Below, in pieces: positions 1-64,000 of a stretch of DNA of 64,000 nucleotides. Source of the DNA: an uncultured Bacteroidota bacterium (GTDB taxonomy: Bacteria; CLD3; SB21); NCBI GenBank assembly GCA_964415295.1, contig CAYPYN010000002.1:24485-88484 (forward strand), in the 5' to 3' direction. The translations under genes were made by a program, and so were the position numbers. The notes beneath the pieces are model-generated. The model did not search any database. It was not told the DNA's origin and saw only the letters and a program-made list of their open reading frames with translations. Every line of letters begins with the position of its first letter. Positions within the stretch are counted from its first letter, which is position 1.

Positions 1-1685
1 ACGGCAAAAAAGTCATTCCTCTCAACCAATTTAAGGAAACCGCAGGGGATTATGACGAAACCGAATTTAACAATTACAAATCGCTGTACGAAAAAACCCT
101 GACCACCATCTCGCAAGGCGAGATTGTTAAGGGCAAAATCCTGAGCATCAGCGAAAAAGAAGTCAAGGTCGATATCGGATTCAAGAGCGAAGGTATTATT
201 CCTACGACGGAATTCGGCACGAGCCTTGAGCGCTTTAAGATCGGCGATGAAATCGAAGTATTCCTTGACAATATCGAAGATAAAGAAGGACAGATCATAC
301 TTTCGCACAAGAAGGCCGACTTCATGCGTGTATGGGAACGTATTACCAAGATCCACGAGACGGGCGAAGTGGTCACCGGCACGATCACCAAACGCATCAA
401 AGGCGGTATGGTGGTCAACGTCATGGGTATCGACTGTTTCCTCCCGGGTTCCCAGATCGATGTCAAACCCATTCGGGATTTTGACGCTTTCGTAAACCGT
501 GAAATGCAATTCAAAGTAGTCAAGCTCAATAACCTTCGCAAAAATGTCGTGGTCAGCAGCCGTGCGTTGATCGAAGAATCCACCAAGGGTCAGCGCGAGC
601 GGATCCTTTCTGAACTTCAGAAAGGACAGATCCTCGAAGGAACGGTCAAGAACATCACCGATTTCGGCGCCTTCATTGATCTTGGCGGCGTAGACGGTCT
701 GCTCCACATCACCGATATGTCGTGGGGACGAGTCAAACATCCTTCCGAGATCGTGAAGCTGGACGAAAAAGTCAAGGTCATGGTCATTGATTTCAATGAA
801 CAGAAGGACCGCATTTCGCTCGGTATGAAACAAATGCAGGCAGAACCGTGGGTCGAAGCAGCCAAGAAATATCCGGTGAACACCCTGGTCAAAGGCAAGA
901 TCGTCTCGATCACCGACTACGGCGCCTTCATCGAACTTGAGAAGGGTATCGAAGGCCTGATCCATATATCGGAAATGTCTTGGAATCAGACCATCAAACA
1001 TCCGTCCCAGGTATTCAATATTGGCGATGAAGTGGAAGCGGAAGTCGTCAGCATCGTTGCTGAAGAACGCAAAGTATCTCTGTCCATCAAAAAACTGCAG
1101 AACGATCCTTGGGAAAATGTAGAGACCAAGTATCCTCTCGGAAGCAAGCACACCGGAAAAGTACGCAATCTGACCAACTTCGGCGTCTTCGTGGAACTCG
1201 AGCCGGGCATCGACGGTCTGGTGCACATTTCCGACCTGTCCTGGACCCGCAAGGTTCGCAATCCTAACGAGATCGTCAAGAAAGGCGACGATATCGATGT
1301 GGTGATCATGGGCATTGATAAAGAGAACCGCCGCATTTCCATGAGCCACAAACATATCGGTGAGAATCCGTGGGACAGTTTCATCGAAGCGTACTCTCCC
1401 GGAACGGAGACAACCGGCAAAGTAAGCCGCACGATCGAGAAGGGATTAATCGTCGAATTGCCTTTGGGCGTCGAAGGTTTTGTTCCTACTTCTCATCTTC
1501 CCAAATCCGACAGAAAAGACTCTTTCTCCGAAGGCACCGAACTGAACCTGGTGGTCATCGAATTCGATAAAGACAATAAGAAGATCGTACTTTCTTCAAC
1601 CGAATTTGAAAAAGCCAAGGAAGCCAAACTGGTTGAGGAATACAACGCCCGCCAGCAATCCGGAACGGAAGAAGCCAAGAGCTAA
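1..1685 (+). CDS. rpsA: 30S ribosomal protein S1 (5' end truncated by window edge)
   Basis: Frame open from window start to TAA at 1683-1685; translation contains repeated S1 OB-fold motifs (GTVKNITDFGAFIDLGGVDGLLHITDMSW, KGKIVSITDYGAFIEL, GKVRNLTNFGVFVELEPGIDGLVHISD). N-terminus lies upstream of the window. Confidence 0.9.
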   Translation, partial: GKKVIPLNQFKETAGDYDETEFNNYKSLYEKTLTTISQGEIVKGKILSISEKEVKVDIGFKSEGIIPTTEFGTSLERFKIGDEIEVFLDNIEDKEGQIILSHKKADFMRVWERITKIHETGEVVTGTITKRIKGGMVVNVMGIDCFLPGSQIDVKPIRDFDAFVNREMQFKVVKLNNLRKNVVVSSRALIEESTKGQRERILSELQKGQILEGTVKNITDFGAFIDLGGVDGLLHITDMSWGRVKHPSEIVKLDEKVKVMVIDFNEQKDRISLGMKQMQAEPWVEAAKKYPVNTLVKGKIVSITDYGAFIELEKGIEGLIHISEMSWNQTIKHPSQVFNIGDEVEAEVVSIVAEERKVSLSIKKLQNDPWENVETKYPLGSKHTGKVRNLTNFGVFVELEPGIDGLVHISDLSWTRKVRNPNEIVKKGDDIDVVIMGIDKENRRISMSHKHIGENPWDSFIEAYSPGTETTGKVSRTIEKGLIVELPLGVEGFVPTSHLPKSDRKDSFSEGTELNLVVIEFDKDNKKIVLSSTEFEKAKEAKLVEEYNARQQSGTEEAKS

Positions 1686-1709
1686 GAAAGGCTATCGCGA
1701 ACATCATTC

Positions 1710-1747
1710 AGGGTTGAATAGCCTCCGCTATTCAACCCTTTTTATTT
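1710..1747 (+). terminator. Rho-independent terminator after rpsA
   Basis: Perfect 13-bp inverted repeat AGGGTTGAATAGC / GCTATTCAACCCT with 4-nt loop, followed by TTTTATTT. Confidence 0.7.
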
Positions 1748-1758
1748 ACAGGCCGATC

Positions 1759-2400
1759 ATGACCCATGAACTATTGAAATATGAAACCGAGTGTTGGGAA
1801 CATCATCACCGGTACGTCGCCGGTACCGATGAAGCGGGCCGAGGACCTTTGGCGGGACCTGTAGTAGCGGCGGCCGTGATATTTGAAAGAGGTTTTATCA
1901 TCGAAGGTGTCACCGATTCCAAACAACTGACGGAAGCGCAAAGGGAGGAATACTTCGATCGCATTCAGCAAAACGCACTGGCCTTCCATGTCGCCATCAT
2001 CGATCATGAACAAATTGATAAAATCAATATATTGCAGGCGTCATTGAAGGGTATGCGAGAATGTATCGAATCCATGCCTGTCAAAGCGGACTACGTGCTG
2101 ATCGACGGTAATGCAGAAGCATTCCCGAAAAACCACTTCTACGGAACAAGGCAAAAAGCGATCGTTAAAGGGGATGCTAAGAGTTTTTCCATTGCCGCCG
2201 CCTCGATTCTGGCTAAGGTCACCCGCGACCGCCTCATGATTGAGTACGACAAGATATTCCCACAATATCAGTTTGCCCAGCACAAAGGTTATCCGACACC
2301 GGTTCACATCGAAGCCATAAAGAAACACGGACTTTCTACGATCCACCGAAAAACCTTCTGTTCCGGGATTTTACATGAACAACTGGGATTGGGAATTTAA
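1759..2400 (+). CDS. rnhB: Ribonuclease HII
   Basis: ATG at 1759 just downstream of the rpsA terminator; product carries the RNase HII signature GTDEAGRGPLAGPVVAAAV. The six-frame ORF start at 1606 is an upstream extension across the terminator. Confidence 0.85.
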   Translation: MTHELLKYETECWEHHHRYVAGTDEAGRGPLAGPVVAAAVIFERGFIIEGVTDSKQLTEAQREEYFDRIQQNALAFHVAIIDHEQIDKINILQASLKGMRECIESMPVKADYVLIDGNAEAFPKNHFYGTRQKAIVKGDAKSFSIAAASILAKVTRDRLMIEYDKIFPQYQFAQHKGYPTPVHIEAIKKHGLSTIHRKTFCSGILHEQLGLGI

Positions 2401-2429
2401 TTGGGCAGGAAAATGATCAGTAATTGACA

Positions 2430-3200
2430 TCACTTGATCGATTCAAGGAAGCTTGTCAAAGAGGCATTAAACGCGCTGGGATCCTCCATCATCGCCATGT
2501 GACCGCATTGGGCAAAGGATTGGTAAGTCGGTCTTCTGCAGACCTCCGCCATCCGAACGGATTTTTCGGAGGCAATCAATACATCATCACTTCCCGCCGC
2601 AACAAAAACAGGGACATCCAGCTTTCTTAAAGTTTCAAACTGATCCGGGCGCCCGGCCATCGCTTTTAGAGCGGAAATGACCCCTTCGCTTGAAGAATCT
2701 TTCATGATCATTCTCAGTTGCGCAACCAGTTCCGGTCTGGCTTTTTTATTAGCCGGCGCCAATAGTTTTTCGATCATCGCTTCGATAATAAATTCGGTAC
2801 CCTCTTTACCGACACGTTCTGCATTCTTGATTCGTCCCTCCTTTACTTCGGGCGTGTCGGCGGCCGCTTGTGAACAAACTAATCCCAATCCGGATAACCT
2901 TTCGGGATGGCGTTCGGCAAACGCTAAAGAAATGTATCCGCCCATAGAGTGTCCGATAAGAATCGCCCTATCGATCTTTCTTTCGACCAACAAGACCGCC
3001 ATGAGGTCGGCGTAATCGTACATCGACATCATGTTGTTTAAAGAAGACTTTCCAAAACCCGGAAGATCCGCAGCGATGACTCGAAAACGCTTGGCGAGGG
3101 AAAATTGGTTATGCCAAATGGTGTGATTAAGGGGATATCCGTGAATGAATAGAAGCGGAAGACCCTGACCTTCATCGCGAATAAAGAGGTCGCGCAACAT
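2430..3200 (-). CDS. Alpha/beta-fold hydrolase
   Basis: Nucleophile elbow GHSMGG and HGYP motif; start set to the ATG at 3200 (MLRDLF...) because the upstream ORF start at 3263 would overlap the proS 3' end by about 58 bp. Confidence 0.6.
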   Translation of the reverse strand: MLRDLFIRDEGQGLPLLFIHGYPLNHTIWHNQFSLAKRFRVIAADLPGFGKSSLNNMMSMYDYADLMAVLLVERKIDRAILIGHSMGGYISLAFAERHPERLSGLGLVCSQAAADTPEVKEGRIKNAERVGKEGTEFIIEAMIEKLLAPANKKARPELVAQLRMIMKDSSSEGVISALKAMAGRPDQFETLRKLDVPVFVAAGSDDVLIASEKSVRMAEVCRRPTYQSFAQCGHMAMMEDPSAFNASLTSFLESIK

Positions 3201-3205
3201 AAGCG

Positions 3206-4648
3206 CTAATAGGCCTTGGCAAATATGACCTGAACATCGGTTTCTTTTCCAGTAAAGACGCACTTGCCTTTGTCACCGTTCTGGTCCATCGGAACACAGC
3301 GGATCGTCGCTTTGGTTTCTTCCTTGATCCGGGCTTCGTCTTCGCGGCTGCCGGCCCAGAAACATCGGGCAAAACCCGCGTCTTCGTCCATGAGTTTTTT
3401 CAAGTGCGTATAATCCGATGCAAAAAAGGTATTGTCGTCTCGGAATTTCCTGGCACGCTGGAACAGATTGTTCTGAATATCCTCAAGTAAGGCCGGTATC
3501 TTTGAAGCAATTTCATCCGTTTTCATCGTGACCTTATCCGTCTTCTCCGTTTTGTCCCGACGCGCACAAACGACCTGACCGGCCGCCAAATCCTTTGGAC
3601 CGAGTTCCATTCGGATCGGTACACCTTTGATCTCCCACTCGTTGAATTTCCATCCCGGGCGATACTGGTCGCGATCGTCGATCTGAACCCGAACGCCGAG
3701 CCCTTTAAGGGCCGTTTTGATCTTTTGAGCAGCCTCCACCGTTCTGGCCTTTTCTTCATCATCCTTGAAAATCGGTATAATCACGACCTGAGTCGGGGCC
3801 AGTTTCGGCGGCAAAACAAGACCGTTGTCGTCGCTGTGCGCCATAATGAGCGCACCAACCAGCCGTGTAGAAACACCCCAACTGGTTGCCCATACGTATT
3901 GCAGCTGGGTTTTCTCATCCTGGAATTTAACATCAAATGCTTTGGCAAAATTTTGCCCGAGATTATGGGATGTTCCTGCCTGCAACGCTTTCTTATCCTG
4001 CATCATGGCTTCAATACAATACGTATGCAGCGCACCTGCGAACTTCTCCGAATCTGTCTTCTTTCCGTGGATCACCGGCAGGGCCATAAATTCTTCCGCA
4101 AACCGGCGATACACATGGAGCATCTGAACGGCTTCGGCTTCGGCATCTTCGTAAGTAGCGTGCGCAGTGTGTCCCTCCTGCCACAGGAACTCGGTCGTTC
4201 GCAGAAATAATCTCGTACGCATTTCCCACCGTACCACATTGGCCCATTGATTAATCAGGATCGGAAGGTCCCGGTAGGATTGGATCCACTTCTGGTACAT
4301 ACTCCATATAATTGTTTCGGAGGTCGGGCGGATGTACAGATTTTCCTCCAATTCCTTTCCCCCGCCATGCGTTACAACCGCGCATTCCGGCGAGAAACCC
4401 TCCACATGTTCCTTCTCTTTATTCATAAAACTTTCCGGTATGAATAGAGGGAAATAGGCATTCACATGACCCGTCTCTTTGAACATGGCATCGAGGGCCT
4501 GCTGTATATGTTCCCAAATTGCGTAGCCGTTGGGACGAATGATCATACAGCCTTTGACGGGCGCGTAGTCCGCCAATTGTGCCTGCTGAATGATGTCAAT
4601 ATACCATTGGGAATAATCCTGAGAACGTTTTGTGATCTTTTCAGCCAT
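3206..4648 (-). CDS. proS: Proline--tRNA ligase, archaeal/eukaryotic-type
   Basis: 480-aa class II aaRS with ProRS motifs; short form without the bacterial editing insertion and ending in a C-terminal Tyr (...VIFAKAY), as in archaeal-type ProRS. Confidence 0.85.
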
Positions 4649-4677
4649 CTGAGAACTCCGTCATGTTAATATCCAAT

Positions 4678-4754
4678 TGGTACGCCCGGCGGGGGTCGAA
4701 CCCACAACCTTTGGCTCCGGAGGCCAACACTCTATCCAATTGAGCTACGGGCGC
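4678..4754 (-). tRNA. tRNA-Arg (anticodon CCG)
   Basis: Minus-strand sequence GCGCCCGTAGCTCAATTGGATAGAGTGTTGGCCTCCGGAGCCAAAGGTTGTGGGTTCGACCCCCGCCGGGCGTACCA: 7-bp acceptor stem, D-loop with GG, anticodon loop CTCCGGA (anticodon CCG), T-loop GGTTCGA, encoded CCA. Confidence 0.85.
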
Positions 4755-5004
4755 AAAACAAGCGGCCAAAAGTATCAAATCTTTTATACAATTTCAAGGT
4801 GTAACTAAAAAGAAAGCGATATTTTTGCAGCAAAACTTTTTGAAAAATACCTTGCGGAATTGTTTACAATTCGATAATATTTCCGCAACACTTCCCGCGT
4901 AAATTACTCATATTTTACGCATCAAAGAAACCTTTCAGTATTTTTTCATGCATACCATAAATAACTACCCTATCTTTCACTCTAACTTTGAAGGAGAACT
5001 CAGA

Positions 5005-8000
5005 ATGTCAAAGAAGTTACCCTCTTTGCTCACGGGCAAACCCGCCTTCTTGCTGTTCGCAGGACTTCTGGCGTTTGTTTGCATCTTTTCTGCGCAATCC
5101 GTGTCCGCCCAGGGCGTAACGACCGCCGCCGTCAACGGTGTCGTTACCGACAATAATGGGCAACCGGTCTATGGCGCCAATGTGATCGCGATGCACGTAC
5201 CGTCGGGAACACGATTTGGTGCGGCGACGCGTGCCGATGGCCGCTATAACATTCCGGCTATGCGAGTCGGCGGTCCCTATACGATTTTCGTTACCTACAT
5301 CGGCTACAAGGAAGACCGGCGTGAAGGCATCACCTTGACCCTCGGTGAAAACCGCCGCATTGATTTCAAGCTGGTGGAAGAAGCGATCGAAGGCGAAGCC
5401 ATCGTGGTTGTCTCGGAGCGCAATCCTATCATCAGCGAATCAAGAACGGGAGCTGCCAAAACCGTTTCCAATCTTGAAATTCAATCCATGCCGACCCTCA
5501 GCCGCGATTTCGGCGACTTTACGCGACTGACACCCCAATTCTCCGGCAACAGTGCTGCCGGCCGTAATAACCGTTTCAACAACATCCAGATTGACGGTGC
5601 TGTCAATAACGACCTTTTCGGTTTGGCCTCCAGCGGTACACCGGGCGGACAAGCCGGAACCTCACCTATCAGTTTGGACGCTATTCAGGAATTCCAGGTC
5701 GTGATCGCTCCTTTTGACGTTCGTCAGGGCGGTTTCACCGGAGCCGGTATCAACGCTATTACCCGTTCGGGCAGCAATAATATTGAAGCGTCGGCTTATT
5801 ACCTCTTTAAGAATCAAGATTTGGTCCGTGAAAAACTTAAAGGCGTAACCATCACCGATTTCAGTGAGAAAACGGCCGGTTTCCGTGTTGGCGGTCCGAT
5901 CATCAAAGATAAGCTATTCTTCTTCGTGAACGGCGAAGTTACGCGCCGCACCGACCCGACCGAATACGGTATCAAAGGTGATAGCAATGCTACAGACTTT
6001 GTAGCTATTCCCGTTGATACGGCTCAGGCTTTGCGGGACTTCTTGATCAACAAATATGGTTATGATCCCGGCGGATTCGACATGCGTAACGTACCGATTC
6101 GCAGCAACAAAGTGTTTGCCCGCTTGGATTACAACATCACGGATAAACATCGGTTAACGCTGCGTCATAATTACGTGGGCGCCGATCAGGAAATCCTCCG
6201 CCGAGTCACCGGACAAAGCGCTACCAGCAGCAGCACGGGATTCCGTTTCGGCGATGCCGGTTATATCTTCAAGAACACGACCAATTCGACAGTCATGCAG
6301 TTGAACAGCACGCTCGGCAAATCGCTGTACAACGAGTTGACGATAGGTTATTCCTATATCGATGACCATCGCGCTGATCCGGGTAACAAACGTTTCCCGA
6401 CGGTCATTATCAACAACGGCGGCTCCCAGATGGTGGTCGGCACGGAACAGTTCTCCCAGAATAACTTCCTGAAACAAAGCATTCTGGAACTGACCGACAA
6501 CGTAACTTACTTCATGGGCGATCATACGTTCACAGTGGGCACGCACAATGAGTTCTTCTCATTTGAAAACTCGTTCTTACCCCAGTACAACGGCCGTTAT
6601 CAATACAACGGATTAACTCAGTTCATCCGCTCCGCCAACGGCGACACGAACATGATCAACGGCTACTTCCTGACATATCCGATTGATCCCGAAACGTATC
6701 AGCGTTCGACCGGCAAAGATCCTCAAGCTTCCTTCAGCGTTTCCCAGTTGGGCTTCTACGCTCAGGATGCATGGTCTGTCATGCCGAACTTAAAATTGAC
6801 CTTGGGTCTCCGTATTGATGTGCCCATCATCAGTGATAAGCCGTCGGCCAATGACACGTTTGCATTGGCATCCGACCTGGCAACGTACGGACACAAACGT
6901 ACGGACGAAGTCGCAAGCGGTAATCTGCTTTTCTCACCACGTATGGGATTCAACTGGGACGTCTTCAACGATAACCAAACACAGGTTCGCGGCGGTCTTG
7001 GTATCTTCTCTGGCCGCAGTCCTTATGTATGGATCTCGAATCAGTATTCCAACACCGGCGCCGATTTTGGAACCGTTTCATTCAATGCTACTCAGGCCCG
7101 TCCTTTGACGTTTAATGACGACCCGCTTAATCAGCCTATCGAGAACAGACCGGGCTTAGGACAGGGATACAACTCGACGATCAACCTGATGGATCCGGAC
7201 TTTAAATATCCTCAAGTGGTTCGCGGAAACTTCGCAGTCGACCAGGAATTACCGGGCGGCTGGATAGGAACCATTGAGCTTGTCGCATCGGATGCTCTCT
7301 ATGACGCTATGTTCCAGGATATCAGCTTGGTTGGACCACAAAGTTGGTCACCAAATGACGGCCGCCCACGCTACGGTACTATCAGTACCACAGCCACACC
7401 CAGCGCAACCATGGGTAGCCCGACAATCCGGCCAACCCGTCAGGATACTTTGACTTTCACGAAGACCTACGGGAATGTCATGTATCTGACCAATTCGAAG
7501 AATGGTTACCAGTATAACTTCACGGTCCAGTTACAGAAGACCTTTGCGACCGGATTTGGCGGCAAATACGACAAAGGCCTTTATGCAATGGCGGCTTACA
7601 CGCTGGGTAGATCCACAGACGTGACCAGCGCGACCAGCAGTATCGCTTTCTCAAACTGGCAGTTCAACCCGACACAGGGCGATCCCAATAACACGAAGAT
7701 CACGGCTAGGTCCAATTATGAACAGCGCCATGCTATTATTGCTTCGATATCCCAAAGCCTGGAACTGTACAAGAAGTGGAAAACCACGGTATCCTTATTC
7801 TATTCGGGCCGTTCGGGTCAGCCTTTTTCGACGACGTATAACGGAGACGTAAATGCGGACGGTGCTACTTCCAATGACCTTATCTATGTTCCGAAAGACA
7901 AAACCGATATCATTCTGGTAGGCAACAACGCAACCGACACCCGTACGGCCGATCAGATCTGGGTGGAACTGGATGACTGGATCAGCGATGATCCCGCTTT

Positions 8001-8349
8001 GGACAAGGCCCGTGGCGAGATCATTAAGCGAAATGCCAGCACAGCTCCTTGGGTCAATCGTGTGGACTTCAAACTGGCCCAGGAAATCCCGGTAACGGAT
8101 CGCTACGGCAAATTCGAACTGACCATGGATATTTTCAACCTTATGAACTTACTCAATAAGGATTGGGGAGAATCATTGTTCGTCAGTAATCAGAACCTGT
8201 CGGCCATTCGTTTCCGCGGTGTCCGCACTTCGGACAATAAGCCTGTATTCTCTTTCTCCAAAGATCCGAACCTCATTAAGGGACGTTATTCCAGAGCCAA
8301 TGTCGGCTCCCGCTGGCAGATGCAGCTCGGCGTCCGATATACATTCTAA
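5005..8349 (+). CDS. TonB-dependent-receptor-like outer-membrane protein with N-terminal carboxypeptidase-regulatory-like domain
   Basis: ATG at 5005 preceded by AAGGAGAA; signal peptide then a carboxypeptidase-regulatory-like N-terminal segment (GVVTDNNGQPVYGANV), a long beta-rich body and a C-terminal ...QLGVRYTF (terminal aromatic typical of OM beta-barrels). Confidence 0.7.
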   Translation: MSKKLPSLLTGKPAFLLFAGLLAFVCIFSAQSVSAQGVTTAAVNGVVTDNNGQPVYGANVIAMHVPSGTRFGAATRADGRYNIPAMRVGGPYTIFVTYIGYKEDRREGITLTLGENRRIDFKLVEEAIEGEAIVVVSERNPIISESRTGAAKTVSNLEIQSMPTLSRDFGDFTRLTPQFSGNSAAGRNNRFNNIQIDGAVNNDLFGLASSGTPGGQAGTSPISLDAIQEFQVVIAPFDVRQGGFTGAGINAITRSGSNNIEASAYYLFKNQDLVREKLKGVTITDFSEKTAGFRVGGPIIKDKLFFFVNGEVTRRTDPTEYGIKGDSNATDFVAIPVDTAQALRDFLINKYGYDPGGFDMRNVPIRSNKVFARLDYNITDKHRLTLRHNYVGADQEILRRVTGQSATSSSTGFRFGDAGYIFKNTTNSTVMQLNSTLGKSLYNELTIGYSYIDDHRADPGNKRFPTVIINNGGSQMVVGTEQFSQNNFLKQSILELTDNVTYFMGDHTFTVGTHNEFFSFENSFLPQYNGRYQYNGLTQFIRSANGDTNMINGYFLTYPIDPETYQRSTGKDPQASFSVSQLGFYAQDAWSVMPNLKLTLGLRIDVPIISDKPSANDTFALASDLATYGHKRTDEVASGNLLFSPRMGFNWDVFNDNQTQVRGGLGIFSGRSPYVWISNQYSNTGADFGTVSFNATQARPLTFNDDPLNQPIENRPGLGQGYNSTINLMDPDFKYPQVVRGNFAVDQELPGGWIGTIELVASDALYDAMFQDISLVGPQSWSPNDGRPRYGTISTTATPSATMGSPTIRPTRQDTLTFTKTYGNVMYLTNSKNGYQYNFTVQLQKTFATGFGGKYDKGLYAMAAYTLGRSTDVTSATSSIAFSNWQFNPTQGDPNNTKITARSNYEQRHAIIASISQSLELYKKWKTTVSLFYSGRSGQPFSTTYNGDVNADGATSNDLIYVPKDKTDIILVGNNATDTRTADQIWVELDDWISDDPALDKARGEIIKRNASTAPWVNRVDFKLAQEIPVTDRYGKFELTMDIFNLMNLLNKDWGESLFVSNQNLSAIRFRGVRTSDNKPVFSFSKDPNLIKGRYSRANVGSRWQMQLGVRYTF

Positions 8350-8370
8350 TCTTGTTTGAGACCAAACAAA

Positions 8371-8406
8371 AAGCCGTTCCGCAATATGCGGAACGGCTTT
8401 TTTGTT
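8371..8406 (+). terminator. Rho-independent terminator
   Basis: 13-bp perfect stem AAGCCGTTCCGCA / TGCGGAACGGCTT, 3-nt loop, followed by TTTTGTT; an A-tract upstream could also let it act on the opposite strand. Confidence 0.75.
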
Positions 8407-8543
8407 ATACTATTAATGGATAGTCCGATTTCGACTTAAGTATACCCTGTTCTGATGTATTGCTTTCAGAATAAACAACAAAGAGGGGTTCTCAGAAAGA
8501 AAGGCTCTCTGGGGAAAGAAGAGGACAATAAATGACGGTGCGC

Positions 8544-9845
8544 CTAGCGCAGAACGGTCTTAATATTGAGAGCGAATGAGAAGCGTCTTAAAGTAATCAG
8601 GCCTTCCAGATTATTTGTCGCGATGTCGATCGTCGTCCTGCCCCAAAGGAATCCGGCGCCGCCGGACACATTAAATCCCCGGTTATCTCCACCTAAGGAC
8701 ATACCCCCGCGAAGTAAGACATAGTCCGACGTCTTGTATTCGGCGCCTACGGCCATTCTCGGCACGGTTGAACCGCTGACGTCATTGAGGTAATGCTCAA
8801 TGTCTCCTGTAAGCAACAGCTTTTTGTTGTACTGATAACCGGCGCCGATACGGAGAATCATTGGAAGCTTTCTTGAATAAGAACCAACATGATACGTGGT
8901 GTCAAATTTGTCGGAGTTATAGTTGGCGTCCAGGCTGTCCTTGTGATCACGGAATTTTACGTCAAATACGTCGCTGGCACGGATCGAATAATACCCCCGC
9001 CGGACCGTGTCTTGTTTGGTCCAGCTGACCTGGCTGACAATATTCATCACGCTGATCCCCACCGTCCAATGCCGGTTAACACGGGCCACCGTACCCAGAT
9101 CGATACCAAAACCATTCCCACCTCTCGACTCTCTCGTCAAGAAACTTCCCCGTGTAATGATAGAATCGCTTTTTTGGATAATACCGCTCATGTCGCTAAC
9201 CGTTACTTGACCAAATCCCATGATGTACTTCAGCGTCATGCCGGCCGACATTTCTTTGACCAGGTTGGGCAGAAAATTCTTGATCGGGTAACCCGCCGAC
9301 ATACTGATATCAAGATAAGCGTCTCCGCCGGCTTTCCCTTTGGCGTTCATCCTCTTAGCCCCTACGTCGTAATTACTCAGGGCCAGATCAAATATATCCT
9401 TGGGGATCTGAGAATACCCGTTTCCATTTAGTCTGACATTCAAGGCATAGTTGCGATACTGAAATCCCAGGATGCGAGCCTCACCGTCTCCGTTGGCCCT
9501 AAGGGATTTGTCGCCTCCAAAAAGATCGAGGAAATTGTTCTTATCTTTTTCACTCAGGGCCTTGCCGTTGTATTTGTTATAATTTGGAATACTGAGTACA
9601 TTATTTCCTATTCTGAAACCGGCCGCAAAGACCTGTAACATCATACGATCGTTATTGCGATTCGTTAATCCCAAATTGGCCGGGTTCCAGAGAAAAGCTT
9701 CCGTGTTTTCGGCGACAGCTGTATTGGCTCGTCCCATGGCCACGGCCCTCGCGTCCGATTCTCCGCCGCCGCCCGCAAAAAGCGTACGGACGGAACCAAG
9801 AATAGCAATAATAAATAATGTTACAATAAATGCAGTTTTAGTCAT
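8544..9845 (-). CDS. Putative outer-membrane beta-barrel protein (FadL/PorV-like N-terminal motif)
   Basis: Signal peptide (MTKTAFIVTLFIIAILGSVRTLFA), then ARAVAMGRANTAVAENTEAFLWNPANLG resembling the N-terminal motif of FadL/PorV-type barrels; alternating beta pattern. Start set to the ATG at 9845; the ORF-track start at 9860 is TTG. Confidence 0.45.
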   Translation of the reverse strand: MTKTAFIVTLFIIAILGSVRTLFAGGGGESDARAVAMGRANTAVAENTEAFLWNPANLGLTNRNNDRMMLQVFAAGFRIGNNVLSIPNYNKYNGKALSEKDKNNFLDLFGGDKSLRANGDGEARILGFQYRNYALNVRLNGNGYSQIPKDIFDLALSNYDVGAKRMNAKGKAGGDAYLDISMSAGYPIKNFLPNLVKEMSAGMTLKYIMGFGQVTVSDMSGIIQKSDSIITRGSFLTRESRGGNGFGIDLGTVARVNRHWTVGISVMNIVSQVSWTKQDTVRRGYYSIRASDVFDVKFRDHKDSLDANYNSDKFDTTYHVGSYSRKLPMILRIGAGYQYNKKLLLTGDIEHYLNDVSGSTVPRMAVGAEYKTSDYVLLRGGMSLGGDNRGFNVSGGAGFLWGRTTIDIATNNLEGLITLRRFSFALNIKTVLR

Positions 9846-11886
9846 TGATATGCTCGTCAATAAAGTATTCGAATTCGACCGAGGCGTTTATGTCGATGAA
9901 ATCATCGGAAGATACCTGCACAAAGCCATCCGTTCCCAAAAGTTTAACTCTGAGCCCTCGGTAAATATTGAATGATGGATCGAAGATACGCCGGTATTCC
10001 GATGAATCCAATTGGTAATTGATATCAACTTCTTCGGCCGCCGTCACGATACCGCCGGTATTGGTCACGCCTTTATTGATCAAGAGCGGCGTGTATGGAT
10101 ATTTGAATTTCACGGCCGATGTCGAATCATAAAAACGAATCTCCGCAGGAGGATCTACGCTGCTGCTGTCCATGAAGAACTGGACGGAGATTGGTACCGG
10201 AAAATGATTCCTGATTTTTCCGGAGATCGAAACGCTGCTGAGGCGGTCACGCAGACGTTGTTTTTGCTTGTCGCTCAAATCCACAAGGGACGGTTCAACC
10301 GTGACCGTATTACGCGTCGAATCGCTGGGAAGGCTGAAGACCAGAGGCGCGCGTAGATTAATCTTGGCATTGATAAAATCTTCGCGGTTAACCGAGCCCG
10401 AAGCCGCGTTATCGCCCACCAACACGATGCCGCTGACTATGATCGAATCAGGCACGAGGCTGAGCAAGTCCGCTACCTCCGAATAATTGGTTGTCAGCGT
10501 CGTATCCTTTCTCGACGGACCTGACGAATACGCCGGTATATTGGCGACAACATGGGTCGTTTTAATAGTATTGGGAAGGCGTTTCCCCGTGATGGTGATA
10601 TCGAGCGATATCGGGAACGGCACACGATGATCCGTGATGATCTCAAAGAACGCGCGTTTGATTGCCACGCTGTCGAGATGTTTGATATCTACCAATTGGC
10701 TGGTCGGTTTGATGTCTACCTGCTCTTGTGCCAACGTCGCATGCAGGCGCGAGAATTTCATCGTATCCAAAGCGGCTTTGACCTTGATGCCCTGACCATT
10801 GGAAATGGTAGCCGGCGTACCTCCGGCAGGAATAGAGTCCGTAGTAAAAGTATACTGGTAATTGATGTATTGATTGCCTATGGAAGCTTCATCCGGGATG
10901 ATCCTCCATTTATCCAACCGGATCACGACCGGCGCCGTAGTGTTCGTTATTCTTATCGACCGGTTGAGCGGGCTTCCGGCAGAATCGAAATCCGATGAAA
11001 AAAAGACGAGATTCGCATTTACGGGCAGAGTTTTTGTGAAATTGAGCGTGATCTTACCCGAACTAATGTATCCGGTGTCAATGACCGAATTGCTGGACGA
11101 TTTGACCGAATCAAAGCGGGAGATCGTCTGGGACGGAAACCGTCCGGTAATGCTCGAAGCTGTAACGTCGGCCACCAGTTTGACTGATAATAAACGCGTG
11201 CTGTCCACTAACACGCTGGTGCCCGATCCCGTGGAATGACCATAGACACGGACGGTTAACGGAGTCGTAACCGTCAAGGATGAAGCGAACGTAGTCAATC
11301 TTGTAAAAGAGCCATTCACAGCTGCATTGGCCACAAAGCTGTCGACCCGCGCACTATTTTGCGCAATAACAACGACCGTCAGAGAATCGAAACCGGCTTG
11401 CGTGTTATTGGTCAAAGTGGTTCTTAAGGTGGATCCGCTCAGGAAAGTGGCTGATGTAAATTTGCCGAAACTTACCGACCGGGTTCTCTGAGTAAAATTA
11501 AAGGCAGGGATGACAGCGTTGGTACCGGCCAGCGCATCAATGGAAGCAGGTCCGATCACTCCGAGCGAATACGTTGTCGTAGCGGAATCCTTCAGCCTCA
11601 GATCGTTAGAAATCAATCCGTCGGCGGAATCTACCGTAGGATCGGCGTCCAGATGATCCCCGACCTGTACACGTTCGTCATGTTTGATGGTTAAGAGTAC
11701 GGAGTCACCGACAATAGCCAGTTCCAGAGAATCCTTTTTGTTCTCCAAATCCTTTTTCAGCCGGTAAATGTCATAAAACTCATTGGTCAGAGGAACGGTA
11801 AGACGGGCGTTGACCGATGGCATCTGGGGCATTTCACAGCTTGCCAGAATCAAGGCCGCCGCGCCAACACATAATGACTTAAACAA
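9838..11886 (-). CDS. Hypothetical large lipoprotein, Ser/Thr-rich beta-rich
   Basis: Probable TTG start at 11886 preceded by GAGGA, giving signal peptide MFKSLCVGAAALILASC with lipobox LASC; stop overlaps the start of the downstream barrel gene by 8 bp. No recognised domain. Confidence 0.45.
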   Translation of the reverse strand: MFKSLCVGAAALILASCEMPQMPSVNARLTVPLTNEFYDIYRLKKDLENKKDSLELAIVGDSVLLTIKHDERVQVGDHLDADPTVDSADGLISNDLRLKDSATTTYSLGVIGPASIDALAGTNAVIPAFNFTQRTRSVSFGKFTSATFLSGSTLRTTLTNNTQAGFDSLTVVVIAQNSARVDSFVANAAVNGSFTRLTTFASSLTVTTPLTVRVYGHSTGSGTSVLVDSTRLLSVKLVADVTASSITGRFPSQTISRFDSVKSSSNSVIDTGYISSGKITLNFTKTLPVNANLVFFSSDFDSAGSPLNRSIRITNTTAPVVIRLDKWRIIPDEASIGNQYINYQYTFTTDSIPAGGTPATISNGQGIKVKAALDTMKFSRLHATLAQEQVDIKPTSQLVDIKHLDSVAIKRAFFEIITDHRVPFPISLDITITGKRLPNTIKTTHVVANIPAYSSGPSRKDTTLTTNYSEVADLLSLVPDSIIVSGIVLVGDNAASGSVNREDFINAKINLRAPLVFSLPSDSTRNTVTVEPSLVDLSDKQKQRLRDRLSSVSISGKIRNHFPVPISVQFFMDSSSVDPPAEIRFYDSTSAVKFKYPYTPLLINKGVTNTGGIVTAAEEVDINYQLDSSEYRRIFDPSFNIYRGLRVKLLGTDGFVQVSSDDFIDINASVEFEYFIDEHIND

Positions 11887-11991
11887 AGAATGTCCTCGAT
11901 GTTTTATATTGTGGAACTTTTTCCAAATGAATGCGGTAATGGTGTTAATGTATCCAAAAGGGTGCGGCAAGGCAAGAATATTATTTAGCCG

Positions 11992-13086
11992 TCAATTTAT
12001 GCGTTCCGCTGACCGCTGTTTCATATCCTCCAGAACGGACAAAAAGGCCTCAACCACGATAGGATTATACTTGGTACCGGCACAGCGAGAGAATTCATCC
12101 ATCACTTCGTCGATGGTCATAACTTTATTATAACCGCGCTGCGTGGTCATGGCGTCGTAGCTGTCGGCCACGGCAACGATACTGGCAAGAAAATCGATCT
12201 CATCGCCCTTAAGACCCTGCGGGTATCCTTTGCCGTCCCAACGCTCGTGATGCTGGTGGACCATGTTGACGATACCGGAAAGGAATTTCATAGGCTTGAG
12301 TATCTTATATCCGATCTCGGGATGTTTTTTCATTTCTTCCCACTCCGATTCGGTCAGACCGGTTACATTTTTAAGGCTGGAAATCTCCACAACCAGCTTC
12401 CCGATGTCGTGAAGCAGGGCCCCTTGTGCAAGGTTTTCCATCTGATCCATATCGAGCTGCAATTTCTCGCCAATTTTGAGGCAATACGACCGCACCCGCG
12501 CTGAATGGCCGGCGGTATAGGAATGTTTTTCTTCCACCGCTCGAACGAAGGATAAGATAATGCCGAGATACGCCTCACGCATCTCTTTGGACTGCTGTTC
12601 GATCTTCTGATTCTTTTCCTCCAGTTCCTCAATGTGTTTCTGGAGTTTGTTGACCAGTTTTGCGCTGTATTCCTTATAAAAAAGCTGTTCGTCCTCTTCT
12701 TCGACCTTTTCGCGCTTTCCGCGCAGATAACCTTCCACCTGTGCCGGAAATTCATCCACGTCGATCGGTTTCTTTATATAGCCGTCGCAGCCGGCCACCA
12801 GGGATCTTTCGCGATCGCCTTCCAATACGTTGGAAGTAAGAGCGATGATAGGTATGTGGCTGAGGCGCTGAATACTTTTGATGCGCGTGGTGGCGGCGTG
12901 GCCGTCCAGAAGTGGAAGATTGATATCCATGAGAATCAGGTCCGGCTCGACTTCCTCCGCCATCTTAACCCCGCTGATACCGTCGTTGGCTTCCACGAGT
13001 TGAAAACCGCGCGCCTCGAGCAGGCGCCTCACGAGCAGGCGGTTCATCTCATTATCTTCAACATATAGAATCGTCGGTTTTTTCAT
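11992..13086 (-). CDS. Response regulator with HD-GYP phosphodiesterase output domain
   Basis: N-terminal receiver domain (ILYVEDNEMNRLL...DLILMDINLP...K) and C-terminal HD-GYP motifs (HDIGK, HHERWDGKGYP); ATG preceded by AGGAGGG. Confidence 0.8.
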   Translation of the reverse strand: MKKPTILYVEDNEMNRLLVRRLLEARGFQLVEANDGISGVKMAEEVEPDLILMDINLPLLDGHAATTRIKSIQRLSHIPIIALTSNVLEGDRERSLVAGCDGYIKKPIDVDEFPAQVEGYLRGKREKVEEEDEQLFYKEYSAKLVNKLQKHIEELEEKNQKIEQQSKEMREAYLGIILSFVRAVEEKHSYTAGHSARVRSYCLKIGEKLQLDMDQMENLAQGALLHDIGKLVVEISSLKNVTGLTESEWEEMKKHPEIGYKILKPMKFLSGIVNMVHQHHERWDGKGYPQGLKGDEIDFLASIVAVADSYDAMTTQRGYNKVMTIDEVMDEFSRCAGTKYNPIVVEAFLSVLEDMKQRSAERIN

Positions 13087-13094
13087 ATTCCCTC

Positions 13095-14795
13095 CTACTC
13101 GCTCTTCGGTTCCGGCGGCCTGTGTTTGATCGGAATGATCATGGTAAACACGGAACCTTTGCCCAGCTTACTATCTACGCGGAGTTCACCGCCGTGCATC
13201 TCCACAAATCGTTTGGCAATGCTCAGACCCAAACCGGTACCGCCGGCTTTGCGGGTCGTGGAACCGTCGACCTGCCGGAATCTTTCAAATATCGCATCGA
13301 TATGATCCTTATCAATGCCGATACCGGTGTCCACCACACTGACCGCCACACGTGTCACGTCGGCGCGAAGCCGGATCGTGATGGATCCTTGCTCCGTGAA
13401 CTTTGCCGCGTTGGACACGAGGTTAAAAATGATCTGCCGAATCTTGGTGACATCGGCTTCAATGACGGGAATCGTGCCGTCGAATCGGCTTTCGATCTTG
13501 ACATTTTTTCCCATCACCAGCGTCTGACTGGCGGTGACGATCTCGTTGACAATAGGAACCAGATCGAAAGTCGTGATATGAAGTTCCATTTTGCCCGCTT
13601 CGATCTTGGATAATTCGAGTATGCTGTTGATGATCTCCAGAAGGTGACGGCCGCTGTTGTAAATGGCCGAGAGATCGACGCGTTGGGTATCCGTGATCTC
13701 TCCATCGATCCCGCTCATGAGCACTTTTGAGAAGCCGATGATCGAGTTGAGCGGCGTCCTCAGTTCGTGACTCACATTGGCTATGAATTCTGACTTGAGA
13801 CGGTCCGCCTCCTGTGCTTTTTTGACCGCCTCACGCAGAGCCACGTTACTTTTGCGAAGCTCTTCCGTACGTTCGGCGATCTTTTCTTCAAGTTCCTTGT
13901 TGCTGCGCTCAAGTTCCGACGTCAGGGCCTGCAGCTGCAGATAGGCCGCACCGAGCTGTTCCGTCAGGATCTTGTGCTGATCCATGACCTCTTTTTCCTT
14001 TTGCGGATCGAGCGTTACATTCTTCTTGGTGATATTGACCAGTTCCCCCAGCAGCTGCTGTTCGAACAATGTCTCATCCATCACCGCAATATGTTCCTGC
14101 TTGTGGATCACCTGCGTCTGATGAAGCCGGTCCTTCAGTTCTTTGACATCCCGCTCGAAGGCTCTCAGCCGTTCCGTTCTGTTCCTGACAAGCCCAAGCA
14201 CATAAAACACGGTCTCACGGATCTTAGTGACCGGTTCTTTGGTGGCCATTTGAAATACCTGGCAATCGTAGCAGGAAGGAATTCCGAGATGAGTTCGGCA
14301 GCCGCAGTTTTCACCCGCAACAAACCAGCACCGCGGATTAACCGCTTGGTAAGCGATACAGGCATGATCCGGACATTCGCGAACATTGAAACATTGATTG
14401 GCCACTTCCTGATTACGGCCGACGATGAGTTTCTGATTTTCGATCTGATGCGCGAGATCGGTCAATTCGTCTGAAACGTTGCGCATAAAATTGACCGAAT
14501 ACGCCTGGATAACCTCAGGAACAAGTTTCGGATTGGTTCCGGCCTCCTCCAACAGACGTTCGCGCTCCTGTTCGAAGGATTTTTTTTGCTTTCTGAAGGT
14601 AGTCTCTTTATTGACGTCTTCGATCAGCGACATGGTGTCGAGAAAGAGTCCGTCCATAGAAAAGTCTTCGATACTGGGTTTTTGCTTTTTGGTGACTTTT
14701 TTGGTGGTCAGTTCATACTCAACGATCTCCACTTCCTGCGAGAAGGAACCGTTGGTTTGATCCGTTGTGTTAGATGTTTTTTCCGTGTCAGCCAT
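13095..14795 (-). CDS. Sensor histidine kinase with Cys-rich N-terminal module, no predicted TM segments
   Basis: HisKA (SHELRTPLNSI) and HATPase_c (GGTGLGLSI) motifs; coiled-coil linker; N-terminal region has eight Cys in about 50 aa (CFNVRECPDHACIAYQAVNPRCWFVAGENCGCRTHLGIPSCYDCQ). Start set to the ATG at 14795; the ORF-track start at 14810 is TTG. Confidence 0.75.
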   Translation of the reverse strand: MADTEKTSNTTDQTNGSFSQEVEIVEYELTTKKVTKKQKPSIEDFSMDGLFLDTMSLIEDVNKETTFRKQKKSFEQERERLLEEAGTNPKLVPEVIQAYSVNFMRNVSDELTDLAHQIENQKLIVGRNQEVANQCFNVRECPDHACIAYQAVNPRCWFVAGENCGCRTHLGIPSCYDCQVFQMATKEPVTKIRETVFYVLGLVRNRTERLRAFERDVKELKDRLHQTQVIHKQEHIAVMDETLFEQQLLGELVNITKKNVTLDPQKEKEVMDQHKILTEQLGAAYLQLQALTSELERSNKELEEKIAERTEELRKSNVALREAVKKAQEADRLKSEFIANVSHELRTPLNSIIGFSKVLMSGIDGEITDTQRVDLSAIYNSGRHLLEIINSILELSKIEAGKMELHITTFDLVPIVNEIVTASQTLVMGKNVKIESRFDGTIPVIEADVTKIRQIIFNLVSNAAKFTEQGSITIRLRADVTRVAVSVVDTGIGIDKDHIDAIFERFRQVDGSTTRKAGGTGLGLSIAKRFVEMHGGELRVDSKLGKGSVFTMIIPIKHRPPEPKSE

Positions 14796-14806
14796 AAACT
14801 GTCCCG

Positions 14807-15739
14807 TCAATCCTTTGCGTGGCCGTGGATGACATTCAGAACCGATGGAATCATTTTGAGTTTGATCTCATGCGCATCAAGGGACACCACTTCTCCGTCC
14901 GCATGAATCGGCAGGGCTTCATCGGACCGGATGTGTACCTCCACCGAGCGGCGAAGTTCGACTCCCGGAATGTTCAAATGCGTACCCTTCATGACCTTGA
15001 GCAGACTTGCCAGCATTCTTCTCTTCCCCATGGCGTCGATGGAGCACACGTCAAAAAGACCATCGTCCACCCTGGCATCGGGCGTAATGTAAAACCCTCC
15101 GCCGGAACAGCGGCCGTTGCCGATCGTGAGCATAAGGATCTGCCGGCTGAATTTCTCTCCATTGACAGTCACATGCATGAAGGGCGGTTTGTATTTAAAA
15201 ATGGATTTGATGACGGCCGTCAGATAGATCGCCACGCCGCGCAGATGTTTGATCTTAATGCTTTCATAGTTCACATACGCATCAAAACCGATCCCGATAT
15301 TATTATTGAAGAATCTGGTATGGTTGCCGTCGACGCTGATCTGGCCGACATCTACCGGCATGGTTTTCATTTGCTGAAGTATGTGTAGGGCTTTATGGAG
15401 GTGAACAGGCACGTTGAGCATTTTGACAAAATCGTTTCCCGATCCAATCGGCAATACGCCCAGTGCGGCCATACGCTCGTTGCTGCCGTTCTTCATCCGC
15501 GCCTGCATCATGCCGTTGATCACTTCATGTACCGTGCCGTCCCCGCCTGCCGCGACAATCACGTCATGATCAAAGGTTCGCTCAACCACGTATGGCAAAG
15601 CCTCGCTGGATTGCGTGGTGACCAGCACGTCGTATTCAATCTTTTGCCGGTCCAGCCAGTGGCGGATCTCGGGTTCGCATTTGGCGCCTTCACCGCGATT
15701 GGAAGCAGGATTGATCACGACAAACCATTTTCGGCTCAT
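14807..15739 (-). CDS. Diacylglycerol/lipid kinase family protein (YegS-like)
   Basis: DAGK catalytic-domain motifs (VIVAAGGDGTVHEV, LPIGSGNDF); first gene of an apparent kinase / HK / RR operon. Confidence 0.65.
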   Translation of the reverse strand: MSRKWFVVINPASNRGEGAKCEPEIRHWLDRQKIEYDVLVTTQSSEALPYVVERTFDHDVIVAAGGDGTVHEVINGMMQARMKNGSNERMAALGVLPIGSGNDFVKMLNVPVHLHKALHILQQMKTMPVDVGQISVDGNHTRFFNNNIGIGFDAYVNYESIKIKHLRGVAIYLTAVIKSIFKYKPPFMHVTVNGEKFSRQILMLTIGNGRCSGGGFYITPDARVDDGLFDVCSIDAMGKRRMLASLLKVMKGTHLNIPGVELRRSVEVHIRSDEALPIHADGEVVSLDAHEIKLKMIPSVLNVIHGHAKD

Positions 15740-15765
15740 GGGACGTTCCGTTCTTTTTCAGAATA

Positions 15766-16152
15766 TTATTCGACTAAAGCAATGCAGTCGATCTCAACCA
15801 GGACATCTTTGGGGAGACGGGCGACTTCTACCGTAGAACGGGCCGGTGCACTTTCCGAGAGGAATTCCGCATACACTTCATTCATGGCCGTAAAGTCGCC
15901 GATATTCTTCAGGTAAACCGTCGTCTTAATGACATTTCTTAGACTCGTACCGCCGGCCTGTAAAATGGCCTGCATATTCTGTAAAACCAAGCGTGTCTGT
16001 CCTTTGATATCCAATGGCGCGATCTGATTTGTATTCGGATCGATGGCGATCTGACCGGAAGTAAATATCATTTTTCCGGAAGCCACGATACCTTGATTGT
16101 ACGGCCCAATAGGAGCGGGCGCCTTCTCCGTTTTAACAATTTGTCTGATCAT
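15766..16152 (-). CDS. ridA: RidA/YjgF family reactive-intermediate deaminase
   Basis: 128-aa product with YjgF/RidA pattern (APAPIGPYNQG..., ...ARSTVEVARLP). Confidence 0.75.
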   Translation of the reverse strand: MIRQIVKTEKAPAPIGPYNQGIVASGKMIFTSGQIAIDPNTNQIAPLDIKGQTRLVLQNMQAILQAGGTSLRNVIKTTVYLKNIGDFTAMNEVYAEFLSESAPARSTVEVARLPKDVLVEIDCIALVE

Positions 16153-16244
16153 GACAAGACCTTCTCCTGAAATGAATTGTAATGGCTTTAACCTCTGTCA
16201 CTATCTATTGTCACCTGTCACAAACGATCACAGATAAGTAGATT

Positions 16245-16454
16245 CTACTTAATATCCTTGAAATTTGCGTCCTGAACATCTTCACTCTTGTAAGAAGCAT
16301 TCCTTACTTCCTTGGACGGATCGGGGCTTTGTCCTGACCTTCCGCCCGTTTGCCGGTAACGGTTAGCCTCGGTCAGGTGAGAAATATAGCGAATCGCCTT
16401 CCACACGGCAAAAAATAAGATACCCAAAAGCACAAAACGGATAATAGAAAACAT
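16245..16454 (-). CDS. Hypothetical small membrane protein
   Basis: 69-aa ORF with one hydrophobic helix (IIRFVLLGILFFAVW) and a charged tail; no recognised family. Confidence 0.3.
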   Translation of the reverse strand: MFSIIRFVLLGILFFAVWKAIRYISHLTEANRYRQTGGRSGQSPDPSKEVRNASYKSEDVQDANFKDIK

Positions 16455-16499
16455 TCAACAACCTTTCTTGATTCATGCCAAATTAATTACTGCTTTGTA

Positions 16500-17510
16500 T
16501 CAGAACTGTTTCAGAAAACGTACATCGTTTTCAAGAAACAATCTCAGATCGTTCACATCGTACGCCAGCATTGCTATCCGTTCCACGCCCATACCGAAGG
16601 CATAACCGCTATAACGTCCCTTTTCATAACCGGCGTATTCATATAATTTCGGATTGACCATGCCCGATCCCATGATCTCGATCCAGCCGGAATTCTTGCA
16701 CACACGGCATCCTTTTCCTTTGCAAAAGATACAACTCATATCGACTTCCGCGCTGGGTTCTGTAAAGGAAAAAAAAGACGGACGGAACCGTGTGCCGATC
16801 TCTTTGCCGAACATGCGGTGTACAAAGGTTCCGATCGTACCTTTCAAATCGGCAAACGTCACATGTTCATCGACCACCAAACCTTCGACCTGATTGAACA
16901 CAGGCAGATGTGTGGCATCCGGCGTATCCTTGCGGTATACGCGTCCGGGACAAATGATACGGATCGGCGGTTTGTGTTTTTCCATCATACGCGCCTGCAC
17001 GGGTGTCGTGTGCGTTCGCAAAACCACATTATCACTAATAAAGAACGTGTCCTGCATATCGCGCGCCGGATGATCTTTCGGGATATTCACGGCTTCAAAA
17101 TTGTAATAGTCCAGTTCCACTTCCGGACCATCGGCTACCGAAAAACCCATGCCGTAGAAAATGGATTTGATCTCATCCAGAACCTGTGTCAAAGGATGCG
17201 TGTGTCCGGTGAATCTCTTCCGTGCCGGGAGCGTGTGGTCAAAATGGTCCTGACGGGCGTCTTCCGCTTTGATCAATTCTTCCTTAATCTCGTGTAATCG
17301 ATTCTCAATAAACGTTTTCACTTCGTTGAGAACTTTACCGAATTGAGGCTTTTGATCCTTCGGCAGGTCTTTCAGACGAATGGTCGCTTCGGTGACCAGA
17401 CCTTTGCGGCCGACGTATTTTGTATGAACGGACTCCCATTCCGGACGGCTCAGCTTTTTCCCGTCTATTTCAGAGATGAATTGTTCTTTGATCTTTTCCA
17501 GTTCAAGCAT
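16500..17510 (-). CDS. pheS: Phenylalanine--tRNA ligase alpha subunit
   Basis: Class II aaRS motifs of PheS (HPLTQVLDEI, DHPARDMQDTFF, GMGFS...); last gene of the thrS-infC-rpmI-rplT-pheS block. Confidence 0.9.
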   Translation of the reverse strand: MLELEKIKEQFISEIDGKKLSRPEWESVHTKYVGRKGLVTEATIRLKDLPKDQKPQFGKVLNEVKTFIENRLHEIKEELIKAEDARQDHFDHTLPARKRFTGHTHPLTQVLDEIKSIFYGMGFSVADGPEVELDYYNFEAVNIPKDHPARDMQDTFFISDNVVLRTHTTPVQARMMEKHKPPIRIICPGRVYRKDTPDATHLPVFNQVEGLVVDEHVTFADLKGTIGTFVHRMFGKEIGTRFRPSFFSFTEPSAEVDMSCIFCKGKGCRVCKNSGWIEIMGSGMVNPKLYEYAGYEKGRYSGYAFGMGVERIAMLAYDVNDLRLFLENDVRFLKQF

Positions 17511-17570
17511 AGCGCTTACTCAATCTAAAATACACTATTGGTGTCAGCTGTTTAACTTATTGATTAATAT

Positions 17571-17618
17571 ACAAAAAAATAAGAGCATTTAGCAATATGG
17601 AAATCGCTAAATGCTCTT
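17571..17618 (-). terminator. Intergenic terminator between rplT and pheS
   Basis: On the minus strand, 13-bp stem AAGAGCATTTAGC / GCTAAATGCTCTT with 12-nt loop followed by ATTTTTTTGTAT. Confidence 0.7.
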
Positions 17619-17645
17619 CAAAACAGGCATTTTCGGCGGCTTGGC

Positions 17646-17996
17646 TTACGCCTGCTTGGCCGTTTCGATCAGTTTGTTAAATGCCGCGGCATCGTTCATC
17701 GCAATATCCGCGAGAACTTTTCGATTGATGTCGATGTTATGTTTTTTCAGCGAGCTGATGAACTTAGAATAGCTCATTCCGTGGGCGCGGACGGCGGCGT
17801 TGATACGCACGATCCAGAGAGAGCGAAAGTTACGTTTCTTCAGTTTGCGGTCGCGTGTCGCATAGGTCATACCCTTCTCGACGGTCTCGATCGCCGTGCG
17901 CAGCACATTTTTGCGGTTTCCCCAGTTACCCTTCGCCTGATTGAATATCTTCTTGCGGCGGGCCTTGGATGCCGGGTTATTGGTTGAACGTGGCAT
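17646..17996 (-). CDS. rplT: 50S ribosomal protein L20
   Basis: 116-aa basic protein with the L20 N-terminal pattern (MPRSTNNPASKARRKKIF...). Confidence 0.9.
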   Translation of the reverse strand: MPRSTNNPASKARRKKIFNQAKGNWGNRKNVLRTAIETVEKGMTYATRDRKLKKRNFRSLWIVRINAAVRAHGMSYSKFISSLKKHNIDINRKVLADIAMNDAAAFNKLIETAKQA

Positions 17997-18037
17997 GGTT
18001 TTCTCCTAATAAATGATTAAAAATTTTCAAAGATCGG

Positions 18038-18235
18038 TTACTTCTTACCCAGCATGGTCAAAACGCGGTTCACATCGGTATCGTCCACAAGGTGTTTCCC
18101 GCCCAGATCGCGTTTGCGGCGATTGGACTTGCTGCTTAAAAGATGGCGCGCGGTCGATTTTTTGCGCATAAGTTTGCCTTTACCCGTTTGCTGAAATCGT
18201 TTTTTGGCGCCGCTGTTGGTTTTTACTTTCGGCAT
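18038..18235 (-). CDS. rpmI: 50S ribosomal protein L35
   Basis: 65-aa product MPKVKTNSGAKKRF... typical of L35. Confidence 0.9.
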   Translation of the reverse strand: MPKVKTNSGAKKRFQQTGKGKLMRKKSTARHLLSSKSNRRKRDLGGKHLVDDTDVNRVLTMLGKK

Positions 18236-18339
18236 ATTTTATTCTCCTTTTAGTTAATTTTCTTTCGTTGGCAACTATCTGAACCAAAGTCATCAAGACA
18301 CAAAGTTTTTCTCTTTAATATGTCTGAAGACGTTGTTAT

Positions 18340-18831
18340 TTATTTTTTGACAAAAACCATTACCATGTTGCGTCCTTCAAATTTCATCTGGTCGTCGAGC
18401 TTACCGACGTTCTCCAATTCCTTAACCATGCGTTCCGCCAGTTCGATACCGAACTCTTTATTGGCTATCTCACGGCCTTTGTAGACGATGACCAATTTGA
18501 CCTTGTATCCATCCTTAAGGAAATTGACGGCGTGTTTCATCTTGAACTGGTAGTCGTGTTCGTCGGTCGCCGGACGAAAACGGAGTTCTTTTACCTCGCC
18601 CTGGTGCGTATGTTTCTTCCGCGCATCCTTTTCCCTTTTCTGGATCTCATAGCGGTACTTGCCATAGTCGATGATCTTACAGACCGGCGGCTCCGCGTTG
18701 GGAACGATCTCCAACAGGTCAAGGTTTTCTTCGCGTGCGCGGCGCAGCGCATCGGGCGTATCTACGATGCCCACCTGCTCGCCGTTGGATCCGATGAGGC
18801 GGACTTTTGCCACACGGATATGCTCGTTCAT
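18340..18831 (-). CDS. infC: Translation initiation factor IF-3
   Basis: IF-3 N- and C-domain pattern (IRVAKVRLIGSNGEQVGIV..., ...MVFVKK). The ORF-track start is the ATG at 18831, but an in-frame ATC at 18855 with AAGGAGAG 5-7 nt upstream is a candidate non-AUG start. Confidence 0.85.
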   Translation of the reverse strand: MNEHIRVAKVRLIGSNGEQVGIVDTPDALRRAREENLDLLEIVPNAEPPVCKIIDYGKYRYEIQKREKDARKKHTHQGEVKELRFRPATDEHDYQFKMKHAVNFLKDGYKVKLVIVYKGREIANKEFGIELAERMVKELENVGKLDDQMKFEGRNMVMVFVKK

Positions 18832-18907
18832 CCTGATCTTATCTTCTTTACTGATGGCGTCTCTCCTTCTTAATAATGAGTAATGAACAATGAATAAAAT
18901 TAGATAA

Positions 18908-20845
18908 TTACTCAGATACCTTCTGGTCTACTTCTTGTTTAATCTTAGCCAAAAATTCTTCGAATGGACTTGAACCCTGGTCGCCCTTGCCGTGACGGCG
19001 GACGGACACCGAACGCCCCTGAACTTCCTTGTCACCGATCACCAGTATGTAAGGGATCTTCTTCATTTCCGCCTCGCGGATCTTGTAACCGATCTTTTCG
19101 TTCCTCGTATCGATATCGGCGCGAATACCGGCTTCATTGAATTTTTCTTTGAGTTCCGCCGCATACCCGTTATGTGAATCACTAATCGGCAGTAAGATCG
19201 ATTGCACCGGAGCAAGCCAGACGGGGAAATTGCCGGCATACTGCTCGATCAGAATTCCGATGAAGCGCTCCAGAGATCCGAAAGGTGCGCGATGGATCAT
19301 GATCGGCCGGTGTTTCTGTCCGTCCGTACCGGTATATTCGATCTTGAATCTCTCCGGCAGTACGTAATCCAGCTGAACGGTGCCCAACTGCCAAGTTCTT
19401 CCCAGCACATCTTTGATCATAAAGTCGATCTTCGGACCGTAGAAAGCCGCTTCGCCGATACCGACGAAGTAATCCAGTTTCATTTCATCCGCCGCTTCCT
19501 GGATATCTTTCTGGGCTTTTTCCCACAGTTCTATCTCACCGCCGTATTTCTCGTTGCGGTCGTCACGGAATGATAAGCGTGTTCTGAAATCTTTGAATCC
19601 GAGTGTTTTAAAAACGTATTGGATCAACGCAATGACCCGGCACATCTCCTCTTTCACCTGATCCGGACGAACGAATAAATGCGAATCGTCCACCGTGAAC
19701 CCGCGCACGCGCGTGAGGCCGTTGAGTTCCCCGGACTGTTCGTACCGATAGACCGTGCCGAATTCCGCCAACCGTATCGGCAGATCGCGGTAGCTGCGCG
19801 GTTTGGAAGCGTAGATCTGGATGTGATGCGGACAATTCATCGGCTTCAGCAGGAATTGCTCCCCGTCCTCCATCGTGATCGGAGCAAACTGCGAATCTTT
19901 GTAATACGGATAGTGTCCGGACGTCTTATAGAGTTCTATATTCCCGATATGCGGCGTCACCACGGGCAGATAACCTTGCTTTTTTTGCTCGTCGCGGAGG
20001 AAGTCAACCAGAGTCTCGCGTAAGGTGGTGCCGTTGGGCAGCCAGAGCGGCAATCCGCCGCCGACCTTAGGCGAAAGATAGAAGAGTTCCAGTTCCTGAC
20101 CAACTTTGCGGTGATCGCGTTTCTTCGCTTCCTCCAGCATGTGCAGGTATTCGTCAAGTTTTTTTTTCGACGGAAAACTGACACCGCGCAGACGCTGCAG
20201 TTGGATACTATTCTCATCGCCTTTATAAAAAGCGCCGGCCACGGACATGATCTTGAAGGCCTTGACCATGCCAACGTTGGGAATATGCGGGCCGCGGCAG
20301 AGATCGGTGAATTCACCCTGCGTATACGTACTGATCGTATCCCCTTCGGGAACGCTTTCGATAATGGGGATCTTAAAATCTTCGTTCTTGGATTTGAAAA
20401 GCTCAACCGCTTCTTCTTTGGATAATTCTTTCCGAGCGGTAGGATATTTTTCTTTCACGATATTTGCCATCTCCGCTTCGATCTTCGCAAAATCCTCCTG
20501 GCTGATCGGTTCCGGGAAAAGGATATCGTAGAAGAATCCGGCTTCTGTCGGAGGCCCGTCTTCCAATTTGGCCGCCGGCCAAAGGCGTTTCACGGCCTGC
20601 GCCATGACATGCGTCGAGGAATGCCAGAAAACCTGCATACCTTCGGGTGTATCGTAGGTCAGCAATTTGACCGCCGCATCCGTATTGATCGGATAAGTCA
20701 TATCCACGGTCTTACCATTGACTTCCGCAGCCACACATTTCTCTGCCAATCCACGGCTTATGGACGACGCGATAAATTGCGGCGTCACACCGGGATCAAA
20801 TGGTTTAACCGTCTTGTCGGGAAAAGTGATACTAATTTGTGCCAA
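18908..20845 (-). CDS. thrS: Threonine--tRNA ligase
   Basis: 645-aa product with TGS-like N-terminus (ISITFPDKTVKPF), second-site and class II catalytic motifs; TTG start codon at 20845 preceded by AAGGA. Confidence 0.9.
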   Translation of the reverse strand: MAQISITFPDKTVKPFDPGVTPQFIASSISRGLAEKCVAAEVNGKTVDMTYPINTDAAVKLLTYDTPEGMQVFWHSSTHVMAQAVKRLWPAAKLEDGPPTEAGFFYDILFPEPISQEDFAKIEAEMANIVKEKYPTARKELSKEEAVELFKSKNEDFKIPIIESVPEGDTISTYTQGEFTDLCRGPHIPNVGMVKAFKIMSVAGAFYKGDENSIQLQRLRGVSFPSKKKLDEYLHMLEEAKKRDHRKVGQELELFYLSPKVGGGLPLWLPNGTTLRETLVDFLRDEQKKQGYLPVVTPHIGNIELYKTSGHYPYYKDSQFAPITMEDGEQFLLKPMNCPHHIQIYASKPRSYRDLPIRLAEFGTVYRYEQSGELNGLTRVRGFTVDDSHLFVRPDQVKEEMCRVIALIQYVFKTLGFKDFRTRLSFRDDRNEKYGGEIELWEKAQKDIQEAADEMKLDYFVGIGEAAFYGPKIDFMIKDVLGRTWQLGTVQLDYVLPERFKIEYTGTDGQKHRPIMIHRAPFGSLERFIGILIEQYAGNFPVWLAPVQSILLPISDSHNGYAAELKEKFNEAGIRADIDTRNEKIGYKIREAEMKKIPYILVIGDKEVQGRSVSVRRHGKGDQGSSPFEEFLAKIKQEVDQKVSE

Positions 20846-21069
20846 ACTCTTTTATCCTTAAACCTTAATTATTAGCGACCCAAGAACCAGAAGATAGCCT
20901 TGGGTTAATTGAGGTAGCCCGCCTAAGGCGAACATTTTATTTAGCTTAAATACCGATTTAAGCGCGAAAGTATAAAGGATTTGCCCATTAAAGTCAAATG
21001 GAAAATTTACTTTTTATCGTCTCGGGTTATCGTTATCTTTTGACCAATTGCTGTTTCCACGGTGGCTTG

Positions 21070-21756
21070 ATGAATTACCTGACCCATTTCTATTTCAATA
21101 CGCTTCGCCCGGAATACTCGTCCGTATCGCCGGATTTTCATTTCGGCGTGGCTTTACCCGATATCCTGAGCGTGTACGACCGTTCGCTCCGTTTTCATGC
21201 GGGTCCGTCGGATAATTTTCCTGCCGATATGTGGATGGGAATTCAGAACCACCTTCAGATGGACGCTTTTTTTCACAAGTCTGAGTTCTTCAAAGTATCT
21301 TATGAACAGATCCGGCAGCATCTCGCGGTTTCAATCCCGGCGCATCTGGACATACGTCCATTCTTCCTCGCGCATGTATTGGTGGAGATCTTGCTCGATC
21401 ACTACATTCTGAATAGGGAGCCGGAGCTGGCGCGTAAGTTCTATACCCAACTTCATCAGCCTGATGCAAAGCGTTTGGTGAAGGCTATGGAAGAACATTT
21501 CGGAAAAAATCTCGGCGGTCTGTCCGACCTGATCAACAAATTTCTTGTTACTCGCTTCTTGGAGGGCTATATTGAACTCGATCATCTGATCTATCCGGTC
21601 AACCGCATGTTGATGCGGACGCGTCAACAGGTCTTCGAATTGAACGACCCGGTATTGACAGCAAATATCCTAAGTCCGTCATTAAAGATCGTTACACACA
21701 ATTTTCCAAGGCTTATACAGCAATTCAACAAGGAGTTTCTTAACTCTTTGTATTGA
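21070..21756 (+). CDS. Acyl-carrier-protein phosphodiesterase-like protein (AcpH/DUF479-like)
   Basis: ATG at 21070 (MNYLTHFYF...); N-terminus and ...HVLVEILLDHY resemble AcpH (MNFLAHLHLA..., ...DVMWDHF). Assignment from remembered similarity only. Confidence 0.45.
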   Translation: MNYLTHFYFNTLRPEYSSVSPDFHFGVALPDILSVYDRSLRFHAGPSDNFPADMWMGIQNHLQMDAFFHKSEFFKVSYEQIRQHLAVSIPAHLDIRPFFLAHVLVEILLDHYILNREPELARKFYTQLHQPDAKRLVKAMEEHFGKNLGGLSDLINKFLVTRFLEGYIELDHLIYPVNRMLMRTRQQVFELNDPVLTANILSPSLKIVTHNFPRLIQQFNKEFLNSLY

Positions 21757-21830
21757 AAGAGCCTGAACATGATCGAGCGCATAAAAAGTTTGTAAAGACC
21801 CATGAAATGGAATCTCTTATAACTCGAAAA

Positions 21831-22451
21831 ATGAACAATGTGCGAAAGAATATTTCCGTCGCCATCTGGAATTCACATCGCCGATCACTTTTGTGCTTTC
21901 TGTTCCTTTCGGCAGCCGCATGCAAAGCACCAGAGGACAATTTTTTCATGCGGTATAAAAGTCCGGATCCGGTGGAATTAGAAAATAAGATTGTCAGGCT
22001 GACAGATGATCTGAATCAAACGAAGGACGAGCATGACATCTTTTCCAAGTCGATTGATTTAAGCGAATATCTGACGGTATCTCGAAGAGAAAATGAAGCG
22101 ATCCGATTGCTTCAACCGTATGTCGATAATAATGATTTCAAAGCGTCCGACGAGGACATGGCATGGTTGTATTTGAACTATGCGACAGCGAACCAGTATG
22201 TCGGGAAAGCTGACATTGCTGAGACATACTTCCAAAAGGCGATTCATATCGTTGACCGAGGAACTGACGAAGGGGTGGCACATTACATCTACCATCACTA
22301 CGGTAGGTTTCTGGTGGAAAAAAAGGAATACGAACTCGCCAGAACCTATTTTAACCGGGCGCTTGCATTAAGACTGAAGCTAAACGACCAACGTGCTCTT
22401 TCCACTCAAAAAGCACTTGATACGCTGGAATCAATAATCAGGCGGCATTAG
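21831..22451 (+). CDS. TPR-like repeat lipoprotein
   Basis: ATG at 21831; signal peptide with lipobox (LFLSAAAC); TPR-like helical repeats (AWLYLNYATANQYVGKADIAETYFQKAI...). Confidence 0.45.
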   Translation: MNNVRKNISVAIWNSHRRSLLCFLFLSAAACKAPEDNFFMRYKSPDPVELENKIVRLTDDLNQTKDEHDIFSKSIDLSEYLTVSRRENEAIRLLQPYVDNNDFKASDEDMAWLYLNYATANQYVGKADIAETYFQKAIHIVDRGTDEGVAHYIYHHYGRFLVEKKEYELARTYFNRALALRLKLNDQRALSTQKALDTLESIIRRH

Positions 22452-22470
22452 TCGCGTATGATCATCAGAC

Positions 22471-22866
22471 ATGAATGATAAACCCATCATCTTTTTTGAC
22501 GGAATCTGCGGATTGTGCAACCGGGCAGTAGATTTTTTGATTCGTCGGGACAAAAAACGAGTGTTCTTGTTTGCTCCTTTGCAGGGAACAACGGCCCATG
22601 GTCAATTGCCGCCATCCTGTCTTGATAAGACCGACACTATTATTCTCAAAGAAAAGGAACGGATCGAGACTAAGTCAACGGCCATTCTGCTCATTCTTAG
22701 CCGGATCGGTGGCGTTTGGCATTTCGCCGTGATCTTTTATGTTTTTCCGAAGACGTTCCGCGATTGGCTGTACGATATTGTGGCGAATAACCGATACAGA
22801 GTTTTCGGCAAGAAAGAATCGTGCCGGATCCCGTCCAAAGATGAGCGTGAAGTGTTTCTGGACTAA
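22471..22866 (+). CDS. Thiol-disulfide oxidoreductase DCC (DUF393) family protein
   Basis: N-terminal FFDGICGLCN motif characteristic of DCC/DUF393 proteins. Confidence 0.6.
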   Translation: MNDKPIIFFDGICGLCNRAVDFLIRRDKKRVFLFAPLQGTTAHGQLPPSCLDKTDTIILKEKERIETKSTAILLILSRIGGVWHFAVIFYVFPKTFRDWLYDIVANNRYRVFGKKESCRIPSKDEREVFLD

Positions 22867-22898
22867 TTTAGTATGACATCTCATTCATAGGAAGCATC

Positions 22899-24548
22899 AT
22901 GAGCAAAGCCGGTAAACAAATTCTATTCAAAAAGCATCCTCACTCGGCCATTCTCGAACGCTTGAGCCGCATCGACATTCTTCGGGCACTCCCGGCGGAA
23001 GAGATGCTCACGCTCGTACCGCATGTGGAACAAATCCAATTCCCCGCCGGACAAGTGCTAATGCGGCAAGGCGATACAGGCGATGCTGTTTATTTTATTG
23101 AAAACGGTTTGGCTCGGGTCAACCGCAGCGAAGCGCCCGATTTCTGGCATGTCGGCGCCGGAAGTGTGGTCGGTGAAATCGCCTTGCTCACCGGAGACAA
23201 GCGGACAGCGACCGTCACGGCCGAAACGGATATGGTTGTCTGGAAGGTTGCAAAAGAGGCTTTTGATACGGTCGTAGCGCAGTCGGCTCAATTGAAAATG
23301 GCGCTGGAAGAACTCATGGTTCACCGACTCAAAGGCATTGCGGTTACTTTGCCAAAAAAAAAGGTCTGGCTATCCACAGCCATGCGCGCACTGGAAGCGC
23401 AATACCGCGGTATTACGGCTTGGCAGGGATTCATGGCTGTCGGTATAATCATGTGGTTCGCCGTCGCGGTCAATAAATTCGTGACCCTGGTCGATATAAG
23501 TCAATCCGAAATAGGTTATGCGACGTACCAGTTGATCGCCGGGATGCTGATCCTCCAGGGTTCCTGCGAAGGATTTATCATCGGCGTTGAAAGGATCGGC
23601 GCCCGATACAGATGGGACGGTTTCATTTCAGGAACTGTCGGTTCGATACTTAGTACGCTTCCGGAATTCGTCGTCATTGCCTTTCTTGTCATGGTCGATC
23701 CGATGGCAGCCTACGTTACGGCCATCGTGACCATCTTCAATAATTCACTCGCCTACTCGATCTATTCATTTTTCCTTCCAAAAGATAAGGAAGGCTGTTA
23801 TACGATGCCCCGCTCCATGACCCGGGCGGGCGGTGAGATCCTGATCGCCGGAAGCGCGATCACGCTGATCATCGGATTGGTCATGATGGTCATGCGCGTG
23901 GAATCGACCAGGACCCGGTTCGAGGGATTCGATCTTATTTTGATCGGCGTCATTCTGATGATCATTTACGGATACTATACGCTGATGCTGGTCCGCTATT
24001 ACGGCGAAGGCAAGGACGACGCGGAATCGGTTCCTCCGGACCCGGAAAACCTGGGACATGACACGAGCTGGAAAGGCATCGGGATCATGTTCACGCTTGG
24101 CATCGTCGGCGCGTATTGCGGCGGCGAGAGTATCGGCGGTTTCGCGGAAACAGCTCTCAACGGCCTCGGTCTGCCGACCATTCCCACGGCGGCTATGCTG
24201 GCCTTTTTTGCGGGTATCAGCGAATACATCATCGTTTATAAATCGCACAAACGCGGAGAGCTTGGAATAGCGCTCAGCAATGTTTTCGGAGGATTGACCC
24301 AGGTCATGTTCCTCTTACTCCCTTTTGCTATGATTGTGATCGGCCTGGCCGGTTTGATCACCGGCGATACGACGTATTCCGTTCCGATCAATATTTCAAC
24401 TTGTCTTCTGATGTTGCTGCTCTTTCCGCTGTTTCACACGCTGCACCAATATCTGGAACAGGAAAAATCGGTGAATAATCTCGACGCCGCGGCCATGACG
24501 GGAATTTATGTTCTGTTGCTTTATTTTCTGTTTACTTACACCCAGTAA
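22899..24548 (+). CDS. Cyclic-nucleotide-binding domain fused to CaCA-like (Na+/Ca2+ exchanger-type) membrane transporter
   Basis: N-terminal cNMP-binding domain with phosphate-binding cassette (GEIALLTGDKRTATVTA); about 10 TM segments with CaCA alpha-repeat-like motifs (GSILSTLPEF; GISEY...GIALSNVFGG). Confidence 0.55.
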   Translation: MSKAGKQILFKKHPHSAILERLSRIDILRALPAEEMLTLVPHVEQIQFPAGQVLMRQGDTGDAVYFIENGLARVNRSEAPDFWHVGAGSVVGEIALLTGDKRTATVTAETDMVVWKVAKEAFDTVVAQSAQLKMALEELMVHRLKGIAVTLPKKKVWLSTAMRALEAQYRGITAWQGFMAVGIIMWFAVAVNKFVTLVDISQSEIGYATYQLIAGMLILQGSCEGFIIGVERIGARYRWDGFISGTVGSILSTLPEFVVIAFLVMVDPMAAYVTAIVTIFNNSLAYSIYSFFLPKDKEGCYTMPRSMTRAGGEILIAGSAITLIIGLVMMVMRVESTRTRFEGFDLILIGVILMIIYGYYTLMLVRYYGEGKDDAESVPPDPENLGHDTSWKGIGIMFTLGIVGAYCGGESIGGFAETALNGLGLPTIPTAAMLAFFAGISEYIIVYKSHKRGELGIALSNVFGGLTQVMFLLLPFAMIVIGLAGLITGDTTYSVPINISTCLLMLLLFPLFHTLHQYLEQEKSVNNLDAAAMTGIYVLLLYFLFTYTQ

Positions 24549-24695
24549 TTATTATTTTTGCATTTAAAAATTAAATTTCTAATTTCCTGTGTGATAACTG
24601 ACCTAAACCTAATTTCAGGGAGTGCCTATGCTTGCCGTCTTATTCCGTTCAACTTTAGTTAACGCAGTTACGGAGTAAAGGAACCGGCTGACTTA

Positions 24696-24730
24696 CGGAA
24701 CGGATCTTTCGTTCCGGCGGATCTCTTTTT
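24696..24730 (+). terminator. Probable terminator after the cNMP/CaCA gene
   Basis: 7-bp stem CGGAACG / CGTTCCG with 7-nt loop, T-run (TCTCTTTTT) about 8 nt downstream; weaker than the other terminators. Confidence 0.4.
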
Positions 24731-24805
24731 CCAATGTACCTCAGTTCCGGCCTTTCTTTGCACAACTCCGTAACACATTTTGTCATGTAAACGGAGGACA
24801 CTGCC

Positions 24806-25873
24806 GTGTTTTTAGAATCCATCGGATGGAATTCATTTTTTGAAGAATCTTTTGAACCGTTCCGCACGCAGGGATTTGCTGTAGGCCGCGTAGCGGTGGA
24901 ACATAAAGAACGCTACCAACTTTATACGGAAACCGGCGAAGTCTGGGCCGAGGTCACGGGTAAATTCCGGTTTGAAGCCGAAAGGCGTGAGGATTTTCCC
25001 GCTGTAGGCGATTGGGTGGTCATTCAAGTGATCCCTGAAGATCACTTTGCTACGATACACGCCATTCTGCCCAGAAAGACCAAGTTCTCCCGCAAAGTCG
25101 CCGGCGTAAGAACGGAAGAACAGGTACTTGCCGCCAATGTGGACCTTGTTTTTATCGTTTCCGGTCTGGATGATGATTTTAACCTGCGGCGCATAGAACG
25201 TTATCTGCTTTTGACCCGGCAAAGCGGTGCGGTACCGGTGATCCTGCTTAATAAGTCCGACCTTTGCTGCGATTTGGATAGCAAGCTGGACGAACTCAAA
25301 AAGGCCGTATCCGACGTACGAATTAAAACGCTTTCCGCTTTGCATGGGGAAGGTATTGATGAACTGTCCTTTCTTATTTCGCGAGGTGAGACGGCTGCAT
25401 TATTGGGGTCGTCCGGTGTGGGAAAATCCACGATCATCAATGCCTTGCTCGGAAGCGAGATCCAATCTACGCGTGGAGTTCGCGATATCCTCAGTAAAGG
25501 CCGGCACACCACCACACGGCGGGAGCTTTTTATACTGCCTAACGGAGGGTTATTGATGGATACACCGGGCATGCGGGAACTTCAATTGTGGACCAATGAA
25601 GAGAACCTCGGGTCTGCTTTTGAGGATGTGGAATCGCTGGCACAGGAATGCCGATTCCGCGATTGCAGACACGAATCGGAACCGGGCTGTGCGGTCCGCG
25701 CCGCGCTGGAAGACGGACGTCTTGATCCGGGCCGTTTTCGTAATTATATCAAGATGCAGAAAGAGATACGTTACCTCGAGCTTCGTCAGGACGCCAATGC
25801 CGCACGGGCGGAAAAACTGCGTTGGAAAAAGATCACGATGCAGATCAAGAAATACTATAAGAATAAACCGTAA
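24806..25873 (+). CDS. rsgA: Ribosome small-subunit-dependent GTPase A
   Basis: GTG start at 24806 preceded by ACGGAGGA; circularly permuted GTPase motifs (LLNKSDL, GSSGVGKSTIINALLG) and C-terminal zinc-finger Cys/His (CRFRDCRHESEPGC). Confidence 0.75.
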   Translation: MFLESIGWNSFFEESFEPFRTQGFAVGRVAVEHKERYQLYTETGEVWAEVTGKFRFEAERREDFPAVGDWVVIQVIPEDHFATIHAILPRKTKFSRKVAGVRTEEQVLAANVDLVFIVSGLDDDFNLRRIERYLLLTRQSGAVPVILLNKSDLCCDLDSKLDELKKAVSDVRIKTLSALHGEGIDELSFLISRGETAALLGSSGVGKSTIINALLGSEIQSTRGVRDILSKGRHTTTRRELFILPNGGLLMDTPGMRELQLWTNEENLGSAFEDVESLAQECRFRDCRHESEPGCAVRAALEDGRLDPGRFRNYIKMQKEIRYLELRQDANAARAEKLRWKKITMQIKKYYKNKP

Positions 25874-25880
25874 GATACAG

Positions 25881-25919
25881 GTAAGTGCCCGGAATTACAT
25901 TCCGCGGCACTTACTTTTT
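25881..25919 (+). terminator. Rho-independent terminator after rsgA
   Basis: Long hairpin GTAAGTGCCCGGAAT-TAC-ATTCCGCGGCACTTAC followed by TTTTT. Confidence 0.7.
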
Positions 25920-25989
25920 GATTGAAAACTTTCCGGGTTTAAGTTAGTTTTTGTTAGCCCATCCACTCATCCTTTTTAAGGAAACCAAT

Positions 25990-27696
25990 ATGATCATGCG
26001 ATTCCACCGAATTTCAGCTTTGGCGTGTTTCTATATCCTGATCACAACGTGCGATCTGCATGGCCAATCGTCAATGTCCAATGCAGATCTGCAGAACTTC
26101 TCCAAGGAATTCTTCGCCTGGCGCGTGCAGACACAGCCCTGTTCCGGCGACGACATCATGCGCGTGGAAAGACCGGACGGCTGGGTTCCGGACGTCTCTC
26201 CCACGGCTCTCAAATCGCAAAAGGAACAATACAACAAATTTTCCCGCCGCCTTCAGGTTCTCAGATCCGGCCTAAAAAGTCGTACCGACAGTGTCGATTT
26301 CCTCCTGCTTCGATCTGCGGTGGAACGCGTACATTGGCAACTGGAGGTTTTGGAGGAACCTTATACCAATCCCGATTTTTATTGTCATCAGACGATCGGG
26401 GCTTTGTACGAACTGCTCCTGATCTCGTCGCCCACGACGGAAACGCGGATCAAGAATTTCATCACTCGCCTTAATTCGATCCCAATAACCCTCGGTCATG
26501 CCCAAGCTAATCTGAAAAAGCCTGTGCTGCCCTTTGCCGAGATCGCGCTGGATAATCTGAAAGATATCCGGAAAAAAATGAACGAAACGATGGAAGCGCT
26601 CAAGAAACAATGTGATCCGAAATTCCATAAAGAACTCGACCAAGCCAACATCAAAGCGATCCATGCGCTGGAAGGTTATTCGTCATGGCTCCTGGCCAAT
26701 AAGAATATTATGAAAAAAGATTTCAGTATTGGCCGCGAGGCGTACCTGTATTTCCTCAAGAATATCGCGCTCATTCCACATACACCCGAAGAACTGCTGT
26801 TGCAGGGCAGGCAGGAATGGGAGCGATCGGTCGCGTTCGAAGGGTTTGAAAATTCAAAGAATTCCCATCAGCCGCCGGATAAGATCTTCGCCGGTATTGA
26901 CGAACAGATACGTAAAGAAGCTGAAGACGAAAGATCCATCAGGGATTTCCTGGAAAAACATGATATCATGACCGTTCCGCCCGGCACGGGCCGCTATCTC
27001 AATCGCGCTATACCCGATCATCTGCGCCCATTTAAATACATGGGCGTTCCAAATGATCTGACCTCCGCAACGCGGCTTGATGAGAACGGCGTGCACTATA
27101 TACCGGAACCTTCGCCCGATTTGTCATTCTTCTATCTTGCTACGGCCAAAGATCCTCGTCCGATCATTGTTCACGAAGGCGTACCCGGTCATTATTTCCA
27201 GATGGTTCGCTCCTGGCAAAATCCGAACACGATCCGGCAGAATTATTTTGACTCGGACGCCAACGAAGGCATCGGATTTTATGTCGAGGAAATGCTGCTT
27301 CAGATGGGACTATTCGACGACAAGCCGCACTCGCGTGAAACGATCTACCGGTTCATGCGCCTGCGCGCATTACGCGTGGAAGTGGACATTCAACTGGCTT
27401 TAGGAAATTTCACCGTGAAGCAAGCCGGCGAATATTTAGCGCGAACGGTTCCTATGGATCAGGCTACCGCGGAAGCCGAAGCGAGTTTCTTTGCGTACAA
27501 TCCCGGACAAGCCATTACCTATCAGATCGGAAAACTGCAGATCCATCAATTTCTCTCCGACGCGCGTTTACAGATGAATGATCAATTCAATCTGCGGGCG
27601 TTCCACGATTTCCTCATGGTCAACGGCAACGTGCCGATCGCTTTGCAGCGCTACGAATACCTTGGGCTTGATGATCAGATCAAAAAGCTATGGTGA
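25990..27696 (+). CDS. DUF885 family protein (putative secreted metallopeptidase-like)
   Basis: ATG at 25990; signal peptide; conserved HEGVPGHYFQ motif typical of DUF885. Confidence 0.55.
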   Translation: MIMRFHRISALACFYILITTCDLHGQSSMSNADLQNFSKEFFAWRVQTQPCSGDDIMRVERPDGWVPDVSPTALKSQKEQYNKFSRRLQVLRSGLKSRTDSVDFLLLRSAVERVHWQLEVLEEPYTNPDFYCHQTIGALYELLLISSPTTETRIKNFITRLNSIPITLGHAQANLKKPVLPFAEIALDNLKDIRKKMNETMEALKKQCDPKFHKELDQANIKAIHALEGYSSWLLANKNIMKKDFSIGREAYLYFLKNIALIPHTPEELLLQGRQEWERSVAFEGFENSKNSHQPPDKIFAGIDEQIRKEAEDERSIRDFLEKHDIMTVPPGTGRYLNRAIPDHLRPFKYMGVPNDLTSATRLDENGVHYIPEPSPDLSFFYLATAKDPRPIIVHEGVPGHYFQMVRSWQNPNTIRQNYFDSDANEGIGFYVEEMLLQMGLFDDKPHSRETIYRFMRLRALRVEVDIQLALGNFTVKQAGEYLARTVPMDQATAEAEASFFAYNPGQAITYQIGKLQIHQFLSDARLQMNDQFNLRAFHDFLMVNGNVPIALQRYEYLGLDDQIKKLW

Positions 27697-27752
27697 AAAA
27701 CCGAACACGGATCAACACATATTTTTAGAATTAAAAACGGAGCGCCGATACT

Positions 27753-28130
27753 ATGAAACACCACTCCCCGGCTTTTCTGAAACTGATCGAAGAGACCAAA
27801 AAGAACATCCGCGAGGTTTCCACCTTAGAAGCGTTGGAAGCCTTTGAAGCCGGAGCGCCCCTCATTGACATTCGTGAAGAGAGCGAATTTGCCGCCGGAC
27901 ATGTCAAAGGCGCGGAACATCTCGGCAAAGGGATCATAGAACGCGATATTGAAAAAAGACACCCCGATATGGAAAAACCGCTGTACCTCTATTGCGGCGG
28001 CGGCTACCGTTCAGTTCTGGCAGCAGACAATCTCCGGAAAATGGGTTACCAAAAGGTCTACTCGGTCGCCGGCGGCTGGGGCGCTTTTAAAGAAATGAAT
28101 GTCGATATTGAAGAAGACAAATTTCAGTAG
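27753..28130 (+). CDS. Rhodanese-like sulfurtransferase domain protein
   Basis: Single rhodanese domain with active-site Cys loop (YLYCGGGYRS). Confidence 0.65.
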   Translation: MKHHSPAFLKLIEETKKNIREVSTLEALEAFEAGAPLIDIREESEFAAGHVKGAEHLGKGIIERDIEKRHPDMEKPLYLYCGGGYRSVLAADNLRKMGYQKVYSVAGGWGAFKEMNVDIEEDKFQ

Positions 28131-28241
28131 TAATAATTGGCCGTTTGCCACACAATAAATCGTTGCTATTGGCATACCACAGGGATTAAATTTACCCGTC
28201 ATTCAATTTCTCCGATTTCTGAATTCTATCCGGGAGATATC

Positions 28242-28676
28242 ATGAAAGAACAAAACTACTCTAACCACCGGCGCCTGGTTCCCCTTTATCACGTTTATAC
28301 GCTGATACTGCTTCTGATCCTTGGCGCAGGATCGATCGTTCATTTTTCGCATACGCTGTCTTACGGGCGCGGCCGCCTGGACGCCGCCATGATGGTGATC
28401 GCTTTTCTTTGCCTGTCGTCCGTTTATTTCTATGCACGTCTTTTCGCCTTGCGCGCGCAGGACCGTGCCGTCAGGGCGGAAGAGAATCTTCGCCATTTTG
28501 TATTGACCGGCAAGATGCTCGACCCGAGACTCAGTATGTCGCAGATCATTGCGCTTCGTTTCGCCAAGGACGAGGAGTTTATCGAACTGGCTAAACGCGC
28601 GGCGGATGAAAATATGGAGCGCGAGGATATCAAAAAGGCGATCAAGAACTGGCGCGCCGACCATTACCGGGTTTGA
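28242..28676 (+). CDS. Hypothetical membrane protein
   Basis: ATG at 28242 (MKEQNY...); two hydrophobic helices then a charged C-terminal region; no recognised family. Confidence 0.4.
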   Translation: MKEQNYSNHRRLVPLYHVYTLILLLILGAGSIVHFSHTLSYGRGRLDAAMMVIAFLCLSSVYFYARLFALRAQDRAVRAEENLRHFVLTGKMLDPRLSMSQIIALRFAKDEEFIELAKRAADENMEREDIKKAIKNWRADHYRV

Positions 28677-28756
28677 CATTTTCACCAAATATTGTAACTT
28701 CATCGCGTCTTAATTCGTAAGCATTGCATTCACCCTTCAATCAAACCAAGAGGGCC

Positions 28757-31255
28757 ATGAGAGTATTTTGTGTTTTGATCGCCGGAGGTCTGTTGCATCT
28801 CAGCCTCCTGCTGACGCCGCTTCATGCGCAGATCAGCTCCAATCCCAACGCCGCCGAGATCCAGGCCGCCATAAAAAGACTGAACGTGGTTGGAAACGTG
28901 CTTTATGTGGCCGCGCATCCCGACGATGAGAATACCGCCGTGCTGGCCTATTATGCCAACCACCGGTATTTCCGAACGGGTTATCTGGCGCTCACCCGCG
29001 GCGACGGCGGACAGAACCTGATCGGAAGCGAGCAAGGCGAATATCTGGGGGTCATCCGTACACAGGAATTGTTAGCGGCGCGCCGAATAGACGGTGCGGA
29101 GCAGTTTTTCTCCAGAGCTATAGATTTTGGGTATACGAAATCACCACAGGAGACATTCAACTTCTGGGACAGACAGAAGGTTCTATCCGACGTCGTTTGG
29201 GTCATAAGGAATTTCAAACCGGATGTGATCATCACACGTTTTCCATCAACCGGCGAAGGCGGCCACGGACAGCATACGGCCTCGGCGATACTGGCGCAGG
29301 AAGCTTTCTCCAAGGCCGGTGATTCGACCCAATTTCCCGAACAGCTTAAATACGTTAATAGCTGGCAGCCTAAAAGGATCTATTGGAACGCCTGGCTGCC
29401 AATCCTGCAGGAGCGCAAAGCGGATCTTTCCAAACTCGGCCGTATCGACGTCGGCGATTATGATCCGCTGCTTGGTAAATCCTACACGGAATTGGCCGCC
29501 GAAGGCCGCAGTATGCACAAAAGTCAGGGATTCGGTGTGAGCGGCCAGCGCGCAGAAAATATAAATTATTTCGATCTCACCAAGGGTGAACCGGCCGGGC
29601 AGGATCTTTTTGAAGGGATCGATGTGAGTTGGAATCGCATCAAAGGCGGCGAGCAGATCGGACCCATGATCGAAGATATTCATAAAACTTTTAATCCCGA
29701 AGATCCGTCCGCATCCATTCCAAAATTGCTCATCGTCTATAAGGAAATCAAGAAACGGCCTTCCAGCGTTTGGGTCGACCGAAAACTTGAAGAAGTTACA
29801 CACATTATCCGATGGTGCGCCGGATTGTGGATGGAGGCGATCACCGACGACCATTCCGCTTCGCCCGGAAGCGCCGTAAAATTAACAGCCGCGATGGTCA
29901 ACCGTTCTTCTTTCCCGCTCAAACTTGAAAGGATCCATTTACCATTTGGAACGAAAGACACCTTAGGTTCCGTAGAACTAAAGAAGGGCAAACTTGTGCG
30001 TTCGGCTGCCGCTATTAACATCCCCGATGACGCGCCGCTCTCTCAGCCTTATTGGCTCAATAAACAACCAGGCCGCGGCATGTTCGACGTTGACGACCAA
30101 AATCTGATTGGAATGCCTGAGAATAAGCCGGCTCTCAGCGCAGAGTTCGTGATAAAGATAAACGGAGAAACGATCACCTTCACGGTTCCGGCGCTTTATA
30201 GATGGACGGATCCCGTCAAGGGAGAATTGTATCGTCCTTTCTCGGTCATACCGACGGTGGCGATCAATCTGGACGAAAAAGTCTACCTTTTCCCGAACAA
30301 AAACCCCAAAACGATCACGCTGACCCTTAAGAGCGGGATAAATAACGCGGCTGGAGAGCTAAGACTTAAACTGCCCGACGGATGGCGTTCCTCTCCCGAA
30401 AAGAGCGTATTTAACCTTGCCAACAAATACGACGAATCAAAGATCACTTTTTCGATCGAGCCTCCCGCATCCGCATCCGAGGGTTTTTTCACGGTTGAAG
30501 CTTTGGTAAACGGCAGGACATACTCCCGCAGTTTACAGACCATTTCATACGACCATATTCCCACGCAGGTTCTGTTCCCGGAAACCAAAGCGAAATTAGT
30601 TCGCCTTGACATCACATCCCGCGCACAAAACATCGGATACATCATGGGTTCCGGAGACCTCATACCGGAGTATTTGACCCAGGCCGGATTGCGCGTTACC
30701 TTGCTGAGCGACGATGATCTGGAAAAAGGAGAGTTCGGCCAATACGACGCGATCATTGCCGGAATACGCGCGTACAATACGCGGAACCGTCTCAAGTTTG
30801 CTCAGGAAAAACTATTAAAATACATCGAAAATGGCGGTACGTTGATCGTACAGTACAATACAGCCCGCGGTCTTGTTACCGATAACATAGGGCCTTATCC
30901 GTTTAAGATATCCAGCGACCGCGTAACCGAAGAAGATGCGGCGGTAAAGGTTACGACGCCGGGCCATACCCTGGTAAGATTTCCCAATACGATCAGTGAA
31001 TCCGATTTCGCGGGATGGGTGCAGGAACGCGGATTGTACTTTGCGAATACCTGGGACCCGAAATATGAGACCGTCTTTGCATCGCACGACAACGGCGAAC
31101 AGGATATGATGGGCGGAACGCTCTTTGGACGCTATGGGAAAGGGGTCTTCATTTATACGGGATATTCATGGTTCCGCCAGTTACCGGCCGGAATCCCGGG
31201 GGCTTACAGGCTCTTCCTGAATATGATCTCGTCGGGCAGGAATACGAATAAGTAA
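28757..31255 (+). CDS. PIG-L/LmbE family deacetylase with C-terminal ThuA/GATase1-like domain
   Basis: ATG at 28757; signal peptide; LmbE-type motifs (AAHPDDE, GGHGQH); C-terminal region resembling ThuA-like domain (YDAIIAGIRAYNTR..., GGTLIVQYN). Confidence 0.55.
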   Translation: MRVFCVLIAGGLLHLSLLLTPLHAQISSNPNAAEIQAAIKRLNVVGNVLYVAAHPDDENTAVLAYYANHRYFRTGYLALTRGDGGQNLIGSEQGEYLGVIRTQELLAARRIDGAEQFFSRAIDFGYTKSPQETFNFWDRQKVLSDVVWVIRNFKPDVIITRFPSTGEGGHGQHTASAILAQEAFSKAGDSTQFPEQLKYVNSWQPKRIYWNAWLPILQERKADLSKLGRIDVGDYDPLLGKSYTELAAEGRSMHKSQGFGVSGQRAENINYFDLTKGEPAGQDLFEGIDVSWNRIKGGEQIGPMIEDIHKTFNPEDPSASIPKLLIVYKEIKKRPSSVWVDRKLEEVTHIIRWCAGLWMEAITDDHSASPGSAVKLTAAMVNRSSFPLKLERIHLPFGTKDTLGSVELKKGKLVRSAAAINIPDDAPLSQPYWLNKQPGRGMFDVDDQNLIGMPENKPALSAEFVIKINGETITFTVPALYRWTDPVKGELYRPFSVIPTVAINLDEKVYLFPNKNPKTITLTLKSGINNAAGELRLKLPDGWRSSPEKSVFNLANKYDESKITFSIEPPASASEGFFTVEALVNGRTYSRSLQTISYDHIPTQVLFPETKAKLVRLDITSRAQNIGYIMGSGDLIPEYLTQAGLRVTLLSDDDLEKGEFGQYDAIIAGIRAYNTRNRLKFAQEKLLKYIENGGTLIVQYNTARGLVTDNIGPYPFKISSDRVTEEDAAVKVTTPGHTLVRFPNTISESDFAGWVQERGLYFANTWDPKYETVFASHDNGEQDMMGGTLFGRYGKGVFIYTGYSWFRQLPAGIPGAYRLFLNMISSGRNTNK

Positions 31256-31262
31256 AAAAAAA

Positions 31263-31294
31263 AGAGCCTGTGAGGAAGGAATCTCACAGGCTCT
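31263..31294. terminator. Bidirectional terminator between convergent genes
   Basis: 12-bp perfect stem AGAGCCTGTGAG / CTCACAGGCTCT flanked by A-run upstream (AAAAAAAAAA) and T-rich run downstream (TCTTGTCTTTT). Confidence 0.7.
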
Positions 31295-31318
31295 TCTTGT
31301 CTTTTCCTAATACGGCCG

Positions 31319-32413
31319 TTATTTATTTTCATTCAGTTTCTTCAAAATATCTTCGATACGCTTCTTATTGGCATCATCTTTGACCATCTTCAGCGCTTTG
31401 TTATAATTGTCTATGCCGCCTTTTTTATCCCCGCTCTGAGCCAACGCTTCCCCCAAACTATCATACACGTTCCATGACTCCGGATGTTTTTTGACATTCA
31501 GTTTGAAAACATCGATCGCTTCTTTGATCTTGTTTTGTGCGATCAGATTGTAACCGTAGGTATTCAGGTCGGCTTCGTTAGCATTGTCGATCGCGGTCTT
31601 TCGCAGGGCTTCCGCTTCCTGAGCCTTACCTTGTTTTTCAAGAATAGCCGCTTTGGTAAATTGCGCTTGTGCGCCACCGTTGTAGGTCACAGCGCGTTCC
31701 GCCCAATAGGCGGCCTGGTCCAGTGCGATGTTGTTTTGCAGGCAGTAATTGGCTCCTCGCAGAAGAGCCTGACCGTTGAATGCATTCCGGTTACGCAATT
31801 GTTTCTTCAGATTCTCTACAACGATCGCCGGCGTGTCGAAGGAAATAGTAAAGGGTACTTTCATTTTTTCCCAACGAAGATAAGCCGAGGTCTGTTTCAT
31901 ATTTGAGTTGTCGAATCCGTAGCTCAGGCGCTCCTGCAATTCACTTACCGTCACCGGTTTAACATTCACCCGCAAAACATCTTCCGATTCTTCGTAGAAG
32001 AAATGGCCCCAGGAAGTGGAGTTCTTGCTGAAAATGATCGTCCACTGATCGGGCTGAACCAGCATAAAAAGCCCGTACGTCCCGGCGGCAATCGGTTTAC
32101 CTTCCACCTGCGCATCGTGCGAAAAAGTAATGGTCGTATTCTCATTGGCTCCGGCGCGCCACGGTGTGGGTTTCCCGTTGCCAAAAGGGCCGGCCGGTTC
32201 CCAGCCGAACGGAACCAGTTTTCCCCAGACCTCGCGGCCGTTGATACCCGGACTGTGGTAACTGATGGTAACTTTGGAAATTCCGACTTCCTGCATGATC
32301 ATCGCGGCCGGACTCGCGTCAGGCATGATGAGAAGTTCCTGAGCATAAGCGGCTGAAAAATTCAGTAGGACCGCCAATAAGGCGGTAAAAGCTGATCGTT
32401 GTATGTTCTTCAT
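31319..32413 (-). CDS. DUF2911 domain protein with C-terminal TPR-like extension (paralog 1)
   Basis: ATG at 32413 preceded by GAAGGAG; signal peptide; core shared with the two neighbours (GREVWGKLVPF, WRAGANENTTITF, AAGTYGL); C-terminal helical TPR-like repeats. Confidence 0.55.
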   Translation of the reverse strand: MKNIQRSAFTALLAVLLNFSAAYAQELLIMPDASPAAMIMQEVGISKVTISYHSPGINGREVWGKLVPFGWEPAGPFGNGKPTPWRAGANENTTITFSHDAQVEGKPIAAGTYGLFMLVQPDQWTIIFSKNSTSWGHFFYEESEDVLRVNVKPVTVSELQERLSYGFDNSNMKQTSAYLRWEKMKVPFTISFDTPAIVVENLKKQLRNRNAFNGQALLRGANYCLQNNIALDQAAYWAERAVTYNGGAQAQFTKAAILEKQGKAQEAEALRKTAIDNANEADLNTYGYNLIAQNKIKEAIDVFKLNVKKHPESWNVYDSLGEALAQSGDKKGGIDNYNKALKMVKDDANKKRIEDILKKLNENK

Positions 32414-32478
32414 AGATCCTCCTTCAGGATAAATAATGGAATACGTTAATTCAATGGATGAGATGTTCCCCATAGAGA

Positions 32479-33021
32479 CTACTTTGCATTTTCGACCTGG
32501 AATCCTACTTTTAGTTTTTCCCAAGTCAACGCAACAGAGGCTTTATTGTCACCGGATTTTGATACGGCAAAGGATAGGCTTTCCTGGAATTCGTTCGGCT
32601 GCGGTTTGACCGTGATCCGAAGCGCGTCATTTTCCTGTTTATAGCTGAAACTGCCCCAGGCCTTAGAATCGTTGCTGAATATGATGATCCATTCGTTCTT
32701 AGACGGAATTGAATGCAGACCGTATGTGCCGGCCGCCAGTTTTTTTCCGTCGATCAAAACATCTTTGGAGAAGCTGACGGTGGTATTCTCGTTGGCCCCC
32801 GTGCGCCAGACCTTATTGTAAGGCACCAGTCCGCCCCAAATCTCACGGCCTTTGACCGATGGACTGGAATAGCTGACGGTGATCGTATTGCCGTCCAGCG
32901 ACAGCGAAGCCGTTGCCGGCGGACTGGGACGAGCGGATTTGTCCTGTCCGCGAACCTCAGGTGACAGAGAGACCAGGCAACAAACAAACATAAGCCAGGT
33001 TTTCAGTTCGGTGATTTTCAT
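32479..33021 (-). CDS. DUF2911 domain protein (paralog 2, core only)
   Basis: ATG at 33021 preceded by GGAGGA; signal peptide; same core motifs (GREIWGGLVPYNKVWRTGANENTTVSF, AAGTYGL). Confidence 0.55.
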   Translation of the reverse strand: MKITELKTWLMFVCCLVSLSPEVRGQDKSARPSPPATASLSLDGNTITVSYSSPSVKGREIWGGLVPYNKVWRTGANENTTVSFSKDVLIDGKKLAAGTYGLHSIPSKNEWIIIFSNDSKAWGSFSYKQENDALRITVKPQPNEFQESLSFAVSKSGDNKASVALTWEKLKVGFQVENAK

Positions 33022-33178
33022 GATTCCTCCTCATGGTGTTAGTTCAAAACTAAGAATGGTCATAAGAATTGACTGGATATCGGACGGCAGAATCTACGCC
33101 TCGATGATTCAATTTGTTGCAAAAAAAAAGCATACATCCTCTCGAATGTATGCTTTTGACCCGTTTGGGTTATGAAAA

Positions 33179-34009
33179 TTACTTCTTTTTCTTCCACTCC
33201 GCGAGCGTTTCTTCGGTTTGTTTCAGGTTAAACGGCGGTTCCGGCTGAGCTTTACCGTATTGGACCGCTTTTTCCATCAGCTTGATCGCGTCCGGCATCT
33301 TGTTGAATTTGGCCAATAGAAGCGCCTTGACCCGCGTATTGCCATAGTTTTCCTTGATCGCTATGGAAATGTCGATCCATTTCATCGCTTCGTCCAGATT
33401 AATGTCATTTTCGAGGCAATAATTCGCAGCCTGCATGGCGGCTTGCGGGCCGATCGCAGAACGGGCTTTGGCCAGAACAAGCGCCTGTGTTTCTACCTCA
33501 ACTTTGAACGCAATTTTCAATTTTTCCCACTGAAGAACAACCATTGTCGAATTATCGGTTACGTCCGCAAACGAGAATTCCATACGTTCGGTCATTTCTG
33601 ACGACTGCGGTTTCACCTTGAACCGAAGCGCGTCGTTCTCGGGTTTATAATTGAAAGCGCCCCAGAGTTTAGCATCTTTACTCAGGATCACGGTCCATTC
33701 GTCTGTTCCGGGAATTGTCTGAAATCCATAGACGCCGGGTGCCAGTTTAGTCCCTTCCACTTTCACCGTGTCTCCGAAGGTAATGGTCGTATTTTCATTG
33801 GCGCCCGTCCGCCAGACTTCGTTGAACGGCACCAGTTTGCCCCAGATCTCACGGCCTTTGACACCGGGCCGGGAATAGGCGATCGATATGTCTGTGATAC
33901 CCACCGTCTGGACAACTGTGGCCTTGGGGCTTGAACGCGGAATGGCTACCTGCGCCTCTAAAGATGAAACATAAAAAACAGCCAAAAGTAACATGAACAG
34001 GTTTTTCAT
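33179..34009 (-). CDS. DUF2911 domain protein with C-terminal helical extension (paralog 3)
   Basis: ATG at 34009; signal peptide (MKNLFMLLLAVFYVSSLEA); same core motifs (GREIWGKLVPFNEVWRTGANENTTITF). Confidence 0.55.
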   Translation of the reverse strand: MKNLFMLLLAVFYVSSLEAQVAIPRSSPKATVVQTVGITDISIAYSRPGVKGREIWGKLVPFNEVWRTGANENTTITFGDTVKVEGTKLAPGVYGFQTIPGTDEWTVILSKDAKLWGAFNYKPENDALRFKVKPQSSEMTERMEFSFADVTDNSTMVVLQWEKLKIAFKVEVETQALVLAKARSAIGPQAAMQAANYCLENDINLDEAMKWIDISIAIKENYGNTRVKALLLAKFNKMPDAIKLMEKAVQYGKAQPEPPFNLKQTEETLAEWKKKK

Positions 34010-34151
34010 GATACGTCTCCTTATGGTTATGTGAATGGCAATTGTGATCCGGGAATGGCTTATTGTAAGAAAACTTTTTCGAAAAGACAACTTTTTTGCT
34101 GTCTTTACTGAATAAATTGTAGTAAAATTTATTTGAATTAACTTCCACACA

Positions 34152-34850
34152 ATGACGGGTCGTATGCGGTCAGCTTTGGTTGTTGGTGCGAGCGGACTTA
34201 TTGGACGCCATCTCTTGGACGCTCTGCTAGGCGATGAGTCCTATTCCAGAATTACGGTTCTTGTAAGGAAGTCTTTGCCGCTTCAGCACACCAAACTTCA
34301 GCAACAAATCGTGGATTTTGAGCAACTCGAATATCACGCGCATACGATCAAAGCGGATGATGTCTTTTGCTGCCTTGGCACGACGATCAAACAGGCCGGT
34401 TCTCAGGATAAATTCTACCAAGTTGATTTCACTTACCCCTATACCATTGCCTCGATCGCTTCGCGGAACGGTTCGGGACAATTCCTCATAGTAACGGCAT
34501 TGGGAGCGTCGGCGAAGTCAGGGATCTTTTACAATCGTGTGAAAGGCACTATCGAAGAAGCCGTGGCGGGTTTGAAGTTTAGATCGATACACATGTTCCG
34601 TCCGTCGCTTTTGCTGGGTAACCGCGGCGAATTCCGGCTTGGAGAGAAGATCGGCATGGTACTTTTCCGGTCGCTCTCATTTATTATGATCGGACGGTGG
34701 AGAAAATACCGCGCCATTCAGGCTTCCGTGGTGGCGCAGGCCATGGTGACCATGGCGAAACTCGATCTGCAGGGCCATCGGACGTACGAATCCGATGTGA
34801 TCCAGGCGATCTATGATGAAAAAAAGAAGACCAACCGCAAAGAACACTAA
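34152..34850 (+). CDS. NAD(P)-binding Rossmann-fold oxidoreductase (HTATIP2/semialdehyde-dehydrogenase-like)
   Basis: N-terminal dinucleotide-binding motif VVGASGLIGRHL. Confidence 0.5.
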   Translation: MTGRMRSALVVGASGLIGRHLLDALLGDESYSRITVLVRKSLPLQHTKLQQQIVDFEQLEYHAHTIKADDVFCCLGTTIKQAGSQDKFYQVDFTYPYTIASIASRNGSGQFLIVTALGASAKSGIFYNRVKGTIEEAVAGLKFRSIHMFRPSLLLGNRGEFRLGEKIGMVLFRSLSFIMIGRWRKYRAIQASVVAQAMVTMAKLDLQGHRTYESDVIQAIYDEKKKTNRKEH

Positions 34851-34944
34851 GAAAATTACACAAAGCACACAAAAATAATAAAACTAAACTTTGAGAAATC
34901 TTTGTGAGCTTTGTGGTTAATATTTACCAAGTCAAGGCCAATAA

Positions 34945-36333
34945 ATGAAAATACAATTCTGCGGCGCGGCAAAAAGCGTAACGGGTTCACAGCATCTGCT
35001 TTCCATCAACGGCAAGAAGCTCTTGCTCGATTGCGGCCTGTTCCAGGGTCACCGTGATGAGGCATTCAACCGGAACCGTAATTTCCCTTTCGACCCTGCG
35101 GAGATCGATGCTATGGTTCTTTCCCATGCGCACATCGATCATAGCGGCAATATCCCGAATCTGGTGGAAAAAGGGTTCAAAGGCAGCATTCACTGCACGA
35201 CTCCAACCGTGGATCTGTGCAAGGTCATGTTACAGGATTCCGCTTTTATACAGGAGCGAGACGTTGAGTTCATGAATAAGCGTCTGGCAAAGAAAGGCGA
35301 AATGCTCCGCGAGCCTCTCTACACGGTCAAACAGGCGCAGGCGTCGCTGGCGCAATTCAAAGGCATCGATTACGGCAAGACGTTCGAACCGATCCCGAAT
35401 GTCAAGGTCACATTTTTCAACGCCGGACATATGTTCGGCTCTGCTATGCTCCTTCTGGAGATCGTAGACAAAGGCAAGACATGGCGTGCCGGATTCACCG
35501 GCGACCTTGGACGTAAAAACCTGCCGATCATACAGGATCCGGATCAGATCACCTATCTTGACATCCTGATATCGGAAAGCACCTATGGGAACAAACTGCA
35601 CGATCCGGCTAAAGAGATCCAGGGCGACCTTGTGAGGGTGATCAAGGAAACCGTGGCCAAGAAAGGCAAGATCATCATTCCGGCTTTCAGTGTGGAGCGA
35701 ACGCAGGAGATCGTGTATCATCTCAACAAGCTGTATGAGAATAAGCTGGTCCCATCCATCCCGGTATTTGTTGACAGCCCGCTTGCAGTTAATGTGACCG
35801 ACGTTTTTACAAAATATCCGCGCTATTACGATGCGGAAGCGCAGTATCTTTTATCGCGGGATGATAATCCGTTCGTATTCACAGGACTCCGTTATATTTC
35901 CAAAGCGGACGATTCCAAAAAACTCAACGAGCTGAAAGAACCTTGCATCATCATTTCTGCATCCGGCATGTGCGAGGCAGGCCGCATTTTGCACCACCTG
36001 GCTAATAATATCGAGAATGCCAATAACACCATACTCATCGTCGGTTTTATGGCGGAGCATACGCTTGGACGTAAACTGGTTGACAAGGTCAGCCCGGTGA
36101 AAATATTCGGCGAAGAATATCAGGTCAATGCCCAAGTGGTCAAACTCAATTCATTCAGCGGACATGCGGACAAGAACGATCTGATGAATTTTGCCAAGAA
36201 GGTCGGCAAACAGGCTTCGGTTTTCCTCGTTCACGGTGAGGAACCGCAAAGCCAACCCTTTGCCGAGGCCTTGCGCGCGGATGGTTTCAAGAACGTAACC
36301 GTGCCGGATCTGTTGCAGAAGTTTGAATTCTGA
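34945..36333 (+). CDS. MBL-fold metallo-hydrolase, beta-CASP RNA-metabolising type
   Basis: Metallo-beta-lactamase motif HAHIDHSGN plus downstream beta-CASP-like His/Asp motifs; 462 aa. Confidence 0.6.
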   Translation: MKIQFCGAAKSVTGSQHLLSINGKKLLLDCGLFQGHRDEAFNRNRNFPFDPAEIDAMVLSHAHIDHSGNIPNLVEKGFKGSIHCTTPTVDLCKVMLQDSAFIQERDVEFMNKRLAKKGEMLREPLYTVKQAQASLAQFKGIDYGKTFEPIPNVKVTFFNAGHMFGSAMLLLEIVDKGKTWRAGFTGDLGRKNLPIIQDPDQITYLDILISESTYGNKLHDPAKEIQGDLVRVIKETVAKKGKIIIPAFSVERTQEIVYHLNKLYENKLVPSIPVFVDSPLAVNVTDVFTKYPRYYDAEAQYLLSRDDNPFVFTGLRYISKADDSKKLNELKEPCIIISASGMCEAGRILHHLANNIENANNTILIVGFMAEHTLGRKLVDKVSPVKIFGEEYQVNAQVVKLNSFSGHADKNDLMNFAKKVGKQASVFLVHGEEPQSQPFAEALRADGFKNVTVPDLLQKFEF

Positions 36334-36344
36334 TTTGTAATATT

Positions 36345-36362
36345 CCCCCTTAGAAAAGGGGG
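36345..36362. repeat. G5/C5 palindromic hairpin repeat, locus A
   Basis: CCCCCTTAGAAAAGGGGG hairpin; related ATCCCCCT segment 50 nt downstream (36411-36418); same motif family as 38787-38868. Confidence 0.6.
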
Positions 36363-36466
36363 TTATGAACGAACAAGAACAAGTGAGCGGGAGATAAAAC
36401 GGGGAGTACCATCCCCCTGACCAACTTTGTTAAGGAAATAAAACAGAAATAACAGGAGTACATACC

Positions 36467-37261
36467 ATGAGACATCTTTTGATCCTATTCCTCTTCGCAT
36501 TCATTTCCTGTACGACGATACACACGCAGACGACGAAACCGCTCCATCAATCGAAAAATTCCATTGCCGTCAATGCCATGCTCTGGCATCAGACGTCCGG
36601 TGAATACCGCGCGCTTTGTTATCAGGCATTCAATCTCGCGCAGCAACGCATCGATGAAGCGCTGAAGAACAAGACGGATAAGAAAATGGCCGTGATCGTG
36701 GACATCGATGAAACGATGCTGGATAACAGCCCTTACAATGCGAATCTCATATTCACAGACGGATCCTTCTCTCAATCCACCTGGAAAGCATGGACGCAAG
36801 GCGCCAACGCCATCCCTGTTCCTGGCGCCCTGGAATTCATGAAGTATGCCGTTTCCAAAGGTGTGGACGTGTTCTACATTTCGAATCGTAAACTGGAAGA
36901 AATGCCCGGTACCCTGGCCAATCTCATCAAATACGATTTCCCGCAGGCTGACTCCGCGCATATCCTGCTTCGCACGGAGCCGGGCGGCAAAGAAAAACGC
37001 CGGCTGAAAGTGGCCGAAACGCATGAGGTTATCTTGCTTTGCGGCGACAACCTGAATGATTTCACCGATATTTTTGAAAAGAAGAATATCGCGGAACGTT
37101 TCGAAGGCGTTGAAAAGCTGAAGGACCAATGGGGCAGAAAACTCATCGTTCTCCCCAATCCCATCTATGGAGACTGGGAAGAAGCGATTTATGATTATAA
37201 GTATTCCCATCCGGATAGCGTTAAAGACGCCAAACGGAAAGAAAATTTGCGGATCAAGTGA
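36467..37261 (+). CDS. 5'-nucleotidase / acid phosphatase, lipoprotein e(P4) family (HAD superfamily)
   Basis: ATG preceded by AACAGGAG; lipoprotein signal (LFLFAFISC); HAD motifs DIDETMLDN and GDNLNDF. Confidence 0.65.
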   Translation: MRHLLILFLFAFISCTTIHTQTTKPLHQSKNSIAVNAMLWHQTSGEYRALCYQAFNLAQQRIDEALKNKTDKKMAVIVDIDETMLDNSPYNANLIFTDGSFSQSTWKAWTQGANAIPVPGALEFMKYAVSKGVDVFYISNRKLEEMPGTLANLIKYDFPQADSAHILLRTEPGGKEKRRLKVAETHEVILLCGDNLNDFTDIFEKKNIAERFEGVEKLKDQWGRKLIVLPNPIYGDWEEAIYDYKYSHPDSVKDAKRKENLRIK

Positions 37262-37275
37262 CTATTAGGAATTGA

Positions 37276-37947
37276 TCAGTTTACGTTCTTGATGAATTCG
37301 TCGGTTCGAATGAGTTTCACCTTTCTCTCGGTGAATTCCTTGAACATTTGGTTCCGCAGTTCTTCATCACTGCCAACGACCGCATCCGTCATGATCACCA
37401 CTTCATACCCACGGTTTTGCGCCGCTTTGATGGTGGTATTTACGCAATAGGCCGCATCAAGTCCGACTATCGTAAGACGGCTGATACGTTCCTCCGTCAG
37501 GAACCGATCCAATTCCGGATTGCAGAAAGAATCTTCCTTGTCTTTCGTAAATACCGGTCCTGCAACCACCTTAAGCCGCTTGTCCAGAGCCGCCCCTACG
37601 CTCCCCTTTGCCATCGAATTATTGAGTAAATTGATGATCGGATCGGTGATCTCGCTGCGGATGTAGATGACCGGCATGCTGTCTTTCACAGCCTGATCGA
37701 TGACGTTGTTGATCGTCCCAATGAGACCGTCCGACATTTTGGCCAGGTTCTCATATTGCGACACGGTGCCTGTGGTACTCTCCTGGATGTCAATGACCAC
37801 CAAGGCCGCCTTTGGCGTTTCGTATTTTTCGATCGGTTTGCCTTCGGAAACCGCCTTGCCCCTATTCTCAAACAGAATCAGGTAGACAAAAAGAAATACG
37901 ACGATCAATACCAAGACGCCGAGTGTACTGAAAAATATTTTTTTCAT
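37276..37947 (-). CDS. Isochorismatase-family cysteine hydrolase, membrane-anchored
   Basis: N-terminal TM helix; isochorismatase-like core (ALVVIDIQ..., ...TIVGLDAAYCVNTT...). Confidence 0.55.
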   Translation of the reverse strand: MKKIFFSTLGVLVLIVVFLFVYLILFENRGKAVSEGKPIEKYETPKAALVVIDIQESTTGTVSQYENLAKMSDGLIGTINNVIDQAVKDSMPVIYIRSEITDPIINLLNNSMAKGSVGAALDKRLKVVAGPVFTKDKEDSFCNPELDRFLTEERISRLTIVGLDAAYCVNTTIKAAQNRGYEVVIMTDAVVGSDEELRNQMFKEFTERKVKLIRTDEFIKNVN

Positions 37948-37976
37948 GATGAAATCTCCGGATAAGTAATGGATCT

Positions 37977-38786
37977 TTACTCTCTCAAAAACTCGCGTAT
38001 GGAGCGCCAGTAAAAATCCGGATAAACGAATTCCAGGTTATTATGTCCGCCGCCGGGGATGGAGACGAATTTCTTCACGCCGGAATATTTTTCATACAGT
38101 TCTATCCCCAATCTTTGCGGGATCACTTCGTCCGCATCGCCGTGAATGACGAGCAGAGGGCATTTGACCTTGCCGATCTTATCCATGGATGGAAAGGGTT
38201 CACCCACAAGAAACAGTAAACCGCCCAATCCGTGCGCTTTGGCATATTCCGTTCCTGATGAGAGCGGCGTGATCAGCACGAGCTTCGCAATGTCCTGATC
38301 CTGTGCGGCATCAACGGCGACGGTCGTACCGATGGAACGGCCGTAAAGGATCACGTCGTTCATCCGGTAGCCGAGCTCCTGCGTAACATAACGCAGCGCC
38401 GTCCTTCCGTCGATATAGATCCCTTCTTCCGAAGGGCTTCCTTCGCTTCCGGCATAGCCTCTATAACTCACCACCAGTACATCATATCCCATTTCGAACA
38501 GTTTCGCCGCGCCGCTGATACGGTGATACATGTTTCCCGCATTGCCGTGAAAATAAACGATGATCTTCGAGCGGACCGTATCTTTCTTATCGGCAAAATA
38601 CAGCCCCTGGATCGTCAGACTATCGGAAGTTCGGATGTTGACCAATCGAATGTATTCCGGCAGGTCTTGTTGGGGTATGATCGTGCTCCTATCCGGATGA
38701 AAAGACATCCAGTTGACGAGTCCGTTGCAGGAGGAAAGGCAAAGCAGCGCGATCATTAAAGGCAGGACTATTGGCCATTCGCGCAA
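37977..38786 (-). CDS. Alpha/beta hydrolase (S9/BEM46-like), probable lipoprotein
   Basis: GxSxG nucleophile elbow (GRSIGTT), HGDADEV; likely TTG start at 38786 giving signal peptide with lipobox LSSC. The ORF-track start at 38888 runs through the palindromic repeat and is probably not coding. Confidence 0.55.
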   Translation of the reverse strand: MREWPIVLPLMIALLCLSSCNGLVNWMSFHPDRSTIIPQQDLPEYIRLVNIRTSDSLTIQGLYFADKKDTVRSKIIVYFHGNAGNMYHRISGAAKLFEMGYDVLVVSYRGYAGSEGSPSEEGIYIDGRTALRYVTQELGYRMNDVILYGRSIGTTVAVDAAQDQDIAKLVLITPLSSGTEYAKAHGLGGLLFLVGEPFPSMDKIGKVKCPLLVIHGDADEVIPQRLGIELYEKYSGVKKFVSIPGGGHNNLEFVYPDFYWRSIREFLRE

Positions 38787-38868
38787 TCCCCCTAACCCCC
38801 TTTGAAAGGGGGAATGGTCAGTACCGTATTTGTATTTGCCCCCCTTGAAAAGGGGGATATAGGGGGAT
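38787..38868. repeat. G5/C5 palindromic hairpin repeat, locus B (nested, two hairpins with inverted termini)
   Basis: ATCCCCCTAA - CCCCCTTTGAAAGGGGG - 25-nt spacer - CCCCCCTTGAAAAGGGGG - ATATAGGGGGAT; termini ATCCCCCT / AGGGGGAT are inverted repeats. Confidence 0.6.
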
Positions 38869-38913
38869 TTTCTTTTTGGAAGATTCATAACAACTCAGAC
38901 TTAGAAAATATGA

Positions 38914-39576
38914 TTACTTCTTCTTAAGAACGATATGCGCCGCTTTTTCAGACGGCATATAGTCAACGGTCTCATATCCGAGTTGGGATAAATTGATACC
39001 GTGCCACAAACTCTCACCATTGCCAAGCAATACGGGCGATACCGCGATATGCATTTCGTCCACTAACTTTGCGCTCAGATATTGCCGGATAGTATTCACG
39101 CCGCCGCCTAAACGGATGTCCTTTCCTTTGGCGCCCGCCCTGGCCAACTTCAGAGCGGCTTCGATCCCGTCGGTGATAAAGTGAAATGTGGTTCCTCCCT
39201 CCATCTCAATGGACGGCCTCGCATGATGGGTCAATATATAAACGGGTGTATGGTAAGGCGGATTATTTCCCCACCACCCTTTCCACGATTCATCTTGCCA
39301 GGGGCCTCTTATCGGACCGAACATATTACGTCCCAGTATCCATGCTCCGATATTTTCAAATCCTTTCACTGCAAAATTATTATCAATGCCTGTGGAACCG
39401 CCCTGACTGCCGCTGCCGAGCATCTCGCCGTGCATAGCCTGGAATGTCTTCGTATGCAAGACCCACTCATGCAAGGCCATGCCGCCCACGCCCATGGGAT
39501 TTTCAAGGCTTTGATCGGGCCCGGCTCCAAATCCGTCAATGGAAACGCTATAACACAAAACTTTTAATTTGCTCAT
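38914..39576 (-). CDS. Dihydrofolate-reductase-family protein (RibD C-terminal-domain-like)
   Basis: 220-aa product with pattern typical of DHFR-like/YwjB proteins (VSIDGFGAGPDQS...). Confidence 0.5.
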   Translation of the reverse strand: MSKLKVLCYSVSIDGFGAGPDQSLENPMGVGGMALHEWVLHTKTFQAMHGEMLGSGSQGGSTGIDNNFAVKGFENIGAWILGRNMFGPIRGPWQDESWKGWWGNNPPYHTPVYILTHHARPSIEMEGGTTFHFITDGIEAALKLARAGAKGKDIRLGGGVNTIRQYLSAKLVDEMHIAVSPVLLGNGESLWHGINLSQLGYETVDYMPSEKAAHIVLKKK

Positions 39577-39631
39577 CGGTTTCTTTCTTTTGTCTGTGAA
39601 TTAATACTATTCAAACATCTTATCACAGATC

Positions 39632-40225
39632 TCATAGCCAGATCATCACAATACTCATGATCATCAGAACGAACAGGACCAATCCCAATGCACGATTCGC
39701 TTTTTCCGATCTCAGTATTTTCGATATCAGATCGCCAAAGAGGATCCATGAGATCATGCAGGGAACACCGACCAGTCCAAATGTAATGGCAAATAGGAAT
39801 ACACTCAAATGAATATTTTCAAGGTGTGGCAGAAATGCGCCCGCGCCGGTGATCGCCATGATCCATGCTTTCGGGTTTACGAACTGCAGGAACAGTCCCT
39901 GAAAAAAACCGATCTTCGCACGGGATTCTACCGAGATATCCGAGCTGAGTTTGCTCAAAACGAATGCGAGGTAGAACAGCCAGACCGAACTTATGATCTT
40001 CAGGGCCAAACCAATAGCAGCGCTTTTTGTGATGAGCTCGGCGATACCATAGCCGGAGGCATAAAGCAGAATAAAGAAGCCAAAAAAAATACCGGACATC
40101 AATTTGCTGGAATCTTTGAATCCATACGTCTTGCCATACGAAAAAAGCAAATAGTTATTCGGTCCCGGCGTAATGGAAGTTACAAAGGCAAATATCAGAT
40201 ATCCTGTAATGTTCAATTCCGGCAT
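39632..40225 (-). CDS. LysE/RhtB family amino-acid efflux translocator
   Basis: 197-aa protein with six hydrophobic segments and LysE-type N-terminal motif (ITPGPNN). Confidence 0.6.
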   Translation of the reverse strand: MPELNITGYLIFAFVTSITPGPNNYLLFSYGKTYGFKDSSKLMSGIFFGFFILLYASGYGIAELITKSAAIGLALKIISSVWLFYLAFVLSKLSSDISVESRAKIGFFQGLFLQFVNPKAWIMAITGAGAFLPHLENIHLSVFLFAITFGLVGVPCMISWILFGDLISKILRSEKANRALGLVLFVLMIMSIVMIWL

Positions 40226-40545
40226 GGGAATGGGTCTGAACGATGGAAGACTATGTTCATTTATCGTTTTGTGTCAATTGGTACTGATTGCGGTTAGTCC
40301 AATAGATCATAACCATGATTCCCGGAAACAAAAGAACCAGCTATGAATACTGAAAATGTAGTTATCCGATTACGATTAGTCAACTCTAATCCATATTTGC
40401 ATTTTGTGAATTCTTTCACTATATTTTATACACTCATTCACACCACCGTTTCTTAATTCAGAGACGCTCTCTGAAACACGGCATGATCTCCTCAGTTCAA
40501 AAAATACTCCCCCCATTACCACCTCACCTGCAGAAAGGAAGGACT

Positions 40546-42318
40546 ATGAAAAGACTATCGTTTCTCCTGCTGCTGATCGCCTGTTTTACCTTTGTTACCG
40601 CAGACACCTACGGACAGCTGGACCTGGGCAAAGGCAAAGACCTGATCAAGAAAAAAGACAAAAAGAAGGATGAGAAGAAAACCGAGAACAAAGAAACAAA
40701 GAAGACGGATGAAAGCTCCGCTCAAAAAGCCGAATCCGTAAACGCCAAATCCGGCGATACCGGATCCAACGACTGCGAAAAACTTTACAAGACCCTTGAG
40801 AATAATATCGATGCCATAGAAAAGGCCTATGAAAAAAAGAAGGACTATTCAAACTACTTCAATCAGGCGCAGGCCAACTTCGAGGAACTGGAGAAAAAAT
40901 GCCCAAAAACCGATGTCAGCGTTCTCGAACTGAGATTCCGTGCCGTTATGGGTAAAATCGATGAGGCCGAACAACCTGTCGTCGTAAACAAAGATGCGAT
41001 GTGGAAGGAACACGAGACCTTCATGCAGAAATTCCGGGAGGATGCGTACGCTTTGTACAACTCGAGCGTTAATCCCGATTACGCCGTTTCCAACGCCGAC
41101 GGATTCTACAAACAGGCTGTGGCCCTGAACTACGATACGCGCAAAGTACTCGCCGATTCGATCGTCTATAAAGTTTGGAAACCTAATGAACTGGAGCGCG
41201 GAACCATATGGAACAATTACGTCTGGGTTGCTAAGAATTTCTGGGAATTGTACAACGAAAAAGTGGACAAGGAAATAGAGCCTTTTATTAACGAATGTCT
41301 GCGTAATGCCCTGAATAGCAAAAATTCCGGGACCGATATTGCGGCGGGAAAGAATTGGGCGTACAGCGCCTCCATGATGGTCAAAGCCATGTATGCGATC
41401 AATCCCGAATCGCAGACGGCGGGCCGATACAAGAAGGATGCGGACAATCTCTATGCCGAATTGCGGGGCCGCATCGGCGCAAAATATTTTACCAGTAAAC
41501 TGCACGAAGAGAATGCCATGAAAGTGGTCTTTTCCAAAAAACCGATCACAATAAAAGCCGAGGATCCTGCAAGTTTTACCAATACTTTCAATGCAGGCGA
41601 TCCGATCTACGCCATGGGTTATTTTGAGACGGACCTGGCCACGTCATGTTCCAACCGTATGACCTACTGGCTCAACGTGTTCGTAGACATTCCGGCTTAT
41701 TATACAGGCACGGCCGATTTTTACGCTTCCTATCCGGTCACCGCGGTCAACGGAAAACAATCGTATGTCTTTGCGGAGATCGTGACGCCTATTGAAGCCA
41801 ATCATCAGCCGGAGTGTCTGGATCTCATGAAGGGATTCAAGAACCTCAAACCCGGAAAACATGTGATCCAGATCGATATCACGAACTACAGCGGCAACCC
41901 GATGGCCACGGGCAAATTCACGCTGGACTGCGCGTTCGACGGCATGGCAAAACTGGACGCCATGATCAAGCCGTATGAAGAAAAATTAATAGAATCGGTA
42001 CGTATGCCGAAAGCAGCAATCAGCAATCCCGCGCTGGAACAGAATATGAAGAATGTACTGAAGGAGATCTATCCCGACGAGACAGCCTTGCGCGTAGTGA
42101 TCACCGACAAGGACTGGACGTATGAGCGTAATGCGATAACAGGCATCATCGAATTCCGCTATATCGGAACGACCGTAGCGATCAAGAGAGCCAACGGCGA
42201 GTGCCTACTGTACGATATTTCCTTCAAGCAGGATTACAACGGGGCGACCTACGGCGATCTCTGGAAATACGGCGTTGGAGGTAATCAGCCGATCAAGTGT
42301 GAGAATGTAATGAAATGA
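40546..42318 (+). CDS. Hypothetical secreted protein with Lys-rich low-complexity region
   Basis: ATG at 40546 preceded by AAAGGAAGG; signal peptide MKRLSFLLLLIACFTFVTA; Lys-rich stretch (KKKDKKKDEKKTENKETKK); about 590 aa without recognised motifs. Confidence 0.5.
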   Translation: MKRLSFLLLLIACFTFVTADTYGQLDLGKGKDLIKKKDKKKDEKKTENKETKKTDESSAQKAESVNAKSGDTGSNDCEKLYKTLENNIDAIEKAYEKKKDYSNYFNQAQANFEELEKKCPKTDVSVLELRFRAVMGKIDEAEQPVVVNKDAMWKEHETFMQKFREDAYALYNSSVNPDYAVSNADGFYKQAVALNYDTRKVLADSIVYKVWKPNELERGTIWNNYVWVAKNFWELYNEKVDKEIEPFINECLRNALNSKNSGTDIAAGKNWAYSASMMVKAMYAINPESQTAGRYKKDADNLYAELRGRIGAKYFTSKLHEENAMKVVFSKKPITIKAEDPASFTNTFNAGDPIYAMGYFETDLATSCSNRMTYWLNVFVDIPAYYTGTADFYASYPVTAVNGKQSYVFAEIVTPIEANHQPECLDLMKGFKNLKPGKHVIQIDITNYSGNPMATGKFTLDCAFDGMAKLDAMIKPYEEKLIESVRMPKAAISNPALEQNMKNVLKEIYPDETALRVVITDKDWTYERNAITGIIEFRYIGTTVAIKRANGECLLYDISFKQDYNGATYGDLWKYGVGGNQPIKCENVMK

Positions 42319-42391
42319 TCCCTGCGGTGTGTTGTGGTTGGGTGCGCCGTTTAAATGAGGGTTAGACACGCATCCGAATGAATAGAGGCTG

Positions 42392-42424
42392 AAAGCCCCT
42401 AAAACGAACAGTTTTAGGGGCTTT
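42392..42424 (+). terminator. Rho-independent terminator
   Basis: Stem AAAGCCCCTAAAAC / GTTTTAGGGGCTTT with short loop followed by CTCTTT. Confidence 0.7.
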
Positions 42425-42475
42425 CTCTTTAATATTAGGCGGTAGTTGGGACGTTACATACAGAACAATACATGT

Positions 42476-42669
42476 TTATACTTTCTTTTGCTTAACGAAT
42501 ATCGAAACGACCATGGATACGCCGATTATAGACACGATTGTCATCAGAGACCAGCTGATCGGGAATTTTCCGCCAAACGCTTCATTTAACCAGGCCATCT
42601 TAAGTCCGACAAAAACAAGAACAATTCCCAGTCCATACTTCAGATAGCGGAACTTCTCTATTATTCCCG
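42476..42669 (-). pseudogene. Orphan C-terminal fragment resembling TerC-family membrane proteins
   Basis: Open frame bounded upstream by TAG encodes ...RYLKYGLGIVLVFVGLKMAWLNEAFGGKFPISWSLMTIVSIIGVSMVVSIFVKQKKV; only an internal ATG (42599) is available and there is no room for the rest of a TerC-sized protein before tspO. Confidence 0.3.
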
Positions 42670-42696
42670 CCTATCGGCGGTCAGTTCATACATGAC

Positions 42697-43179
42697 TTAA
42701 TTCAAGACATAATAACCGCTATTCAGAATTGCGGCAAAGCTGACCCAGAGCAAGTATGGGATGTTCAAGTACGCGGCCAACGGCCTTACTTTATGGAACA
42801 GATACATCATTGAGACAATGCTGATCCACAAAAGAAGGATCTCCAAAAGAGCAACGCCGATCAACTTGAAATAAAAGAATAGAAAACTCCATGCAAAGTT
42901 CAGCAGCATCTGGATTGAGAATACGGTGATAGCCAGTAGTCTTTCTTTTGATGCCTGCTCTTTCCAAATGAGAAACAATGAAATTCCCAGAAGTATGTAC
43001 AGAGAGGTCCATACCGGACCGAATACCCAATTAGGAGGACTAAAGGAGGGTTTGTTCAACGTTGCATACCATGTGGGGACTTCCTGAGAAGTGAACATTC
43101 CTGCTACAGCGCCAACCGACAAGGGTAACAACAACGAAACACTTAGTTTGATAATGTTCGGTATATTGGCCATAAACAT
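42697..43179 (-). CDS. tspO: TspO/MBR tryptophan-rich sensory protein
   Basis: 160-aa five-helix protein with conserved Trp/Pro pattern of TspO (WYATLNKPSFSPPNWVFGPVWTSLY...). Confidence 0.8.
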   Translation of the reverse strand: MFMANIPNIIKLSVSLLLPLSVGAVAGMFTSQEVPTWYATLNKPSFSPPNWVFGPVWTSLYILLGISLFLIWKEQASKERLLAITVFSIQMLLNFAWSFLFFYFKLIGVALLEILLLWISIVSMMYLFHKVRPLAAYLNIPYLLWVSFAAILNSGYYVLN

Positions 43180-43199
43180 TCCTATCTTTTCAGGCTATT

Positions 43200-43949
43200 C
43201 TAAAATGTATAGGATACCCCAACGGCCACGTAATGGAATAAGGAAAAAGTATATACTTCATCATTATCCGCGCCTCCTTCCAGTATACGATACCCGGCTT
43301 TGATCCCAAGCCGATCGGACAAGTCATAGGATGCAGCGCATAGCACATCTATGGCTCTTCCCTGCGGAGCCGCGAGCGCATCGCCTTCCAAGAGAAAACC
43401 AAGCTTTTCGTGTGAACGCCAGAATAATCTGAAATTGATGATCGGTACAAAACCAACATTGGATTTCTCACCGAAAACTCCCTGAGACGAAAGCGCAATT
43501 CTCGCATCTCTGATCTTTGCCGTAAATCCTAACCCGCATTCGAGGCCGGGATTCCGCACAAAATCGTAACGGTACGTTAACCTGTATGAATTGAATTTGT
43601 AGGAACCTCTCAGATCGCTATTTGCGAGAAATGTCTTTCCGGCAAATTCAACATCTTGGTCAATTCGCCCTTTGGATTTCACGGTCAATGGGGCGAGTAA
43701 TAAAGACAGAGTATGGGCCGAACCAAAAGTGTAATTGAGTTTCATCCTATAGAAAATACCGGAACTCGGCTTCAGATCATCTTTCAAGGAAATAAGAGTA
43801 CCCCCGTCACCCGGTATGCGTATATCATTGTAACCGGTGCTGACAAGGCCTGTTTCAATATCCATACTTGCCTGGGCATGCAATGGCGGCGTCAGACAAC
43901 CGCTTAGCCATACCATCACTACTGCAGCCAGTAAAATTCTTATTTTCAT
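43200..43949 (-). CDS. Hypothetical outer-membrane beta-barrel protein
   Basis: Signal peptide; alternating beta pattern; C-terminal ...VAVGVSYTF ending in Phe. Confidence 0.4.
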   Translation of the reverse strand: MKIRILLAAVVMVWLSGCLTPPLHAQASMDIETGLVSTGYNDIRIPGDGGTLISLKDDLKPSSGIFYRMKLNYTFGSAHTLSLLLAPLTVKSKGRIDQDVEFAGKTFLANSDLRGSYKFNSYRLTYRYDFVRNPGLECGLGFTAKIRDARIALSSQGVFGEKSNVGFVPIINFRLFWRSHEKLGFLLEGDALAAPQGRAIDVLCAASYDLSDRLGIKAGYRILEGGADNDEVYTFSLFHYVAVGVSYTF

Positions 43950-44033
43950 TGTTCCTGAATCCGCTTTAGTTTCTTAATGATCCTTAATGAGATCACAATT
44001 GATGTCCCTGAGCATAAAATGGAACGGGACTTT

Positions 44034-44846
44034 TCAATTCCCTCTTTTCGTCAGTTTCTCTTCCATCTTTATGATCTGCTCTTTCAGCCGTTGTATATCT
44101 TCTCTCAACTCATGGTTTTCATCCTGGATCAAATGTCCGATCTTTTCAACGCCCTCTTCGTTTGTCTTTTGCTGCACTTCGCTCATGGTATTGACCACGA
44201 TCGCAATGAAAATATTCAGCGTGGTATAAGAAGCGAGCAGAATGAATATGATGAAATATATATTGGCGAGAGGAAATTCCTTCATAATTTCCCTGGATAT
44301 CTCAGCCCATCCTTCAAGTGTCATTATCTGGAATAAGGAAAACATTGAGGCCCCAAGACTGCCGAACCATTCCGGAAAAGCGGCGCCAAAGAGTTTTGTG
44401 CCGATGACGGCAAATACATAGAACACAAGGGCCAGCAAGACAAAGATCCATCCAAGGCTGGGCAGCGAATGAAGAAGCGACTCAACTATGAAGCGCAGCT
44501 TCGGTACATTCTTGATAAGACGCAGAGACCTGAAAATCCTTAATGATCTTAATACAGCCAGCGTCCCGGACTCGGGAAGAAGAGCAATGGCTACGATTGA
44601 AAAATCGAACACGTTCCAGCCGCTTCTGAAAAATGAAAACCCATGAGCGTACAGCTTCAAAAGTATTTCCAGAACAAAAACGGTCAGAATTATGCTGTCA
44701 ATTAAGAGAAGCGTGTCCCCGATCGACGACATTACTTTATCGGAGGTCTCAAAGCCTATCGTAATTGAATTAAAAACGATCAATCCTATAATAGAATTCT
44801 GAACGTATTTACTTTCAACAAAAGTTTTGAGTCTTTCCCTGTTCAT
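44034..44846 (-). CDS. Voltage-gated cation channel, NaChBac/BacNaV family
   Basis: Single six-TM domain; S4 with Arg every third residue (LRSLRIFRSLRLIK); pore segment FQIMTLEGWAEI (compare NaChBac FQVVTLESWAS); C-terminal coiled coil. Confidence 0.7.
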   Translation of the reverse strand: MNRERLKTFVESKYVQNSIIGLIVFNSITIGFETSDKVMSSIGDTLLLIDSIILTVFVLEILLKLYAHGFSFFRSGWNVFDFSIVAIALLPESGTLAVLRSLRIFRSLRLIKNVPKLRFIVESLLHSLPSLGWIFVLLALVFYVFAVIGTKLFGAAFPEWFGSLGASMFSLFQIMTLEGWAEISREIMKEFPLANIYFIIFILLASYTTLNIFIAIVVNTMSEVQQKTNEEGVEKIGHLIQDENHELREDIQRLKEQIIKMEEKLTKRGN

Positions 44847-45086
44847 TTCTTCAATAGTTAGTATTTAAGGCATTCCGGTTGATTCATAAGAGTATAATAC
44901 AATCACTTTTTGATTCCAATACCCTATCCGGAGACATAAAGCAGAATAAAGAAACCAGATGATACCGGACATCAACTCTGCAGGAATCAGAGTTCATCCT
45001 GGTCTAGTAGTGGAAACCTTAATTCTAACTCTTTACTAATACAATTGAGTCGGGCCACCTTCTCAATTCTCATTGACCAGGTCGTT

Positions 45087-46001
45087 CTAGTCCTTAACGC
45101 ATCGCACATTAAAGCCGTGCAAAGCAACATGCCAGATTTGTGCCACATTGGCATAACTATAGCCCAAAGAAATGGTCCACGCTGCTACACCACCATCAGC
45201 TGACCACCACGTGCTGTAGAGTCTAACGTCATCAAAATTGCCTTGGTAACCTCGGAAACCACCCGGAAGCGCCGTAAAACCCGACTCATTAGTTGCTCCC
45301 ACATTAGGGCTCGTCCAGTGTCCTGATCCCTCCTCTTTAAGCTTTCCTCCAGCCACATCTGTCCCACCTAAGAACGTTATCAAAGTCTTCCACTCCTCTA
45401 AACTCGGAATATGCCAACCCGGAGGGGCGGATATCATCGCATTTTCCCAATTGTATAAACGTCCATAAACATTATAAGTTGAAGAGTCGTCATTGTAATA
45501 CCATGACCCACTTGCAGTCTGATATTCCAAATTCTCTGACATCCACGTCTGCGTTCCAATAGTCACTGTTTTATATAACCGGCCATCACGGGAATCGGTG
45601 AAAGTTCCAGTCTGATAGAATGCACTTGTCGTCAAGGCTACTTGCAAACCATAACTTGTCGCAACGCTGTTTGTCGCATACGCTCTGAAATAGTATGTCG
45701 TGTTTGGGATCAATCCCGTAATGTGACTAGTGAACGATCCAGTTCCCATGCCTTCAGTTGTTTTGTTATCTTCAATTGTGGGACTTGGAAACGTACTCCA
45801 ACATATTCCTCTTACTGTAACAGTATCACCGCCATCGTCGGTTACATTGCCTCCAACACTTGCCGACACGGGCCACGCGTGCATTATCGGATTTGTGTCA
45901 ACCGTTGGAGGAAGGTCCACAGTCACAAAGTCCGTACAAGCCACGCTGTTTGATAGAACCAAAATCACTGCAAGTTGAAAGAGGCTTCTGAATGCACCCA
46001 T
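45087..46001 (-). CDS. Fibrobacter succinogenes major paralogous domain (FISUMP) lipoprotein
   Basis: ATG at 46001; lipoprotein signal (LVLSNSVAC); FISUMP-type motifs (GRLYNWENAM, GWHIPSLEEWKTL). Confidence 0.6.
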   Translation of the reverse strand: MGAFRSLFQLAVILVLSNSVACTDFVTVDLPPTVDTNPIMHAWPVSASVGGNVTDDGGDTVTVRGICWSTFPSPTIEDNKTTEGMGTGSFTSHITGLIPNTTYYFRAYATNSVATSYGLQVALTTSAFYQTGTFTDSRDGRLYKTVTIGTQTWMSENLEYQTASGSWYYNDDSSTYNVYGRLYNWENAMISAPPGWHIPSLEEWKTLITFLGGTDVAGGKLKEEGSGHWTSPNVGATNESGFTALPGGFRGYQGNFDDVRLYSTWWSADGGVAAWTISLGYSYANVAQIWHVALHGFNVRCVKD

Positions 46002-46105
46002 GTCTTTACCTTTGTTGCTATGATGCTGACTAATACAGCGGTTCAGAAACAATTTGCACAGGGCACAATCAATCGTCTTAAAACCCTCTGCAATGCAATA
46101 GAGCC

Positions 46106-46843
46106 CTATTTCGATTCTGACCGCACTTTGGAATATATGCTTTTACTTTGGCTGACTTTCGATGTAAAAGTACCCCTGTTTCTAACCGTGATACCTCCAT
46201 TTTTCACATCGTAACTCTTCTTGGCAAGAATAGCATAGTTGATCAACCATGTCGCCAAAGCACCCGCCGCAAATATGTATGATTGCTTGCGCTGTGCAAC
46301 AGCTTTACTGTAATACTTTTCTTTAAGTTTCTTCCTATAATCACTGTAATTCTTCTCAGCTGAATACTCGTATACAATACTTGCTGCGAGTGAGGTATAG
46401 CCCAACGCTCCCCATAACAAGTTCAATTTTTCGCCTGTCAATTCATACGTACCATAGCCGGGATATTTGGTCGAATACCACATATTCTGACCAATGTCAT
46501 TTGGCAACAATCTCACGGCACTGACTTCAAATGCGATCTCCAGTTCCTTTGCGTAAGGAAAATCATCACGCCATTTCCAGATTATCTCTTTCTGACCCCC
46601 CCCTTTAACGTTACGAATGTCACCGCTCACACTCTTCAGATGGAATCTTTGCCTTCCTTTGTCTATTGCCACACATGTCACATAATAATCCTCCTGGAGC
46701 ATGCTGCCTGAGATGTCATATGTAATGCGAAGACTGTCATTCATATTGACGAAATCGACGTTAGTGATCAGGCCTCCTTTCAACTGGCCAAACAAACAAC
46801 ACGGCATAACCGTCAAGGCAAATAGCATGGTAAAAGTTCTCAT
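46106..46843 (-). CDS. Hypothetical protein (signal peptide, C-terminal hydrophobic segment)
   Basis: ATG at 46843 (MRTFTMLFALTV...); no recognised family. Confidence 0.35.
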   Translation of the reverse strand: MRTFTMLFALTVMPCCLFGQLKGGLITNVDFVNMNDSLRITYDISGSMLQEDYYVTCVAIDKGRQRFHLKSVSGDIRNVKGGGQKEIIWKWRDDFPYAKELEIAFEVSAVRLLPNDIGQNMWYSTKYPGYGTYELTGEKLNLLWGALGYTSLAASIVYEYSAEKNYSDYRKKLKEKYYSKAVAQRKQSYIFAAGALATWLINYAILAKKSYDVKNGGITVRNRGTFTSKVSQSKSIYSKVRSESK

Positions 46844-46984
46844 TCTGTCTCCATTTCGGATACAATAGTCAATGCAATAGGTTTTTGACCGCCATTCATT
46901 AATTCTAGTCAAAATAGCCGAACTTTGCTCTGTGTTCTGACAGTCAACTGTCAAATAGTCCATGATTACATAAGTCAACGTTCA

Positions 46985-48370
46985 TCACTTATGCACCTTC
47001 CTCACGAAATCCTCTACTTCAGGAACACCGCCCTGGAGAACGAGATAACCGTTGTAAGGCTCGCGTTCGGTGATGTCGTAACCGATCGGCGTAAGCATCA
47101 TCTTTTTTACTTCGACGGGATCTTCGGTCTGGCCGAGCACCCAGCCGAGCTTGATATAAGCCGTCTCGGGAAGCATATTGCCCAGCGGCACGACGCCTTT
47201 GGCCATCATGTCGCGCCCGGTGTCATAAACGAACATGTGCACGTAGCCCCAGATCGTCTGCACAACCATGAAGACCGACACGTCCTTGGCTTTGGCCTCT
47301 TCGATGGCAGGATAGAGTTCTTTATTTACATGTCCCAGCCCTGTGCCGACGATGACGATGCCTTTGTAGCCTTTTTCGATCATGGAGAACATCACGTCGG
47401 GTTTCATGCCCGGGTAATAATACAGCATCGTCGCTTTTTCGCTGAAGAACGGATAGATGTCCACATTCTTATCCTTTCGGCGGTGATTGTATTCCTTTTT
47501 GATCGGCGTGATCTTTTTTCTCGTGACCATCGCCACGGGCGTGTCACCGATCGTACGGAAAGTTGATCGATACGACGAATGCATCTTGCGCACGCGCGTG
47601 CCGCGGTGCAGTAAGCCGTATTCATCCGACGTCGGGCCGAACATACACACCATGACTTCCGCGATGTCGGCATTGCCGGCGGTATACATCGCGTGCATGA
47701 GATTCAGCGCCGCATCGGAACTCGGCCGGTCGGACGACCTTTGAGACCCAACCATGATGATGGGCACAGGCGAATTCTGCACCATGTACGTCAGGACGGC
47801 AGCGGTATGCTGGAGCGTGTCCGTGCCGTGGCCGATCACGATGCCGTCGATGCCGTGGCGTATCTCTTTGACAATGGCATGCGCCAGCGCGATGTATTGC
47901 TTCGGGCCCATATTCTCGCTGAATACGGCGAAGATCTTCTCCGTCTCCAGATTGCAGATCTCGGCGAGTTCGGGCACCGCGCCGTAGAGTTCCCCCGGCG
48001 AAAAGGCCGGGATCACGGCGCCCGTTCGGTAGTCGAGCCTCGATGCGATCGTGCCGCCCGTGCCGAATAGTTTCACGTACGGCAGGCCTTTGGTGGTCGG
48101 AAACTGTTTCTCCGGTATCTGGTAATTGGCTTTTTTGTAGCCGGTTTCGCGGATGGCGGTAATGGTCTTCACGTCCACGCCGATATTGTACCCCGACGCG
48201 ATCTTCAGAACGATGTGTTCGTCGTCGGTATTCTCCGCACGCGGGAGTATCGTTCCCTGAAAAAGTCCGCGCGTGGATTCGATATCCACCGACGCCCATA
48301 CGCGGGCCGTGTATTTTTTGAGGACCTCTAAGGCGCGTCCTTTGTAGCCCTGGAATATGTTGTCGCTCAT
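46985..48370 (-). CDS. gatD: Glutamyl-tRNA(Gln) amidotransferase subunit D-like (archaeal-type GatD)
   Basis: 461 aa; GatD-specific N-terminal domain (GYKGRALEVLKKY..., DEHIVLKIASGYNIGV) followed by asparaginase-type domain with GTGGTIAS. Confidence 0.75.
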   Translation of the reverse strand: MSDNIFQGYKGRALEVLKKYTARVWASVDIESTRGLFQGTILPRAENTDDEHIVLKIASGYNIGVDVKTITAIRETGYKKANYQIPEKQFPTTKGLPYVKLFGTGGTIASRLDYRTGAVIPAFSPGELYGAVPELAEICNLETEKIFAVFSENMGPKQYIALAHAIVKEIRHGIDGIVIGHGTDTLQHTAAVLTYMVQNSPVPIIMVGSQRSSDRPSSDAALNLMHAMYTAGNADIAEVMVCMFGPTSDEYGLLHRGTRVRKMHSSYRSTFRTIGDTPVAMVTRKKITPIKKEYNHRRKDKNVDIYPFFSEKATMLYYYPGMKPDVMFSMIEKGYKGIVIVGTGLGHVNKELYPAIEEAKAKDVSVFMVVQTIWGYVHMFVYDTGRDMMAKGVVPLGNMLPETAYIKLGWVLGQTEDPVEVKKMMLTPIGYDITEREPYNGYLVLQGGVPEVEDFVRKVHK

Positions 48371-48930
48371 GGGTAATTCACTTTCTGCATATTTTCAACC
48401 TGCCCGCCGGAAACCTGTTTTCGTATTCTCGGCCTTGATAAAAACGCCGGTGAAACCCGAGTTCGCAGACATGATTTGCGGAAAACGGCTTTCAGTAAAA
48501 GTCAAGTTTAACGTCTCTTCAAGATAGAGAATCGTTTTTAGCAGCCCGATCTGCGAACGAGGGTTAGGCATTTTTATCACAGCCGAAGTTTTCTTTGCCA
48601 CTTTCTTTTCTAAAAAGAAAGTGGATCCAATGACTAATATTTGAAAAACCATCCGGTTTAGAAAACCATTCTTCTTTCTTTTGCTGGCCCAAAGGAAAGA
48701 AGGAAAGAAAAGGGCCTTGGCTGTTGAAAAAACACCTAAAATCTCCGCTTCAGCCCTAAACAAAACAAACTCGCCCGCCGATACGGCGGACTCGGACATG
48801 TTTTGTTTTTAACGGGCTTTCGCTTCGATTTTTTGACGGCGTTTTTTCAAAGGCCCGAAAATTCACGTGATTTTTCTCATCACAATATGGTATCGAATAA
48901 TCTCTTTGCACCACCCTGGCCAGAATGGGG

Positions 48931-50952
48931 TTAAGATATCGACGCTTGAACCTTCCCGCTCAATTCCGTCAGATTCATATTCCCCAGCGCCATGCGGCTC
49001 AATTGGCCCATCACCCAGCGGGAACAGGCGCCGTCCAGACTGGAATTATCGATCTGCGAGAATTTTTTGATCATGAACGGGATCAGTTCCGTGATCTCGT
49101 TCTTGGTCGCGGCTTTGTAACGGATATTGAGCAATACGGAATCAAAATCCAGTTTGGGATGATGGTAATATTCCACCAGCATCATACCCGCAATATTCAG
49201 TTCCATCCCGCGGTCTTTGAGGAACTTGAACAGGTCGTAGATCCGGTCGTAACTGAAATCCTTGGCGGTGGTATAATGATTCTCAACATATTTCATCTGA
49301 TGCCCGAGGAAGATACCGGTGTGGCGGTGCGGGATGCCGAGTTCGTCATGGATCTTCTCCATCAGCCCTACGAGATTCTTTTTGAGAATGAATGTATACG
49401 TGTCTTCCGGAACATTCCACGAGCGGAGCTGTTGTATACGGTCAAAGACGTCCACAGGAATGGCGCGGCGGATCGCTTCGATCTTGTCGTCATCGAGCGG
49501 GATAGGTGCGGAATCGGTATCCGGGTACATGCGGTCTGCGCCGGGAAGAACGCGTTCGAATACCGTCGTACCGTCATGCGATGACTTACGCGTCTCATTG
49601 GGAACGCCTTTGAAGGCCATGCGGCAGCGTTCCTCCACCGTCTCGATCGCCGTGGGAATATCCTCTTTCGGCCCCCACAGAACGATCCATGCATCATCGC
49701 CGCTGCAATTAAGCAATTTAACGATTCTCTCCGACTCCTGTTCGGCAATGTGCGTACGCATATTCTCCGAATGGATCATATTGGGTTTCTCAATACACGC
49801 GATCACTTTGAGCCGCGATGATATCTCATCGGCGAACATCTGACCGGGCTGAGTAAAATGCGATAATATACTCTTGAAGCCCGGCAGTCGAACGGCTACG
49901 ATCTCGTGTTTGGCAACTTTCGCCGCGGCCATCGGTTCGTAACTGAACGTCCAATCGTCCGGTTCAAGTTTGACGGATTCTGTTTTCCACGAATCCGGAT
50001 TGCGGACCTTTTTTTTCAGAAGTTCCACGATGCGCAGGAGCGCGAACTGCCGGAATGCCTCGTTGTGCGTCAATTGGGGCATCCAGCGCGTGTGCGCAAC
50101 GCCTTTGATCTCGACGCGTGTGCCGCCGCGGCAGCTGACATTGACGTCGGCGCGGGTGGAACCGATACCGGTCCGGACTTTTCCAGTACTGCGGTTCAAA
50201 AAACGGATATAATCCGCGCCTTCTTTTACTTCATCGGGATTCACAAAATCCGCATGCGTCACCGTTTCGATCAGCGGCATGCCGAGACGGTCCGTCTTGT
50301 ACACGCGCACATGGCCGATGTCGGAAATTTCCCGGCAGGAATCCTCTTCGATGCTCAACTGGATGAGGTTGACCGTCTTGTGTTTCAGCTGGATCTTCCC
50401 GCCGACGCCGATGATGGCCGTTCTCTGGAATCCGGTCGGAATACTGCCGTCGAGGTACTGCTTGCGGGTGATGTGAACTTCTCCCACGATATTCATCTTA
50501 TTCAAGATCGAGATCTCCAGCGCGATATCGAGCGCTTCCGGATCCATGGCGAAAGGCGGCGTATCGTCCACCTCATACGTACACGCCGTTTTATTTTTGA
50601 TGCGGTAAATAATGTTCTTTCGGGTCTTGAATTCCATCAGCGCCGTACCGTCGTACTCGCCCAGTTCGCTCAGCGTCGGGCGCATGTGGCGAATGACCTC
50701 CGCGTCGTAATCGTCGTGGGCGTTGTATTTTCCGGCCGGACAGCGGCAGAAAAGTTTCCGCCGTGTCAGCAGCTGCTGGTGAACTTCCAGTCCGGACTTG
50801 AATCCGATCCGGTCGTAATCTTCCTGCGTGGCATCTTTCCGGCTGACGTATCCGATGGCTTGTTTGCTTTGTTCGTAATTCTGCTGGGGATCAAAAGGCT
50901 GGTTCATGAGGATTGTGCACCATGTGAAGCATCGATTGATGTTGTCTTGCAA
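48931..50952 (-). CDS. gatE: Glutamyl-tRNA(Gln) amidotransferase subunit E-like (archaeal-type GatE)
   Basis: 673 aa; GatB/E catalytic core with GatE-type signature DYDRIGFKSGLEVHQQL...RKLFCRCP and insertion-sized extra length versus GatB. TTG start at 50952; alternative ATG at 50907. Confidence 0.75.
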   Translation of the reverse strand: MQDNINRCFTWCTILMNQPFDPQQNYEQSKQAIGYVSRKDATQEDYDRIGFKSGLEVHQQLLTRRKLFCRCPAGKYNAHDDYDAEVIRHMRPTLSELGEYDGTALMEFKTRKNIIYRIKNKTACTYEVDDTPPFAMDPEALDIALEISILNKMNIVGEVHITRKQYLDGSIPTGFQRTAIIGVGGKIQLKHKTVNLIQLSIEEDSCREISDIGHVRVYKTDRLGMPLIETVTHADFVNPDEVKEGADYIRFLNRSTGKVRTGIGSTRADVNVSCRGGTRVEIKGVAHTRWMPQLTHNEAFRQFALLRIVELLKKKVRNPDSWKTESVKLEPDDWTFSYEPMAAAKVAKHEIVAVRLPGFKSILSHFTQPGQMFADEISSRLKVIACIEKPNMIHSENMRTHIAEQESERIVKLLNCSGDDAWIVLWGPKEDIPTAIETVEERCRMAFKGVPNETRKSSHDGTTVFERVLPGADRMYPDTDSAPIPLDDDKIEAIRRAIPVDVFDRIQQLRSWNVPEDTYTFILKKNLVGLMEKIHDELGIPHRHTGIFLGHQMKYVENHYTTAKDFSYDRIYDLFKFLKDRGMELNIAGMMLVEYYHHPKLDFDSVLLNIRYKAATKNEITELIPFMIKKFSQIDNSSLDGACSRWVMGQLSRMALGNMNLTELSGKVQASIS

Positions 50953-51116
50953 CCGCCCCTGTTGGGGCTGACTAACAAGTTTCCTTTGCCTTCATGGTGA
51001 GCCCCACTGAGCGGGATAAACTCCGTCGAACCATGAATTTCATCAACGTATCTTCCCTCGACTCCGCTCGGGATGAAGAGTTTCACTATTTTTTGGCCAG
51101 TCCTATGGTGAAGGTT

Positions 51117-51659
51117 CTACGCTCCATCCGCCTGATCGTCACCACGGCGTAAAGGATGCGGCGGAAGATTAAGCACTTCTTCCGAGAAATAACTGACGAT
51201 GTACTCGATCATGCCCTTAACGGACGTGTGTCCGATCGGCTCCATTTTATCGTTAACGATCGCGATATGGCGCGTTTCGTGCTTACGGAAAACCTTAACA
51301 GCCTCTTTGATCGGATCGGTCAGTTTGAGGCAAATGGGTTCTTTACGCATATAATCGTCAACCCTATCCTTAGCATAATCCGGACATTTGTCTGCGATCT
51401 TGTAAAGCAGATGGCGCTCGGTCAGTATTCCGATGAGTTTCATGTCCTTAACGACCATCACGCATCCCACGTTGTGGTCGCCCATCAACTTTACGGCATC
51501 CTTGAGCAGACTGCCGGATTGTACGATCAACGGAGCCGGCGGTTCTAAAAGACCGATCGGTTTGTTGAAATCCTCAATGTGGATCTCGTGTTTGTCCAGT
51601 TCACGTTCGAGTTCGTCCATGTGGACCAACTCGTCTTCCAATTCGTGTTGATTGGTCAT
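51117..51659 (-). CDS. CBS-domain pair protein
   Basis: Tandem CBS motifs (GCVMVVKDMKLIGILTERHLL, ...IAIVNDKMEPIGHTSVKGM); ATG at 51659. Confidence 0.6.
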   Translation of the reverse strand: MTNQHELEDELVHMDELERELDKHEIHIEDFNKPIGLLEPPAPLIVQSGSLLKDAVKLMGDHNVGCVMVVKDMKLIGILTERHLLYKIADKCPDYAKDRVDDYMRKEPICLKLTDPIKEAVKVFRKHETRHIAIVNDKMEPIGHTSVKGMIEYIVSYFSEEVLNLPPHPLRRGDDQADGA

Positions 51660-51670
51660 GGTCAAGTCTC

Positions 51671-52075
51671 CTAAAATTTCAGTTCGTCTATGATGTGATC
51701 AAGAATATGCTCGATGGTCAAAATACCGACCGGCTGACGATCTTTTCCAAGTACCACAAGACTTCGATATCCGCCCACCGACATTTCGTTGAGCGCATAC
51801 GCTGCCGAATCGTCGTTATAAAGGTACGTCGGATATTCATCCATCAACTGGCTGATCTTGAGGTTCTTCAGGTCGACGTTGCGTGACAGACTGCGCAGAA
51901 CATCCCGTTCGGTGAGGATCCCGGCCCATTTATCGCCGTCCTTGATAAGCACACAGCCCATCTGATGCTCTTTCATACTGATCACAGCGTCTTTGACCGA
52001 GGCGTCTTTGCTCAGGTAAAAAGGCTCCTTGGGATCTAACGTATTTACTTTGGATTTAACCAGACTTGCATTCAT
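51671..52075 (-). CDS. CBS-domain pair protein
   Basis: Tandem CBS motifs (GCVLIKDGDKWAGILTERDVL, ...LVVLGKDRQPVGILTIEHI). Confidence 0.6.
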   Translation of the reverse strand: MNASLVKSKVNTLDPKEPFYLSKDASVKDAVISMKEHQMGCVLIKDGDKWAGILTERDVLRSLSRNVDLKNLKISQLMDEYPTYLYNDDSAAYALNEMSVGGYRSLVVLGKDRQPVGILTIEHILDHIIDELKF

Positions 52076-52258
52076 GGCATCCTCGCGTTTTGTTGGTTGC
52101 CAGTTTAATTGATTACTTTTACGTAATATTTATAATTTAGCAGGAACTTTCGATAACTCCAAATCACAAACTGACAAATTCAGGTGACCGACATCCGTTT
52201 TGTATTTGTGTCACTGGTTGCTGTTTGTTTTTTTGACTTTTGAATCCTGGAATTTCAT

Positions 52259-53266
52259 CTACGCCCATTTTCCGAACCGTAGAAATTTGAAACCATCCGT
52301 ATGTTCATTCAATATTCTCTTCTTCTCATCATCCGAAACAAAGAATAATCCCGTTGCCAACGCATCGGTATCGCGGCAATTGTCGCCGATCACCGTTACG
52401 CTGGCAAATCCGGTGCGCTTTGGCATAGCCAGTTTCGGATTGATCAGATGGTGATACACATGACCTTCGGAAATGAAATACTGTTCATACGATCCCGAGG
52501 TAGCCACAGCCTGATCCTTCAGAGAAATCACTTCAATGATCTCCGAAGGGTTCTCCGGATCCTTTACTCCGACGCGCCAGGCTTTATCTTCGGAATTACC
52601 GCCAAGCGTTGCAATGTCGCCGCCAAGCCTTACCAGAGCCTGATCAATGCCTTCCTTCGCCAATACGGCTTTGGCGCGTTCCGATCCGTAACCTTTTCCA
52701 ATACCGCCAAGATCGATCTTAACGTCGGGCGTCAGCAGGCGAACCGTTGCGTGCGAGCCGTTTCTCGTCAGAAGGATCTTTTCCGAGAATTTAAGGTCGG
52801 CGAAACGAACCCATTGTTTTTCCGGCGGCGGTTCCGTCCGGTGCTTTATATCCCAGATGGAAGTGACTTTGCCCAAACCCGGTTCAAAGAATCCTTTCGT
52901 AGCATGCGACCAATGCAAAGCGCGTTCGATCAGGTCGGCCGTTTCATTGGAGATCCTGACATCCTGCGTATATCCCAGAAGATTGATCTGTCCTATTTCG
53001 CTGTTGTCCGAGAAATAGGTCAGCAATCGTTCCACACGGTTCAATTCCTCGTACGCGCTTTCGATGGCGCGAAACGCGAGACGTTCGTCGTCATGGACGA
53101 CCTGGATCTCGCCGATCGTTCCCATGAGCGGGCGCGTCATGCTGTACACGCGCCGGTTCCTGAATAGCACGGGACCAAGCCCTGCTCCCGCGATCAGGAA
53201 CAACGAACCTGCACCGATCTTTAAGAATTTTCTCCGGTCTATACCGGTCTTTGGGTTCTTCTCCAT
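52259..53266 (-). CDS. apbE: FAD:protein FMN transferase (ApbE family), Tat-signal
   Basis: Twin-arginine signal (DRRKFLKIGAG); ApbE-type motifs (GGIGKGY...); last gene of the Rnf cluster. Confidence 0.75.
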   Translation of the reverse strand: MEKNPKTGIDRRKFLKIGAGSLFLIAGAGLGPVLFRNRRVYSMTRPLMGTIGEIQVVHDDERLAFRAIESAYEELNRVERLLTYFSDNSEIGQINLLGYTQDVRISNETADLIERALHWSHATKGFFEPGLGKVTSIWDIKHRTEPPPEKQWVRFADLKFSEKILLTRNGSHATVRLLTPDVKIDLGGIGKGYGSERAKAVLAKEGIDQALVRLGGDIATLGGNSEDKAWRVGVKDPENPSEIIEVISLKDQAVATSGSYEQYFISEGHVYHHLINPKLAMPKRTGFASVTVIGDNCRDTDALATGLFFVSDDEKKRILNEHTDGFKFLRFGKWA

Positions 53267-53269
53267 ATG

Positions 53270-53455
53270 TTACCTTTCGCAAACTTTTTCGTCGTTGCAT
53301 CCATCGCATCGCCGTGCATGATCGGAACACGAAGAAGGAAGGTGTTCGAAATGATTCTTCGTTCGCATCTTACGGGCCAGGAACTGCACACCAAGCCAGC
53401 CCGTAGTCAGACAGGTTGCCGCTGTGATTCCGATGATGTATTGAGTAATTTCCAT
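53270..53455 (-). CDS. Small membrane protein with 4-Cys tail, NqrM/DUF539-like
   Basis: 61 aa: one TM helix (IIGITAATCLTTGWLGVQFL) then C-x6-C-x2-C-x5-C (CSDHARRCDGCNDEKVC); sits between rnfA and apbE. Confidence 0.4.
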   Translation of the reverse strand: MEITQYIIGITAATCLTTGWLGVQFLARKMRTKNHFEHLPSSCSDHARRCDGCNDEKVCER

Positions 53456-53463
53456 TCTAATAA

Positions 53464-54042
53464 TTAGTTTGAGCTGAATAAGCCGGCGAATCCCATGAAC
53501 GCCATGGAAAGCAATCCGGCGATGATAAGGCTCAGCGCCGTTCCTTGAATCAACTTGGGCACATCCATTACTTTCGTTTCTTCCCTAATGCCGGCCATCA
53601 GTACCAGCGCCAGCGTCATACCTCCTCCGCCTCCGATGGAATAGATCAGTCCCTGCACTAACCCGTATTCCTTCGTTGTCTGGAAAAGCGCCAGCGCCAG
53701 GATCGCGCAGTTGGTCGTGATCAGGGGAAGATAAATTCCAAGCGCCTTAAAAAGTTCCGGACTGAGTTTCTTTATGACCATTTCAACGAACTGCACCGTG
53801 CTGGCGATCACCACGATATAACTGATCAAACCCAGGTACGGGGCGAACGGCAGGATGTACGTATTCAACGCCCACGTGCACAGCGATGTAATGACCATAA
53901 CGAAGATATTGGCCAAACCCATGCGGAAAGCCGTCTGAACCCGGTCGGATACACCCAGGAACGGACAGATGCCGAGGAACGACGACAGCGTGAAGTTATT
54001 GATCACGAGCGCTGAAACGAATATCCAAAGCAGATCACCCAT
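53464..54042 (-). CDS. rnfA: Rnf electron-transport complex subunit A
   Basis: RnfA/NqrE pattern (LVINNFTLSSFLGICPFLGVS..., ...LPLITTNCAILA). Confidence 0.85.
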   Translation of the reverse strand: MGDLLWIFVSALVINNFTLSSFLGICPFLGVSDRVQTAFRMGLANIFVMVITSLCTWALNTYILPFAPYLGLISYIVVIASTVQFVEMVIKKLSPELFKALGIYLPLITTNCAILALALFQTTKEYGLVQGLIYSIGGGGGMTLALVLMAGIREETKVMDVPKLIQGTALSLIIAGLLSMAFMGFAGLFSSN

Positions 54043-54049
54043 CTTGCAC

Positions 54050-54697
54050 CTATGCTTTCTCCGCCAGTTTCATTTTCGCGCGTTCCGCCTGTTTACTCTT
54101 ATACCAGTTCACGAACAGCATCATAAAACCTAATAATAAAAATCCGCCCGGAGGCAGGATCATGATGACCCAAGGTTCGAAATGCGGACCGAAAAGGGAA
54201 ATACCAAACAGTGATCCGTTACCCAGAATTTCCCTGATTCCGCCCAGAGCCAACAACGCCAGAATGAACCCTACTCCCATTCCGAGCGCGTCCAATACAG
54301 AGAGCCACGCCGTATTCTTGTACGAAAAGGCTTCCTGTCTGCCCAGAATGATACAATTCACAACGATCAACGCGATAAATGCGCCGAGTTCTTTATGGAT
54401 CTTCGGAAATGCAGCCTGCAGTGAAAAATCAACGGCCGTCACAAAGGTTGCAATAATAACGACGAATGTCGTGATGCGGACCTGCTTGGGGATCCAGTTC
54501 CTCAAAACGGACACAAGCCAGCAGGATGCCACGAGAACAATCGTGGTCGCCAGTCCCATGGCTAAACCGTTGACCGCGGTATTGGTCACGGCCAGCGTGG
54601 GACACATGCCCAGTACGCTGACAAAGGTCGGGTTCTCTTTCCAGAGTCCTTTGATGAATTCCTGATATGCGCGTCCGTGTTCTTCCATCGAACTCAT
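54050..54697 (-). CDS. rnfE: Rnf electron-transport complex subunit E
   Basis: RnfE/NqrD pattern (VLGMCPTLAVTNTAVNGL, ...IALIVVNCIILGR); start overlaps the rnfG stop. Confidence 0.85.
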   Translation of the reverse strand: MSSMEEHGRAYQEFIKGLWKENPTFVSVLGMCPTLAVTNTAVNGLAMGLATTIVLVASCWLVSVLRNWIPKQVRITTFVVIIATFVTAVDFSLQAAFPKIHKELGAFIALIVVNCIILGRQEAFSYKNTAWLSVLDALGMGVGFILALLALGGIREILGNGSLFGISLFGPHFEPWVIMILPPGGFLLLGFMMLFVNWYKSKQAERAKMKLAEKA

Positions 54698-55380
54698 GGT
54701 TTTGTTCCGTAGGTTAATTGATTCTTCTGCACGTAGGCATCAATCGCCGTTCGCCATGTATCCAATGACTTCTGCATCGCACGCACGATCGCCTTGGACG
54801 AGATAGTGGCACCGGTGATCGTCTCTACCTGATTGGGCTGGGTTTTCTTGCCAGTTTTCACGGGTTCGATCTTGGGATCAACGGCCAGCGCGGTGAAATT
54901 GGATACAAAATGTTTATCCTTGTAGATCTTATCCCCTAAACCGGGTGTTTCCTTGCTGTCGAGTACTTCATAACCGATCACCATTTTTCCGACACCGTCA
55001 AAACCGTAGAGAATCCTAAGCATGTCGGCAAATCCCGGTTCGTTGCCGGGGATCGCAAAACCGATCACGGCGCCTTTTTCGTTGTACCCCAGAAAAATGC
55101 GAGGAACGGAACGATCGGACTGATTGACCTGCCTGACAAGCTGCCCGTTCTCGAGTATCATGGCCTCAAACTTGTTGCAACCCGGCAATACGCGGTATAC
55201 CGCTTCCTGCAAAGCTTCCTCTTTATTACGTTCAATGATGGGCAGCGTGAATACGTACGCACAAACCAGAACCAATCCTGAAAAGAATCCGGCTACCGCC
55301 AGCGTCGCGATCATCTGAAAGGAACTGGTTTCCTTCGTGGATAAGACAGGTATCTCTGTATGTATCTTCTGTTCTTCCAT
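54694..55380 (-). CDS. rnfG: Rnf electron-transport complex subunit G (FMN-binding)
   Basis: ATG at 55380 overlapping the rnfD stop by 1 nt; N-terminal TM helix; FMN-binding-domain motif (ITGATISSKAIV). The ORF-track 5' extension to 55536 overlaps rnfD. Confidence 0.75.
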   Translation of the reverse strand: MEEQKIHTEIPVLSTKETSSFQMIATLAVAGFFSGLVLVCAYVFTLPIIERNKEEALQEAVYRVLPGCNKFEAMILENGQLVRQVNQSDRSVPRIFLGYNEKGAVIGFAIPGNEPGFADMLRILYGFDGVGKMVIGYEVLDSKETPGLGDKIYKDKHFVSNFTALAVDPKIEPVKTGKKTQPNQVETITGATISSKAIVRAMQKSLDTWRTAIDAYVQKNQLTYGTKP

Positions 55381-56381
55381 TATTTCGTTCCGTAAACCCG
55401 GTATGGCGTAACCCTGTTGATCAGCGGCGTTACGGCATTCATCAGCAATATGGCATACATCACGCCTTCCGGCAATCCTCCGAAGATGCGGATCAGCACG
55501 ACCAGGAATCCTATACCCGCGCCGAATATCCAGCACCCTTTGATCGTAAAGGGCGAAGTCACCGGATCGGTTGCCATGAACACAGCACCCAACAAAAGTC
55601 CGCCGGAGAATATCATGTGCATCGGCGACGGGTAGATCGCGGGATTGACCAGATGCAGGATGCCCGATAGTAGTGCGGTTGCGGTCAAGATGGAAACCGG
55701 TATGTGCCAGTTGAATATCTTTCTCATAGCCAGATAAATGCCGACAAGGATGATGATCAGTCCGGAAGTTTCGCCGAGTGAACCGGCGGTATTCCCGATC
55801 ATCAGATTAAATAGGTCCGTAGCTTCGTGCTGGAATTTCATCGCTGAAAGCGGCGTGGCTCCCGTGAGGGCGTCCACTTTTTCTCCCTGGAAAAATGGAA
55901 TGGCCAGATTAGCACCGCGCGCCGATAAAAATTGACCGTCCGGAGCCGACCACGTGGTAATGGCTGTGGGAAAAGCCGCTTGCAGAAAGGCCCGGCCGAT
56001 CAGCGCCGGATTGAAAATGTTCTGTCCCAATCCGCCCCAGATCACTTTGCCCAGAACAACGGCGGCAATGCCTCCCAAGAACGCCATCCAGAGCGGAAAT
56101 CCCGGCGGCAGGGTCAGCGCGAATAAAAGCCCCGTGATCAAGGCGCTTCCGTCTTTCAGCGATTTGTAACGCGGTTTATCATTTGAGAAGAACCATTCTG
56201 TCGCAAAGCAGGACGCTACGCCGGTTGCGCACAGCAGGAAAGTGCTCAATCCGAAAAAATAATAAGCTGCGCCGATAACCGGGATGAGGGCGAAAACAAC
56301 CTGGTACATGATCCAAGGCGTGCTCACCTCATCATGCAGAAATGGAGACGTTGAAAGATTCAATTTAGACCGGTCTTCCAT
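55380..56381 (-). CDS. rnfD: Rnf electron-transport complex subunit D
   Basis: ATG at 56381 overlapping the rnfC stop by 1 nt; polytopic membrane protein with RnfD/NqrB pattern (...GATPLSAMKF..., FMATDPVTSP). Confidence 0.85.
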   Translation of the reverse strand: MEDRSKLNLSTSPFLHDEVSTPWIMYQVVFALIPVIGAAYYFFGLSTFLLCATGVASCFATEWFFSNDKPRYKSLKDGSALITGLLFALTLPPGFPLWMAFLGGIAAVVLGKVIWGGLGQNIFNPALIGRAFLQAAFPTAITTWSAPDGQFLSARGANLAIPFFQGEKVDALTGATPLSAMKFQHEATDLFNLMIGNTAGSLGETSGLIIILVGIYLAMRKIFNWHIPVSILTATALLSGILHLVNPAIYPSPMHMIFSGGLLLGAVFMATDPVTSPFTIKGCWIFGAGIGFLVVLIRIFGGLPEGVMYAILLMNAVTPLINRVTPYRVYGTK

Positions 56382-57724
56382 CAGTTCTTTGCCCTTCGTT
56401 CCCGAATAATACTTTTTGCCACGCGAAAACTCTGCACTAACGGAATGCCCGACGGGCAGACGAACGAGCATGACGCGCATTCAAAACAATCCATGATATG
56501 CAGCGGTTCCATATCCTCGTACAATCCTTTTCTCGCCAGAAGTCCCATTACGGAAGGATTGAGATACATCGGACAGACTTCCACGCAGCGCGCACAGCGG
56601 ATGCATTTGTATTCCGTCATATCCTGAACTTCATTATCCGTCAACACCAGAACGCCGGAAATACCTTTGGTCACCGGCACGTCGAGCGACTTCTGGGCAA
56701 TGCCCATCATCGGCCCGCCGAGCAGGATGCGAACGGCTTTGCTGGTCACTCCGCCGCAATAGTCGATCAGATGTTTGATAGGTGTTCCTACGGGAACCAT
56801 CAGATTCGCCGGACGCCGAATGGCCGTTCCCGTCACCGTCACCACGCGTTCGATCAGAGGAACCGACTGCGTGAAATACTGGGCCAGCGCCACCAGAGTT
56901 CCGACGTTGGAAACCAGCGTCTCAATATCAATAGGCAGTTTACCGGATGGAACTTCTTTGTCGAGCACCGCTTTGATCAGCATTTTTTCCGCACCTTGCG
57001 GGTATTTGACTTTCAGACCGATGACTTCATAGGTCACGTTCTGCTTTTTAACTTCTTCTTTCAGAACACGGATCGCATCGGGCTTATTATTCTCAATGCC
57101 TATATAAACTTTTTCCGCCGGTATGAAATGGCGCATGATCGTCAGGCCTTCGACCAGCTCTTTCGCAAATTCGACCATGATGCGGTGGTCGGCGGTCAGG
57201 AAAGGTTCGCATTCGCATCCGTTGGCGATGATGTAATTGCAGCGCTTGCCTTCGGGAATGGAGAATTTCACATGCGCCGGAAAACCCGCGCCGCCGAGGC
57301 CCACGAGTCCGGCCTGCTGAACGCCGTCTACAAATTCCTTGAACGAAAGATCCTGCCACGGACGCGGCTTCGGCATATCCACGGTCTGCGCAGAAAAAGG
57401 ATCGGCCTTGATCTTGATCGCCTGAACAAGCAATCCGTTGGGATGTTCACCGAGCTCGATCGCCGTAATCGTTCCGGTGACGGGAGCGTGCTGCGCCACA
57501 GACACAAAAGAAGCCGGTTTGGCGATCATCTGTCCGCGTTTCACGTGCTGGCCTTTTTGTACGATCGGGATCGAAGGCGCACCGGCGTGCTGGGAAAGCG
57601 GAACCACATACTCATCCACAAAGGGCATACGTTCCACGGCCAAAGTGCCGGTGAATTCTTTATACTCTTCCGGATGAACCCCGTGGTGAAAGGTCAAACG
57701 TTCTGTTGAATGATTATCTGTCAT
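56381..57724 (-). CDS. rnfC: Rnf electron-transport complex subunit C
   Basis: RnfC pattern with NADH-binding region (GLVGLGGAGFPAHVK) and two 4Fe-4S motifs (CIRCARCVEVCP, CFECASCSFVCP). Confidence 0.85.
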   Translation of the reverse strand: MTDNHSTERLTFHHGVHPEEYKEFTGTLAVERMPFVDEYVVPLSQHAGAPSIPIVQKGQHVKRGQMIAKPASFVSVAQHAPVTGTITAIELGEHPNGLLVQAIKIKADPFSAQTVDMPKPRPWQDLSFKEFVDGVQQAGLVGLGGAGFPAHVKFSIPEGKRCNYIIANGCECEPFLTADHRIMVEFAKELVEGLTIMRHFIPAEKVYIGIENNKPDAIRVLKEEVKKQNVTYEVIGLKVKYPQGAEKMLIKAVLDKEVPSGKLPIDIETLVSNVGTLVALAQYFTQSVPLIERVVTVTGTAIRRPANLMVPVGTPIKHLIDYCGGVTSKAVRILLGGPMMGIAQKSLDVPVTKGISGVLVLTDNEVQDMTEYKCIRCARCVEVCPMYLNPSVMGLLARKGLYEDMEPLHIMDCFECASCSFVCPSGIPLVQSFRVAKSIIRERRAKN

Positions 57725-57727
57725 AGT

Positions 57728-60700
57728 TCAATTCTTGTGACCGTAACCCGACAGTTCCATCAATTTATCCCGCAGTTTCGCTTTGACGGATTCCATCTGT
57801 GCGTTTTCCTGCGACCGAAGCTTTTCCTCGTATTCCGCCTTGATTTGTTCCAAAGCCGTATTCTGCTTGGCTGTCCATTCTTCGTCCAGGCGTTCTTTCA
57901 GTTTCTGCGGATACGGCGTGAGCATACCGGCGATCTCGCGGAGCGTTCTCCACGATAGATGCGCCGCTTCGGCGGCCCGCATGATTTCAGACGGAACTTC
58001 ATACTTCATTGTCCGATCCTGTTCCCCGATCCTGAGAACGCAGCACCGCTTGCCCGGACGATCATTTTCAGCAAGTGACAGATACTCGTTCATCGCCATG
58101 CCGTTTCTGTCATCGTCCGGTAATGCAGCGAAGGCATCACGGTATTCTTTCTGTTCGAACGCCCAATCGGCGAAGGTAACTATGTAATTACCGCCTGAAT
58201 AACTGACCGGCTTCGAAAAATCATCATACGATTCCGGGTTCGCGCCAAGATCCATGGACTCGGAATACAGCGGTTTCTTGTCGCTTGGTATAAAACGCAG
58301 CGCCGGGAAGGCTCGCGAACGAAGCGCCAATTGAAACATGGATGGATAATGCATGGCGATATCCGCCGGAGCATCCGGAGTCAGAACCCTGAAGAGCCCG
58401 GGATCGGCATGACGCAGGCCTTCGGTCAGCCCTTTGAAAAGATGTGCCGGATCGGCCAGCGAGGCCTGAAGGAAATAACATTTCTTAAGCGACAATATCG
58501 ATGTAGTAAGAGCCATTTGCTCTTGCCGGCTTTGGGCAGAACTCTTCACCGGATCGAACACAAATATTTTGACAGGCAGTTCCGAAGTCAGAAGTTCGAT
58601 CACCGATGGCACGTTCATTCCGGAGATCATAGCGGGATCGACAAAAAGCAGAACCGGAGGCACCATAGACTTTTCGGCCTCATTCAGATCGCTCCACGCA
58701 AGGCGCGCGATCTTAGCGTCATGCACATGCGGTTGATACTGATTTTGCGACTCGAGTTCCGCGCGGCGCAGTAATTTGATATTGTCCAACATTTGCCGCA
58801 CGTGACCTCTTACCAGGCCCAATATGAACGGCGCCGACGAAGGATCGTCCATTACGATGGCCGGTGAGGTGAATACGTTGAACGGCACCGATTTAGCCCA
58901 GTTCAATCCGTCGGAGCTGGACAGAACCGCGCCGAAACGGGATCGGCCTGTTCCTGCCGGACCTTTGGAGAGAACGAATGACAACTGCTTCAGATCTTTG
59001 ATCAGTCCGGCTACCCGTTCCACCCAGGCCGTTTCGATCACGCCGAATCGCTGGGTCTCGCTCAGTTTAGCCATGACATTATCTACAGTGACCCGTGCGG
59101 TTTCACCGGACAAACTGTTCAAAAGATTCTCGACATTGGCGATCGGCAGTGCGTCCTTCAGTTTGTTCTGGATCTTGTCGGTCAGGTTCTGAATGTATTG
59201 ATCGATCTCTTTCAATCTCTGATTGATCTCCGACTGCCGCATCGATTCCGTCACCGACGCGATCACATGCATCATGATCTTCTGCGAAACGCCGTCCTTT
59301 GAAGCGATGCCGCCGGCCATGGACATATAATAATTACGGCTCAGCATGATCGCCGCGATCGGATCATACGTGTCATCTTTGATAAGGGTTTGTATGATAT
59401 CTCCGCCGGTATCGGGCAGTTGTTCCCACACGCGGAAAGCGGATCGATGTGTATGCGATCGTTCCGCGCTTTGCGGCACCATCTCCAACGCGCCATCCGT
59501 GCATACATTGACGCACATTCCGCAGCCGGTACAGGCCTGAGGGTTGATCACGGCAGAATAAAGCAGACCGCTGCCTTTCATCTGGGACTCCGTCCGAGTG
59601 AAGAATCGATCCGTGGCCGAAACCGGCAGTTCGCGGACAAAATTTTCAACGGTCTTGATCTCTCCGGTTAAAGCCGTCAGTTTTTCGCCTTCGATCTTCA
59701 TTTGTGCAGCTAATTTTTCTGAAGAAGCCTGAAGAACGTCGGTGATCGAATATAGGTCTTTCACACCGGAAATCGCTTGGTTGATCAGTTTCGACAAATT
59801 TTTGATAACGGGCGGCGTCAGTTGATTCATGACAGTTCCCGCCGCCTGGGCCTTTTCAACCGCCGTTTTGATCATCGCTTCCGCGGAGATCACGATCGCC
59901 GGCATGGCCGATTCCGGGCAATACACGGAGCATTGTCCGCATCCGGTACACTTTTCCGGTGAGATAACGGGAATGAAAGAACGCGCCGCTCCTGCATCGG
60001 CAAAATTAGCCGTCGCCGCCGGCATGACAGGCACTGCTTGCAAAGGATCGGCCACTAATTCGCCCGTCTTCCCCTGCTCATAAAATATCCCCGTACGGTC
60101 GTAGAACTGGGAAACCTTGGAGTACGGCGGCCCGTGATCCTCATAGCGGCGCAGGGTCAGCGGTAATTCTTTGACCGCGGCCTGTTTTACAGACAACGCC
60201 GCTGATTCCAGTTTTTTTATTTCGGTCAGGCCTTTGGTAAAATGGTCTTTATTGCTATCCGATAAAACGATCCCTAATTCGTTCGTTACGAATTTTTCAA
60301 AATTCGCGGCTTCGGATTCGGCAACGGTTTCATTGAAGAACGGCGCGGTCGGCGTTAGCATAACTCCCTGCAGCCATTCGGGATCTTCAACGGCACCTAC
60401 AACGTGTTTTAAGTGCAATTTAAGTTCAGATACTTTCGATCGAACGGAATCTTCCAGTTCAATGACCTCTCCTTCATGACCGGATACGATCAAAACCGTT
60501 GCGCCGTTTTTCAAGCGGCCAAGACTGCCGGGACGATTGATAGAGACGGCATCCGTAATAAGGCAATCGATATCGTTCTCTTTTTCCAGAGTATACGGCC
60601 ACGGTTCTCGGGTTAAACTTAACTGTTTATCACCGGCCTTGACACGGGCCTTCAACCTGAATGCCAGCCATTCCGCGGCAGACTCTACAGAATCCATACT

Positions 60701-62059
60701 CTGTGGATGAGAGAAACCAATGGAAAACGTTTTATCAGAGGAGATTTCCGACTTTTCGGCGGCTTTCAACATGCGGCTTTCGAGCGCCGGGAAATCGCGA
60801 TTCAGATTTTGCAACAATATCTGCTGTTTGGGATACGAGGATGATTGGCGGGTAAGTTGCGAGCCAATAAAGAACCGCCTCTTACCTCCTTCAGCCATGT
60901 TCTCAAAAACAGAGACAAGATCGACATAATTCAGTTCTCCGTAGCGTCCGGCATATAACGTCGGCCGCTCACGTTCGCTGAGAGAAGGAAGTTCAGGATA
61001 AACCAGTGTTTTCTTATTGGAGGAATTCTGAACAGCTTTGTCCAGTGCAGACAGAACGTCCGTATACAACACGCTTTCGTTTTCAGCGCTCAGACTTTCA
61101 AGTATGGTCACGGCCTTCTTGCCGCGAAGTCGTTCACAGATCTCAGATTCAGGAAATGGCTTTGAAACATTCACATTCAAACAGCCGGCTTTGATCTTTT
61201 TTGATCTCAAATGATCCACAACCGCTGCGGCTTTTTGAAACGCGCTTCCTTGAACGATCAATATGTATTCCGCATCATTCATCTTATGTGAAGTGACGCC
61301 TGAGTAGTTTCGGCCCGTCAGTTTGCCGAATTCCGTACAAGCCTGCATCAGAATCGAGGAAGCGGAATCCCCGATGTAGATATCGTGTGCTGCCTTCTCC
61401 AGGGTCATGGCGCCGGGGTCTTTTGAAACGCCATTGATCGTCGGATAATCAAAATGGAACCAATTCGGAATGCGGCGGCGTGTCTTTCCGAAGATCATTT
61501 TTTGCGCCGTATTCGGACATTCGACGAAATCGTCAGCATCGCCCAGAAATCCGATCAGGGTTTTCGGATCAGGTATATGGACGTTTTCGAAGACGGCATT
61601 ATCGTAAGCCACTACGACGGGTATCATCGCCTGTTCGGCTGTTTTATGTGCAATAATGGTAAGATCCACAGTTTCCTGAACGCAGGACGAACGAAGAAGA
61701 ATACAGCCGGTTCCGGCAATCGCCTTCAGAAGTTCGGGATCGGAAACATCCGCATGAATAACATAAGGCACATGACGGCGAACGGCTTCCATCAAAGATG
61801 TGAGTTCACGGCCGGTATTCTTCGAATCCATTTGGCCTGAAGCCCTTAAGCCGGACATGGCCAGCCCCATGGCAAACGATGCACCGGCGTTTTGCACGCT
61901 GCTTCCGATCAGCGGCCGCCCAAAGATATTTTGACGGCTTGATGATACCGGATCCGTAAGACTTTCACTAACAGCCGATTCGATGATCCGAATCGCTTGC
62001 GATCCATTGGCTGTTATGCTTTTGCCCACGACCAGATCGCTATTTCTTTCTAACCTCAT
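57728..62059 (-). CDS. Pyruvate:ferredoxin-oxidoreductase-like giant protein with degenerate TPP-binding region
   Basis: 1443 aa; N-terminal PFOR domain I/II-like segments (RQNIFGRPL, LRSSCVQETVDLTIIAH, KLTGRNYSGV, AGRYGEL); two ferredoxin motifs (CTGCGQCSVYCP, CTGCGMCVNVCT); C-terminal about 560 aa without the PFOR C-x2-C, GDG or NTGGQ motifs. ATG overlaps rnfB stop (ATGA); stop 3 nt before rnfC ATG. Confidence 0.6.
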   Translation of the reverse strand: MRLERNSDLVVGKSITANGSQAIRIIESAVSESLTDPVSSSRQNIFGRPLIGSSVQNAGASFAMGLAMSGLRASGQMDSKNTGRELTSLMEAVRRHVPYVIHADVSDPELLKAIAGTGCILLRSSCVQETVDLTIIAHKTAEQAMIPVVVAYDNAVFENVHIPDPKTLIGFLGDADDFVECPNTAQKMIFGKTRRRIPNWFHFDYPTINGVSKDPGAMTLEKAAHDIYIGDSASSILMQACTEFGKLTGRNYSGVTSHKMNDAEYILIVQGSAFQKAAAVVDHLRSKKIKAGCLNVNVSKPFPESEICERLRGKKAVTILESLSAENESVLYTDVLSALDKAVQNSSNKKTLVYPELPSLSERERPTLYAGRYGELNYVDLVSVFENMAEGGKRRFFIGSQLTRQSSSYPKQQILLQNLNRDFPALESRMLKAAEKSEISSDKTFSIGFSHPQSMDSVESAAEWLAFRLKARVKAGDKQLSLTREPWPYTLEKENDIDCLITDAVSINRPGSLGRLKNGATVLIVSGHEGEVIELEDSVRSKVSELKLHLKHVVGAVEDPEWLQGVMLTPTAPFFNETVAESEAANFEKFVTNELGIVLSDSNKDHFTKGLTEIKKLESAALSVKQAAVKELPLTLRRYEDHGPPYSKVSQFYDRTGIFYEQGKTGELVADPLQAVPVMPAATANFADAGAARSFIPVISPEKCTGCGQCSVYCPESAMPAIVISAEAMIKTAVEKAQAAGTVMNQLTPPVIKNLSKLINQAISGVKDLYSITDVLQASSEKLAAQMKIEGEKLTALTGEIKTVENFVRELPVSATDRFFTRTESQMKGSGLLYSAVINPQACTGCGMCVNVCTDGALEMVPQSAERSHTHRSAFRVWEQLPDTGGDIIQTLIKDDTYDPIAAIMLSRNYYMSMAGGIASKDGVSQKIMMHVIASVTESMRQSEINQRLKEIDQYIQNLTDKIQNKLKDALPIANVENLLNSLSGETARVTVDNVMAKLSETQRFGVIETAWVERVAGLIKDLKQLSFVLSKGPAGTGRSRFGAVLSSSDGLNWAKSVPFNVFTSPAIVMDDPSSAPFILGLVRGHVRQMLDNIKLLRRAELESQNQYQPHVHDAKIARLAWSDLNEAEKSMVPPVLLFVDPAMISGMNVPSVIELLTSELPVKIFVFDPVKSSAQSRQEQMALTTSILSLKKCYFLQASLADPAHLFKGLTEGLRHADPGLFRVLTPDAPADIAMHYPSMFQLALRSRAFPALRFIPSDKKPLYSESMDLGANPESYDDFSKPVSYSGGNYIVTFADWAFEQKEYRDAFAALPDDDRNGMAMNEYLSLAENDRPGKRCCVLRIGEQDRTMKYEVPSEIMRAAEAAHLSWRTLREIAGMLTPYPQKLKERLDEEWTAKQNTALEQIKAEYEEKLRSQENAQMESVKAKLRDKLMELSGYGHKN

Positions 62060-62934
62060 CTTAATTCTTCCTCAGGTATGATTTCAACCCGGCCAACCGG
62101 CAATAAGGTGGTTGGTTTCTTATTGAATTGTTTTCCTTCGACCCATACGATCGCGTTCGTCGGGCAGCGCCGCGTGGCGTCGGGAGTTGCCAGTTCGTTC
62201 TTACTATAGTCAATGACCGGCAGATTGTTCTTCATTTGTATAAGTCCCGGCGCCGCATCGGATACGCAGCGGGTACACGCATTGCAGGCGACGGAACAAC
62301 GTTCCAGCGCATCGTCGCCCTCCAGAAGGGATTTGCACTGCACAATGAGCTTCTGGCTTACCGGCATGATGACAAAAAGATTCTTTGGACATATCTCGAC
62401 GCAGTCGTTGCAGCAGGTACATAATTCCGGCGTTACGACCGGCAGACCGTCCTCGTTCATCGTGATAGCTTTGAATTCGCAGACGTGTTCGCAGTCCGCA
62501 AGACCCAGGCAGCCCCAGACGCAATCTTTGGGACCGCCGGTCACCATCGCGGCGCTGCGGCAGGTTCTCTGCCCTAAGTAGTCGGCTTGATTGTGGCTTT
62601 CTTGCTTCCCGCCGGCGCATAATACCCGCGCCGTACGCTTTTCCTCATGTCCTGCGGCGACGCCGAGGAATGCGGCAATAGACTCCACTGCGGTTGGTGA
62701 ACTGACCGTACATTTTCCCGGGGCGGATTCTCCGACAACAAGGCTCTCCGCAAACGCATGACAGCCGGGCTTACCGCAGCCGCCGCAGTTCGTTCCGGGC
62801 AGCATGCCTTCCACCTGCTCAATGCGCGGATCTTCGTATACGCGGAGTTTCTTGTAGGCGACCGCAAGAAGGATCGCAAAGAATACCCCGAGTCCTACCA
62901 TGATGATGACGGCAACTATTATTTCTCCAACCAC
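62056..62934 (-). CDS. rnfB: Rnf electron-transport complex subunit B (Fe-S)
   Basis: N-terminal TM helix, LPGTNCGGCGKPGC motif and additional Cys clusters (CVWGC, CTCCNDCVEICP, CNACTRC); GTG start at 62934 (alternative ATG at 62901). Confidence 0.8.
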   Translation of the reverse strand: MVGEIIVAVIIMVGLGVFFAILLAVAYKKLRVYEDPRIEQVEGMLPGTNCGGCGKPGCHAFAESLVVGESAPGKCTVSSPTAVESIAAFLGVAAGHEEKRTARVLCAGGKQESHNQADYLGQRTCRSAAMVTGGPKDCVWGCLGLADCEHVCEFKAITMNEDGLPVVTPELCTCCNDCVEICPKNLFVIMPVSQKLIVQCKSLLEGDDALERCSVACNACTRCVSDAAPGLIQMKNNLPVIDYSKNELATPDATRRCPTNAIVWVEGKQFNKKPTTLLPVGRVEIIPEEELR

Positions 62935-62971
62935 GATCGATTCCTGACTTGAGGCCTGCAGGCCTGCAATC

Positions 62972-64000
62972 TTAGTTAAACGATGCCGCGCGTTTGATCA
63001 GATCATCCAGTCCCGCTTCTGATGAATTGAGCGGCATACCGGGATGAATACATTTGGCCGGACATTTTTCGGCGGCCTTGACCAACTGCGCATACGTACC
63101 GGCTTTGGCATCGGCTATGAATGCCTGCTTGGTCGAATTATATTTGAACATGTTCGGATTCACATTGATACACTCATTACAGCTCGTGCAGCGGAAAGAC
63201 TCCAGCCAAGGCTCGGAAGATACCACCGCTTCTTCCTGCGGTTCAGACTTCGGCGCCTCGGTCGTTGCTTCGGTCTTTTGCGTAACGGTTTCCTTCGCGA
63301 CAGCGGCCGCGGGTTTAGCGGAAGGCGTTACAGCCAGAGTATCCAGATCGAGCAGAATTCCCGAGAGCTTTTCCATGGCCTCGCGTGCGGTCGTCTTTCG
63401 GACTTCTTCCACATCCGCCGCATGTTTTTCCTCCAGAGCCTCTATTTCCTTCTTCTTTTCTTCCAGAAGATCCTGCGTGACCTTTTCAATCGCTTTTGCA
63501 ACATGATAACTGTTGATCCCTCCGAACTCCTGTATGAAATGCCAGAAATCCAGACGCTCCTGCGCCACGAGCGCCACGTAATGAGTGACCGCAACTTTGT
63601 GTAAGACGTTTTCCTTATCAACCATCCAAATAAATGGCACTTTGGCATACGCGTCGGTTGAAGGCATCTTCAGGTAATCGGCAAATAATACCAGGTCGTC
63701 CGACCAGAATTCAGAAGGAACCTCTTTAAGGTGTTCCACAAAATGCATGTCTTGTCCCGCAAAATCGGCAAAGCTAAACGGAATGGACCATGTATCTTTC
63801 TGACCTTCAGCCGATTCAATTTCAAATTCATACACCGGCCAATCCTGATCGGCCTGTGGATTCTTCTCAACATTAAAACGGCTTCCCCACTGCAAACCCT
63901 GCTTGTGATCGTAAGTGAATTCCGGGAACAACCGGCTTTCCAGCGCGGCTCCTGACCAAACGTAAGGAATGCTGTTTGAATTGTCCTTTGGCGACAGCAC
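62972..64000 (-). CDS. Hypothetical protein with C-terminal ferredoxin-like Cys motif (N-terminus beyond window)
   Basis: Frame open from the window end; C-terminus has CTSCNEC ... CPAKC (C-x2-C-x2-C ... C-P) single-cluster ferredoxin-like pattern; coiled-coil/acidic middle region; 37 bp upstream of rnfB on the same strand. Confidence 0.45.
   Translation of the reverse strand: MLSPKDNSNSIPYVWSGAALESRLFPEFTYDHKQGLQWGSRFNVEKNPQADQDWPVYEFEIESAEGQKDTWSIPFSFADFAGQDMHFVEHLKEVPSEFWSDDLVLFADYLKMPSTDAYAKVPFIWMVDKENVLHKVAVTHYVALVAQERLDFWHFIQEFGGINSYHVAKAIEKVTQDLLEEKKKEIEALEEKHAADVEEVRKTTAREAMEKLSGILLDLDTLAVTPSAKPAAAVAKETVTQKTEATTEAPKSEPQEEAVVSSEPWLESFRCTSCNECINVNPNMFKYNSTKQAFIADAKAGTYAQLVKAAEKCPAKCIHPGMPLNSSEAGLDDLIKRAASFN

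What the first reader, a model, noticed from the sequence alone, without database searches (positions are those of the whole stretch)
44034..44846. BacNaV/NaChBac-type voltage-gated channel with TLEGW selectivity filter
The S4 helix has four Arg at every third position, and the pore sequence FQIMTLEGWAE differs from the Na+-selective TLESW by Ser to Gly. Filter substitutions in this family are known to shift Na+/Ca2+ selectivity. It lies near TspO and a NAD-binding/Rnf-rich region.
Basis: partly seen in the sequence, partly recalled or inferred. Interest (0 to 1): 0.45.

Follow-up and report, generated by a model that had tools for sequence, protein, structure and literature searches.

The report
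Bacterial voltage-gated channel with calcium-type filter
This is an intact bacterial voltage-gated cation channel, related to the well-studied sodium channel NavAb, whose pore filter (TLEGWAE) matches known calcium channels rather than sodium channels, so it probably conducts calcium, though nobody has measured this.

Summary
The ORF at 44034-44846 (-) encodes a complete 270-aa single-domain voltage-gated channel of the BacNaV family. It has S1-S4 with R100/R103/R106/R109 (+K112), a P1-filter-P2 pore, S6 and a C-terminal coiled coil. TLEGWAE aligns column for column with NavAb 175-TLESWSM-181.

- **Known filter.** TLEGW is the filter of CavMr, the only native prokaryotic Ca2+ channel described, and of human T-type Cav3 domain I.
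- **Different clade.** The protein belongs to the canonical NavAb-like clade, not CavMr's clade (34% identity; 91-92% bootstrap split).
- **Position 7.** The Met-to-Glu change at filter position 7 matters as much as Ser-to-Gly at position 4.

Published mutants show Gly4 alone does not give Ca2+ permeability in NavAb or NaChBac. An acidic position 7 does (NaChBac LESWAD, PCa/PNa 17), and Gly4 plus Asp7 gives 218 in CavMr.

In my sample, Gly4 never co-occurs with Met7 (0/18, against 59/74 for Ser4). TLEGWAE arose at least twice independently.

Best reading: a Ca2+-preferring voltage-gated channel, conserved across Ignavibacteria. It is a new member of a known kind. A 66%-identical sequence with the same filter already sits, untested, in the CavMr paper's source data. 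Interest is moderate.

The parts
44034..44846 (-). Complete CDS (270 aa plus stop) of a single-domain voltage-gated cation channel of the BacNaV family, NavAb-like clade
   Evidence: ORF list; Pfam Ion_trans E=3.7e-46; PDB phmmer hits NavMs 5.5e-66 and NavAb 2e-60 over residues 5-264; AlphaFold model pLDDT 80 with best Foldseek hits CavAb/NavAb/NavMs, E~5e-15
44748..44810 (-). S1 helix (residues 13-33), with N26 and the GFETS motif (E33, extracellular countercharge)
   Evidence: Model helix H13-33; N26, G31 and T34 invariant in alignment A1; aligned to NavAb LNGITMGLETS
44649..44717 (-). S2 helix (about residues 44-66), with D50, F57 (hydrophobic gasket), E60 and K64
   Evidence: F57 and E60 invariant; aligned to NavAb N49/F56/E59/R63
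44583..44621 (-). S3 helix (residues 76-88), with W77, F80 and D81 (intracellular countercharge)
   Evidence: Model helix H76-88; W77, F80 and D81 invariant
44508..44558 (-). S4 voltage-sensor helix (residues 97-113): R100, R103, R106, R109 every third residue, then K112
   Evidence: Read from the sequence; R100/R103/R106/R109 invariant in A1; aligned to NavAb R99/R102/R105/R108
44469..44504 (-). S4-S5 linker helix (residues 115-126)
   Evidence: Model helix H115-126
44388..44465 (-). S5 helix (residues 128-153)
   Evidence: Model helix H128-153, pLDDT 84-93
44322..44357 (-). P1 pore helix (residues 164-175, ASMFSLFQIM)
   Evidence: Model helix H164-175; F172 and Q173 invariant
44301..44321 (-). 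Selectivity filter T176-L-E178-G179-W-A181-E182 (filter positions 1-7)
   Evidence: DNA read directly; same alignment columns as NavAb 175-TLESWSM-181 and CavMr 183-TLEGWVD-189; aligned by HMMER to Cav3.2 and Cav3.3 domain I TLEGWVD/TLEGWVE
44277..44309 (-). P2 pore helix (residues 180-190, WAEISREIMKE). It is one residue shorter than NavAb's WSMGIVRPLME and lacks the MGIVRP signature.
   Evidence: Model helix H180-190; the gap falls in the same column as in CavMr and NavPp
44172..44267 (-). S6 pore-lining helix (residues 194-225), with the conserved N211
   Evidence: Model helix begins at residue 194; N211 invariant
44040..44171 (-). C-terminal neck and coiled-coil region (residues 226-269, ...ELREDIQRLKEQIIKMEEKL)
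   Evidence: Continuous helix to residue 269 in the model; aligned to full-length NavMs up to chain residue 268
43200..43949 (-). Context only: the gene 84 bp downstream. It encodes a 249-aa protein with a signal peptide and a C-terminal ...VSYTF, and I predict it is an outer-membrane beta-barrel. No Pfam, NCBIfam or PDB match. Not shown to work with the channel.
   Evidence: An orthologue sits directly downstream of the channel in L001, L002, L003 and L006 but not in L004, L005 or L007
42697..43179 (-). Context only: TspO/MBR family protein (160 aa), 20 bp after the beta-barrel gene. Not shown to work with the channel.
   Evidence: Pfam TspO_MBR 3.4e-49; synteny with the channel in 4 of 7 Ignavibacteria loci and 0 of 77 more distant loci

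Best explanation
The gene encodes one subunit of a voltage-gated cation channel of the BacNaV family that is expected to assemble as a homotetramer. Four subunits would form a central pore from S5-P1-filter-P2-S6. Four peripheral S1-S4 sensors would move their S4 arginines (R100-R109) outward on depolarisation and open the S6 gate, and the C-terminal coiled coil would hold the tetramer together. All of this is inferred from strong homology to NavAb and NavMs, not measured. By descent the protein is a NavAb-like (canonical) BacNaV. Its filter, however, has changed from the Na+-selective TLESWSM type to TLEGWAE: Gly at position 4, no Met at position 7, and a ring of four Glu at position 7. I infer that this makes the channel Ca2+-preferring (PCa/PNa well above 1, plausibly tens to hundreds), so that depolarisation admits Ca2+ rather than only Na+. 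This would be a second, independently derived route to a prokaryotic Cav-like filter. The physiological role in Ignavibacteria is unknown.
For: **Family, architecture and filter position.**
- Pfam Ion_trans matches at 3.7e-46.
- NavMs and NavAb match over the full length at E=1e-60 to 1e-66.
- The AlphaFold model (pLDDT 80) shows S1-S6, P1, P2 and a long C-terminal helix. Its best Foldseek hits are CavAb, NavAb and NavMs.
- Gating charges and countercharges are conserved.

**Clade.**
- NJ trees built with the sequences from Shimomura 2020 put the window protein with the NavAb-like group. The split (AnclNav + Bacillus) versus the rest has 91-92% bootstrap support.
- The window protein forms a 99% clade with that paper's 'Bacteroidetes bacterium' TLEGWAE sequence. 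This holds with the filter columns removed.

**Selectivity inference from published electrophysiology.**
- CavMr TLEGWVD has PCa/PNa 218. Its G4S mutant (TLESWVD) gives 11.9, V6T gives 40 and D7M gives 144 (PMC7041947).
- NaChBac LESWAD gives 17, against 0.15 for wild type (PMC2229573). So Ser4 plus acidic 7 gives about 12-17 in two different scaffolds, and adding Gly4 gives about 200.
- In NavAb, Met181 excludes divalent ions. M181A raises PCa/PNa about 10-fold (PMC12919392).

**Natural co-variation.**
- Among 70%-identity clusters, Gly4 occurs with Met7 in 0 of 18, against 59 of 74 for Ser4. Gly4 occurs with Asp or Glu at position 7 in 14 of 18, against 3 of 74 (Fisher p about 1e-10, not corrected for phylogeny).
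- Gly4 arose repeatedly inside the clade. TLEGWAE itself recurs in a Steroidobacteraceae MAG (L029) that never groups with the window clade (0% bootstrap).

**Conservation and resemblance to Cav filters.**
- The filter is invariant apart from A/V at position 6 and E/D at position 7 in the 120 closest homologues.
- The W-x-[DE]-[IV] spacing without the following Gly matches CavMr, NavPp and Cav3 domain I.
Against: No current has been measured for this protein or for any natural NavAb-like channel with Gly4 that I could find. Several published results argue for caution:
- In the canonical scaffolds Gly4 does not act as it does in CavMr. NaChBac S192G is unchanged.
- NavAb S178G is Li+-preferring with PCa/PNa <0.05, and even NavAb S178G/M181A reaches only 0.47.
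- CavMr D7M (TLEGWVM) stays at 144 whereas NavAb TLEGWSM is <0.05, so the scaffold or position 6 matters greatly.

The window protein also differs from CavMr. It has Ala, not Val, at position 6, and Val6 supports Ca2+ selectivity in CavMr. It has Glu, not Asp, at position 7. It lacks CavMr's Cys-containing insertion of about 22 residues between P2 and S6. It is only 34% identical to CavMr. Finally, the co-variation statistic is not phylogenetically corrected.
Confidence: 0.5

Rival explanations
1. The channel is Na+-selective (perhaps Li+-preferring), like the engineered NavAb S178G 'LivAb'. On this reading Gly4 merely widens the outer filter and the Glu7 ring does not create a divalent-ion site.
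For: The protein is NavAb-like by descent. NavAb S178G has PLi/PNa 2.18 and PCa/PNa <0.05, and S178G/M181A reaches only 0.47. NaChBac S192G is unchanged. Filter positions 1-3 and 5, and the P1 helix FQIMTLE, are identical to Na+-selective relatives.
Against: Neither NavAb mutant had an acidic residue at position 7. NaChBac S195D alone gives PCa/PNa 17. Natural Gly4 filters never keep Met7, the residue shown to exclude divalent ions (0 of 18). The P2 helix is remodelled and one residue shorter than NavAb's.
Confidence: 0.27
2. The channel is a weakly selective cation channel (PCa/PNa about 1-10, also passing K+ or Cs+), comparable to NsvBa, CavMr-G4S or NaChBac LESWAD.
For: Several filters one residue away from the characterised Ca2+ filters lose monovalent selectivity. 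CavMr V6T, G4S and G4D have PK/PNa 0.7-1.5, and NaChBac LESWAD was described as relatively nonselective. The window protein has Ala rather than Val at position 6.
Against: The filter is strictly conserved over 120 homologue clusters and TLEGWAE recurs convergently. This suggests a tuned selectivity state rather than a relaxed one. The argument is weak, because a nonselective channel could also be under selection.
Confidence: 0.18
3. The gene is a decaying or non-functional BacNaV copy whose filter change reflects relaxed constraint.
For: Nothing specific. I considered it only because the filter departs from the majority TLESWSM.
Against: The ORF is intact with all gating charges, countercharges, pore helices and the coiled coil. 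Homologues are 74-100% identical across many Ignavibacteria MAGs with an invariant TLEGW core.
Confidence: 0.02

Closest known systems
CavMr (Meiothermus ruber), the native prokaryotic voltage-gated Ca2+ channel of the 'AnclNav' clade (Shimomura et al., eLife 2020, PMC7041947)
   Same: Both are single-domain 6TM voltage-gated channels. Both have the filter core TLEGW with Gly at position 4 and an acidic residue at position 7. Neither has a Gly after position 7, so the filter-to-P2 spacing is the same.
   Different: The two are only 34% identical. The window protein falls on the other side of a 91-92% bootstrap split, in the NavAb-like clade. It has Ala, not Val, at position 6 and Glu, not Asp, at position 7. 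It lacks the Cys-containing loop of about 22 residues between P2 and S6. Its selectivity has not been measured.
NavAb / NavMs (canonical Na+-selective BacNaVs) and the engineered NavAb S178G 'LivAb' (Maeda et al., JGP 2026, PMC12919392)
   Same: They share the clade, length, voltage sensor, P1 helix (FQ[IV]MTLE), short turret and C-terminal coiled coil. Identity is 40-46%. LivAb has the same TLEGW core.
   Different: NavAb has Ser4, Ser6 and Met7 followed by GIVRP. The window protein has Gly4, Ala6 and Glu7 followed by ISREI, which is one residue shorter. LivAb retains Met181 and stays impermeable to Ca2+.
NaChBac pore mutants LEGWAS and LESWAD (Yue et al., JGP 2002, PMC2229573)
   Same: The window filter LEGWAE is the double change S192G + S195(D/E) relative to NaChBac LESWAS. 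Position 6 (Ala) is identical.
   Different: Only the single mutants were tested (PCa/PNa 0.15 and 17). The double mutant was not, the position-7 residue used was Asp rather than Glu, and the scaffold is from the Bacillus clade (36% identity).
Domain I of human T-type Ca2+ channels Cav3.1, Cav3.2 and Cav3.3
   Same: HMMER aligns the window's FQIMTLEGWAEI to Cav3.2 FQVITLEGWVDI and Cav3.3 FQVITLEGWVEI. The close relative L005 (85% identical) carries TLEGWVE, identical to the Cav3.3 domain I filter.
   Different: Cav3 channels are four-domain proteins with an asymmetric filter, in which domains II-IV differ and domain II carries the 'beacon' Asp. A homotetramer presents four identical TLEGWAE strands.
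'Bacteroidetes bacterium' sequence in Figure 1-source data 1 of Shimomura et al. 2020
   Same: It has the identical filter TLEGWAE, the same ISR start to P2 and the same S4 (RIFRALRLIKNVPKLRF). It is 66% identical and forms a 99% bootstrap clade with the window protein.
   Different: It is a different organism and was used only as a tree taxon. I found no functional data for it.

Membership tests
BacNaV (single-domain voltage-gated Na+/Ca2+ channel family; Pfam Ion_trans) | About 270-aa six-helix architecture: S1-S4 sensor plus S5-P1-filter-P2-S6 pore | tested here: met
   Ion_trans covers residues 13-228 at 3.7e-46. The model's helices match S1-S6, P1 and P2. Best Foldseek hits are CavAb, NavAb and NavMs at E about 5e-15.
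BacNaV (single-domain voltage-gated Na+/Ca2+ channel family; Pfam Ion_trans) | S4 with four Arg at every third position, plus conserved countercharges and a hydrophobic gasket | tested here: met
   R100/R103/R106/R109 (+K112); E33, D50, F57, E60 and D81 align to NavAb E32, N49, F56, E59 and D80.
BacNaV (single-domain voltage-gated Na+/Ca2+ channel family; Pfam Ion_trans) | T-L-E-x-W filter between two pore helices, with the Glu ring at filter position 3 | tested here: met
   T176-L-E178-G-W180 lies in the same columns as NavAb T175-L-E177-S-W179.
BacNaV (single-domain voltage-gated Na+/Ca2+ channel family; Pfam Ion_trans) | C-terminal neck and coiled coil that tetramerises | tested here: inconclusive
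   A continuous helix runs to residue 269 with heptad-like LKEQIIKMEEKL, and it aligns to the full-length NavMs C-terminus. Oligomeric state cannot be tested with a monomer model.
BacNaV (single-domain voltage-gated Na+/Ca2+ channel family; Pfam Ion_trans) | Voltage-activated cation current as a homotetramer | not testable with these tools
   Requires electrophysiology.
NavAb-like (canonical) BacNaV clade | Phylogenetic placement with NavAb, NavMs and NavSp rather than with the Bacillus or AnclNav groups | tested here: met
   NJ trees with 200 bootstraps: the (AnclNav + Bacillus) versus rest split has 91-92% support, and the result holds with the filter columns removed. Identity is 40-50% to NavAb-like members and 31-36% to AnclNav and Bacillus members.
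Canonical Na+-selective BacNaV filter type (TLESWSM / TLESWAS) | Ser at filter position 4 | tested here: not met
   Gly179, codon GGA.
Canonical Na+-selective BacNaV filter type (TLESWSM / TLESWAS) | Met (NavAb-like) or Ser (Bacillus) at position 7, followed by G-[IV]-x-R-P | tested here: not met
   Glu182 is followed by ISREI, one residue shorter.
CavMr-type native prokaryotic Cav (AnclNav clade) | Membership of the AnclNav clade | tested here: not met
   The window protein falls outside the AnclNav group (85-95% bootstrap for the four AnclNav sequences alone) and is 34% identical to CavMr.
CavMr-type native prokaryotic Cav (AnclNav clade) | Gly at filter position 4, the key determinant (G4S drops PCa/PNa from 218 to 11.9) | tested here: met
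   Gly179; determinant data from PMC7041947.
CavMr-type native prokaryotic Cav (AnclNav clade) | Val at filter position 6, a supportive determinant (V6T drops PCa/PNa to 40) | tested here: not met
   Ala181 in the window protein. 18 of the 120 close homologues have Val (TLEGWVE).
CavMr-type native prokaryotic Cav (AnclNav clade) | Acidic residue at filter position 7 | tested here: met
   Glu182, where CavMr has Asp. In CavMr this residue is dispensable (D7M gives 144).
CavMr-type native prokaryotic Cav (AnclNav clade) | Extended P2-S6 loop with a Cys pair | tested here: not met
   The insertion of about 22 residues seen in CavMr and NavPp is absent from the window protein.
CavMr-type native prokaryotic Cav (AnclNav clade) | High Ca2+ over Na+ selectivity (PCa/PNa >100) | not testable with these tools
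   Requires patch-clamp measurement of reversal potentials.

The most novel reading that the evidence does not exclude
The Ignavibacteria TLEGW[AV][ED] channels are native, highly Ca2+-selective voltage-gated channels that evolved inside the canonical Na+-channel (NavAb-like) clade, independently of CavMr. They would have got there by a coupled change: Ser4 to Gly, plus Met7 to Asp or Glu with a one-residue shortening of P2. The same solution, TLEGWAE, was reached again in Steroidobacteraceae, and close relatives carry the exact human Cav3.3 domain I filter (TLEGWVE). This would make them a second lineage of prokaryotic Cav on a scaffold that already crystallises well, and a natural experiment explaining why Gly4 alone fails in NavAb.
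Probability: 0.3. Interest if true: 0.6.

Novelty: new member of a known kind. Interest (0 to 1): 0.36.

Why it matters
Only one native prokaryotic Ca2+ channel, CavMr, has been characterised, and it still lacked a structure when last reviewed in 2021 (PMC8677417). The literature now disagrees about its key residue. One proposed rule holds that Gly at position 4 (the 'beacon' site) makes one-domain channels Ca2+-selective (PMC10120453). Yet the same substitution in NavAb and NaChBac does not (PMC12919392, PMC2229573). Natural NavAb-like channels that pair Gly4 with an acidic position 7, like this one, are the missing data point. They can be tested directly by routine patch clamp and sit on a scaffold that has crystallised many times. 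If they are Ca2+-selective, voltage-gated Ca2+ entry would be common in Ignavibacteria and several proteobacterial lineages, and Ca2+ selectivity would have evolved repeatedly from Na+ channels through a defined two-site change. If they are Na+/Li+-selective, the Gly4 rule is wrong outside the CavMr scaffold.

Tried and rejected
- **Functional link to TspO and the downstream beta-barrel gene.** The order channel / 249-aa beta-barrel / TspO recurs in L001, L002, L003 and L006. It is absent from L004, L005 (the closest relative, 85% identical) and L007, and from 77 more distant BacNaV loci. I treat it as local synteny, not a system.
- **Link to the Rnf operon or 'NAD-binding' genes.** These lie at least 9 kb away with unrelated genes in between, so I rejected it.
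- **Membership of CavMr's AnclNav clade.** Tested by phylogeny and rejected.
- **NCBIfam.** It has no specific model for the channel; the only hit is a spurious sub-threshold LiaS match.
- **The 249-aa beta-barrel protein.** It has no Pfam, NCBIfam or PDB sequence match.
- **The exhaustive representative search.** It was dominated by eukaryotic four-domain channels, whose summed scores rank highest. Only 30 single-domain representatives were usable.
- **NavAb position-7 acidic single mutants (M181D/E, TLESWSD).** I found nothing in the open library, and Tang et al. 2014 was not retrievable under the PMC id I tried from memory.
- **A technical error.** My first ORF extraction for L029 and L009 used the wrong frame. 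I corrected it.
- **Promoter and terminator scan.** It gave only weak sigma-70-like matches, including one at 44919-44891, upstream of the start codon. This is not informative for this phylum.
- **Cluster look-up for the exact protein.** It returned no name or organism. The Ignavibacteria assignment rests on the names of 74-85% identical homologues.
Full report

Yes. The window has an intact ATG-initiated ORF at 44034..44846 on the minus strand, encoding 270 aa. The DNA reads ACA CTT GAA GGA TGG GCT GAG at 44321-44301, which is T176-L-E-G179-W-A-E182. S4 reads LRSLRIFRSLRLIK, with Arg at residues 100, 103, 106 and 109 and a further Lys at 112.

- Pfam Ion_trans covers residues 13-228 (E=3.7e-46).
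- phmmer against PDB sequences gives end-to-end matches to the bacterial sodium channels NavMs (5hvx, E=5.5e-66, residues 5-264) and NavAb (3rvy, E=2e-60). The eukaryotic four-domain channels score higher only because their four repeats add up.
- An AlphaFold2 model built from alignment A1 (mean pLDDT 80) shows S1 (13-33), S2, S3 (76-88), S4 (97-113), the S4-S5 linker (115-126), S5 (128-153), P1 (164-175), P2 (180-190), S6 from residue 194, and one long C-terminal helix to residue 269.
- The model's best Foldseek matches in the PDB are CavAb, NavAb and NavMs (E about 5e-15, 39-46% identity).
- In a MAFFT alignment with the characterised channels, TLEGWAE sits in exactly the columns of NavAb 175-TLESWSM-181, NaChBac TLESWAS and CavMr 183-TLEGWVD-189. 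The sensor countercharges E33, D50, E60 and D81 and the gasket residue F57 are conserved.

**2. What organism and how conserved?**

The 120 best database homologues are 74-100% identical. Where they are named, they come from Ignavibacteriales, Ignavibacteriaceae or Melioribacteraceae MAGs. Every one carries TLEGWAE (90), TLEGWVE (18) or TLEGWAD (12), and S4 is nearly invariant. The gene is therefore a conserved, selected component of Ignavibacteria genomes and not a one-off variant.

**3. What was already known about this filter?**

- **CavMr.** TLEGW is the core of the filter of CavMr from Meiothermus ruber (TLEGWVD), the first native prokaryotic voltage-gated Ca2+ channel, with PCa/PNa 218 (PMC7041947). 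In CavMr, Gly4 is the main determinant (G4S gives 11.9, G4D gives 7.7), Val6 supports selectivity (V6T gives 40) and Asp7 is dispensable (D7M gives 144).
- **Human T-type channels.** The same motif is the domain I filter of Cav3 channels. HMMER aligned the window's FQIMTLEGWAEI to Cav3.2 FQVITLEGWVDI and Cav3.3 FQVITLEGWVEI.
- **A proposed rule.** A 2023 classification states that one-domain channels with Gly at this 'beacon' site are Ca2+-selective (PMC10120453).
- **Contrary evidence.** NaChBac S192G (LEGWAS) left PCa/PNa unchanged at 0.15 (PMC2229573). NavAb S178G ('LivAb', TLEGWSM) gained Li+ preference (PLi/PNa 2.18) but kept PCa/PNa <0.05 (PMC12919392).
- **Position 7.** The same NavAb paper shows that Met181 excludes divalent ions. 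M181A raises PCa/PNa to 0.36-0.47. In NaChBac an Asp at position 7 alone (LESWAD) gives PCa/PNa 17.

**4. Where does the window protein sit?**

I took the 35 most relevant sequences from Figure 1-source data 1 of the CavMr paper, added the window protein and built NJ trees with 200 bootstraps. I then repeated this with 58 sequences, adding species representatives and cluster representatives.

- The window protein is 40-53% identical to NavAb-like channels and only 34% identical to CavMr.
- The split that puts AnclNav plus the Bacillus channels on one side and the window protein with the NavAb-like channels on the other has 91-92% support. This holds whether or not the seven filter columns are removed.
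- The window protein forms a 99% clade with the 'Bacteroidetes bacterium' sequence from that paper. That sequence has the identical filter TLEGWAE and is 66% identical overall.
- This clade is sister (74-77% support) to the Reichenbachiella and Cyclobacteriaceae channels, which carry TLESWSS or TLESWAT.
- The window protein also lacks the Cys-containing insertion of about 22 residues between P2 and S6 that marks CavMr and NavPp.

It is therefore not a CavMr orthologue. It is a canonical-clade BacNaV that has acquired a Cav-like filter.

**5. A pattern in natural sequences**

A scan of GTDB species genomes returned at least 596 BacNaV loci, of which I kept the best 80. Together with the four loci fetched earlier, these 84 loci carry TLESWSM (67), TLESWSS (6), TLESWSQ (2) and TLEGW[AV][DE] (9).

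I pooled these with the 30 single-domain representatives from the exhaustive search and the eLife set, then collapsed them at 70% identity:

| Filter position 4 | With Met at position 7 | With Asp/Glu at position 7 |
|---|---|---|
| Gly | 0 of 18 | 14 of 18 |
| Ser | 59 of 74 | 3 of 74 |

Both contrasts give Fisher p of about 1e-10. This is not corrected for phylogeny, and the crude clade filter let in three AnclNav sequences.

The trees show that Gly4 arose many times inside the clade. Tabrizicola (TLEGWAD) is sister to NavSp (TLESWSM) with 91% support. Reichenbachiella copy 2 (TLEGWST) is sister to a TLESWSS channel with 100% support. The full heptad TLEGWAE recurs in a Steroidobacteraceae MAG (L029), which groups with gammaproteobacterial TLESWSM channels and never with the window clade (0 of 200 bootstraps).

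Most of the Gly4 / acidic-7 sequences, including the window protein, also lack the Gly that follows Met181 in NavAb. Their P2 helix starts W-x-[DE]-[IVM], as in CavMr, NavPp and Cav3 domain I.

So nature couples the Ser4-to-Gly change to loss of the divalent-excluding Met7, usually replacing it with a carboxylate. This is exactly the combination that the mutagenesis studies have not tested in a canonical scaffold.

**6. Most likely mechanism**

- **Shown by homology.** The protein has all the parts of a BacNaV subunit.
- **Inferred from the family.** It forms a homotetramer, S4 moves on depolarisation and opens the S6 gate, and the coiled coil stabilises the tetramer.
- **Inferred selectivity.** Ser4 plus an acidic position 7 gives PCa/PNa of 12-17 in two unrelated scaffolds (CavMr G4S, TLESWVD; NaChBac LESWAD). 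Restoring Gly4 in CavMr multiplies this about 18-fold. The window filter is LEGWAE. I therefore expect a Ca2+-preferring pore, and I put about 0.5 on PCa/PNa above roughly 10.

The main counter-evidence is that NavAb-type scaffolds respond differently to Gly4 than CavMr does. TLEGWSM gives <0.05 in NavAb, whereas TLEGWVM gives 144 in CavMr. The window protein also has Ala rather than Val at position 6.

The rivals are a Na+/Li+-selective channel like LivAb (0.27), a weakly selective cation channel (0.18) and a decaying gene (0.02).

**7. Genomic context**

The channel gene has a 240-bp upstream spacer. Downstream, after 84 bp, comes a 249-aa predicted outer-membrane beta-barrel gene with no family match, and after a further 20 bp comes TspO.

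This three-gene order is kept in four Ignavibacteria loci. In the three whose gene tables I read (L001-L003), an NmrA/DUF2867 gene and a CIA30 gene lie upstream, and one of these loci (L003) also has a DPRP gene nearby. The order is broken in three others, including the closest relative (L005, 85% identical), and is absent from 77 more distant loci. I do not treat it as a functional system. The Rnf operon is at least 9 kb away.

**8. Novelty and verdict**

The family is known. The filter core is known from CavMr and Cav3. A 66%-identical sequence with the same heptad was already used as a tree taxon in 2020. This is therefore a new member of a known kind. What is not known is the selectivity of any natural NavAb-like channel with Gly4 plus an acidic position 7. 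I found no such measurement. The finding is worth a modest score: a specialist would not be astonished, but it offers a cheap, direct test of a current disagreement about what makes a tetrameric channel Ca2+-selective.

Noticed in passing
window 46985-48370 (-) and 48931-50952 (-): These two genes look like an archaeal-type Glu-tRNA(Gln) amidotransferase pair, in what appears to be a bacterial (Ignavibacteria) genome. GatD scores 490.8 bits on NCBIfam NF003217 (cutoff 310) and 486.6 on TIGR02153 gatD_arch (cutoff 324). GatE scores 382 on TIGR00134 gatE_arch (cutoff 319.55). GatDE is generally regarded as an archaeal signature; that statement is from my own knowledge.
   Followed up: no
window 42697-43949 (-); loci L001, L002, L003, L006: The gene order channel / 234-249-aa predicted outer-membrane beta-barrel (no Pfam, NCBIfam or PDB match; ends ...VSYTF) / TspO is kept in 4 of 7 Ignavibacteria loci. 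In L001-L003, whose gene tables I read, NmrA/DUF2867 and CIA30 genes lie upstream, and Pirin, PGPGW, TerC or DPRP genes are variously interleaved or nearby. This could be a light- or oxidative-stress neighbourhood. The TspO/beta-barrel pairing recalls mitochondrial TSPO-VDAC, but nothing ties it to the channel.
   Followed up: partly
locus L004, 4123-5079 (+) (Melioribacteraceae MAG): A Na_Ca_ex family antiporter gene (318 aa) lies two genes upstream of the channel orthologue, which also has the TLEGWAE filter. This may be coincidence, but a Ca2+ extrusion gene next to a putative Ca2+ entry channel is worth a wider synteny check.
   Followed up: no
locus L029, about 5892-6800 (+) (Steroidobacteraceae MAG): This gammaproteobacterial BacNaV has the identical heptad TLEGWAE followed by IAR. 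It groups with TLESWSM gammaproteobacterial channels rather than with the window clade, so the full filter appears to have evolved convergently.
   Followed up: yes
locus L005, 6001-6804 (+) (Ignavibacteriaceae MAG); 18 of the 120 homologues: Close relatives (85% identical) carry TLEGWVE. This is identical to the domain I filter of human Cav3.3 seen in the 7wli alignment, and one conservative change (Asp to Glu) from CavMr's TLEGWVD.
   Followed up: partly
window 52259-62934 (-): This stretch holds ApbE (52259-53266) and an Rnf-type complex: two Rnf-Nqr membrane subunits, an FMN_bind subunit, RnfD and RnfC (53464-57724). Next comes an unusually large 1443-aa protein combining PFOR domains with several 4Fe-4S motifs (57728-62059), and then an RnfB-like FeS protein (62056-62934).
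   Followed up: no
window 31319-32524 (-) and 33179-34150 (-): Two nearby paralogous DUF2911 proteins (E=5e-47 and 5e-52). One has C-terminal TPR repeats.
   Followed up: no
window 40483-42318 (+), 42391-42425 (+), 46106-46978 (-): A 611-aa secreted, Lys-rich protein and a 290-aa protein have no Pfam or NCBIfam family. The 611-aa gene is followed by a strong terminator-like hairpin with a 15-bp stem at 42391-42425.
   Followed up: no
loci L005-L084 (titles): Judging by organism names, the TLESWSM carriers are mostly marine, halophilic or alkaliphilic Proteobacteria (Rhodobacteraceae, Stappia, Roseibium, Ectothiorhodospiraceae). Several Gly4 carriers come from what I recall (not checked here) to be mostly freshwater, soil or sludge lineages (Ignavibacteria, Steroidobacteraceae, Asticcacaulis, Tabrizicola, Meiothermus). 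There are soda-lake and marine exceptions (Thioalkalivibrio, Desulfonatronospira, Reichenbachiella). A possible link between habitat Na+ and filter type was not tested.
   Followed up: no

What the first reader, a model, noticed from the sequence alone, without database searches (positions are those of the whole stretch)
46985..50952. Archaeal-type GatD/GatE amidotransferase pair in a bacterial gene context
The 461-aa product has the GatD-specific N-terminal domain (GYKGRALEVLKKY...DEHIVLKIASGYNIGV) fused to an asparaginase fold (GTGGTIAS). The 673-aa product has the GatE-type signature (EDYDRIGFKSGLEVHQQL...RKLFCRCP, cf. archaeal MDYEKLGLKVGLEIHQQL...) and is longer than GatB. GatDE is regarded as an archaeal signature enzyme for Gln-tRNA(Gln) synthesis, yet the neighbours here are bacterial (S1, IF-3, L35/L20, TonB-type OMP, Rnf). 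Together with the archaeal-type ProRS at 3206-4648 this suggests either horizontal acquisition of archaeal translation machinery or a GatDE-like pair recruited to another amidation role.
Basis: partly seen in the sequence, partly recalled or inferred. Interest (0 to 1): 0.8.

Follow-up and report, generated by a model that had tools for sequence, protein, structure and literature searches.

The report
Archaeal-type GatDE amidotransferase in Bacteroidota
A bacterial (Bacteroidota) genome fragment carries an intact gene pair for GatDE, the enzyme that makes glutamine on its tRNA and that textbooks call archaea-only, and the same pair turns out to be present in hundreds of uncultured bacteria of the Bacteroidota and related phyla.

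Summary
Window 46985-48370(-) encodes a full-length GatD and 48931-50907(-) a full-length GatE (the ORF runs to a TTG at 50952, but relatives start at M16). All catalytic residues are present. The flanks are bacterial: thrS-infC-rpmI-rplT-pheS, rpsA, Rnf, an OMP barrel. The same synteny recurs in independent assemblies, so the contig is neither archaeal nor chimeric. The pair is not a one-off. It belongs to a Bacteroidota subclade with more than 120 clusters at 90% identity. That subclade sits in a wider bacterial clade (Fermentibacteria/Aegiribacteria, Krumholzibacteriota, CSSED10-310, a 'Deltaproteobacteria' MAG). The wider clade is nested in archaeal GatE diversity, next to Thermoplasmata-labelled and Heimdall/Asgard sequences (rough NJ trees). 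The best reading is an old archaea-to-bacteria transfer of a gatE-gatD operon that still makes Gln-tRNA(Gln). Public annotation already names these proteins GatD/GatE, but every paper I could search still calls GatDE archaea-specific. The tRNA-binding tail of the Bacteroidota GatE has diverged. I could not test whether these genomes lack GlnRS or GatCAB. This is a known enzyme in an unreported host range, of moderate to high interest.

The parts
48931..50907 (-). gatE: tRNA-dependent kinase/amidotransferase subunit, 658 aa from the probable ATG start. The open frame extends upstream to a TTG at 50952, giving 673 aa.
   Evidence: TIGR00134 382 bits, above its cut-off. PDB best hits are GatE 2d6f_C (280 bits) and 1zq1_C (276 bits), against about 50 bits for GatB. 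The AF2 model has pLDDT 83.6 and its best fold match is GatE 1zq1_C, E 1.4e-44. H43/E187/E214 correspond to the essential Mg2+ ligands H15/E157/E184 of M. thermautotrophicus GatE (PMC2330236). The start is inferred from relatives.
48371..48930 (-). 560-nt spacer between gatE and gatD. It is highly structured, with two long imperfect hairpins, a perfect 12-bp hairpin at 48598-48624 and a GC-rich terminator-like hairpin at 48791-48773. It is probably a palindromic insertion. The 134-aa ORF at 48395..48799 has no family match and is probably spurious.
   Evidence: Relatives have 8-53 nt here (L002, L003, L005, L006, L007) or 248 nt (L004). RNA fold z-score is -5.0. Inverted repeats. Terminator-like site. 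No Rfam family above threshold. No copy elsewhere in the window, the loci or plasmids. No Pfam hit for the ORF. An independent assembly contig (L019) ends inside the spacer at 48593.
46985..48370 (-). gatD: glutaminase (asparaginase-fold) subunit with the GatD-specific N-terminal domain, 461 aa.
   Evidence: PF18195 + PF00710 + PF17763. NF003217 490.8 bits and TIGR02153 486.6 bits, both above cut-off. PDB GatD 1zq1_A 383 bits and 2d6f_A 366 bits, against at most 128 bits for plain asparaginases. T107, T183, D184 and K262 correspond to M. thermautotrophicus T101, T177, D178 and K254. It is 88-90% identical to the GatD next to gatE in four Bacteroidota loci with complete genes; two loci with truncated genes give 88% and 83%.

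Best explanation
The two genes encode a functional heterodimeric (alpha2beta2) GatDE Glu-tRNA(Gln) amidotransferase in a bacterium of the phylum Bacteroidota. Inferred mechanism, by homology to the archaeal enzyme: GatD, an asparaginase-fold glutaminase, hydrolyses Gln (or Asn) using a Thr nucleophile and a Thr-Lys-Asp triad. The ammonia travels through an intramolecular tunnel to GatE. GatE binds Glu-tRNA(Gln) through its cradle, AspRS-like insertion, helical and YqeY-like tail domains. It phosphorylates the gamma-carboxyl of the tRNA-bound Glu with ATP/Mg2+ and amidates it to give Gln-tRNA(Gln). The gene pair is not a recent acquisition of this contig. It belongs to a large, vertically maintained Bacteroidota subclade inside a wider bacterial GatDE clade. 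That clade derives from an old archaea-to-bacteria transfer of a gatE-gatD operon. Shown here: gene integrity, family membership, conserved catalytic residues and domain architecture, bacterial host, wide bacterial distribution and purifying selection. Inferred, not shown: enzymatic activity, the tRNA substrate, and whether the enzyme replaces GatCAB and/or GlnRS in these genomes.
For: Family and architecture. Catalytic residues: GatE keeps 64 of 70 positions that are at least 93% conserved in 83 archaeal cluster representatives, including H43/E187/E214. The equivalent M. thermautotrophicus residues are essential (PMC2330236). GatD keeps T107/T183/D184/K262. Selection: dN is 0.07-0.22 with saturated dS against relatives, and GatD is 88-90% identical across the Bacteroidota loci with complete genes. 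Operon: gatE is directly followed by gatD in L002-L007 and L009-L011, and also in the archaeal locus L014. Bacterial host: thrS-infC-rpmI-rplT-pheS, rpsA, Rnf and an OMP barrel. ApbE-CBS-CBS-gatE synteny is shared at 70-83% protein identity with the independent MAG contig L015, and L001 has the same layout by ORF sizes. A 100% identical independent Logan contig covers gatD. GC content is even across the window. Distribution: more than 120 Bacteroidota clusters at 63-84% identity, eight GTDB species loci, and more than 120 clusters named Fermentibacteraceae, Aegiribacteria or Krumholzibacteriota, including a closed 4.13-Mb bacterial chromosome, CP070727.1. CSSED10-310 and 'Deltaproteobacteria' names appear, and bacterial neighbours. 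Origin: the clade has 100/100 (full length) and 84/100 (GatB-rooted cradle) NJ bootstrap support. The remaining archaea are monophyletic in only 16/100 replicates. The nearest archaeal sequences are Thermoplasmata-labelled and Heimdall/Thor. Link to glutamine: glnA sits next to the gat genes in L016 and L017.
Against: No biochemical data exist for any bacterial GatDE. I could not establish whether these genomes lack GlnRS and GatCAB. If a discriminating GluRS plus GlnRS were present, there would be no Glu-tRNA(Gln) substrate. Archaeal GatDE reads an A1-U72 pair and the archaeal D-loop (PMC2330236, PMC2811023), whereas bacterial tRNA(Gln) normally has U1-A72. The tail-domain pocket loop G[KR]x[DEP]G is present in 54/83 archaeal representatives and 12/27 other bacterial ones, but in 0/9 of the Bacteroidota subclade, which has 'ALGNMxLxEL' instead. 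Pfam does not detect the GatB_Yqey or GAD domains in the window protein. The NF003107 cut-off is narrowly missed. In the two closest relatives (L001, L015) gatD is not next to gatE. In the window a 560-nt structured spacer with a terminator-like hairpin separates the genes, so co-transcription is uncertain. The phylogeny is NJ only, rooted on 199-202 columns of partial GatB.
Confidence: 0.75

Rival explanations
1. The bacterial GatDE has changed or broadened its tRNA specificity. For example, it may read U1-A72 and a bacterial D-loop, or act on Asp-tRNA(Asn) as well. It could then replace GatCAB completely as the only tRNA-dependent amidotransferase of these bacteria.
For: The tail domain that contacts the D-loop has diverged. 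The pocket-loop motif is absent in 0/9... i.e. present in none of the 9 Bacteroidota sequences, yet the replacement is conserved within the subclade. Archaeal near-invariant Q240 is never kept in the bacterial group, and R215, in the basic loop near the first base pair, is T in the window. Bacterial GatE proteins mostly lack the precomputed PF02637/PF02938/PF09424 hits that archaeal ones carry. A conserved N-terminal extension of about 28 aa, predicted with high confidence, is absent from archaeal GatE.
Against: There are no tRNA or genome-content data. The cradle and the basic loop 'GKVR' are largely conserved. Divergence of peripheral domains is expected after a long independent history and does not by itself show new specificity.
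Confidence: 0.12
2. The pair has been recruited to a different, non-translational amidation or phosphorylation reaction, and only resembles GatDE.
For: The host domain is unexpected. The NF003107 cut-off is narrowly missed. The tail motif has diverged. gatD and gatE are uncoupled in some relatives (L001, L015, L012).
Against: The full four-domain tRNA-binding architecture is kept with high model confidence. 64 of 70 archaeal invariant positions and all Mg2+ ligands are kept. No biosynthetic or other functional neighbours are conserved across loci; the flanks differ in every lineage, as expected for a housekeeping operon. GatD is extremely conserved.
Confidence: 0.06
3. The bacterial GatDE clade is not a transfer from archaea but a vertical relic of an enzyme already present in the last universal or bacterial common ancestor and lost from most bacteria.
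For: Sheppard and Soll proposed that GatDE was present in LUCA (as cited in PMC9499178). The clade is deep, spans several phyla and is strongly separated from most archaeal sequences: 100/100 for the bipartition.
Against: With a GatB root, the other archaeal sequences are monophyletic in only 12-16/100 replicates. A probably archaeal genome (CP070751.1: TatC-Arch best match, Methanosarcina-type beta-propeller protein) and its relatives sit inside the base of the clade. The distribution is patchy and concentrated in FCB-group phyla.
Confidence: 0.06
4. Assembly or binning artefact: archaeal DNA joined to a bacterial contig.
For: None beyond the unexpected taxonomy.
Against: The same upstream synteny (Rnf-ApbE-CBS-CBS-gatE) appears in independent MAGs L001 and L015. 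A 100% identical independent assembly spans gatD and its bacterial downstream genes. Eight GTDB Bacteroidota loci carry the genes. A closed 4.13-Mb bacterial chromosome carries the pair. GC content is uniform.
Confidence: 0.01

Closest known systems
Archaeal GatDE Glu-tRNA(Gln) amidotransferase (M. thermautotrophicus, PDB 2D6F; P. abyssi, PDB 1ZQ1)
   Same: Both subunits are present with the same domain order. GatD is 43-45% identical over its full length and GatE roughly 30-40%. Catalytic Thr/Thr-Asp-Lys in GatD and His/Glu/Glu Mg2+ ligands in GatE are identical. Best fold match has TM 0.76. The gatE-gatD operon order is the same as in the archaeal locus L014.
   Different: The host is a bacterium. 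GatE has a conserved N-terminal extension of about 28 aa and GatD a C-terminal extension of about 20 aa. The tail pocket loop 'RGKxDGK' is replaced by 'ALGNMxLxEL'. Six archaeal near-invariant positions are changed: G205R, R215T, Q222A, Q240A, D340E and E341N in M. thermautotrophicus numbering. The expected substrate is a bacterial tRNA(Gln).
Bacterial GatCAB (GatB kinase subunit plus GatA amidase plus GatC)
   Same: It is expected to do the same job in the cell, tRNA-dependent amidation of Glu-tRNA(Gln). The GatB cradle domain is homologous to GatE (about 50 bits), and both have a YqeY-like tail.
   Different: GatB models score at most 103 bits against cut-offs of at least 315. GatE has the AspRS-like insertion. 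The glutaminase is an asparaginase-fold GatD rather than an amidase-fold GatA. There is no gatA, gatB or gatC in the window or in any fetched locus.
GatE of Heimdall/Thor (Asgard) archaea and of the 'Thermoplasmata archaeon' CP070751.1
   Same: These are the nearest archaeal relatives of the bacterial clade: P0153 scores 430 bits to the window GatE, against at most 340 bits for the other sequences placed in the archaeal group. P0513 and its allies lie at the base of the clade. glnA is adjacent in both CP070751.1 and the bacterial CP070727.1.
   Different: They carry the usual archaeal Pfam signature (GatB_Yqey, GAD, YqeY) and the usual tail motif. They are only 39-43% identical to the window GatE.

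Membership tests
GatD (Glu-tRNA(Gln) amidotransferase subunit D) | GatD-specific N-terminal domain fused to the type I asparaginase N and C domains | tested here: met
   PF18195 46.5 bits (cut-off 25.7), PF00710 186 bits, PF17763 107 bits
GatD (Glu-tRNA(Gln) amidotransferase subunit D) | Score above the curated equivalog cut-offs | tested here: met
   NF003217 490.8 bits (cut-off 310); TIGR02153 486.6 bits (cut-off 324)
GatD (Glu-tRNA(Gln) amidotransferase subunit D) | Thr nucleophile plus Thr-Lys-Asp triad (M. thermautotrophicus T101, T177, D178, K254) | tested here: met
   Window T107, T183, D184, K262 in the motifs TGGT, HGTDT and RKMH (requirement from PMC2330236)
GatD (Glu-tRNA(Gln) amidotransferase subunit D) | Encoded together with a GatE partner | tested here: met
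   gatE lies 560 nt upstream on the same strand. The genes are adjacent or overlapping in L002-L007, L009-L011 and L014.
GatD (Glu-tRNA(Gln) amidotransferase subunit D) | Glutaminase activity that depends on Glu-tRNA(Gln) bound to GatE | not testable with these tools
   Needs enzymology
GatE (Glu-tRNA(Gln) amidotransferase subunit E) | GatB/GatE cradle domain with the three Mg2+ ligands (M. thermautotrophicus H15, E157, E184) | tested here: met
   PF02934 156 bits. H43, E187 and E214 are conserved, and 64/70 archaeal near-invariant positions are kept.
GatE (Glu-tRNA(Gln) amidotransferase subunit E) | AspRS-like insertion domain that GatB lacks | tested here: met
   The GatB_N match spans residues 53-491 for a 277-position model. 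The AF2 model has an alpha/beta domain at about 305-455, its best fold matches are GatE chains, and it has weak AspRS matches. PF02938 (GAD) is precomputed for some close relatives but was not detected in the window protein itself.
GatE (Glu-tRNA(Gln) amidotransferase subunit E) | C-terminal helical plus YqeY-like tail domain | tested here: inconclusive
   AF2 predicts helical bundles at 473-657 with pLDDT about 85-96, and the alignment to full-length GatB 3ip4_B spans 656 columns. PF02637 is not detected in the window protein. The pocket-loop motif is present in 0/9 Bacteroidota sequences against 54/83 archaeal ones.
GatE (Glu-tRNA(Gln) amidotransferase subunit E) | Score above the curated equivalog cut-offs | tested here: inconclusive
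   TIGR00134 382.2 bits (cut-off 319.55) is met. NF003107 448.6 bits (cut-off 456) is narrowly missed.
GatE (Glu-tRNA(Gln) amidotransferase subunit E) | Archaeal host ('archaeal signature protein') | tested here: not met
   The host is a Bacteroidota bacterium. This is a statement about distribution in the literature (PMC2330236, PMC2811023, PMC9499178), not a structural criterion.
GatE (Glu-tRNA(Gln) amidotransferase subunit E) | ATP-dependent phosphorylation and amidation of Glu-tRNA(Gln), with recognition of the first base pair and the D-loop | not testable with these tools
   No tRNA(Gln) gene is in the window or in any of the fetched loci scanned for tRNAs, L001-L016. Needs biochemistry.
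GatB (subunit of GatCAB) | Score above the GatB equivalog cut-offs, no insertion domain, and gatA/gatC partners | tested here: not met
   Best GatB model 103 bits (cut-off 338). PDB GatB chains give about 50 bits. Fold-search E is 1e-21 against 1e-44 for GatE. No gatA or gatC nearby.
Stand-alone type I L-asparaginase | Asparaginase fold without the GatD N-terminal domain, with best similarity to AnsA-type enzymes | tested here: not met
   The GatD_N domain is present. PDB asparaginases score at most 128 bits against 366-383 bits for GatD.

The most novel reading that the evidence does not exclude
GatDE, held to be an archaeal signature enzyme, may be the sole route to Gln-tRNA(Gln) in a large block of uncultured FCB-group bacteria: many Bacteroidota, Fermentibacteria and Krumholzibacteriota. 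In this reading it displaced GatCAB and/or GlnRS after an ancient transfer from a Thermoplasmata- or Asgard-like archaeon. Its tail and first-base-pair loop would have been retooled to read bacterial tRNA(Gln) (U1-A72), possibly with broadened Glu/Asp specificity.
Probability: 0.3. Interest if true: 0.8.

Novelty: new member of a known kind. Interest (0 to 1): 0.6.

Why it matters
Reviews up to 2022 use GatDE as an archaea-only marker, and its co-evolution with archaeal tRNA(Gln) is used to explain why archaea never acquired GlnRS. A large, conserved bacterial GatDE clade contradicts the 'exclusively archaeal' statement. It offers a natural test of how an amidotransferase adapts to a foreign tRNA identity set (A1-U72 versus U1-A72, and the D-loop). 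It bears on the proposal that GatDE was present in LUCA; the rough trees here favour transfer from archaea instead. It also matters for annotation-based inference, because finding gatDE in a bin should not be taken as archaeal contamination. One caveat: public pipelines already label these bacterial proteins GatD/GatE, so the sequences themselves are not new. What is missing is recognition and experimental study.

Tried and rejected
(1) Genome-wide census of glnS, gatCAB, asnS and gltX in GatDE-carrying bacteria. This is not possible with the tools. The single genome-contig scan went to locating relatives, loci are limited to 10 kb either side, and none of these genes is in the window or the 19 loci.

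(2) Looking for a tRNA(Gln) gene to read its first base pair. There is none in the window or in the 16 loci scanned.

(3) The literature motif GXXAXGX of the GatE tail. In my alignment the strict pattern occurs in only 13/83 archaeal representatives, so I dropped it as a discriminator and used the pocket-loop motif instead.

(4) dN/dS. dS is saturated, so only dN could be reported.

(5) Taxon names for basal clade members.

(6) My first assumption that the whole 'intermediate' group was bacterial. I revised this when P0513, labelled Thermoplasmata, fell inside it. Its locus L017 leans archaeal, while the contexts of L009 and L018 are not decisive.

(7) The spacer. It has no Rfam family, no repeat copy, no plasmid match and no remnant of the pgi/rsmB genes that follow gatE in L001 and L015.

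(8) Promoter search. There is no sigma-70-type excess and no Bacteroidota TAnnTTTG motif upstream of either gene.

(9) Literature. Seven searches with different wordings found no paper describing bacterial GatDE. Sheppard and Soll 2008 is not held.

Full report
OBSERVATION. The two minus-strand ORFs are real: 46985..48370 (461 aa) and 48931..50952 (673 aa from a TTG).

The 461-aa protein has the GatD_N, Asparaginase and Asparaginase_C domains. It passes both GatD equivalog models: NF003217 at 490.8 bits (cut-off 310) and TIGR02153 at 486.6 bits (cut-off 324).

The larger protein matches the GatB/GatE catalytic domain, with residues 53-491 aligned to a 277-position model, which implies a large insertion. 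It passes TIGR00134 gatE_arch (382 bits, cut-off 319.55) and narrowly misses NF003107 (448.6 bits, cut-off 456). GatB models reach only about 100 bits against cut-offs of at least 315.

Against solved structures, GatE scores 280 and 276 bits to the M. thermautotrophicus and P. abyssi GatE chains, and about 50 bits to GatB chains. GatD scores 383 and 366 bits to the archaeal GatD chains, and at most 128 bits to ordinary asparaginases.

Relatives are about 655 aa and align from residue 16. The true gatE start is therefore probably the ATG at 50907, giving 658 aa.

IS THE CONTIG BACTERIAL AND SOUND? Yes.
- The window carries thrS-infC-rpmI-rplT (bacterial equivalog models) followed by pheS. It also carries rpsA, an Rnf cluster with ApbE, a CarboxypepD_reg/OMP beta-barrel protein and a Fib_succ_major lipoprotein.
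- GC content is even across the window, 0.44-0.53, and is 0.49-0.50 over gatDE.
- The upstream arrangement PFOR-like, RnfCDGEA, ApbE, CBS, CBS, gatE recurs in the independent MAG contig L015 (WBUR01000027.1) at 70-83% protein identity, and L001 has the same layout by ORF sizes.
- A Logan assembly of run SRR8109492 contains a contig 100% identical to window 45143..48593. It covers gatD and its downstream genes.
- The ProRS at 3206-4648 is indeed family I, the archaeal/eukaryotic type (TIGR00408, 614 bits). It lies 43 kb away. To my own knowledge this is the standard ProRS type in Bacteroidota, so it says nothing about gatDE.

DISTRIBUTION. The window pair is not unique.
- A word-indexed search of 5.8 billion proteins returned 120 listed clusters, the display limit, at 63-84% identity and about 655 aa. 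Wherever a source names them, the name is GatE of a Bacteroidetes, Bacteroidota, Bacteroidia or Bacteroidales MAG, or in one case simply a 'bacterium' MAG. Some lie on contigs up to 527 kb.
- The GTDB scan gave eight loci, all Bacteroidota or unclassified bacterial MAGs from groundwater, a mine and similar sources.
- The exhaustive search of 1.84 billion cluster representatives showed a gradient. One cluster scored 841 bits, about 45 clusters scored 400-600 bits (43-53% identity), and then a plateau at 250-340 bits matched the level of the solved archaeal enzymes.
- Names and contexts show that the intermediate group is mostly bacterial. It includes candidate division CSSED10-310 and a 'Deltaproteobacteria' MAG. 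Its neighbours include sigma54 activators, RND/OEP efflux, HU, ClpS, KdtA and a MurC-type ligase.
- Searching with one of its members (P0126) gave another 120 clusters named Fermentibacteraceae, Aegiribacteria or Krumholzibacteriota. These include contigs of 1.57-4.13 Mb, among them the closed bacterial chromosome CP070727.1.

PHYLOGENY (rough: NJ, Kimura distances).
- The Bacteroidota subclade containing the window has 100/100 bootstrap support.
- The wider clade, made up of the bacterial sequences plus a small basal grade, has 100/100 on 632 full-length columns. It has 84/100 on the cradle domain rooted with partial GatB from T. thermophilus, A. aeolicus and yeast mitochondria. With that root, the remaining archaeal sequences are monophyletic in only 12-16/100 replicates, so the bacterial clade is nested within archaeal GatE.
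- The closest archaeal sequences are a Heimdall/Asgard group, which is sister in 66/100 full-length replicates, and a set that includes Thorarchaeota and loci with EMC6_arch or Trm5/Tyw2 neighbours.
- The basal grade includes P0513 from CP070751.1, labelled 'Thermoplasmata archaeon'. Its locus leans archaeal: the best TatC match is the archaeal TatC model, just under its cut-off, and there is a Methanosarcina-type beta-propeller repeat protein.
- GatD gives the same order of relatedness as GatE. GatD identity to the window is 89% for Bacteroidota loci, 63% for another bacterial phylum (L010), 48% for the archaeal locus L014 and 43-45% for euryarchaeal structures. The GatE figures are 70-82%, 43% and 30%.
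- The order gatE then gatD, adjacent or overlapping, is shared by bacterial loci and by the archaeal locus L014.
- The simplest reading is one old transfer of a gatE-gatD operon from archaea into bacteria, followed by long residence: dS is saturated and composition is not anomalous.

FUNCTION. [quoted passage not shown]
- All of these are present: GatE H43/E187/E214 and GatD T107/T183/D184/K262.
- Of 70 positions that are at least 93% conserved among 83 archaeal-type representatives, the window GatE keeps 64.
- An AlphaFold2 model (pLDDT 83.6, pTM 0.73) shows the cradle, an alpha/beta insertion at about 305-455, and confident helical bundles at 473-657.
- Its best fold matches are the two archaeal GatE structures (E 1e-44 to 1e-40, TM 0.70-0.76), well ahead of GatB (E about 1e-21).
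- dN to relatives is 0.07-0.22 with dS saturated, which indicates strong purifying selection.
- In two complete genomes, glnA lies next to the gat genes. This fits a glutamine-consuming enzyme.
- I therefore commit to a working Glu-tRNA(Gln) amidotransferase as the most likely function (0.75).

WHAT DIFFERS FROM THE ARCHAEAL ENZYME.
- The bacterial proteins mostly lack the precomputed Pfam hits for the GAD insertion and the YqeY-type tail that archaeal GatE carries.
- In the tail, the loop equivalent to the D-loop-binding pocket of GatB (PMC2811023) reads G[KR]x[DEP]G in 54/83 archaeal representatives and 12/27 other bacterial ones. It does so in 0/9 members of the Bacteroidota subclade, which instead conserve 'W[IV]MG..(5)..A.GN[MI].L.EL'.
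- Archaeal Q240 is never kept in the bacterial group. R215, in the basic loop facing the first base pair, is Thr in the window.
- A conserved N-terminal extension of about 28 residues is predicted helical with high confidence.
- These changes are what one would expect if the enzyme had to adapt from archaeal tRNA(Gln) (A1-U72) to bacterial tRNA(Gln). They also leave open a change of specificity.

LOCAL ANATOMY.
- In most relatives gatE and gatD are 8-53 nt apart. The window has a 560-nt spacer (48371..48930).
- The spacer folds far better than shuffled controls (z = -5.0). It contains two long imperfect hairpins, a perfect 12-bp hairpin and a GC-rich terminator-like hairpin about 140 nt after the gatE stop.
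- It matches no Rfam family and has no copy elsewhere.
- The independent Logan contig breaks inside it.
- It looks like a palindromic insertion. Whether gatD is still co-transcribed is unknown.
- In the two closest relatives (L001, L015) gatE is followed by pgi and rsmB instead of gatD, so this junction is a rearrangement hot spot.

KNOWN OR NEW?
- Seven searches with other wordings found no description of bacterial GatDE.
- On the other hand, NCBI and JGI pipelines already name hundreds of these bacterial proteins GatE.
- I therefore rate this a new member of a known kind, in a host range that the literature available to me does not report.

LIMITS.
- I could not determine whether GatDE-carrying bacteria lack GlnRS and/or GatCAB, nor read their tRNA(Gln). 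This is the decisive missing piece.
- The trees are NJ and the outgroup is partial.
- The domain assignment of the basal grade rests on one label and two gene hints.

Noticed in passing
window 48371-48930: The 560-nt gatE-gatD spacer is strongly structured (RNA fold z = -5.0). It has two long imperfect hairpins, a perfect 12-bp hairpin at 48598-48624 and a terminator-like hairpin at 48791-48773. Relatives have only 8-53 nt here. It has no Rfam family and no other copy. An independent assembly contig ends inside it at 48593.
   Followed up: partly
L001 11984-15665; L015 11984-15657: In the two closest relatives of the window gatE (82% and 80% identity), gatE is followed by pgi, a TPR gene and rsmB rather than gatD. 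Upstream synteny with the window is conserved. The location of gatD in those genomes is unknown.
   Followed up: partly
L016 8558-13394 (CP070727.1); L017 6732-11938 (CP070751.1): A glutamine synthetase gene lies directly next to gatE/gatD in two closed genomes. The order is glnA-gatE-gatD in the bacterium, and gatD-glnA divergent from gatE in the 'Thermoplasmata archaeon'.
   Followed up: no
L017 (CP070751.1, 5.16 Mb): A closed 5.16-Mb genome labelled Thermoplasmata archaeon carries a GatE that groups at the base of the bacterial clade. Its TatC matches the archaeal model best, and a Methanosarcina-type beta-propeller repeat protein is present. The genome is unusually large for that class.
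   Followed up: partly
L012 8929-11716 (CAYMBL010000017.1): A shorter (571 aa) GatE-like gene in a Gram-negative context (HU, ClpS, KdtA, sulfatase, fucosidase, Topo VI B-like) has no gatD nearby. A 354-aa ORF with no Pfam match precedes it by 8 nt. Separately, representative P0163 is 943 aa, possibly a fusion.
   Followed up: no
window 34945-36333 (+): A 462-aa beta-CASP metallo-beta-lactamase nuclease is most similar to the type VII CRISPR Cas14 model (409.8 bits, cut-off 800) and to archaeal aCPSF1 (303.5 bits, cut-off 580). It is below both cut-offs. This is another protein with archaeal-looking affinities in the window.
   Followed up: no
window 3206-4648 (-): The ProRS is the family I (archaeal/eukaryotic-type) enzyme (TIGR00408, 614 bits), with a tRNA-Arg(CCG) gene just upstream at 4678-4754. 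I regard it as the normal type for Bacteroidota and unrelated to gatDE.
   Followed up: partly
window 57728-62059 (-) and 53464-57724 (-): A 1443-aa protein with PFOR-type and ferredoxin-type (4Fe-4S) domains lies directly upstream of an RnfC/D/G/E/A cluster with ApbE. The same block is conserved in L015.
   Followed up: no
window 31319-32524 (-) and 33179-34150 (-): Two paralogous DUF2911 proteins lie close together, one with C-terminal TPR repeats.
   Followed up: no
window 51117-52075 (-): Two tandem CBS-domain-pair proteins (134 and 182 aa) lie immediately upstream of gatE. They are conserved at 81-83% identity in L015, and ORFs of matching size occupy the same position in L001. No functional link to gatDE is evident.
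   Followed up: no

What the first reader, a model, noticed from the sequence alone, without database searches (positions are those of the whole stretch)
48371..48930. 560-bp structured non-coding spacer between gatE and gatD
The two functionally linked genes are separated by 560 bp with no convincing ORF (the 134-aa frame at 48395-48799 translates to a low-complexity, unconserved-looking sequence). The spacer has a perfect 12-bp stem with 3-nt loop (CCACTTTCTTTT-CTA-AAAAGAAAGTGG, 48598-48624), a purine/pyrimidine-asymmetric imperfect hairpin (TTCTTCTTTCTTTTGCTGGCCCAAAGGAAAGAAGGAAAGAAAAGGGCC), a near-direct repeat TTGAAAAACCATCC / TTAGAAAACCATTC, and a GC-clamped hairpin CCGCCG-ATA-CGGCGG flanked by AAACAAAACAAA / TTTGTTTTGTTT-like arms (about 48757-48815). 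This density is unusual for an intergenic region and may encode a small RNA or a regulatory leader for gatD.
Basis: seen in the sequence. Interest (0 to 1): 0.5.

Follow-up and report, generated by a model that had tools for sequence, protein, structure and literature searches.

The report
Conserved nested-hairpin spacer between gatE and gatD
The 560-bp gap between two co-oriented tRNA-amidotransferase genes of an uncultured Bacteroidales bacterium is non-coding DNA built from two long and two short hairpin units, whose stems have been kept by selection in several related lineages; its function is unknown.

Summary
Window 48371-48930 is a 560-bp gap between gatE and gatD, both on the minus strand. 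It is the most structured long intergenic region in the window (z about -7; the others +1 to -4).

Two paralogous long hairpins, U1 (48429-48586) and U2 (48719-48855), lie in inverted orientation around two paralogous short hairpins, so about 427 bp have dyad symmetry.

In 76 related genomes the gatE-gatD gap is typically about 20 bp. The same element was found in three other lineages with DNA in hand, and in four more seen only as spurious ORF translations.

Synonymous sites between these lineages are near saturation (46-55% identical). Stem columns are 86-94% identical, and linkers 18-53%. The 134-aa ORF is not a gene. No Rfam family matches.

No other copy was found in the window or in about 1.9 Mb of other loci, but one lineage carries an extra unit.

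Best reading: a lineage-restricted composite palindromic element of the MITE/BIME kind, fixed inside the operon and kept by selection. It probably acts as an RNA hairpin array within the gatE-gatD transcript. Transcription, strand and function are inferred, not shown.

The parts
48371..48930 (-). Whole gatE-gatD spacer (560 bp), non-coding
   Evidence: In 76 relatives the gap is about 20 bp at the median, range -8 to 598.
48429..48855 (.). Composite element of about 427 bp with dyad symmetry: U2, short hairpin Ha, linker, short hairpin Hb, U1
   Evidence: Inverted repeats I2, I3 and I4. U2 aligns better to the reverse complement of U1 in 14 of 16 comparisons. Homologous in L084, L207 and L208.
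48429..48586 (-). U1, a long hairpin unit of 158 nt and the best-conserved part
   Evidence: Covariance model R1 scores 136.7 bits. Arms are 85-98% identical across lineages. As RNA -60.7 kcal/mol; as ssDNA z = -5.9.
48431..48448 (+). Outer arm motif of U1, GGCCTTGATAAAAACGCC
48567..48584 (-). Inner arm motif of U1, GGCTGTGATAAAAATGCC
   Evidence: invariant in all four lineages.
48598..48624 (.). Hb, the perfect 12-bp hairpin (CCACTTTCTTTT / AAAAGAAAGTGG)
   Evidence: I9. L084 has CCGC...GCGG, a compensated A-U to G-C change. The motif recurs as Ha.
48625..48670 (.).
   Evidence: 35-53% identity between lineages, with length variation.
48671..48702 (.). Ha, the pyrimidine/purine hairpin, paralogous to Hb and slightly degenerate in the window
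   Evidence: I11. The motif CTTTCTTTT...AAAAGAAAG occurs twice in each of L084, L207 and L208.
48589..48596 (-). 3' half (AAAGAAAA) of a predicted invariant helix that encloses Ha and Hb
   Evidence: RNAalifold columns 378-385 pair with columns 246-253; invariant, so neither supported nor refuted by covariation.
48704..48711 (-). 5' half (TTTTCTTT) of that predicted helix
48719..48855 (-). U2, a long hairpin unit of 137 nt, inverted paralogue of U1. In the window its interior has been replaced
   Evidence: R1 scores 88.3 bits. Alignment A3. The interior is only 35-39% identical to the other three lineages, but still a hairpin.
48773..48791 (-). GC-clamped tip of U2 followed by a T-rich run; terminator-like, and present only in the window
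   Evidence: Absent from L084, L207 and L208.
48856..48930 (-). Variable 5' flank, from the gatE stop codon to U2
   Evidence: 18-28% identity to the other lineages.
48371..48428 (-). 3' flank, from U1 to the gatD ATG; predicted unpaired and moderately conserved
   Evidence: 63-81% identity. Unpaired in the folds.
48395..48799 (-). 134-aa ORF, judged spurious

Best explanation
The spacer is a non-coding composite palindromic element restricted to a small clade of uncultured Bacteroidales. It sits in the normally tight gatE-gatD junction.

It consists of two paralogous long hairpin units of about 140-160 nt (U1, U2) in inverted orientation. These flank two paralogous short pyrimidine/purine hairpins (Ha, Hb). 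In origin it looks like a MITE-like or BIME-like palindromic repeat that was duplicated in place.

It has since been inherited with the locus, and its stems have been kept by purifying selection.

The most likely mode of action is this. The element lies between two co-oriented genes that are adjacent or overlapping in most relatives, so it is probably transcribed as part of the gatE-gatD mRNA. There it would fold into an array of long, stable stem-loops. Such an array could uncouple the two cistrons in three ways: as a substrate for a double-strand-specific RNase, as a 3'-end protector for the gatE part, and by forcing gatD to initiate translation on its own from the unpaired 58-nt flank.

Shown here: existence, architecture, paralogy, non-coding nature, and conservation above the neutral level.
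Inferred: co-transcription, action at the RNA level, and the effect on expression.
For: Insertion into a normally tight junction: 76 related loci have a median gap of about 20 bp. The two other gaps over 500 bp each hold a real gene.

Homologous spacers occur in L084, L207 and L208, from independent JGI, ENA and Logan assemblies.

Selection:
- Four-fold degenerate sites in gatD/gatE are 46-55% identical between these lineages.
- The intergenic region upstream of gatE has 52% mean column identity.
- By contrast, U1 arms are 85-98% identical, paired columns 0.86 against unpaired 0.55, and linkers 0.18-0.53.
- Conservation alternates on a 20-40-nt scale. One recent transfer of the whole element would not produce that.

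Structure:
- z = -5 to -10.5.
- 12 of 138 consensus pairs carry compensated changes.
- Between the paralogues, 93.6% of cells are paired, with 29 double-change cells against 12.8 +/- 2.5 in shuffles (0 of 500 shuffles reach this); slid controls score 0.09 or less.

Non-coding.

Not a dispersed high-copy repeat in the data held: covariance model R1 finds only U1 and U2 in 64 kb with filters off. In about 1.9 Mb of other loci it finds only the orthologous pairs.

The 3' flank before the gatD ATG is predicted unpaired.

Known analogues are co-transcribed and alter mRNA fate: Correia elements bind RNase III and are cleaved or protected by it (PMC2649163, abstract); ERIC and BIME elements affect mRNA stability (PMC3184786).
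Against: - There are no expression data, so transcription through the spacer is only inferred from gene order.
- Both strands fold equally well and carry similar numbers of wobble pairs. This gives no sign of selection on the sense RNA in particular, and fits a DNA-level palindrome equally well.
- The stems are conserved in sequence, not only in pairing. That is more than an RNase III site would need.
- L209 is nested within the carrier clade on the GatE tree but has a different 124-bp spacer. The element is therefore dispensable or replaceable.
- GatD and GatE form a 1:1 complex (my own knowledge), so a need for uncoupled expression is not obvious.
- One lineage (P0140) carries an extra unit, and Logan contigs break at the borders of U1. 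Both hint at repeat behaviour.
Confidence: 0.4

Rival explanations
1. A selfish or passive DNA palindromic repeat (MITE or foldback element, or a cluster of them) with no host function. The arms would be conserved because they are recognition sites for a transposase or a REP-associated tyrosine transposase (RAYT) encoded elsewhere, or because multiple genomic copies homogenise one another.
For: - TIR-like 18-20-nt arms occur four times, and the units are of Correia/ERIC size (PMC3184786, table 1).
- The units are paralogous, and the unit number varies between lineages (P0140).
- Assemblies break at unit borders, and two homologues sit on contigs of only 685 and 764 bp.
- The folding is strand-symmetric.
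- Other lineages carry unrelated palindromes at the same junction.
Against: - No second site was found in the 64-kb window with filters off, in about 1.9 Mb of other loci, in viral contigs, or in plasmid and phage records.
- No target-site duplication is visible.
- The same locus is occupied in four lineages whose linkers have diverged to the neutral level. An immobile orthologous copy should then decay as a whole, yet the stems along their full length are conserved, not just the terminal arms.
Confidence: 0.25
2. A DNA-level functional site, such as cruciform-prone palindromes or four protein-binding sites. These could be bound by a nucleoid protein or gyrase, as at BIMEs, or could act as a recombination or insulator site.
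For: - Strand symmetry.
- Conservation at the sequence level of both arms, and four arm motifs in alternating orientation.
- Signs of a recombination mosaic around the junction.
- BIMEs bind IHF, DNA polymerase I and gyrase (PMC3184786).
Against: - Conservation follows base-paired columns along stems of about 60 bp. It is not confined to discrete 18-bp sites.
- Compensated changes keep complementarity. Protein sites alone would not need that.
- No candidate binding protein is known.
Confidence: 0.13
3. One or more independently transcribed small RNAs, sense or antisense, or a gatD-specific regulatory leader of the riboswitch or T-box type.
For: - Strong, conserved structure directly upstream of gatD.
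- Repeated complementary CUUUCUUUU / AAAAGAAAG segments could form alternative helices.
Against: - No Rfam family, T-box included, matches in four lineages, even at E up to 1-10.
- The architecture is long, near-perfect hairpins rather than multi-helix junctions with conserved loops.
- The unpaired regions are the variable ones.
- gatD in the lineage where it is unlinked has no such leader.
- No conserved terminator: the terminator-like tip is present only in the window.
Confidence: 0.1
4. The 134-aa ORF (48395-48799, minus strand), or another small ORF in the spacer, encodes a protein.
For: - Gene callers called it: P0001 in the NCBI record, and a partial call in Logan contig L081.
- An exhaustive phmmer search finds four similar ORFs.
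Against: - No Pfam family.
- The codon score of 0.087 lies inside the spurious-ORF distribution; real genes are about 0.26.
- The frame is interrupted in L084 and L207.
- The four similar ORFs keep the nucleotides but switch frame. Examples are NPRSQIG against KPSFADG, and SANSGFTG against FCELRFHRH.
- Conservation follows the stems, not codon positions.
Confidence: 0.02
5. An assembly artefact or chimera.
For: Palindromes can cause misassembly, and a Logan contig ends near the 12-bp hairpin.
Against: - A 100% identical independent Logan contig covers 48593-45143.
- The same architecture is present in JGI, ENA and Logan assemblies from other samples.
Confidence: 0.01

Closest known systems
Correia repeat-enclosed elements (CREE/NEMIS) of Neisseria
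   Same: Intergenic units of about 100-160 bp with terminal inverted repeats. When co-transcribed with neighbouring genes they fold into a long hairpin. They are known to bind RNase III and be cleaved or protected by it (PMC2649163; PMC3184786).
   Different: Correia elements occur in hundreds of dispersed copies with a TA target duplication. Here only one locus is known, no duplication is seen, there is no sequence similarity, and the units occur as an inverted pair with two extra short hairpins.
ERIC (IRU) elements of Enterobacteriaceae
   Same: Imperfect palindromes of about 127 bp in transcribed intergenic regions, including within operons. Their RNA hairpins change the stability of the upstream mRNA (PMC3184786).
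   Different: ERIC elements are multi-copy and conserved across a whole family of bacteria. There is no sequence relation, and the present element is a composite of four hairpins at a single locus.
BIMEs (mosaic clusters of REP units) of E. coli
   Same: A mosaic of palindromic units in alternating orientation, separated by linkers, lying between genes of an operon. They are linked to mRNA stabilisation and to binding of IHF, gyrase and DNA polymerase I (PMC3184786).
   Different: REP units are 20-40 bp, GC-rich, carry GTAG or CGTC heads (PMC3733652) and occur in hundreds of copies. The units here are four times longer, AT-rich in the arms, lack those heads, and are not known to be dispersed.
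RNase III-processed intercistronic hairpins (phage T7 early mRNA, rpsO-pnp) - from my own knowledge
   Same: Long double-stranded RNA stems between cistrons that separate their fates.
   Different: Those are single hairpins and are experimentally proven. Here there is no evidence of cleavage, and the element has a repeat-like origin.

Membership tests
MITE (miniature inverted-repeat transposable element) | Terminal inverted repeats and small size, with no transposase gene | tested here: met
   18-20-nt arms at the ends of each unit and of the whole 427-bp element. No conserved ORF.
MITE | Multiple dispersed copies in the genome | tested here: inconclusive
   No other copy in the 64-kb window or in about 1.9 Mb of other loci. 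Only 64 kb of the source genome was available. The metagenome scan was swamped by chance hits. Unit number varies in P0140.
MITE | Target-site duplication flanking the repeats | tested here: not met
   Read directly from the flanks in the window, L084 and L207. No shared direct repeat.
REP / BIME | GC-rich palindromic units of 20-40 bp with a GTAG or CGTC head, in high copy number | tested here: not met
   The units are 137-160 nt, the arms are AT-rich, there is no such head, and the arm motif is absent elsewhere in the window.
Any Rfam 15 RNA family (including T-box, riboswitches, large ncRNAs) | Covariance-model score at or above the gathering threshold | tested here: not met
   Nothing in the spacer at gathering thresholds. 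At E up to 10, only plant miRNA-precursor models appear, at 25-35 bits against thresholds of about 140.
Intrinsic terminator | GC-rich hairpin followed by a T run, conserved at the site | tested here: not met
   A pattern match at 48791-48773 in the window only. The other three lineages have a different U2 tip.
Integron attC site | Paired R'' (RYYYAAC) and R' (GTTRRRY) core sites at the ends of the palindrome, with an integron context | tested here: not met
   GCCTAAC occurs inside the 5' arm of U1, but the partner reads GTTTCAC and is internal (sequence). The neighbouring genes are conserved in order across relatives, so this is not a cassette array; no integrase was searched for.
Structured functional RNA (generic) | Conservation above neutral, concentrated in paired positions, with compensated changes | tested here: met
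   The same pattern would also fit a DNA hairpin.
Structured functional RNA (generic) | Strand-specific signal (G-U tolerated, A-C avoided) and evidence of a transcript | tested here: inconclusive
   The two strands have equal energies and similar G-U counts. No expression data were available.
Protein-coding gene | Reading frame preserved among orthologues, with homologues or a known family | tested here: not met

The most novel reading that the evidence does not exclude
The element is a previously undescribed structured intercistronic RNA of about 430 nt, specific to the bacterial GatDE operon of a Bacteroidales clade. It would be kept by selection because it sets the relative output of the two subunits, or senses a translation-related signal. 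That would make it an example of a palindromic repeat turned into a dedicated regulatory RNA domain.
Probability: 0.12. Interest if true: 0.6.

Novelty: new variant of a known kind. Interest (0 to 1): 0.4.

Why it matters
If the stems are really kept by selection, this is a clean natural case of a palindromic insertion that became a maintained part of an operon for an essential translation enzyme. Most relatives keep the two genes adjacent or overlapping, so the contrast is sharp.

It gives a compact test system. There are four sequenced variants, a close relative without the element, and one lineage with an extra unit. Together these allow a test of whether long intercistronic hairpins in Bacteroidota act on RNA (processing, stability, uncoupled translation) or on DNA.

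Bacteroidota are a useful group for this question because, from my own knowledge, their promoters, ribosome-binding sites and terminators are atypical.

Practically, the work also shows that several database 'hypothetical proteins' (P0001, P0137-P0140) are miscalls over a non-coding element.

Tried and rejected
- **Rfam scans** at gathering thresholds and at permissive E-values, on the window and on three orthologues: nothing.
- **tRNA/tmRNA scan:** only tRNA-Arg at 4678-4754.
- **blastn and tblastx of the spacer** against the window and 80 related loci: no other copy and no decayed gene.
- **Plasmid and phage collections,** distant mode: no match.
None was homologous by blastn or by the covariance model.
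- **Viral contig scans** with three patterns: nothing real.
- **Six-frame pseudo-protein search** of the 5.8-billion protein set, meant to catch miscalled ORFs on dispersed copies: no hits, and it failed its own positive control by not recovering P0001. Uninformative.
- **Bacteroidetes -7 promoter motif TAnnTTTG:** absent from the spacer in the window and L084, with one non-conserved sense-strand match in L207. It is also absent upstream of 24 of 27 genes in the window, so this says nothing.
- **Strand assignment** from G-U versus A-C counts and from energies: no bias.
- **Weak model hit on the L017 spacer palindrome** (35 bits): the match is in pairing, with little shared sequence, so it was treated as a generic hairpin.
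- **attC, T-box, DnaA-box and IHF-site resemblances:** inspected by eye and dropped.
- **The 844-bp 'gap' at 55537-56380:** an artefact of my ORF picking. It is a 366-aa gene.

Full report
**Context**

Both flanking genes lie on the minus strand. gatE runs from 50907 (ATG) or 50952 (TTG) down to 48931, and gatD from 48370 down to 46985. NCBIfam places them in the archaeal-type GatE and GatD equivalogs, above the curated cut-offs. The closest genomes are uncultured Bacteroidales and Lentimicrobiaceae-like bins. The window comes from an NCBI contig of 589,998 bp.

Yes.

The region folds much better than dinucleotide shuffles on both strands (z = -5.0 and -6.9). My own scan covered eleven candidate regions of 200 bp or more. 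The spacer gave z = -6.9 and -7.5. The ten others ranged from +1.1 to -4.1, and one of those ten later proved to be a gene.

Perfect stems of 12 bp or more are expected 0.15 times in 64 kb. Six are seen. The other five sit in short gaps beside gene ends and look like terminators.

The small hairpins are parts of a larger plan. An 18-nt motif, GGCYKT(T)GAWAAAAAYRCC, occurs four times in alternating orientation, at 48431 (+), 48567 (-), 48719 (+) and 48838 (-). It occurs nowhere else in the window.

These motifs are the ends of two long hairpins, U1 (48429-48586) and U2 (48719-48855). Between them lie the 12-bp hairpin (Hb) and the pyrimidine/purine hairpin (Ha). Ha and Hb share the stem CTTTCTTTT / AAAAGAAAG.

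U1 and U2 can be aligned over their full length. U2 aligns better to the reverse complement of U1 than to U1 itself in 14 of 16 comparisons. The two outer arms read GGCCTT... and the two inner arms GGCTGT.... About 427 bp therefore have dyad symmetry: a palindrome built of palindromes.

**Comparison with relatives**

In 76 related species genomes the gatE-gatD gap ranges from -8 to 598 bp, with a median near 20. The two other gaps over 500 bp each hold a real gene: a 200-aa ORF in L014 and a 173-aa membrane ORF in L039. Several mid-sized gaps hold unrelated palindromes.

The closest GatD relative that could be traced, L084 (94.8% identity), has a 561-bp gap homologous to the window's. Two more carriers, L207 and L208, were found through GatE relatives. 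All four come from different samples and assemblers. A Logan contig reproduces window 48593-45143 exactly. The spacer is therefore not an assembly artefact.

**Conservation**

Between these lineages, four-fold degenerate sites in gatD and gatE are only 46-55% identical. The intergenic region upstream of gatE has 52% mean column identity.

Within the spacer, identity alternates over short distances:

| Part of the spacer | Pairwise identity |
|---|---|
| U1 5' arm | 0.94-0.97 |
| U1 3' arm | 0.85-0.98 |
| 12-bp hairpin Hb (comparisons without L084, which MAFFT misaligned by one base) | 0.93 |
| Ha (R/Y hairpin) | 0.76-1.00 |
| Linker and 5' flank | 0.18-0.66 (0.66 only for L207-L208) |
| All paired columns, four lineages | 0.86 |
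| All unpaired columns, four lineages | 0.55 |
| Paired columns, the three closer lineages | 0.94 |
| Unpaired columns, the three closer lineages | 0.66 |

A recent transfer of the whole element would not leave neutral-level linkers between near-identical stems. I therefore read this pattern as purifying selection on the stems.

Compensated changes exist:
- CCAC...GTGG against CCGC...GCGG in Hb.
- 12 of 138 consensus pairs among the orthologues.
- 11 of 39 pairs between the paralogues. There, 93.6% of cells are paired, and 29 double-change cells compare with 12.8 +/- 2.5 in shuffles. Slid controls are far lower.

One caution applies to the paralogue figures. The U1/U2 differences stem from essentially one ancient split, so the cells are not independent events.

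**Not a protein**

- The 134-aa ORF has no Pfam hit.
- Its codon score of 0.087 lies inside the range for spurious ORFs; real genes score about 0.26.
- In the word-indexed search of 5.8 billion protein clusters it finds only itself.
- Its frame is broken in L084 and L207.
- The exhaustive phmmer search found four more singleton ORFs, P0137-P0140. Comparing them with the window ORF shows local frame switches over conserved nucleotides, for example NPRSQIG against KPSFADG and SANSGFTG against FCELRFHRH. These are miscalls over the same element in four further lineages.
- P0140 reads through U2, Ha, Hb and U1, and then through a second flank plus U2. The number of units therefore varies between lineages.

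**Distribution**

A covariance model built from U1 and U2 (R1) finds only these two units in the window with filters off. In 89 related loci it finds only the pairs in L084, L207 and L208. It finds nothing in 120 unrelated metagenome loci or in three viral loci.

In the lineage where gatE and gatD are unlinked (L211, L085), neither gene has the element. L209 groups with L084 on the GatE tree but has a 124-bp spacer with different palindromes. L210 has the same kind of palindromes in the 111 bp before its contig ends. Identities at the 5' end of gatD suggest recombination around the junction.

The element is therefore restricted, replaceable, and so far known from a single locus. Only 64 kb of the source genome could be searched, and the one metagenome scan was lost to chance hits.

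**RNA or DNA?**

I could not decide this. The sense and antisense strands fold with equal energy and have similar wobble counts, both sequence by sequence and in the consensus folds. No Rfam family matches. The promoter-motif test was uninformative.

Three things favour an RNA role: gene order and orientation, the tight coupling of the two genes in relatives, and an unpaired, moderately conserved 58-nt flank before the gatD start. Known analogues point the same way. Correia elements bind RNase III and are cleaved or protected by it (PMC2649163). ERIC and BIME elements alter mRNA stability (PMC3184786).

Three things keep DNA-level or selfish readings alive: the strand symmetry, the sequence-level conservation of both arms, and the variable unit number together with contig breaks at U1 borders.

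**Verdict**

This is a real, non-coding, unusually structured and selectively maintained composite palindromic element, so far seen only at this locus. It is not in Rfam. It works most like the intercistronic palindromic repeats (Correia, ERIC, BIME), but it fails their membership tests on copy number, target duplication and unit type.

Its most likely action is as a co-transcribed RNA hairpin array that uncouples gatE and gatD (confidence about 0.4). Interest is moderate: the element is narrow in distribution and repeat-like in origin, but it offers a clear case of selection on long hairpins inside an essential operon.

Noticed in passing
window 46985-50952; loci L001-L080: Archaeal-type GatD/GatE genes occur in at least 590 matched stretches from Bacteroidales and Lentimicrobiaceae-like species genomes, nearly always as gatE then gatD with -8 to +60 nt between them. 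Only two papers in the text library mention GatDE and Bacteroidetes together.
   Followed up: partly
L017 5805-5950; L056, L079 and L027 spacers; L209 2976-3099; L210 4273-4383: Other lineages carry unrelated palindromes at the same gatE-gatD junction. These include a 146-nt palindrome in L017, four CTTCGTG repeats followed by four CACGAAG in L056, and two inverted CCCCC...TTT...GGGGG units in L209 and L210. The junction seems to collect palindromic insertions repeatedly.
   Followed up: partly
L014 5399-6001; L039 747-1268: In two relatives the long gatE-gatD gap is filled by a real extra gene whose ends overlap the neighbours: 200 aa in L014, and a 173-aa likely membrane protein in L039.
   Followed up: partly
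L211 4001-5983 and L085 3501-4886 (L211 is from GCA_008933615.1; L085 is from an ENA contig and was assigned to the same lineage only by inference): In this lineage gatE and gatD appear to be unlinked. gatE is followed by a PGI gene, and gatD is preceded by a divergently oriented M48 peptidase gene.
   Followed up: partly
window 1710-1739, 8368-8402, 31262-31295, 33126-33157, 42391-42425: Five further perfect hairpins of 12-16 bp lie in short gaps beside gene ends and look like terminators. About 0.15 would be expected by chance in the whole window.
   Followed up: partly
window 50907-50952: The TTG start at 50952 for gatE is probably wrong. Homologues align from residue 16 or so, which fits the ATG at 50907. 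About 35 nt just upstream (..TCGATGCTTCACATG..GCACA..) are conserved in the close relatives L084, L207 and L209, while the rest of that intergenic region is not.
   Followed up: partly
window 48490-48530 (U1 apex) and homologous parts of L084, L207, L208: The apical part of U1 comes in two versions: one shared by the window and L208, the other by L084 and L207. This disagrees with U2 and the 5' flank, where L207 and L208 are closest, and with the GatE tree. It suggests recombination within the spacer.
   Followed up: partly
L081 (= window 48593-45143); L208 end at 3334: Two Logan contigs end within a few bases of the borders of U1. The cause could be repeat copies or co-occurring strain variants in those samples.
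   Followed up: no
proteins P0001, P0137-P0140: Five database 'hypothetical proteins' are miscalled ORFs over this non-coding element. P0140, on a 764-bp contig, shows an extra U2-type unit after U1.
   Followed up: partly
window 55380-56480: A 366-aa membrane-protein ORF (RnfD-like by eye) overlaps both neighbouring ORF calls. My greedy ORF picker first reported the region as an 844-bp gap.
   Followed up: partly
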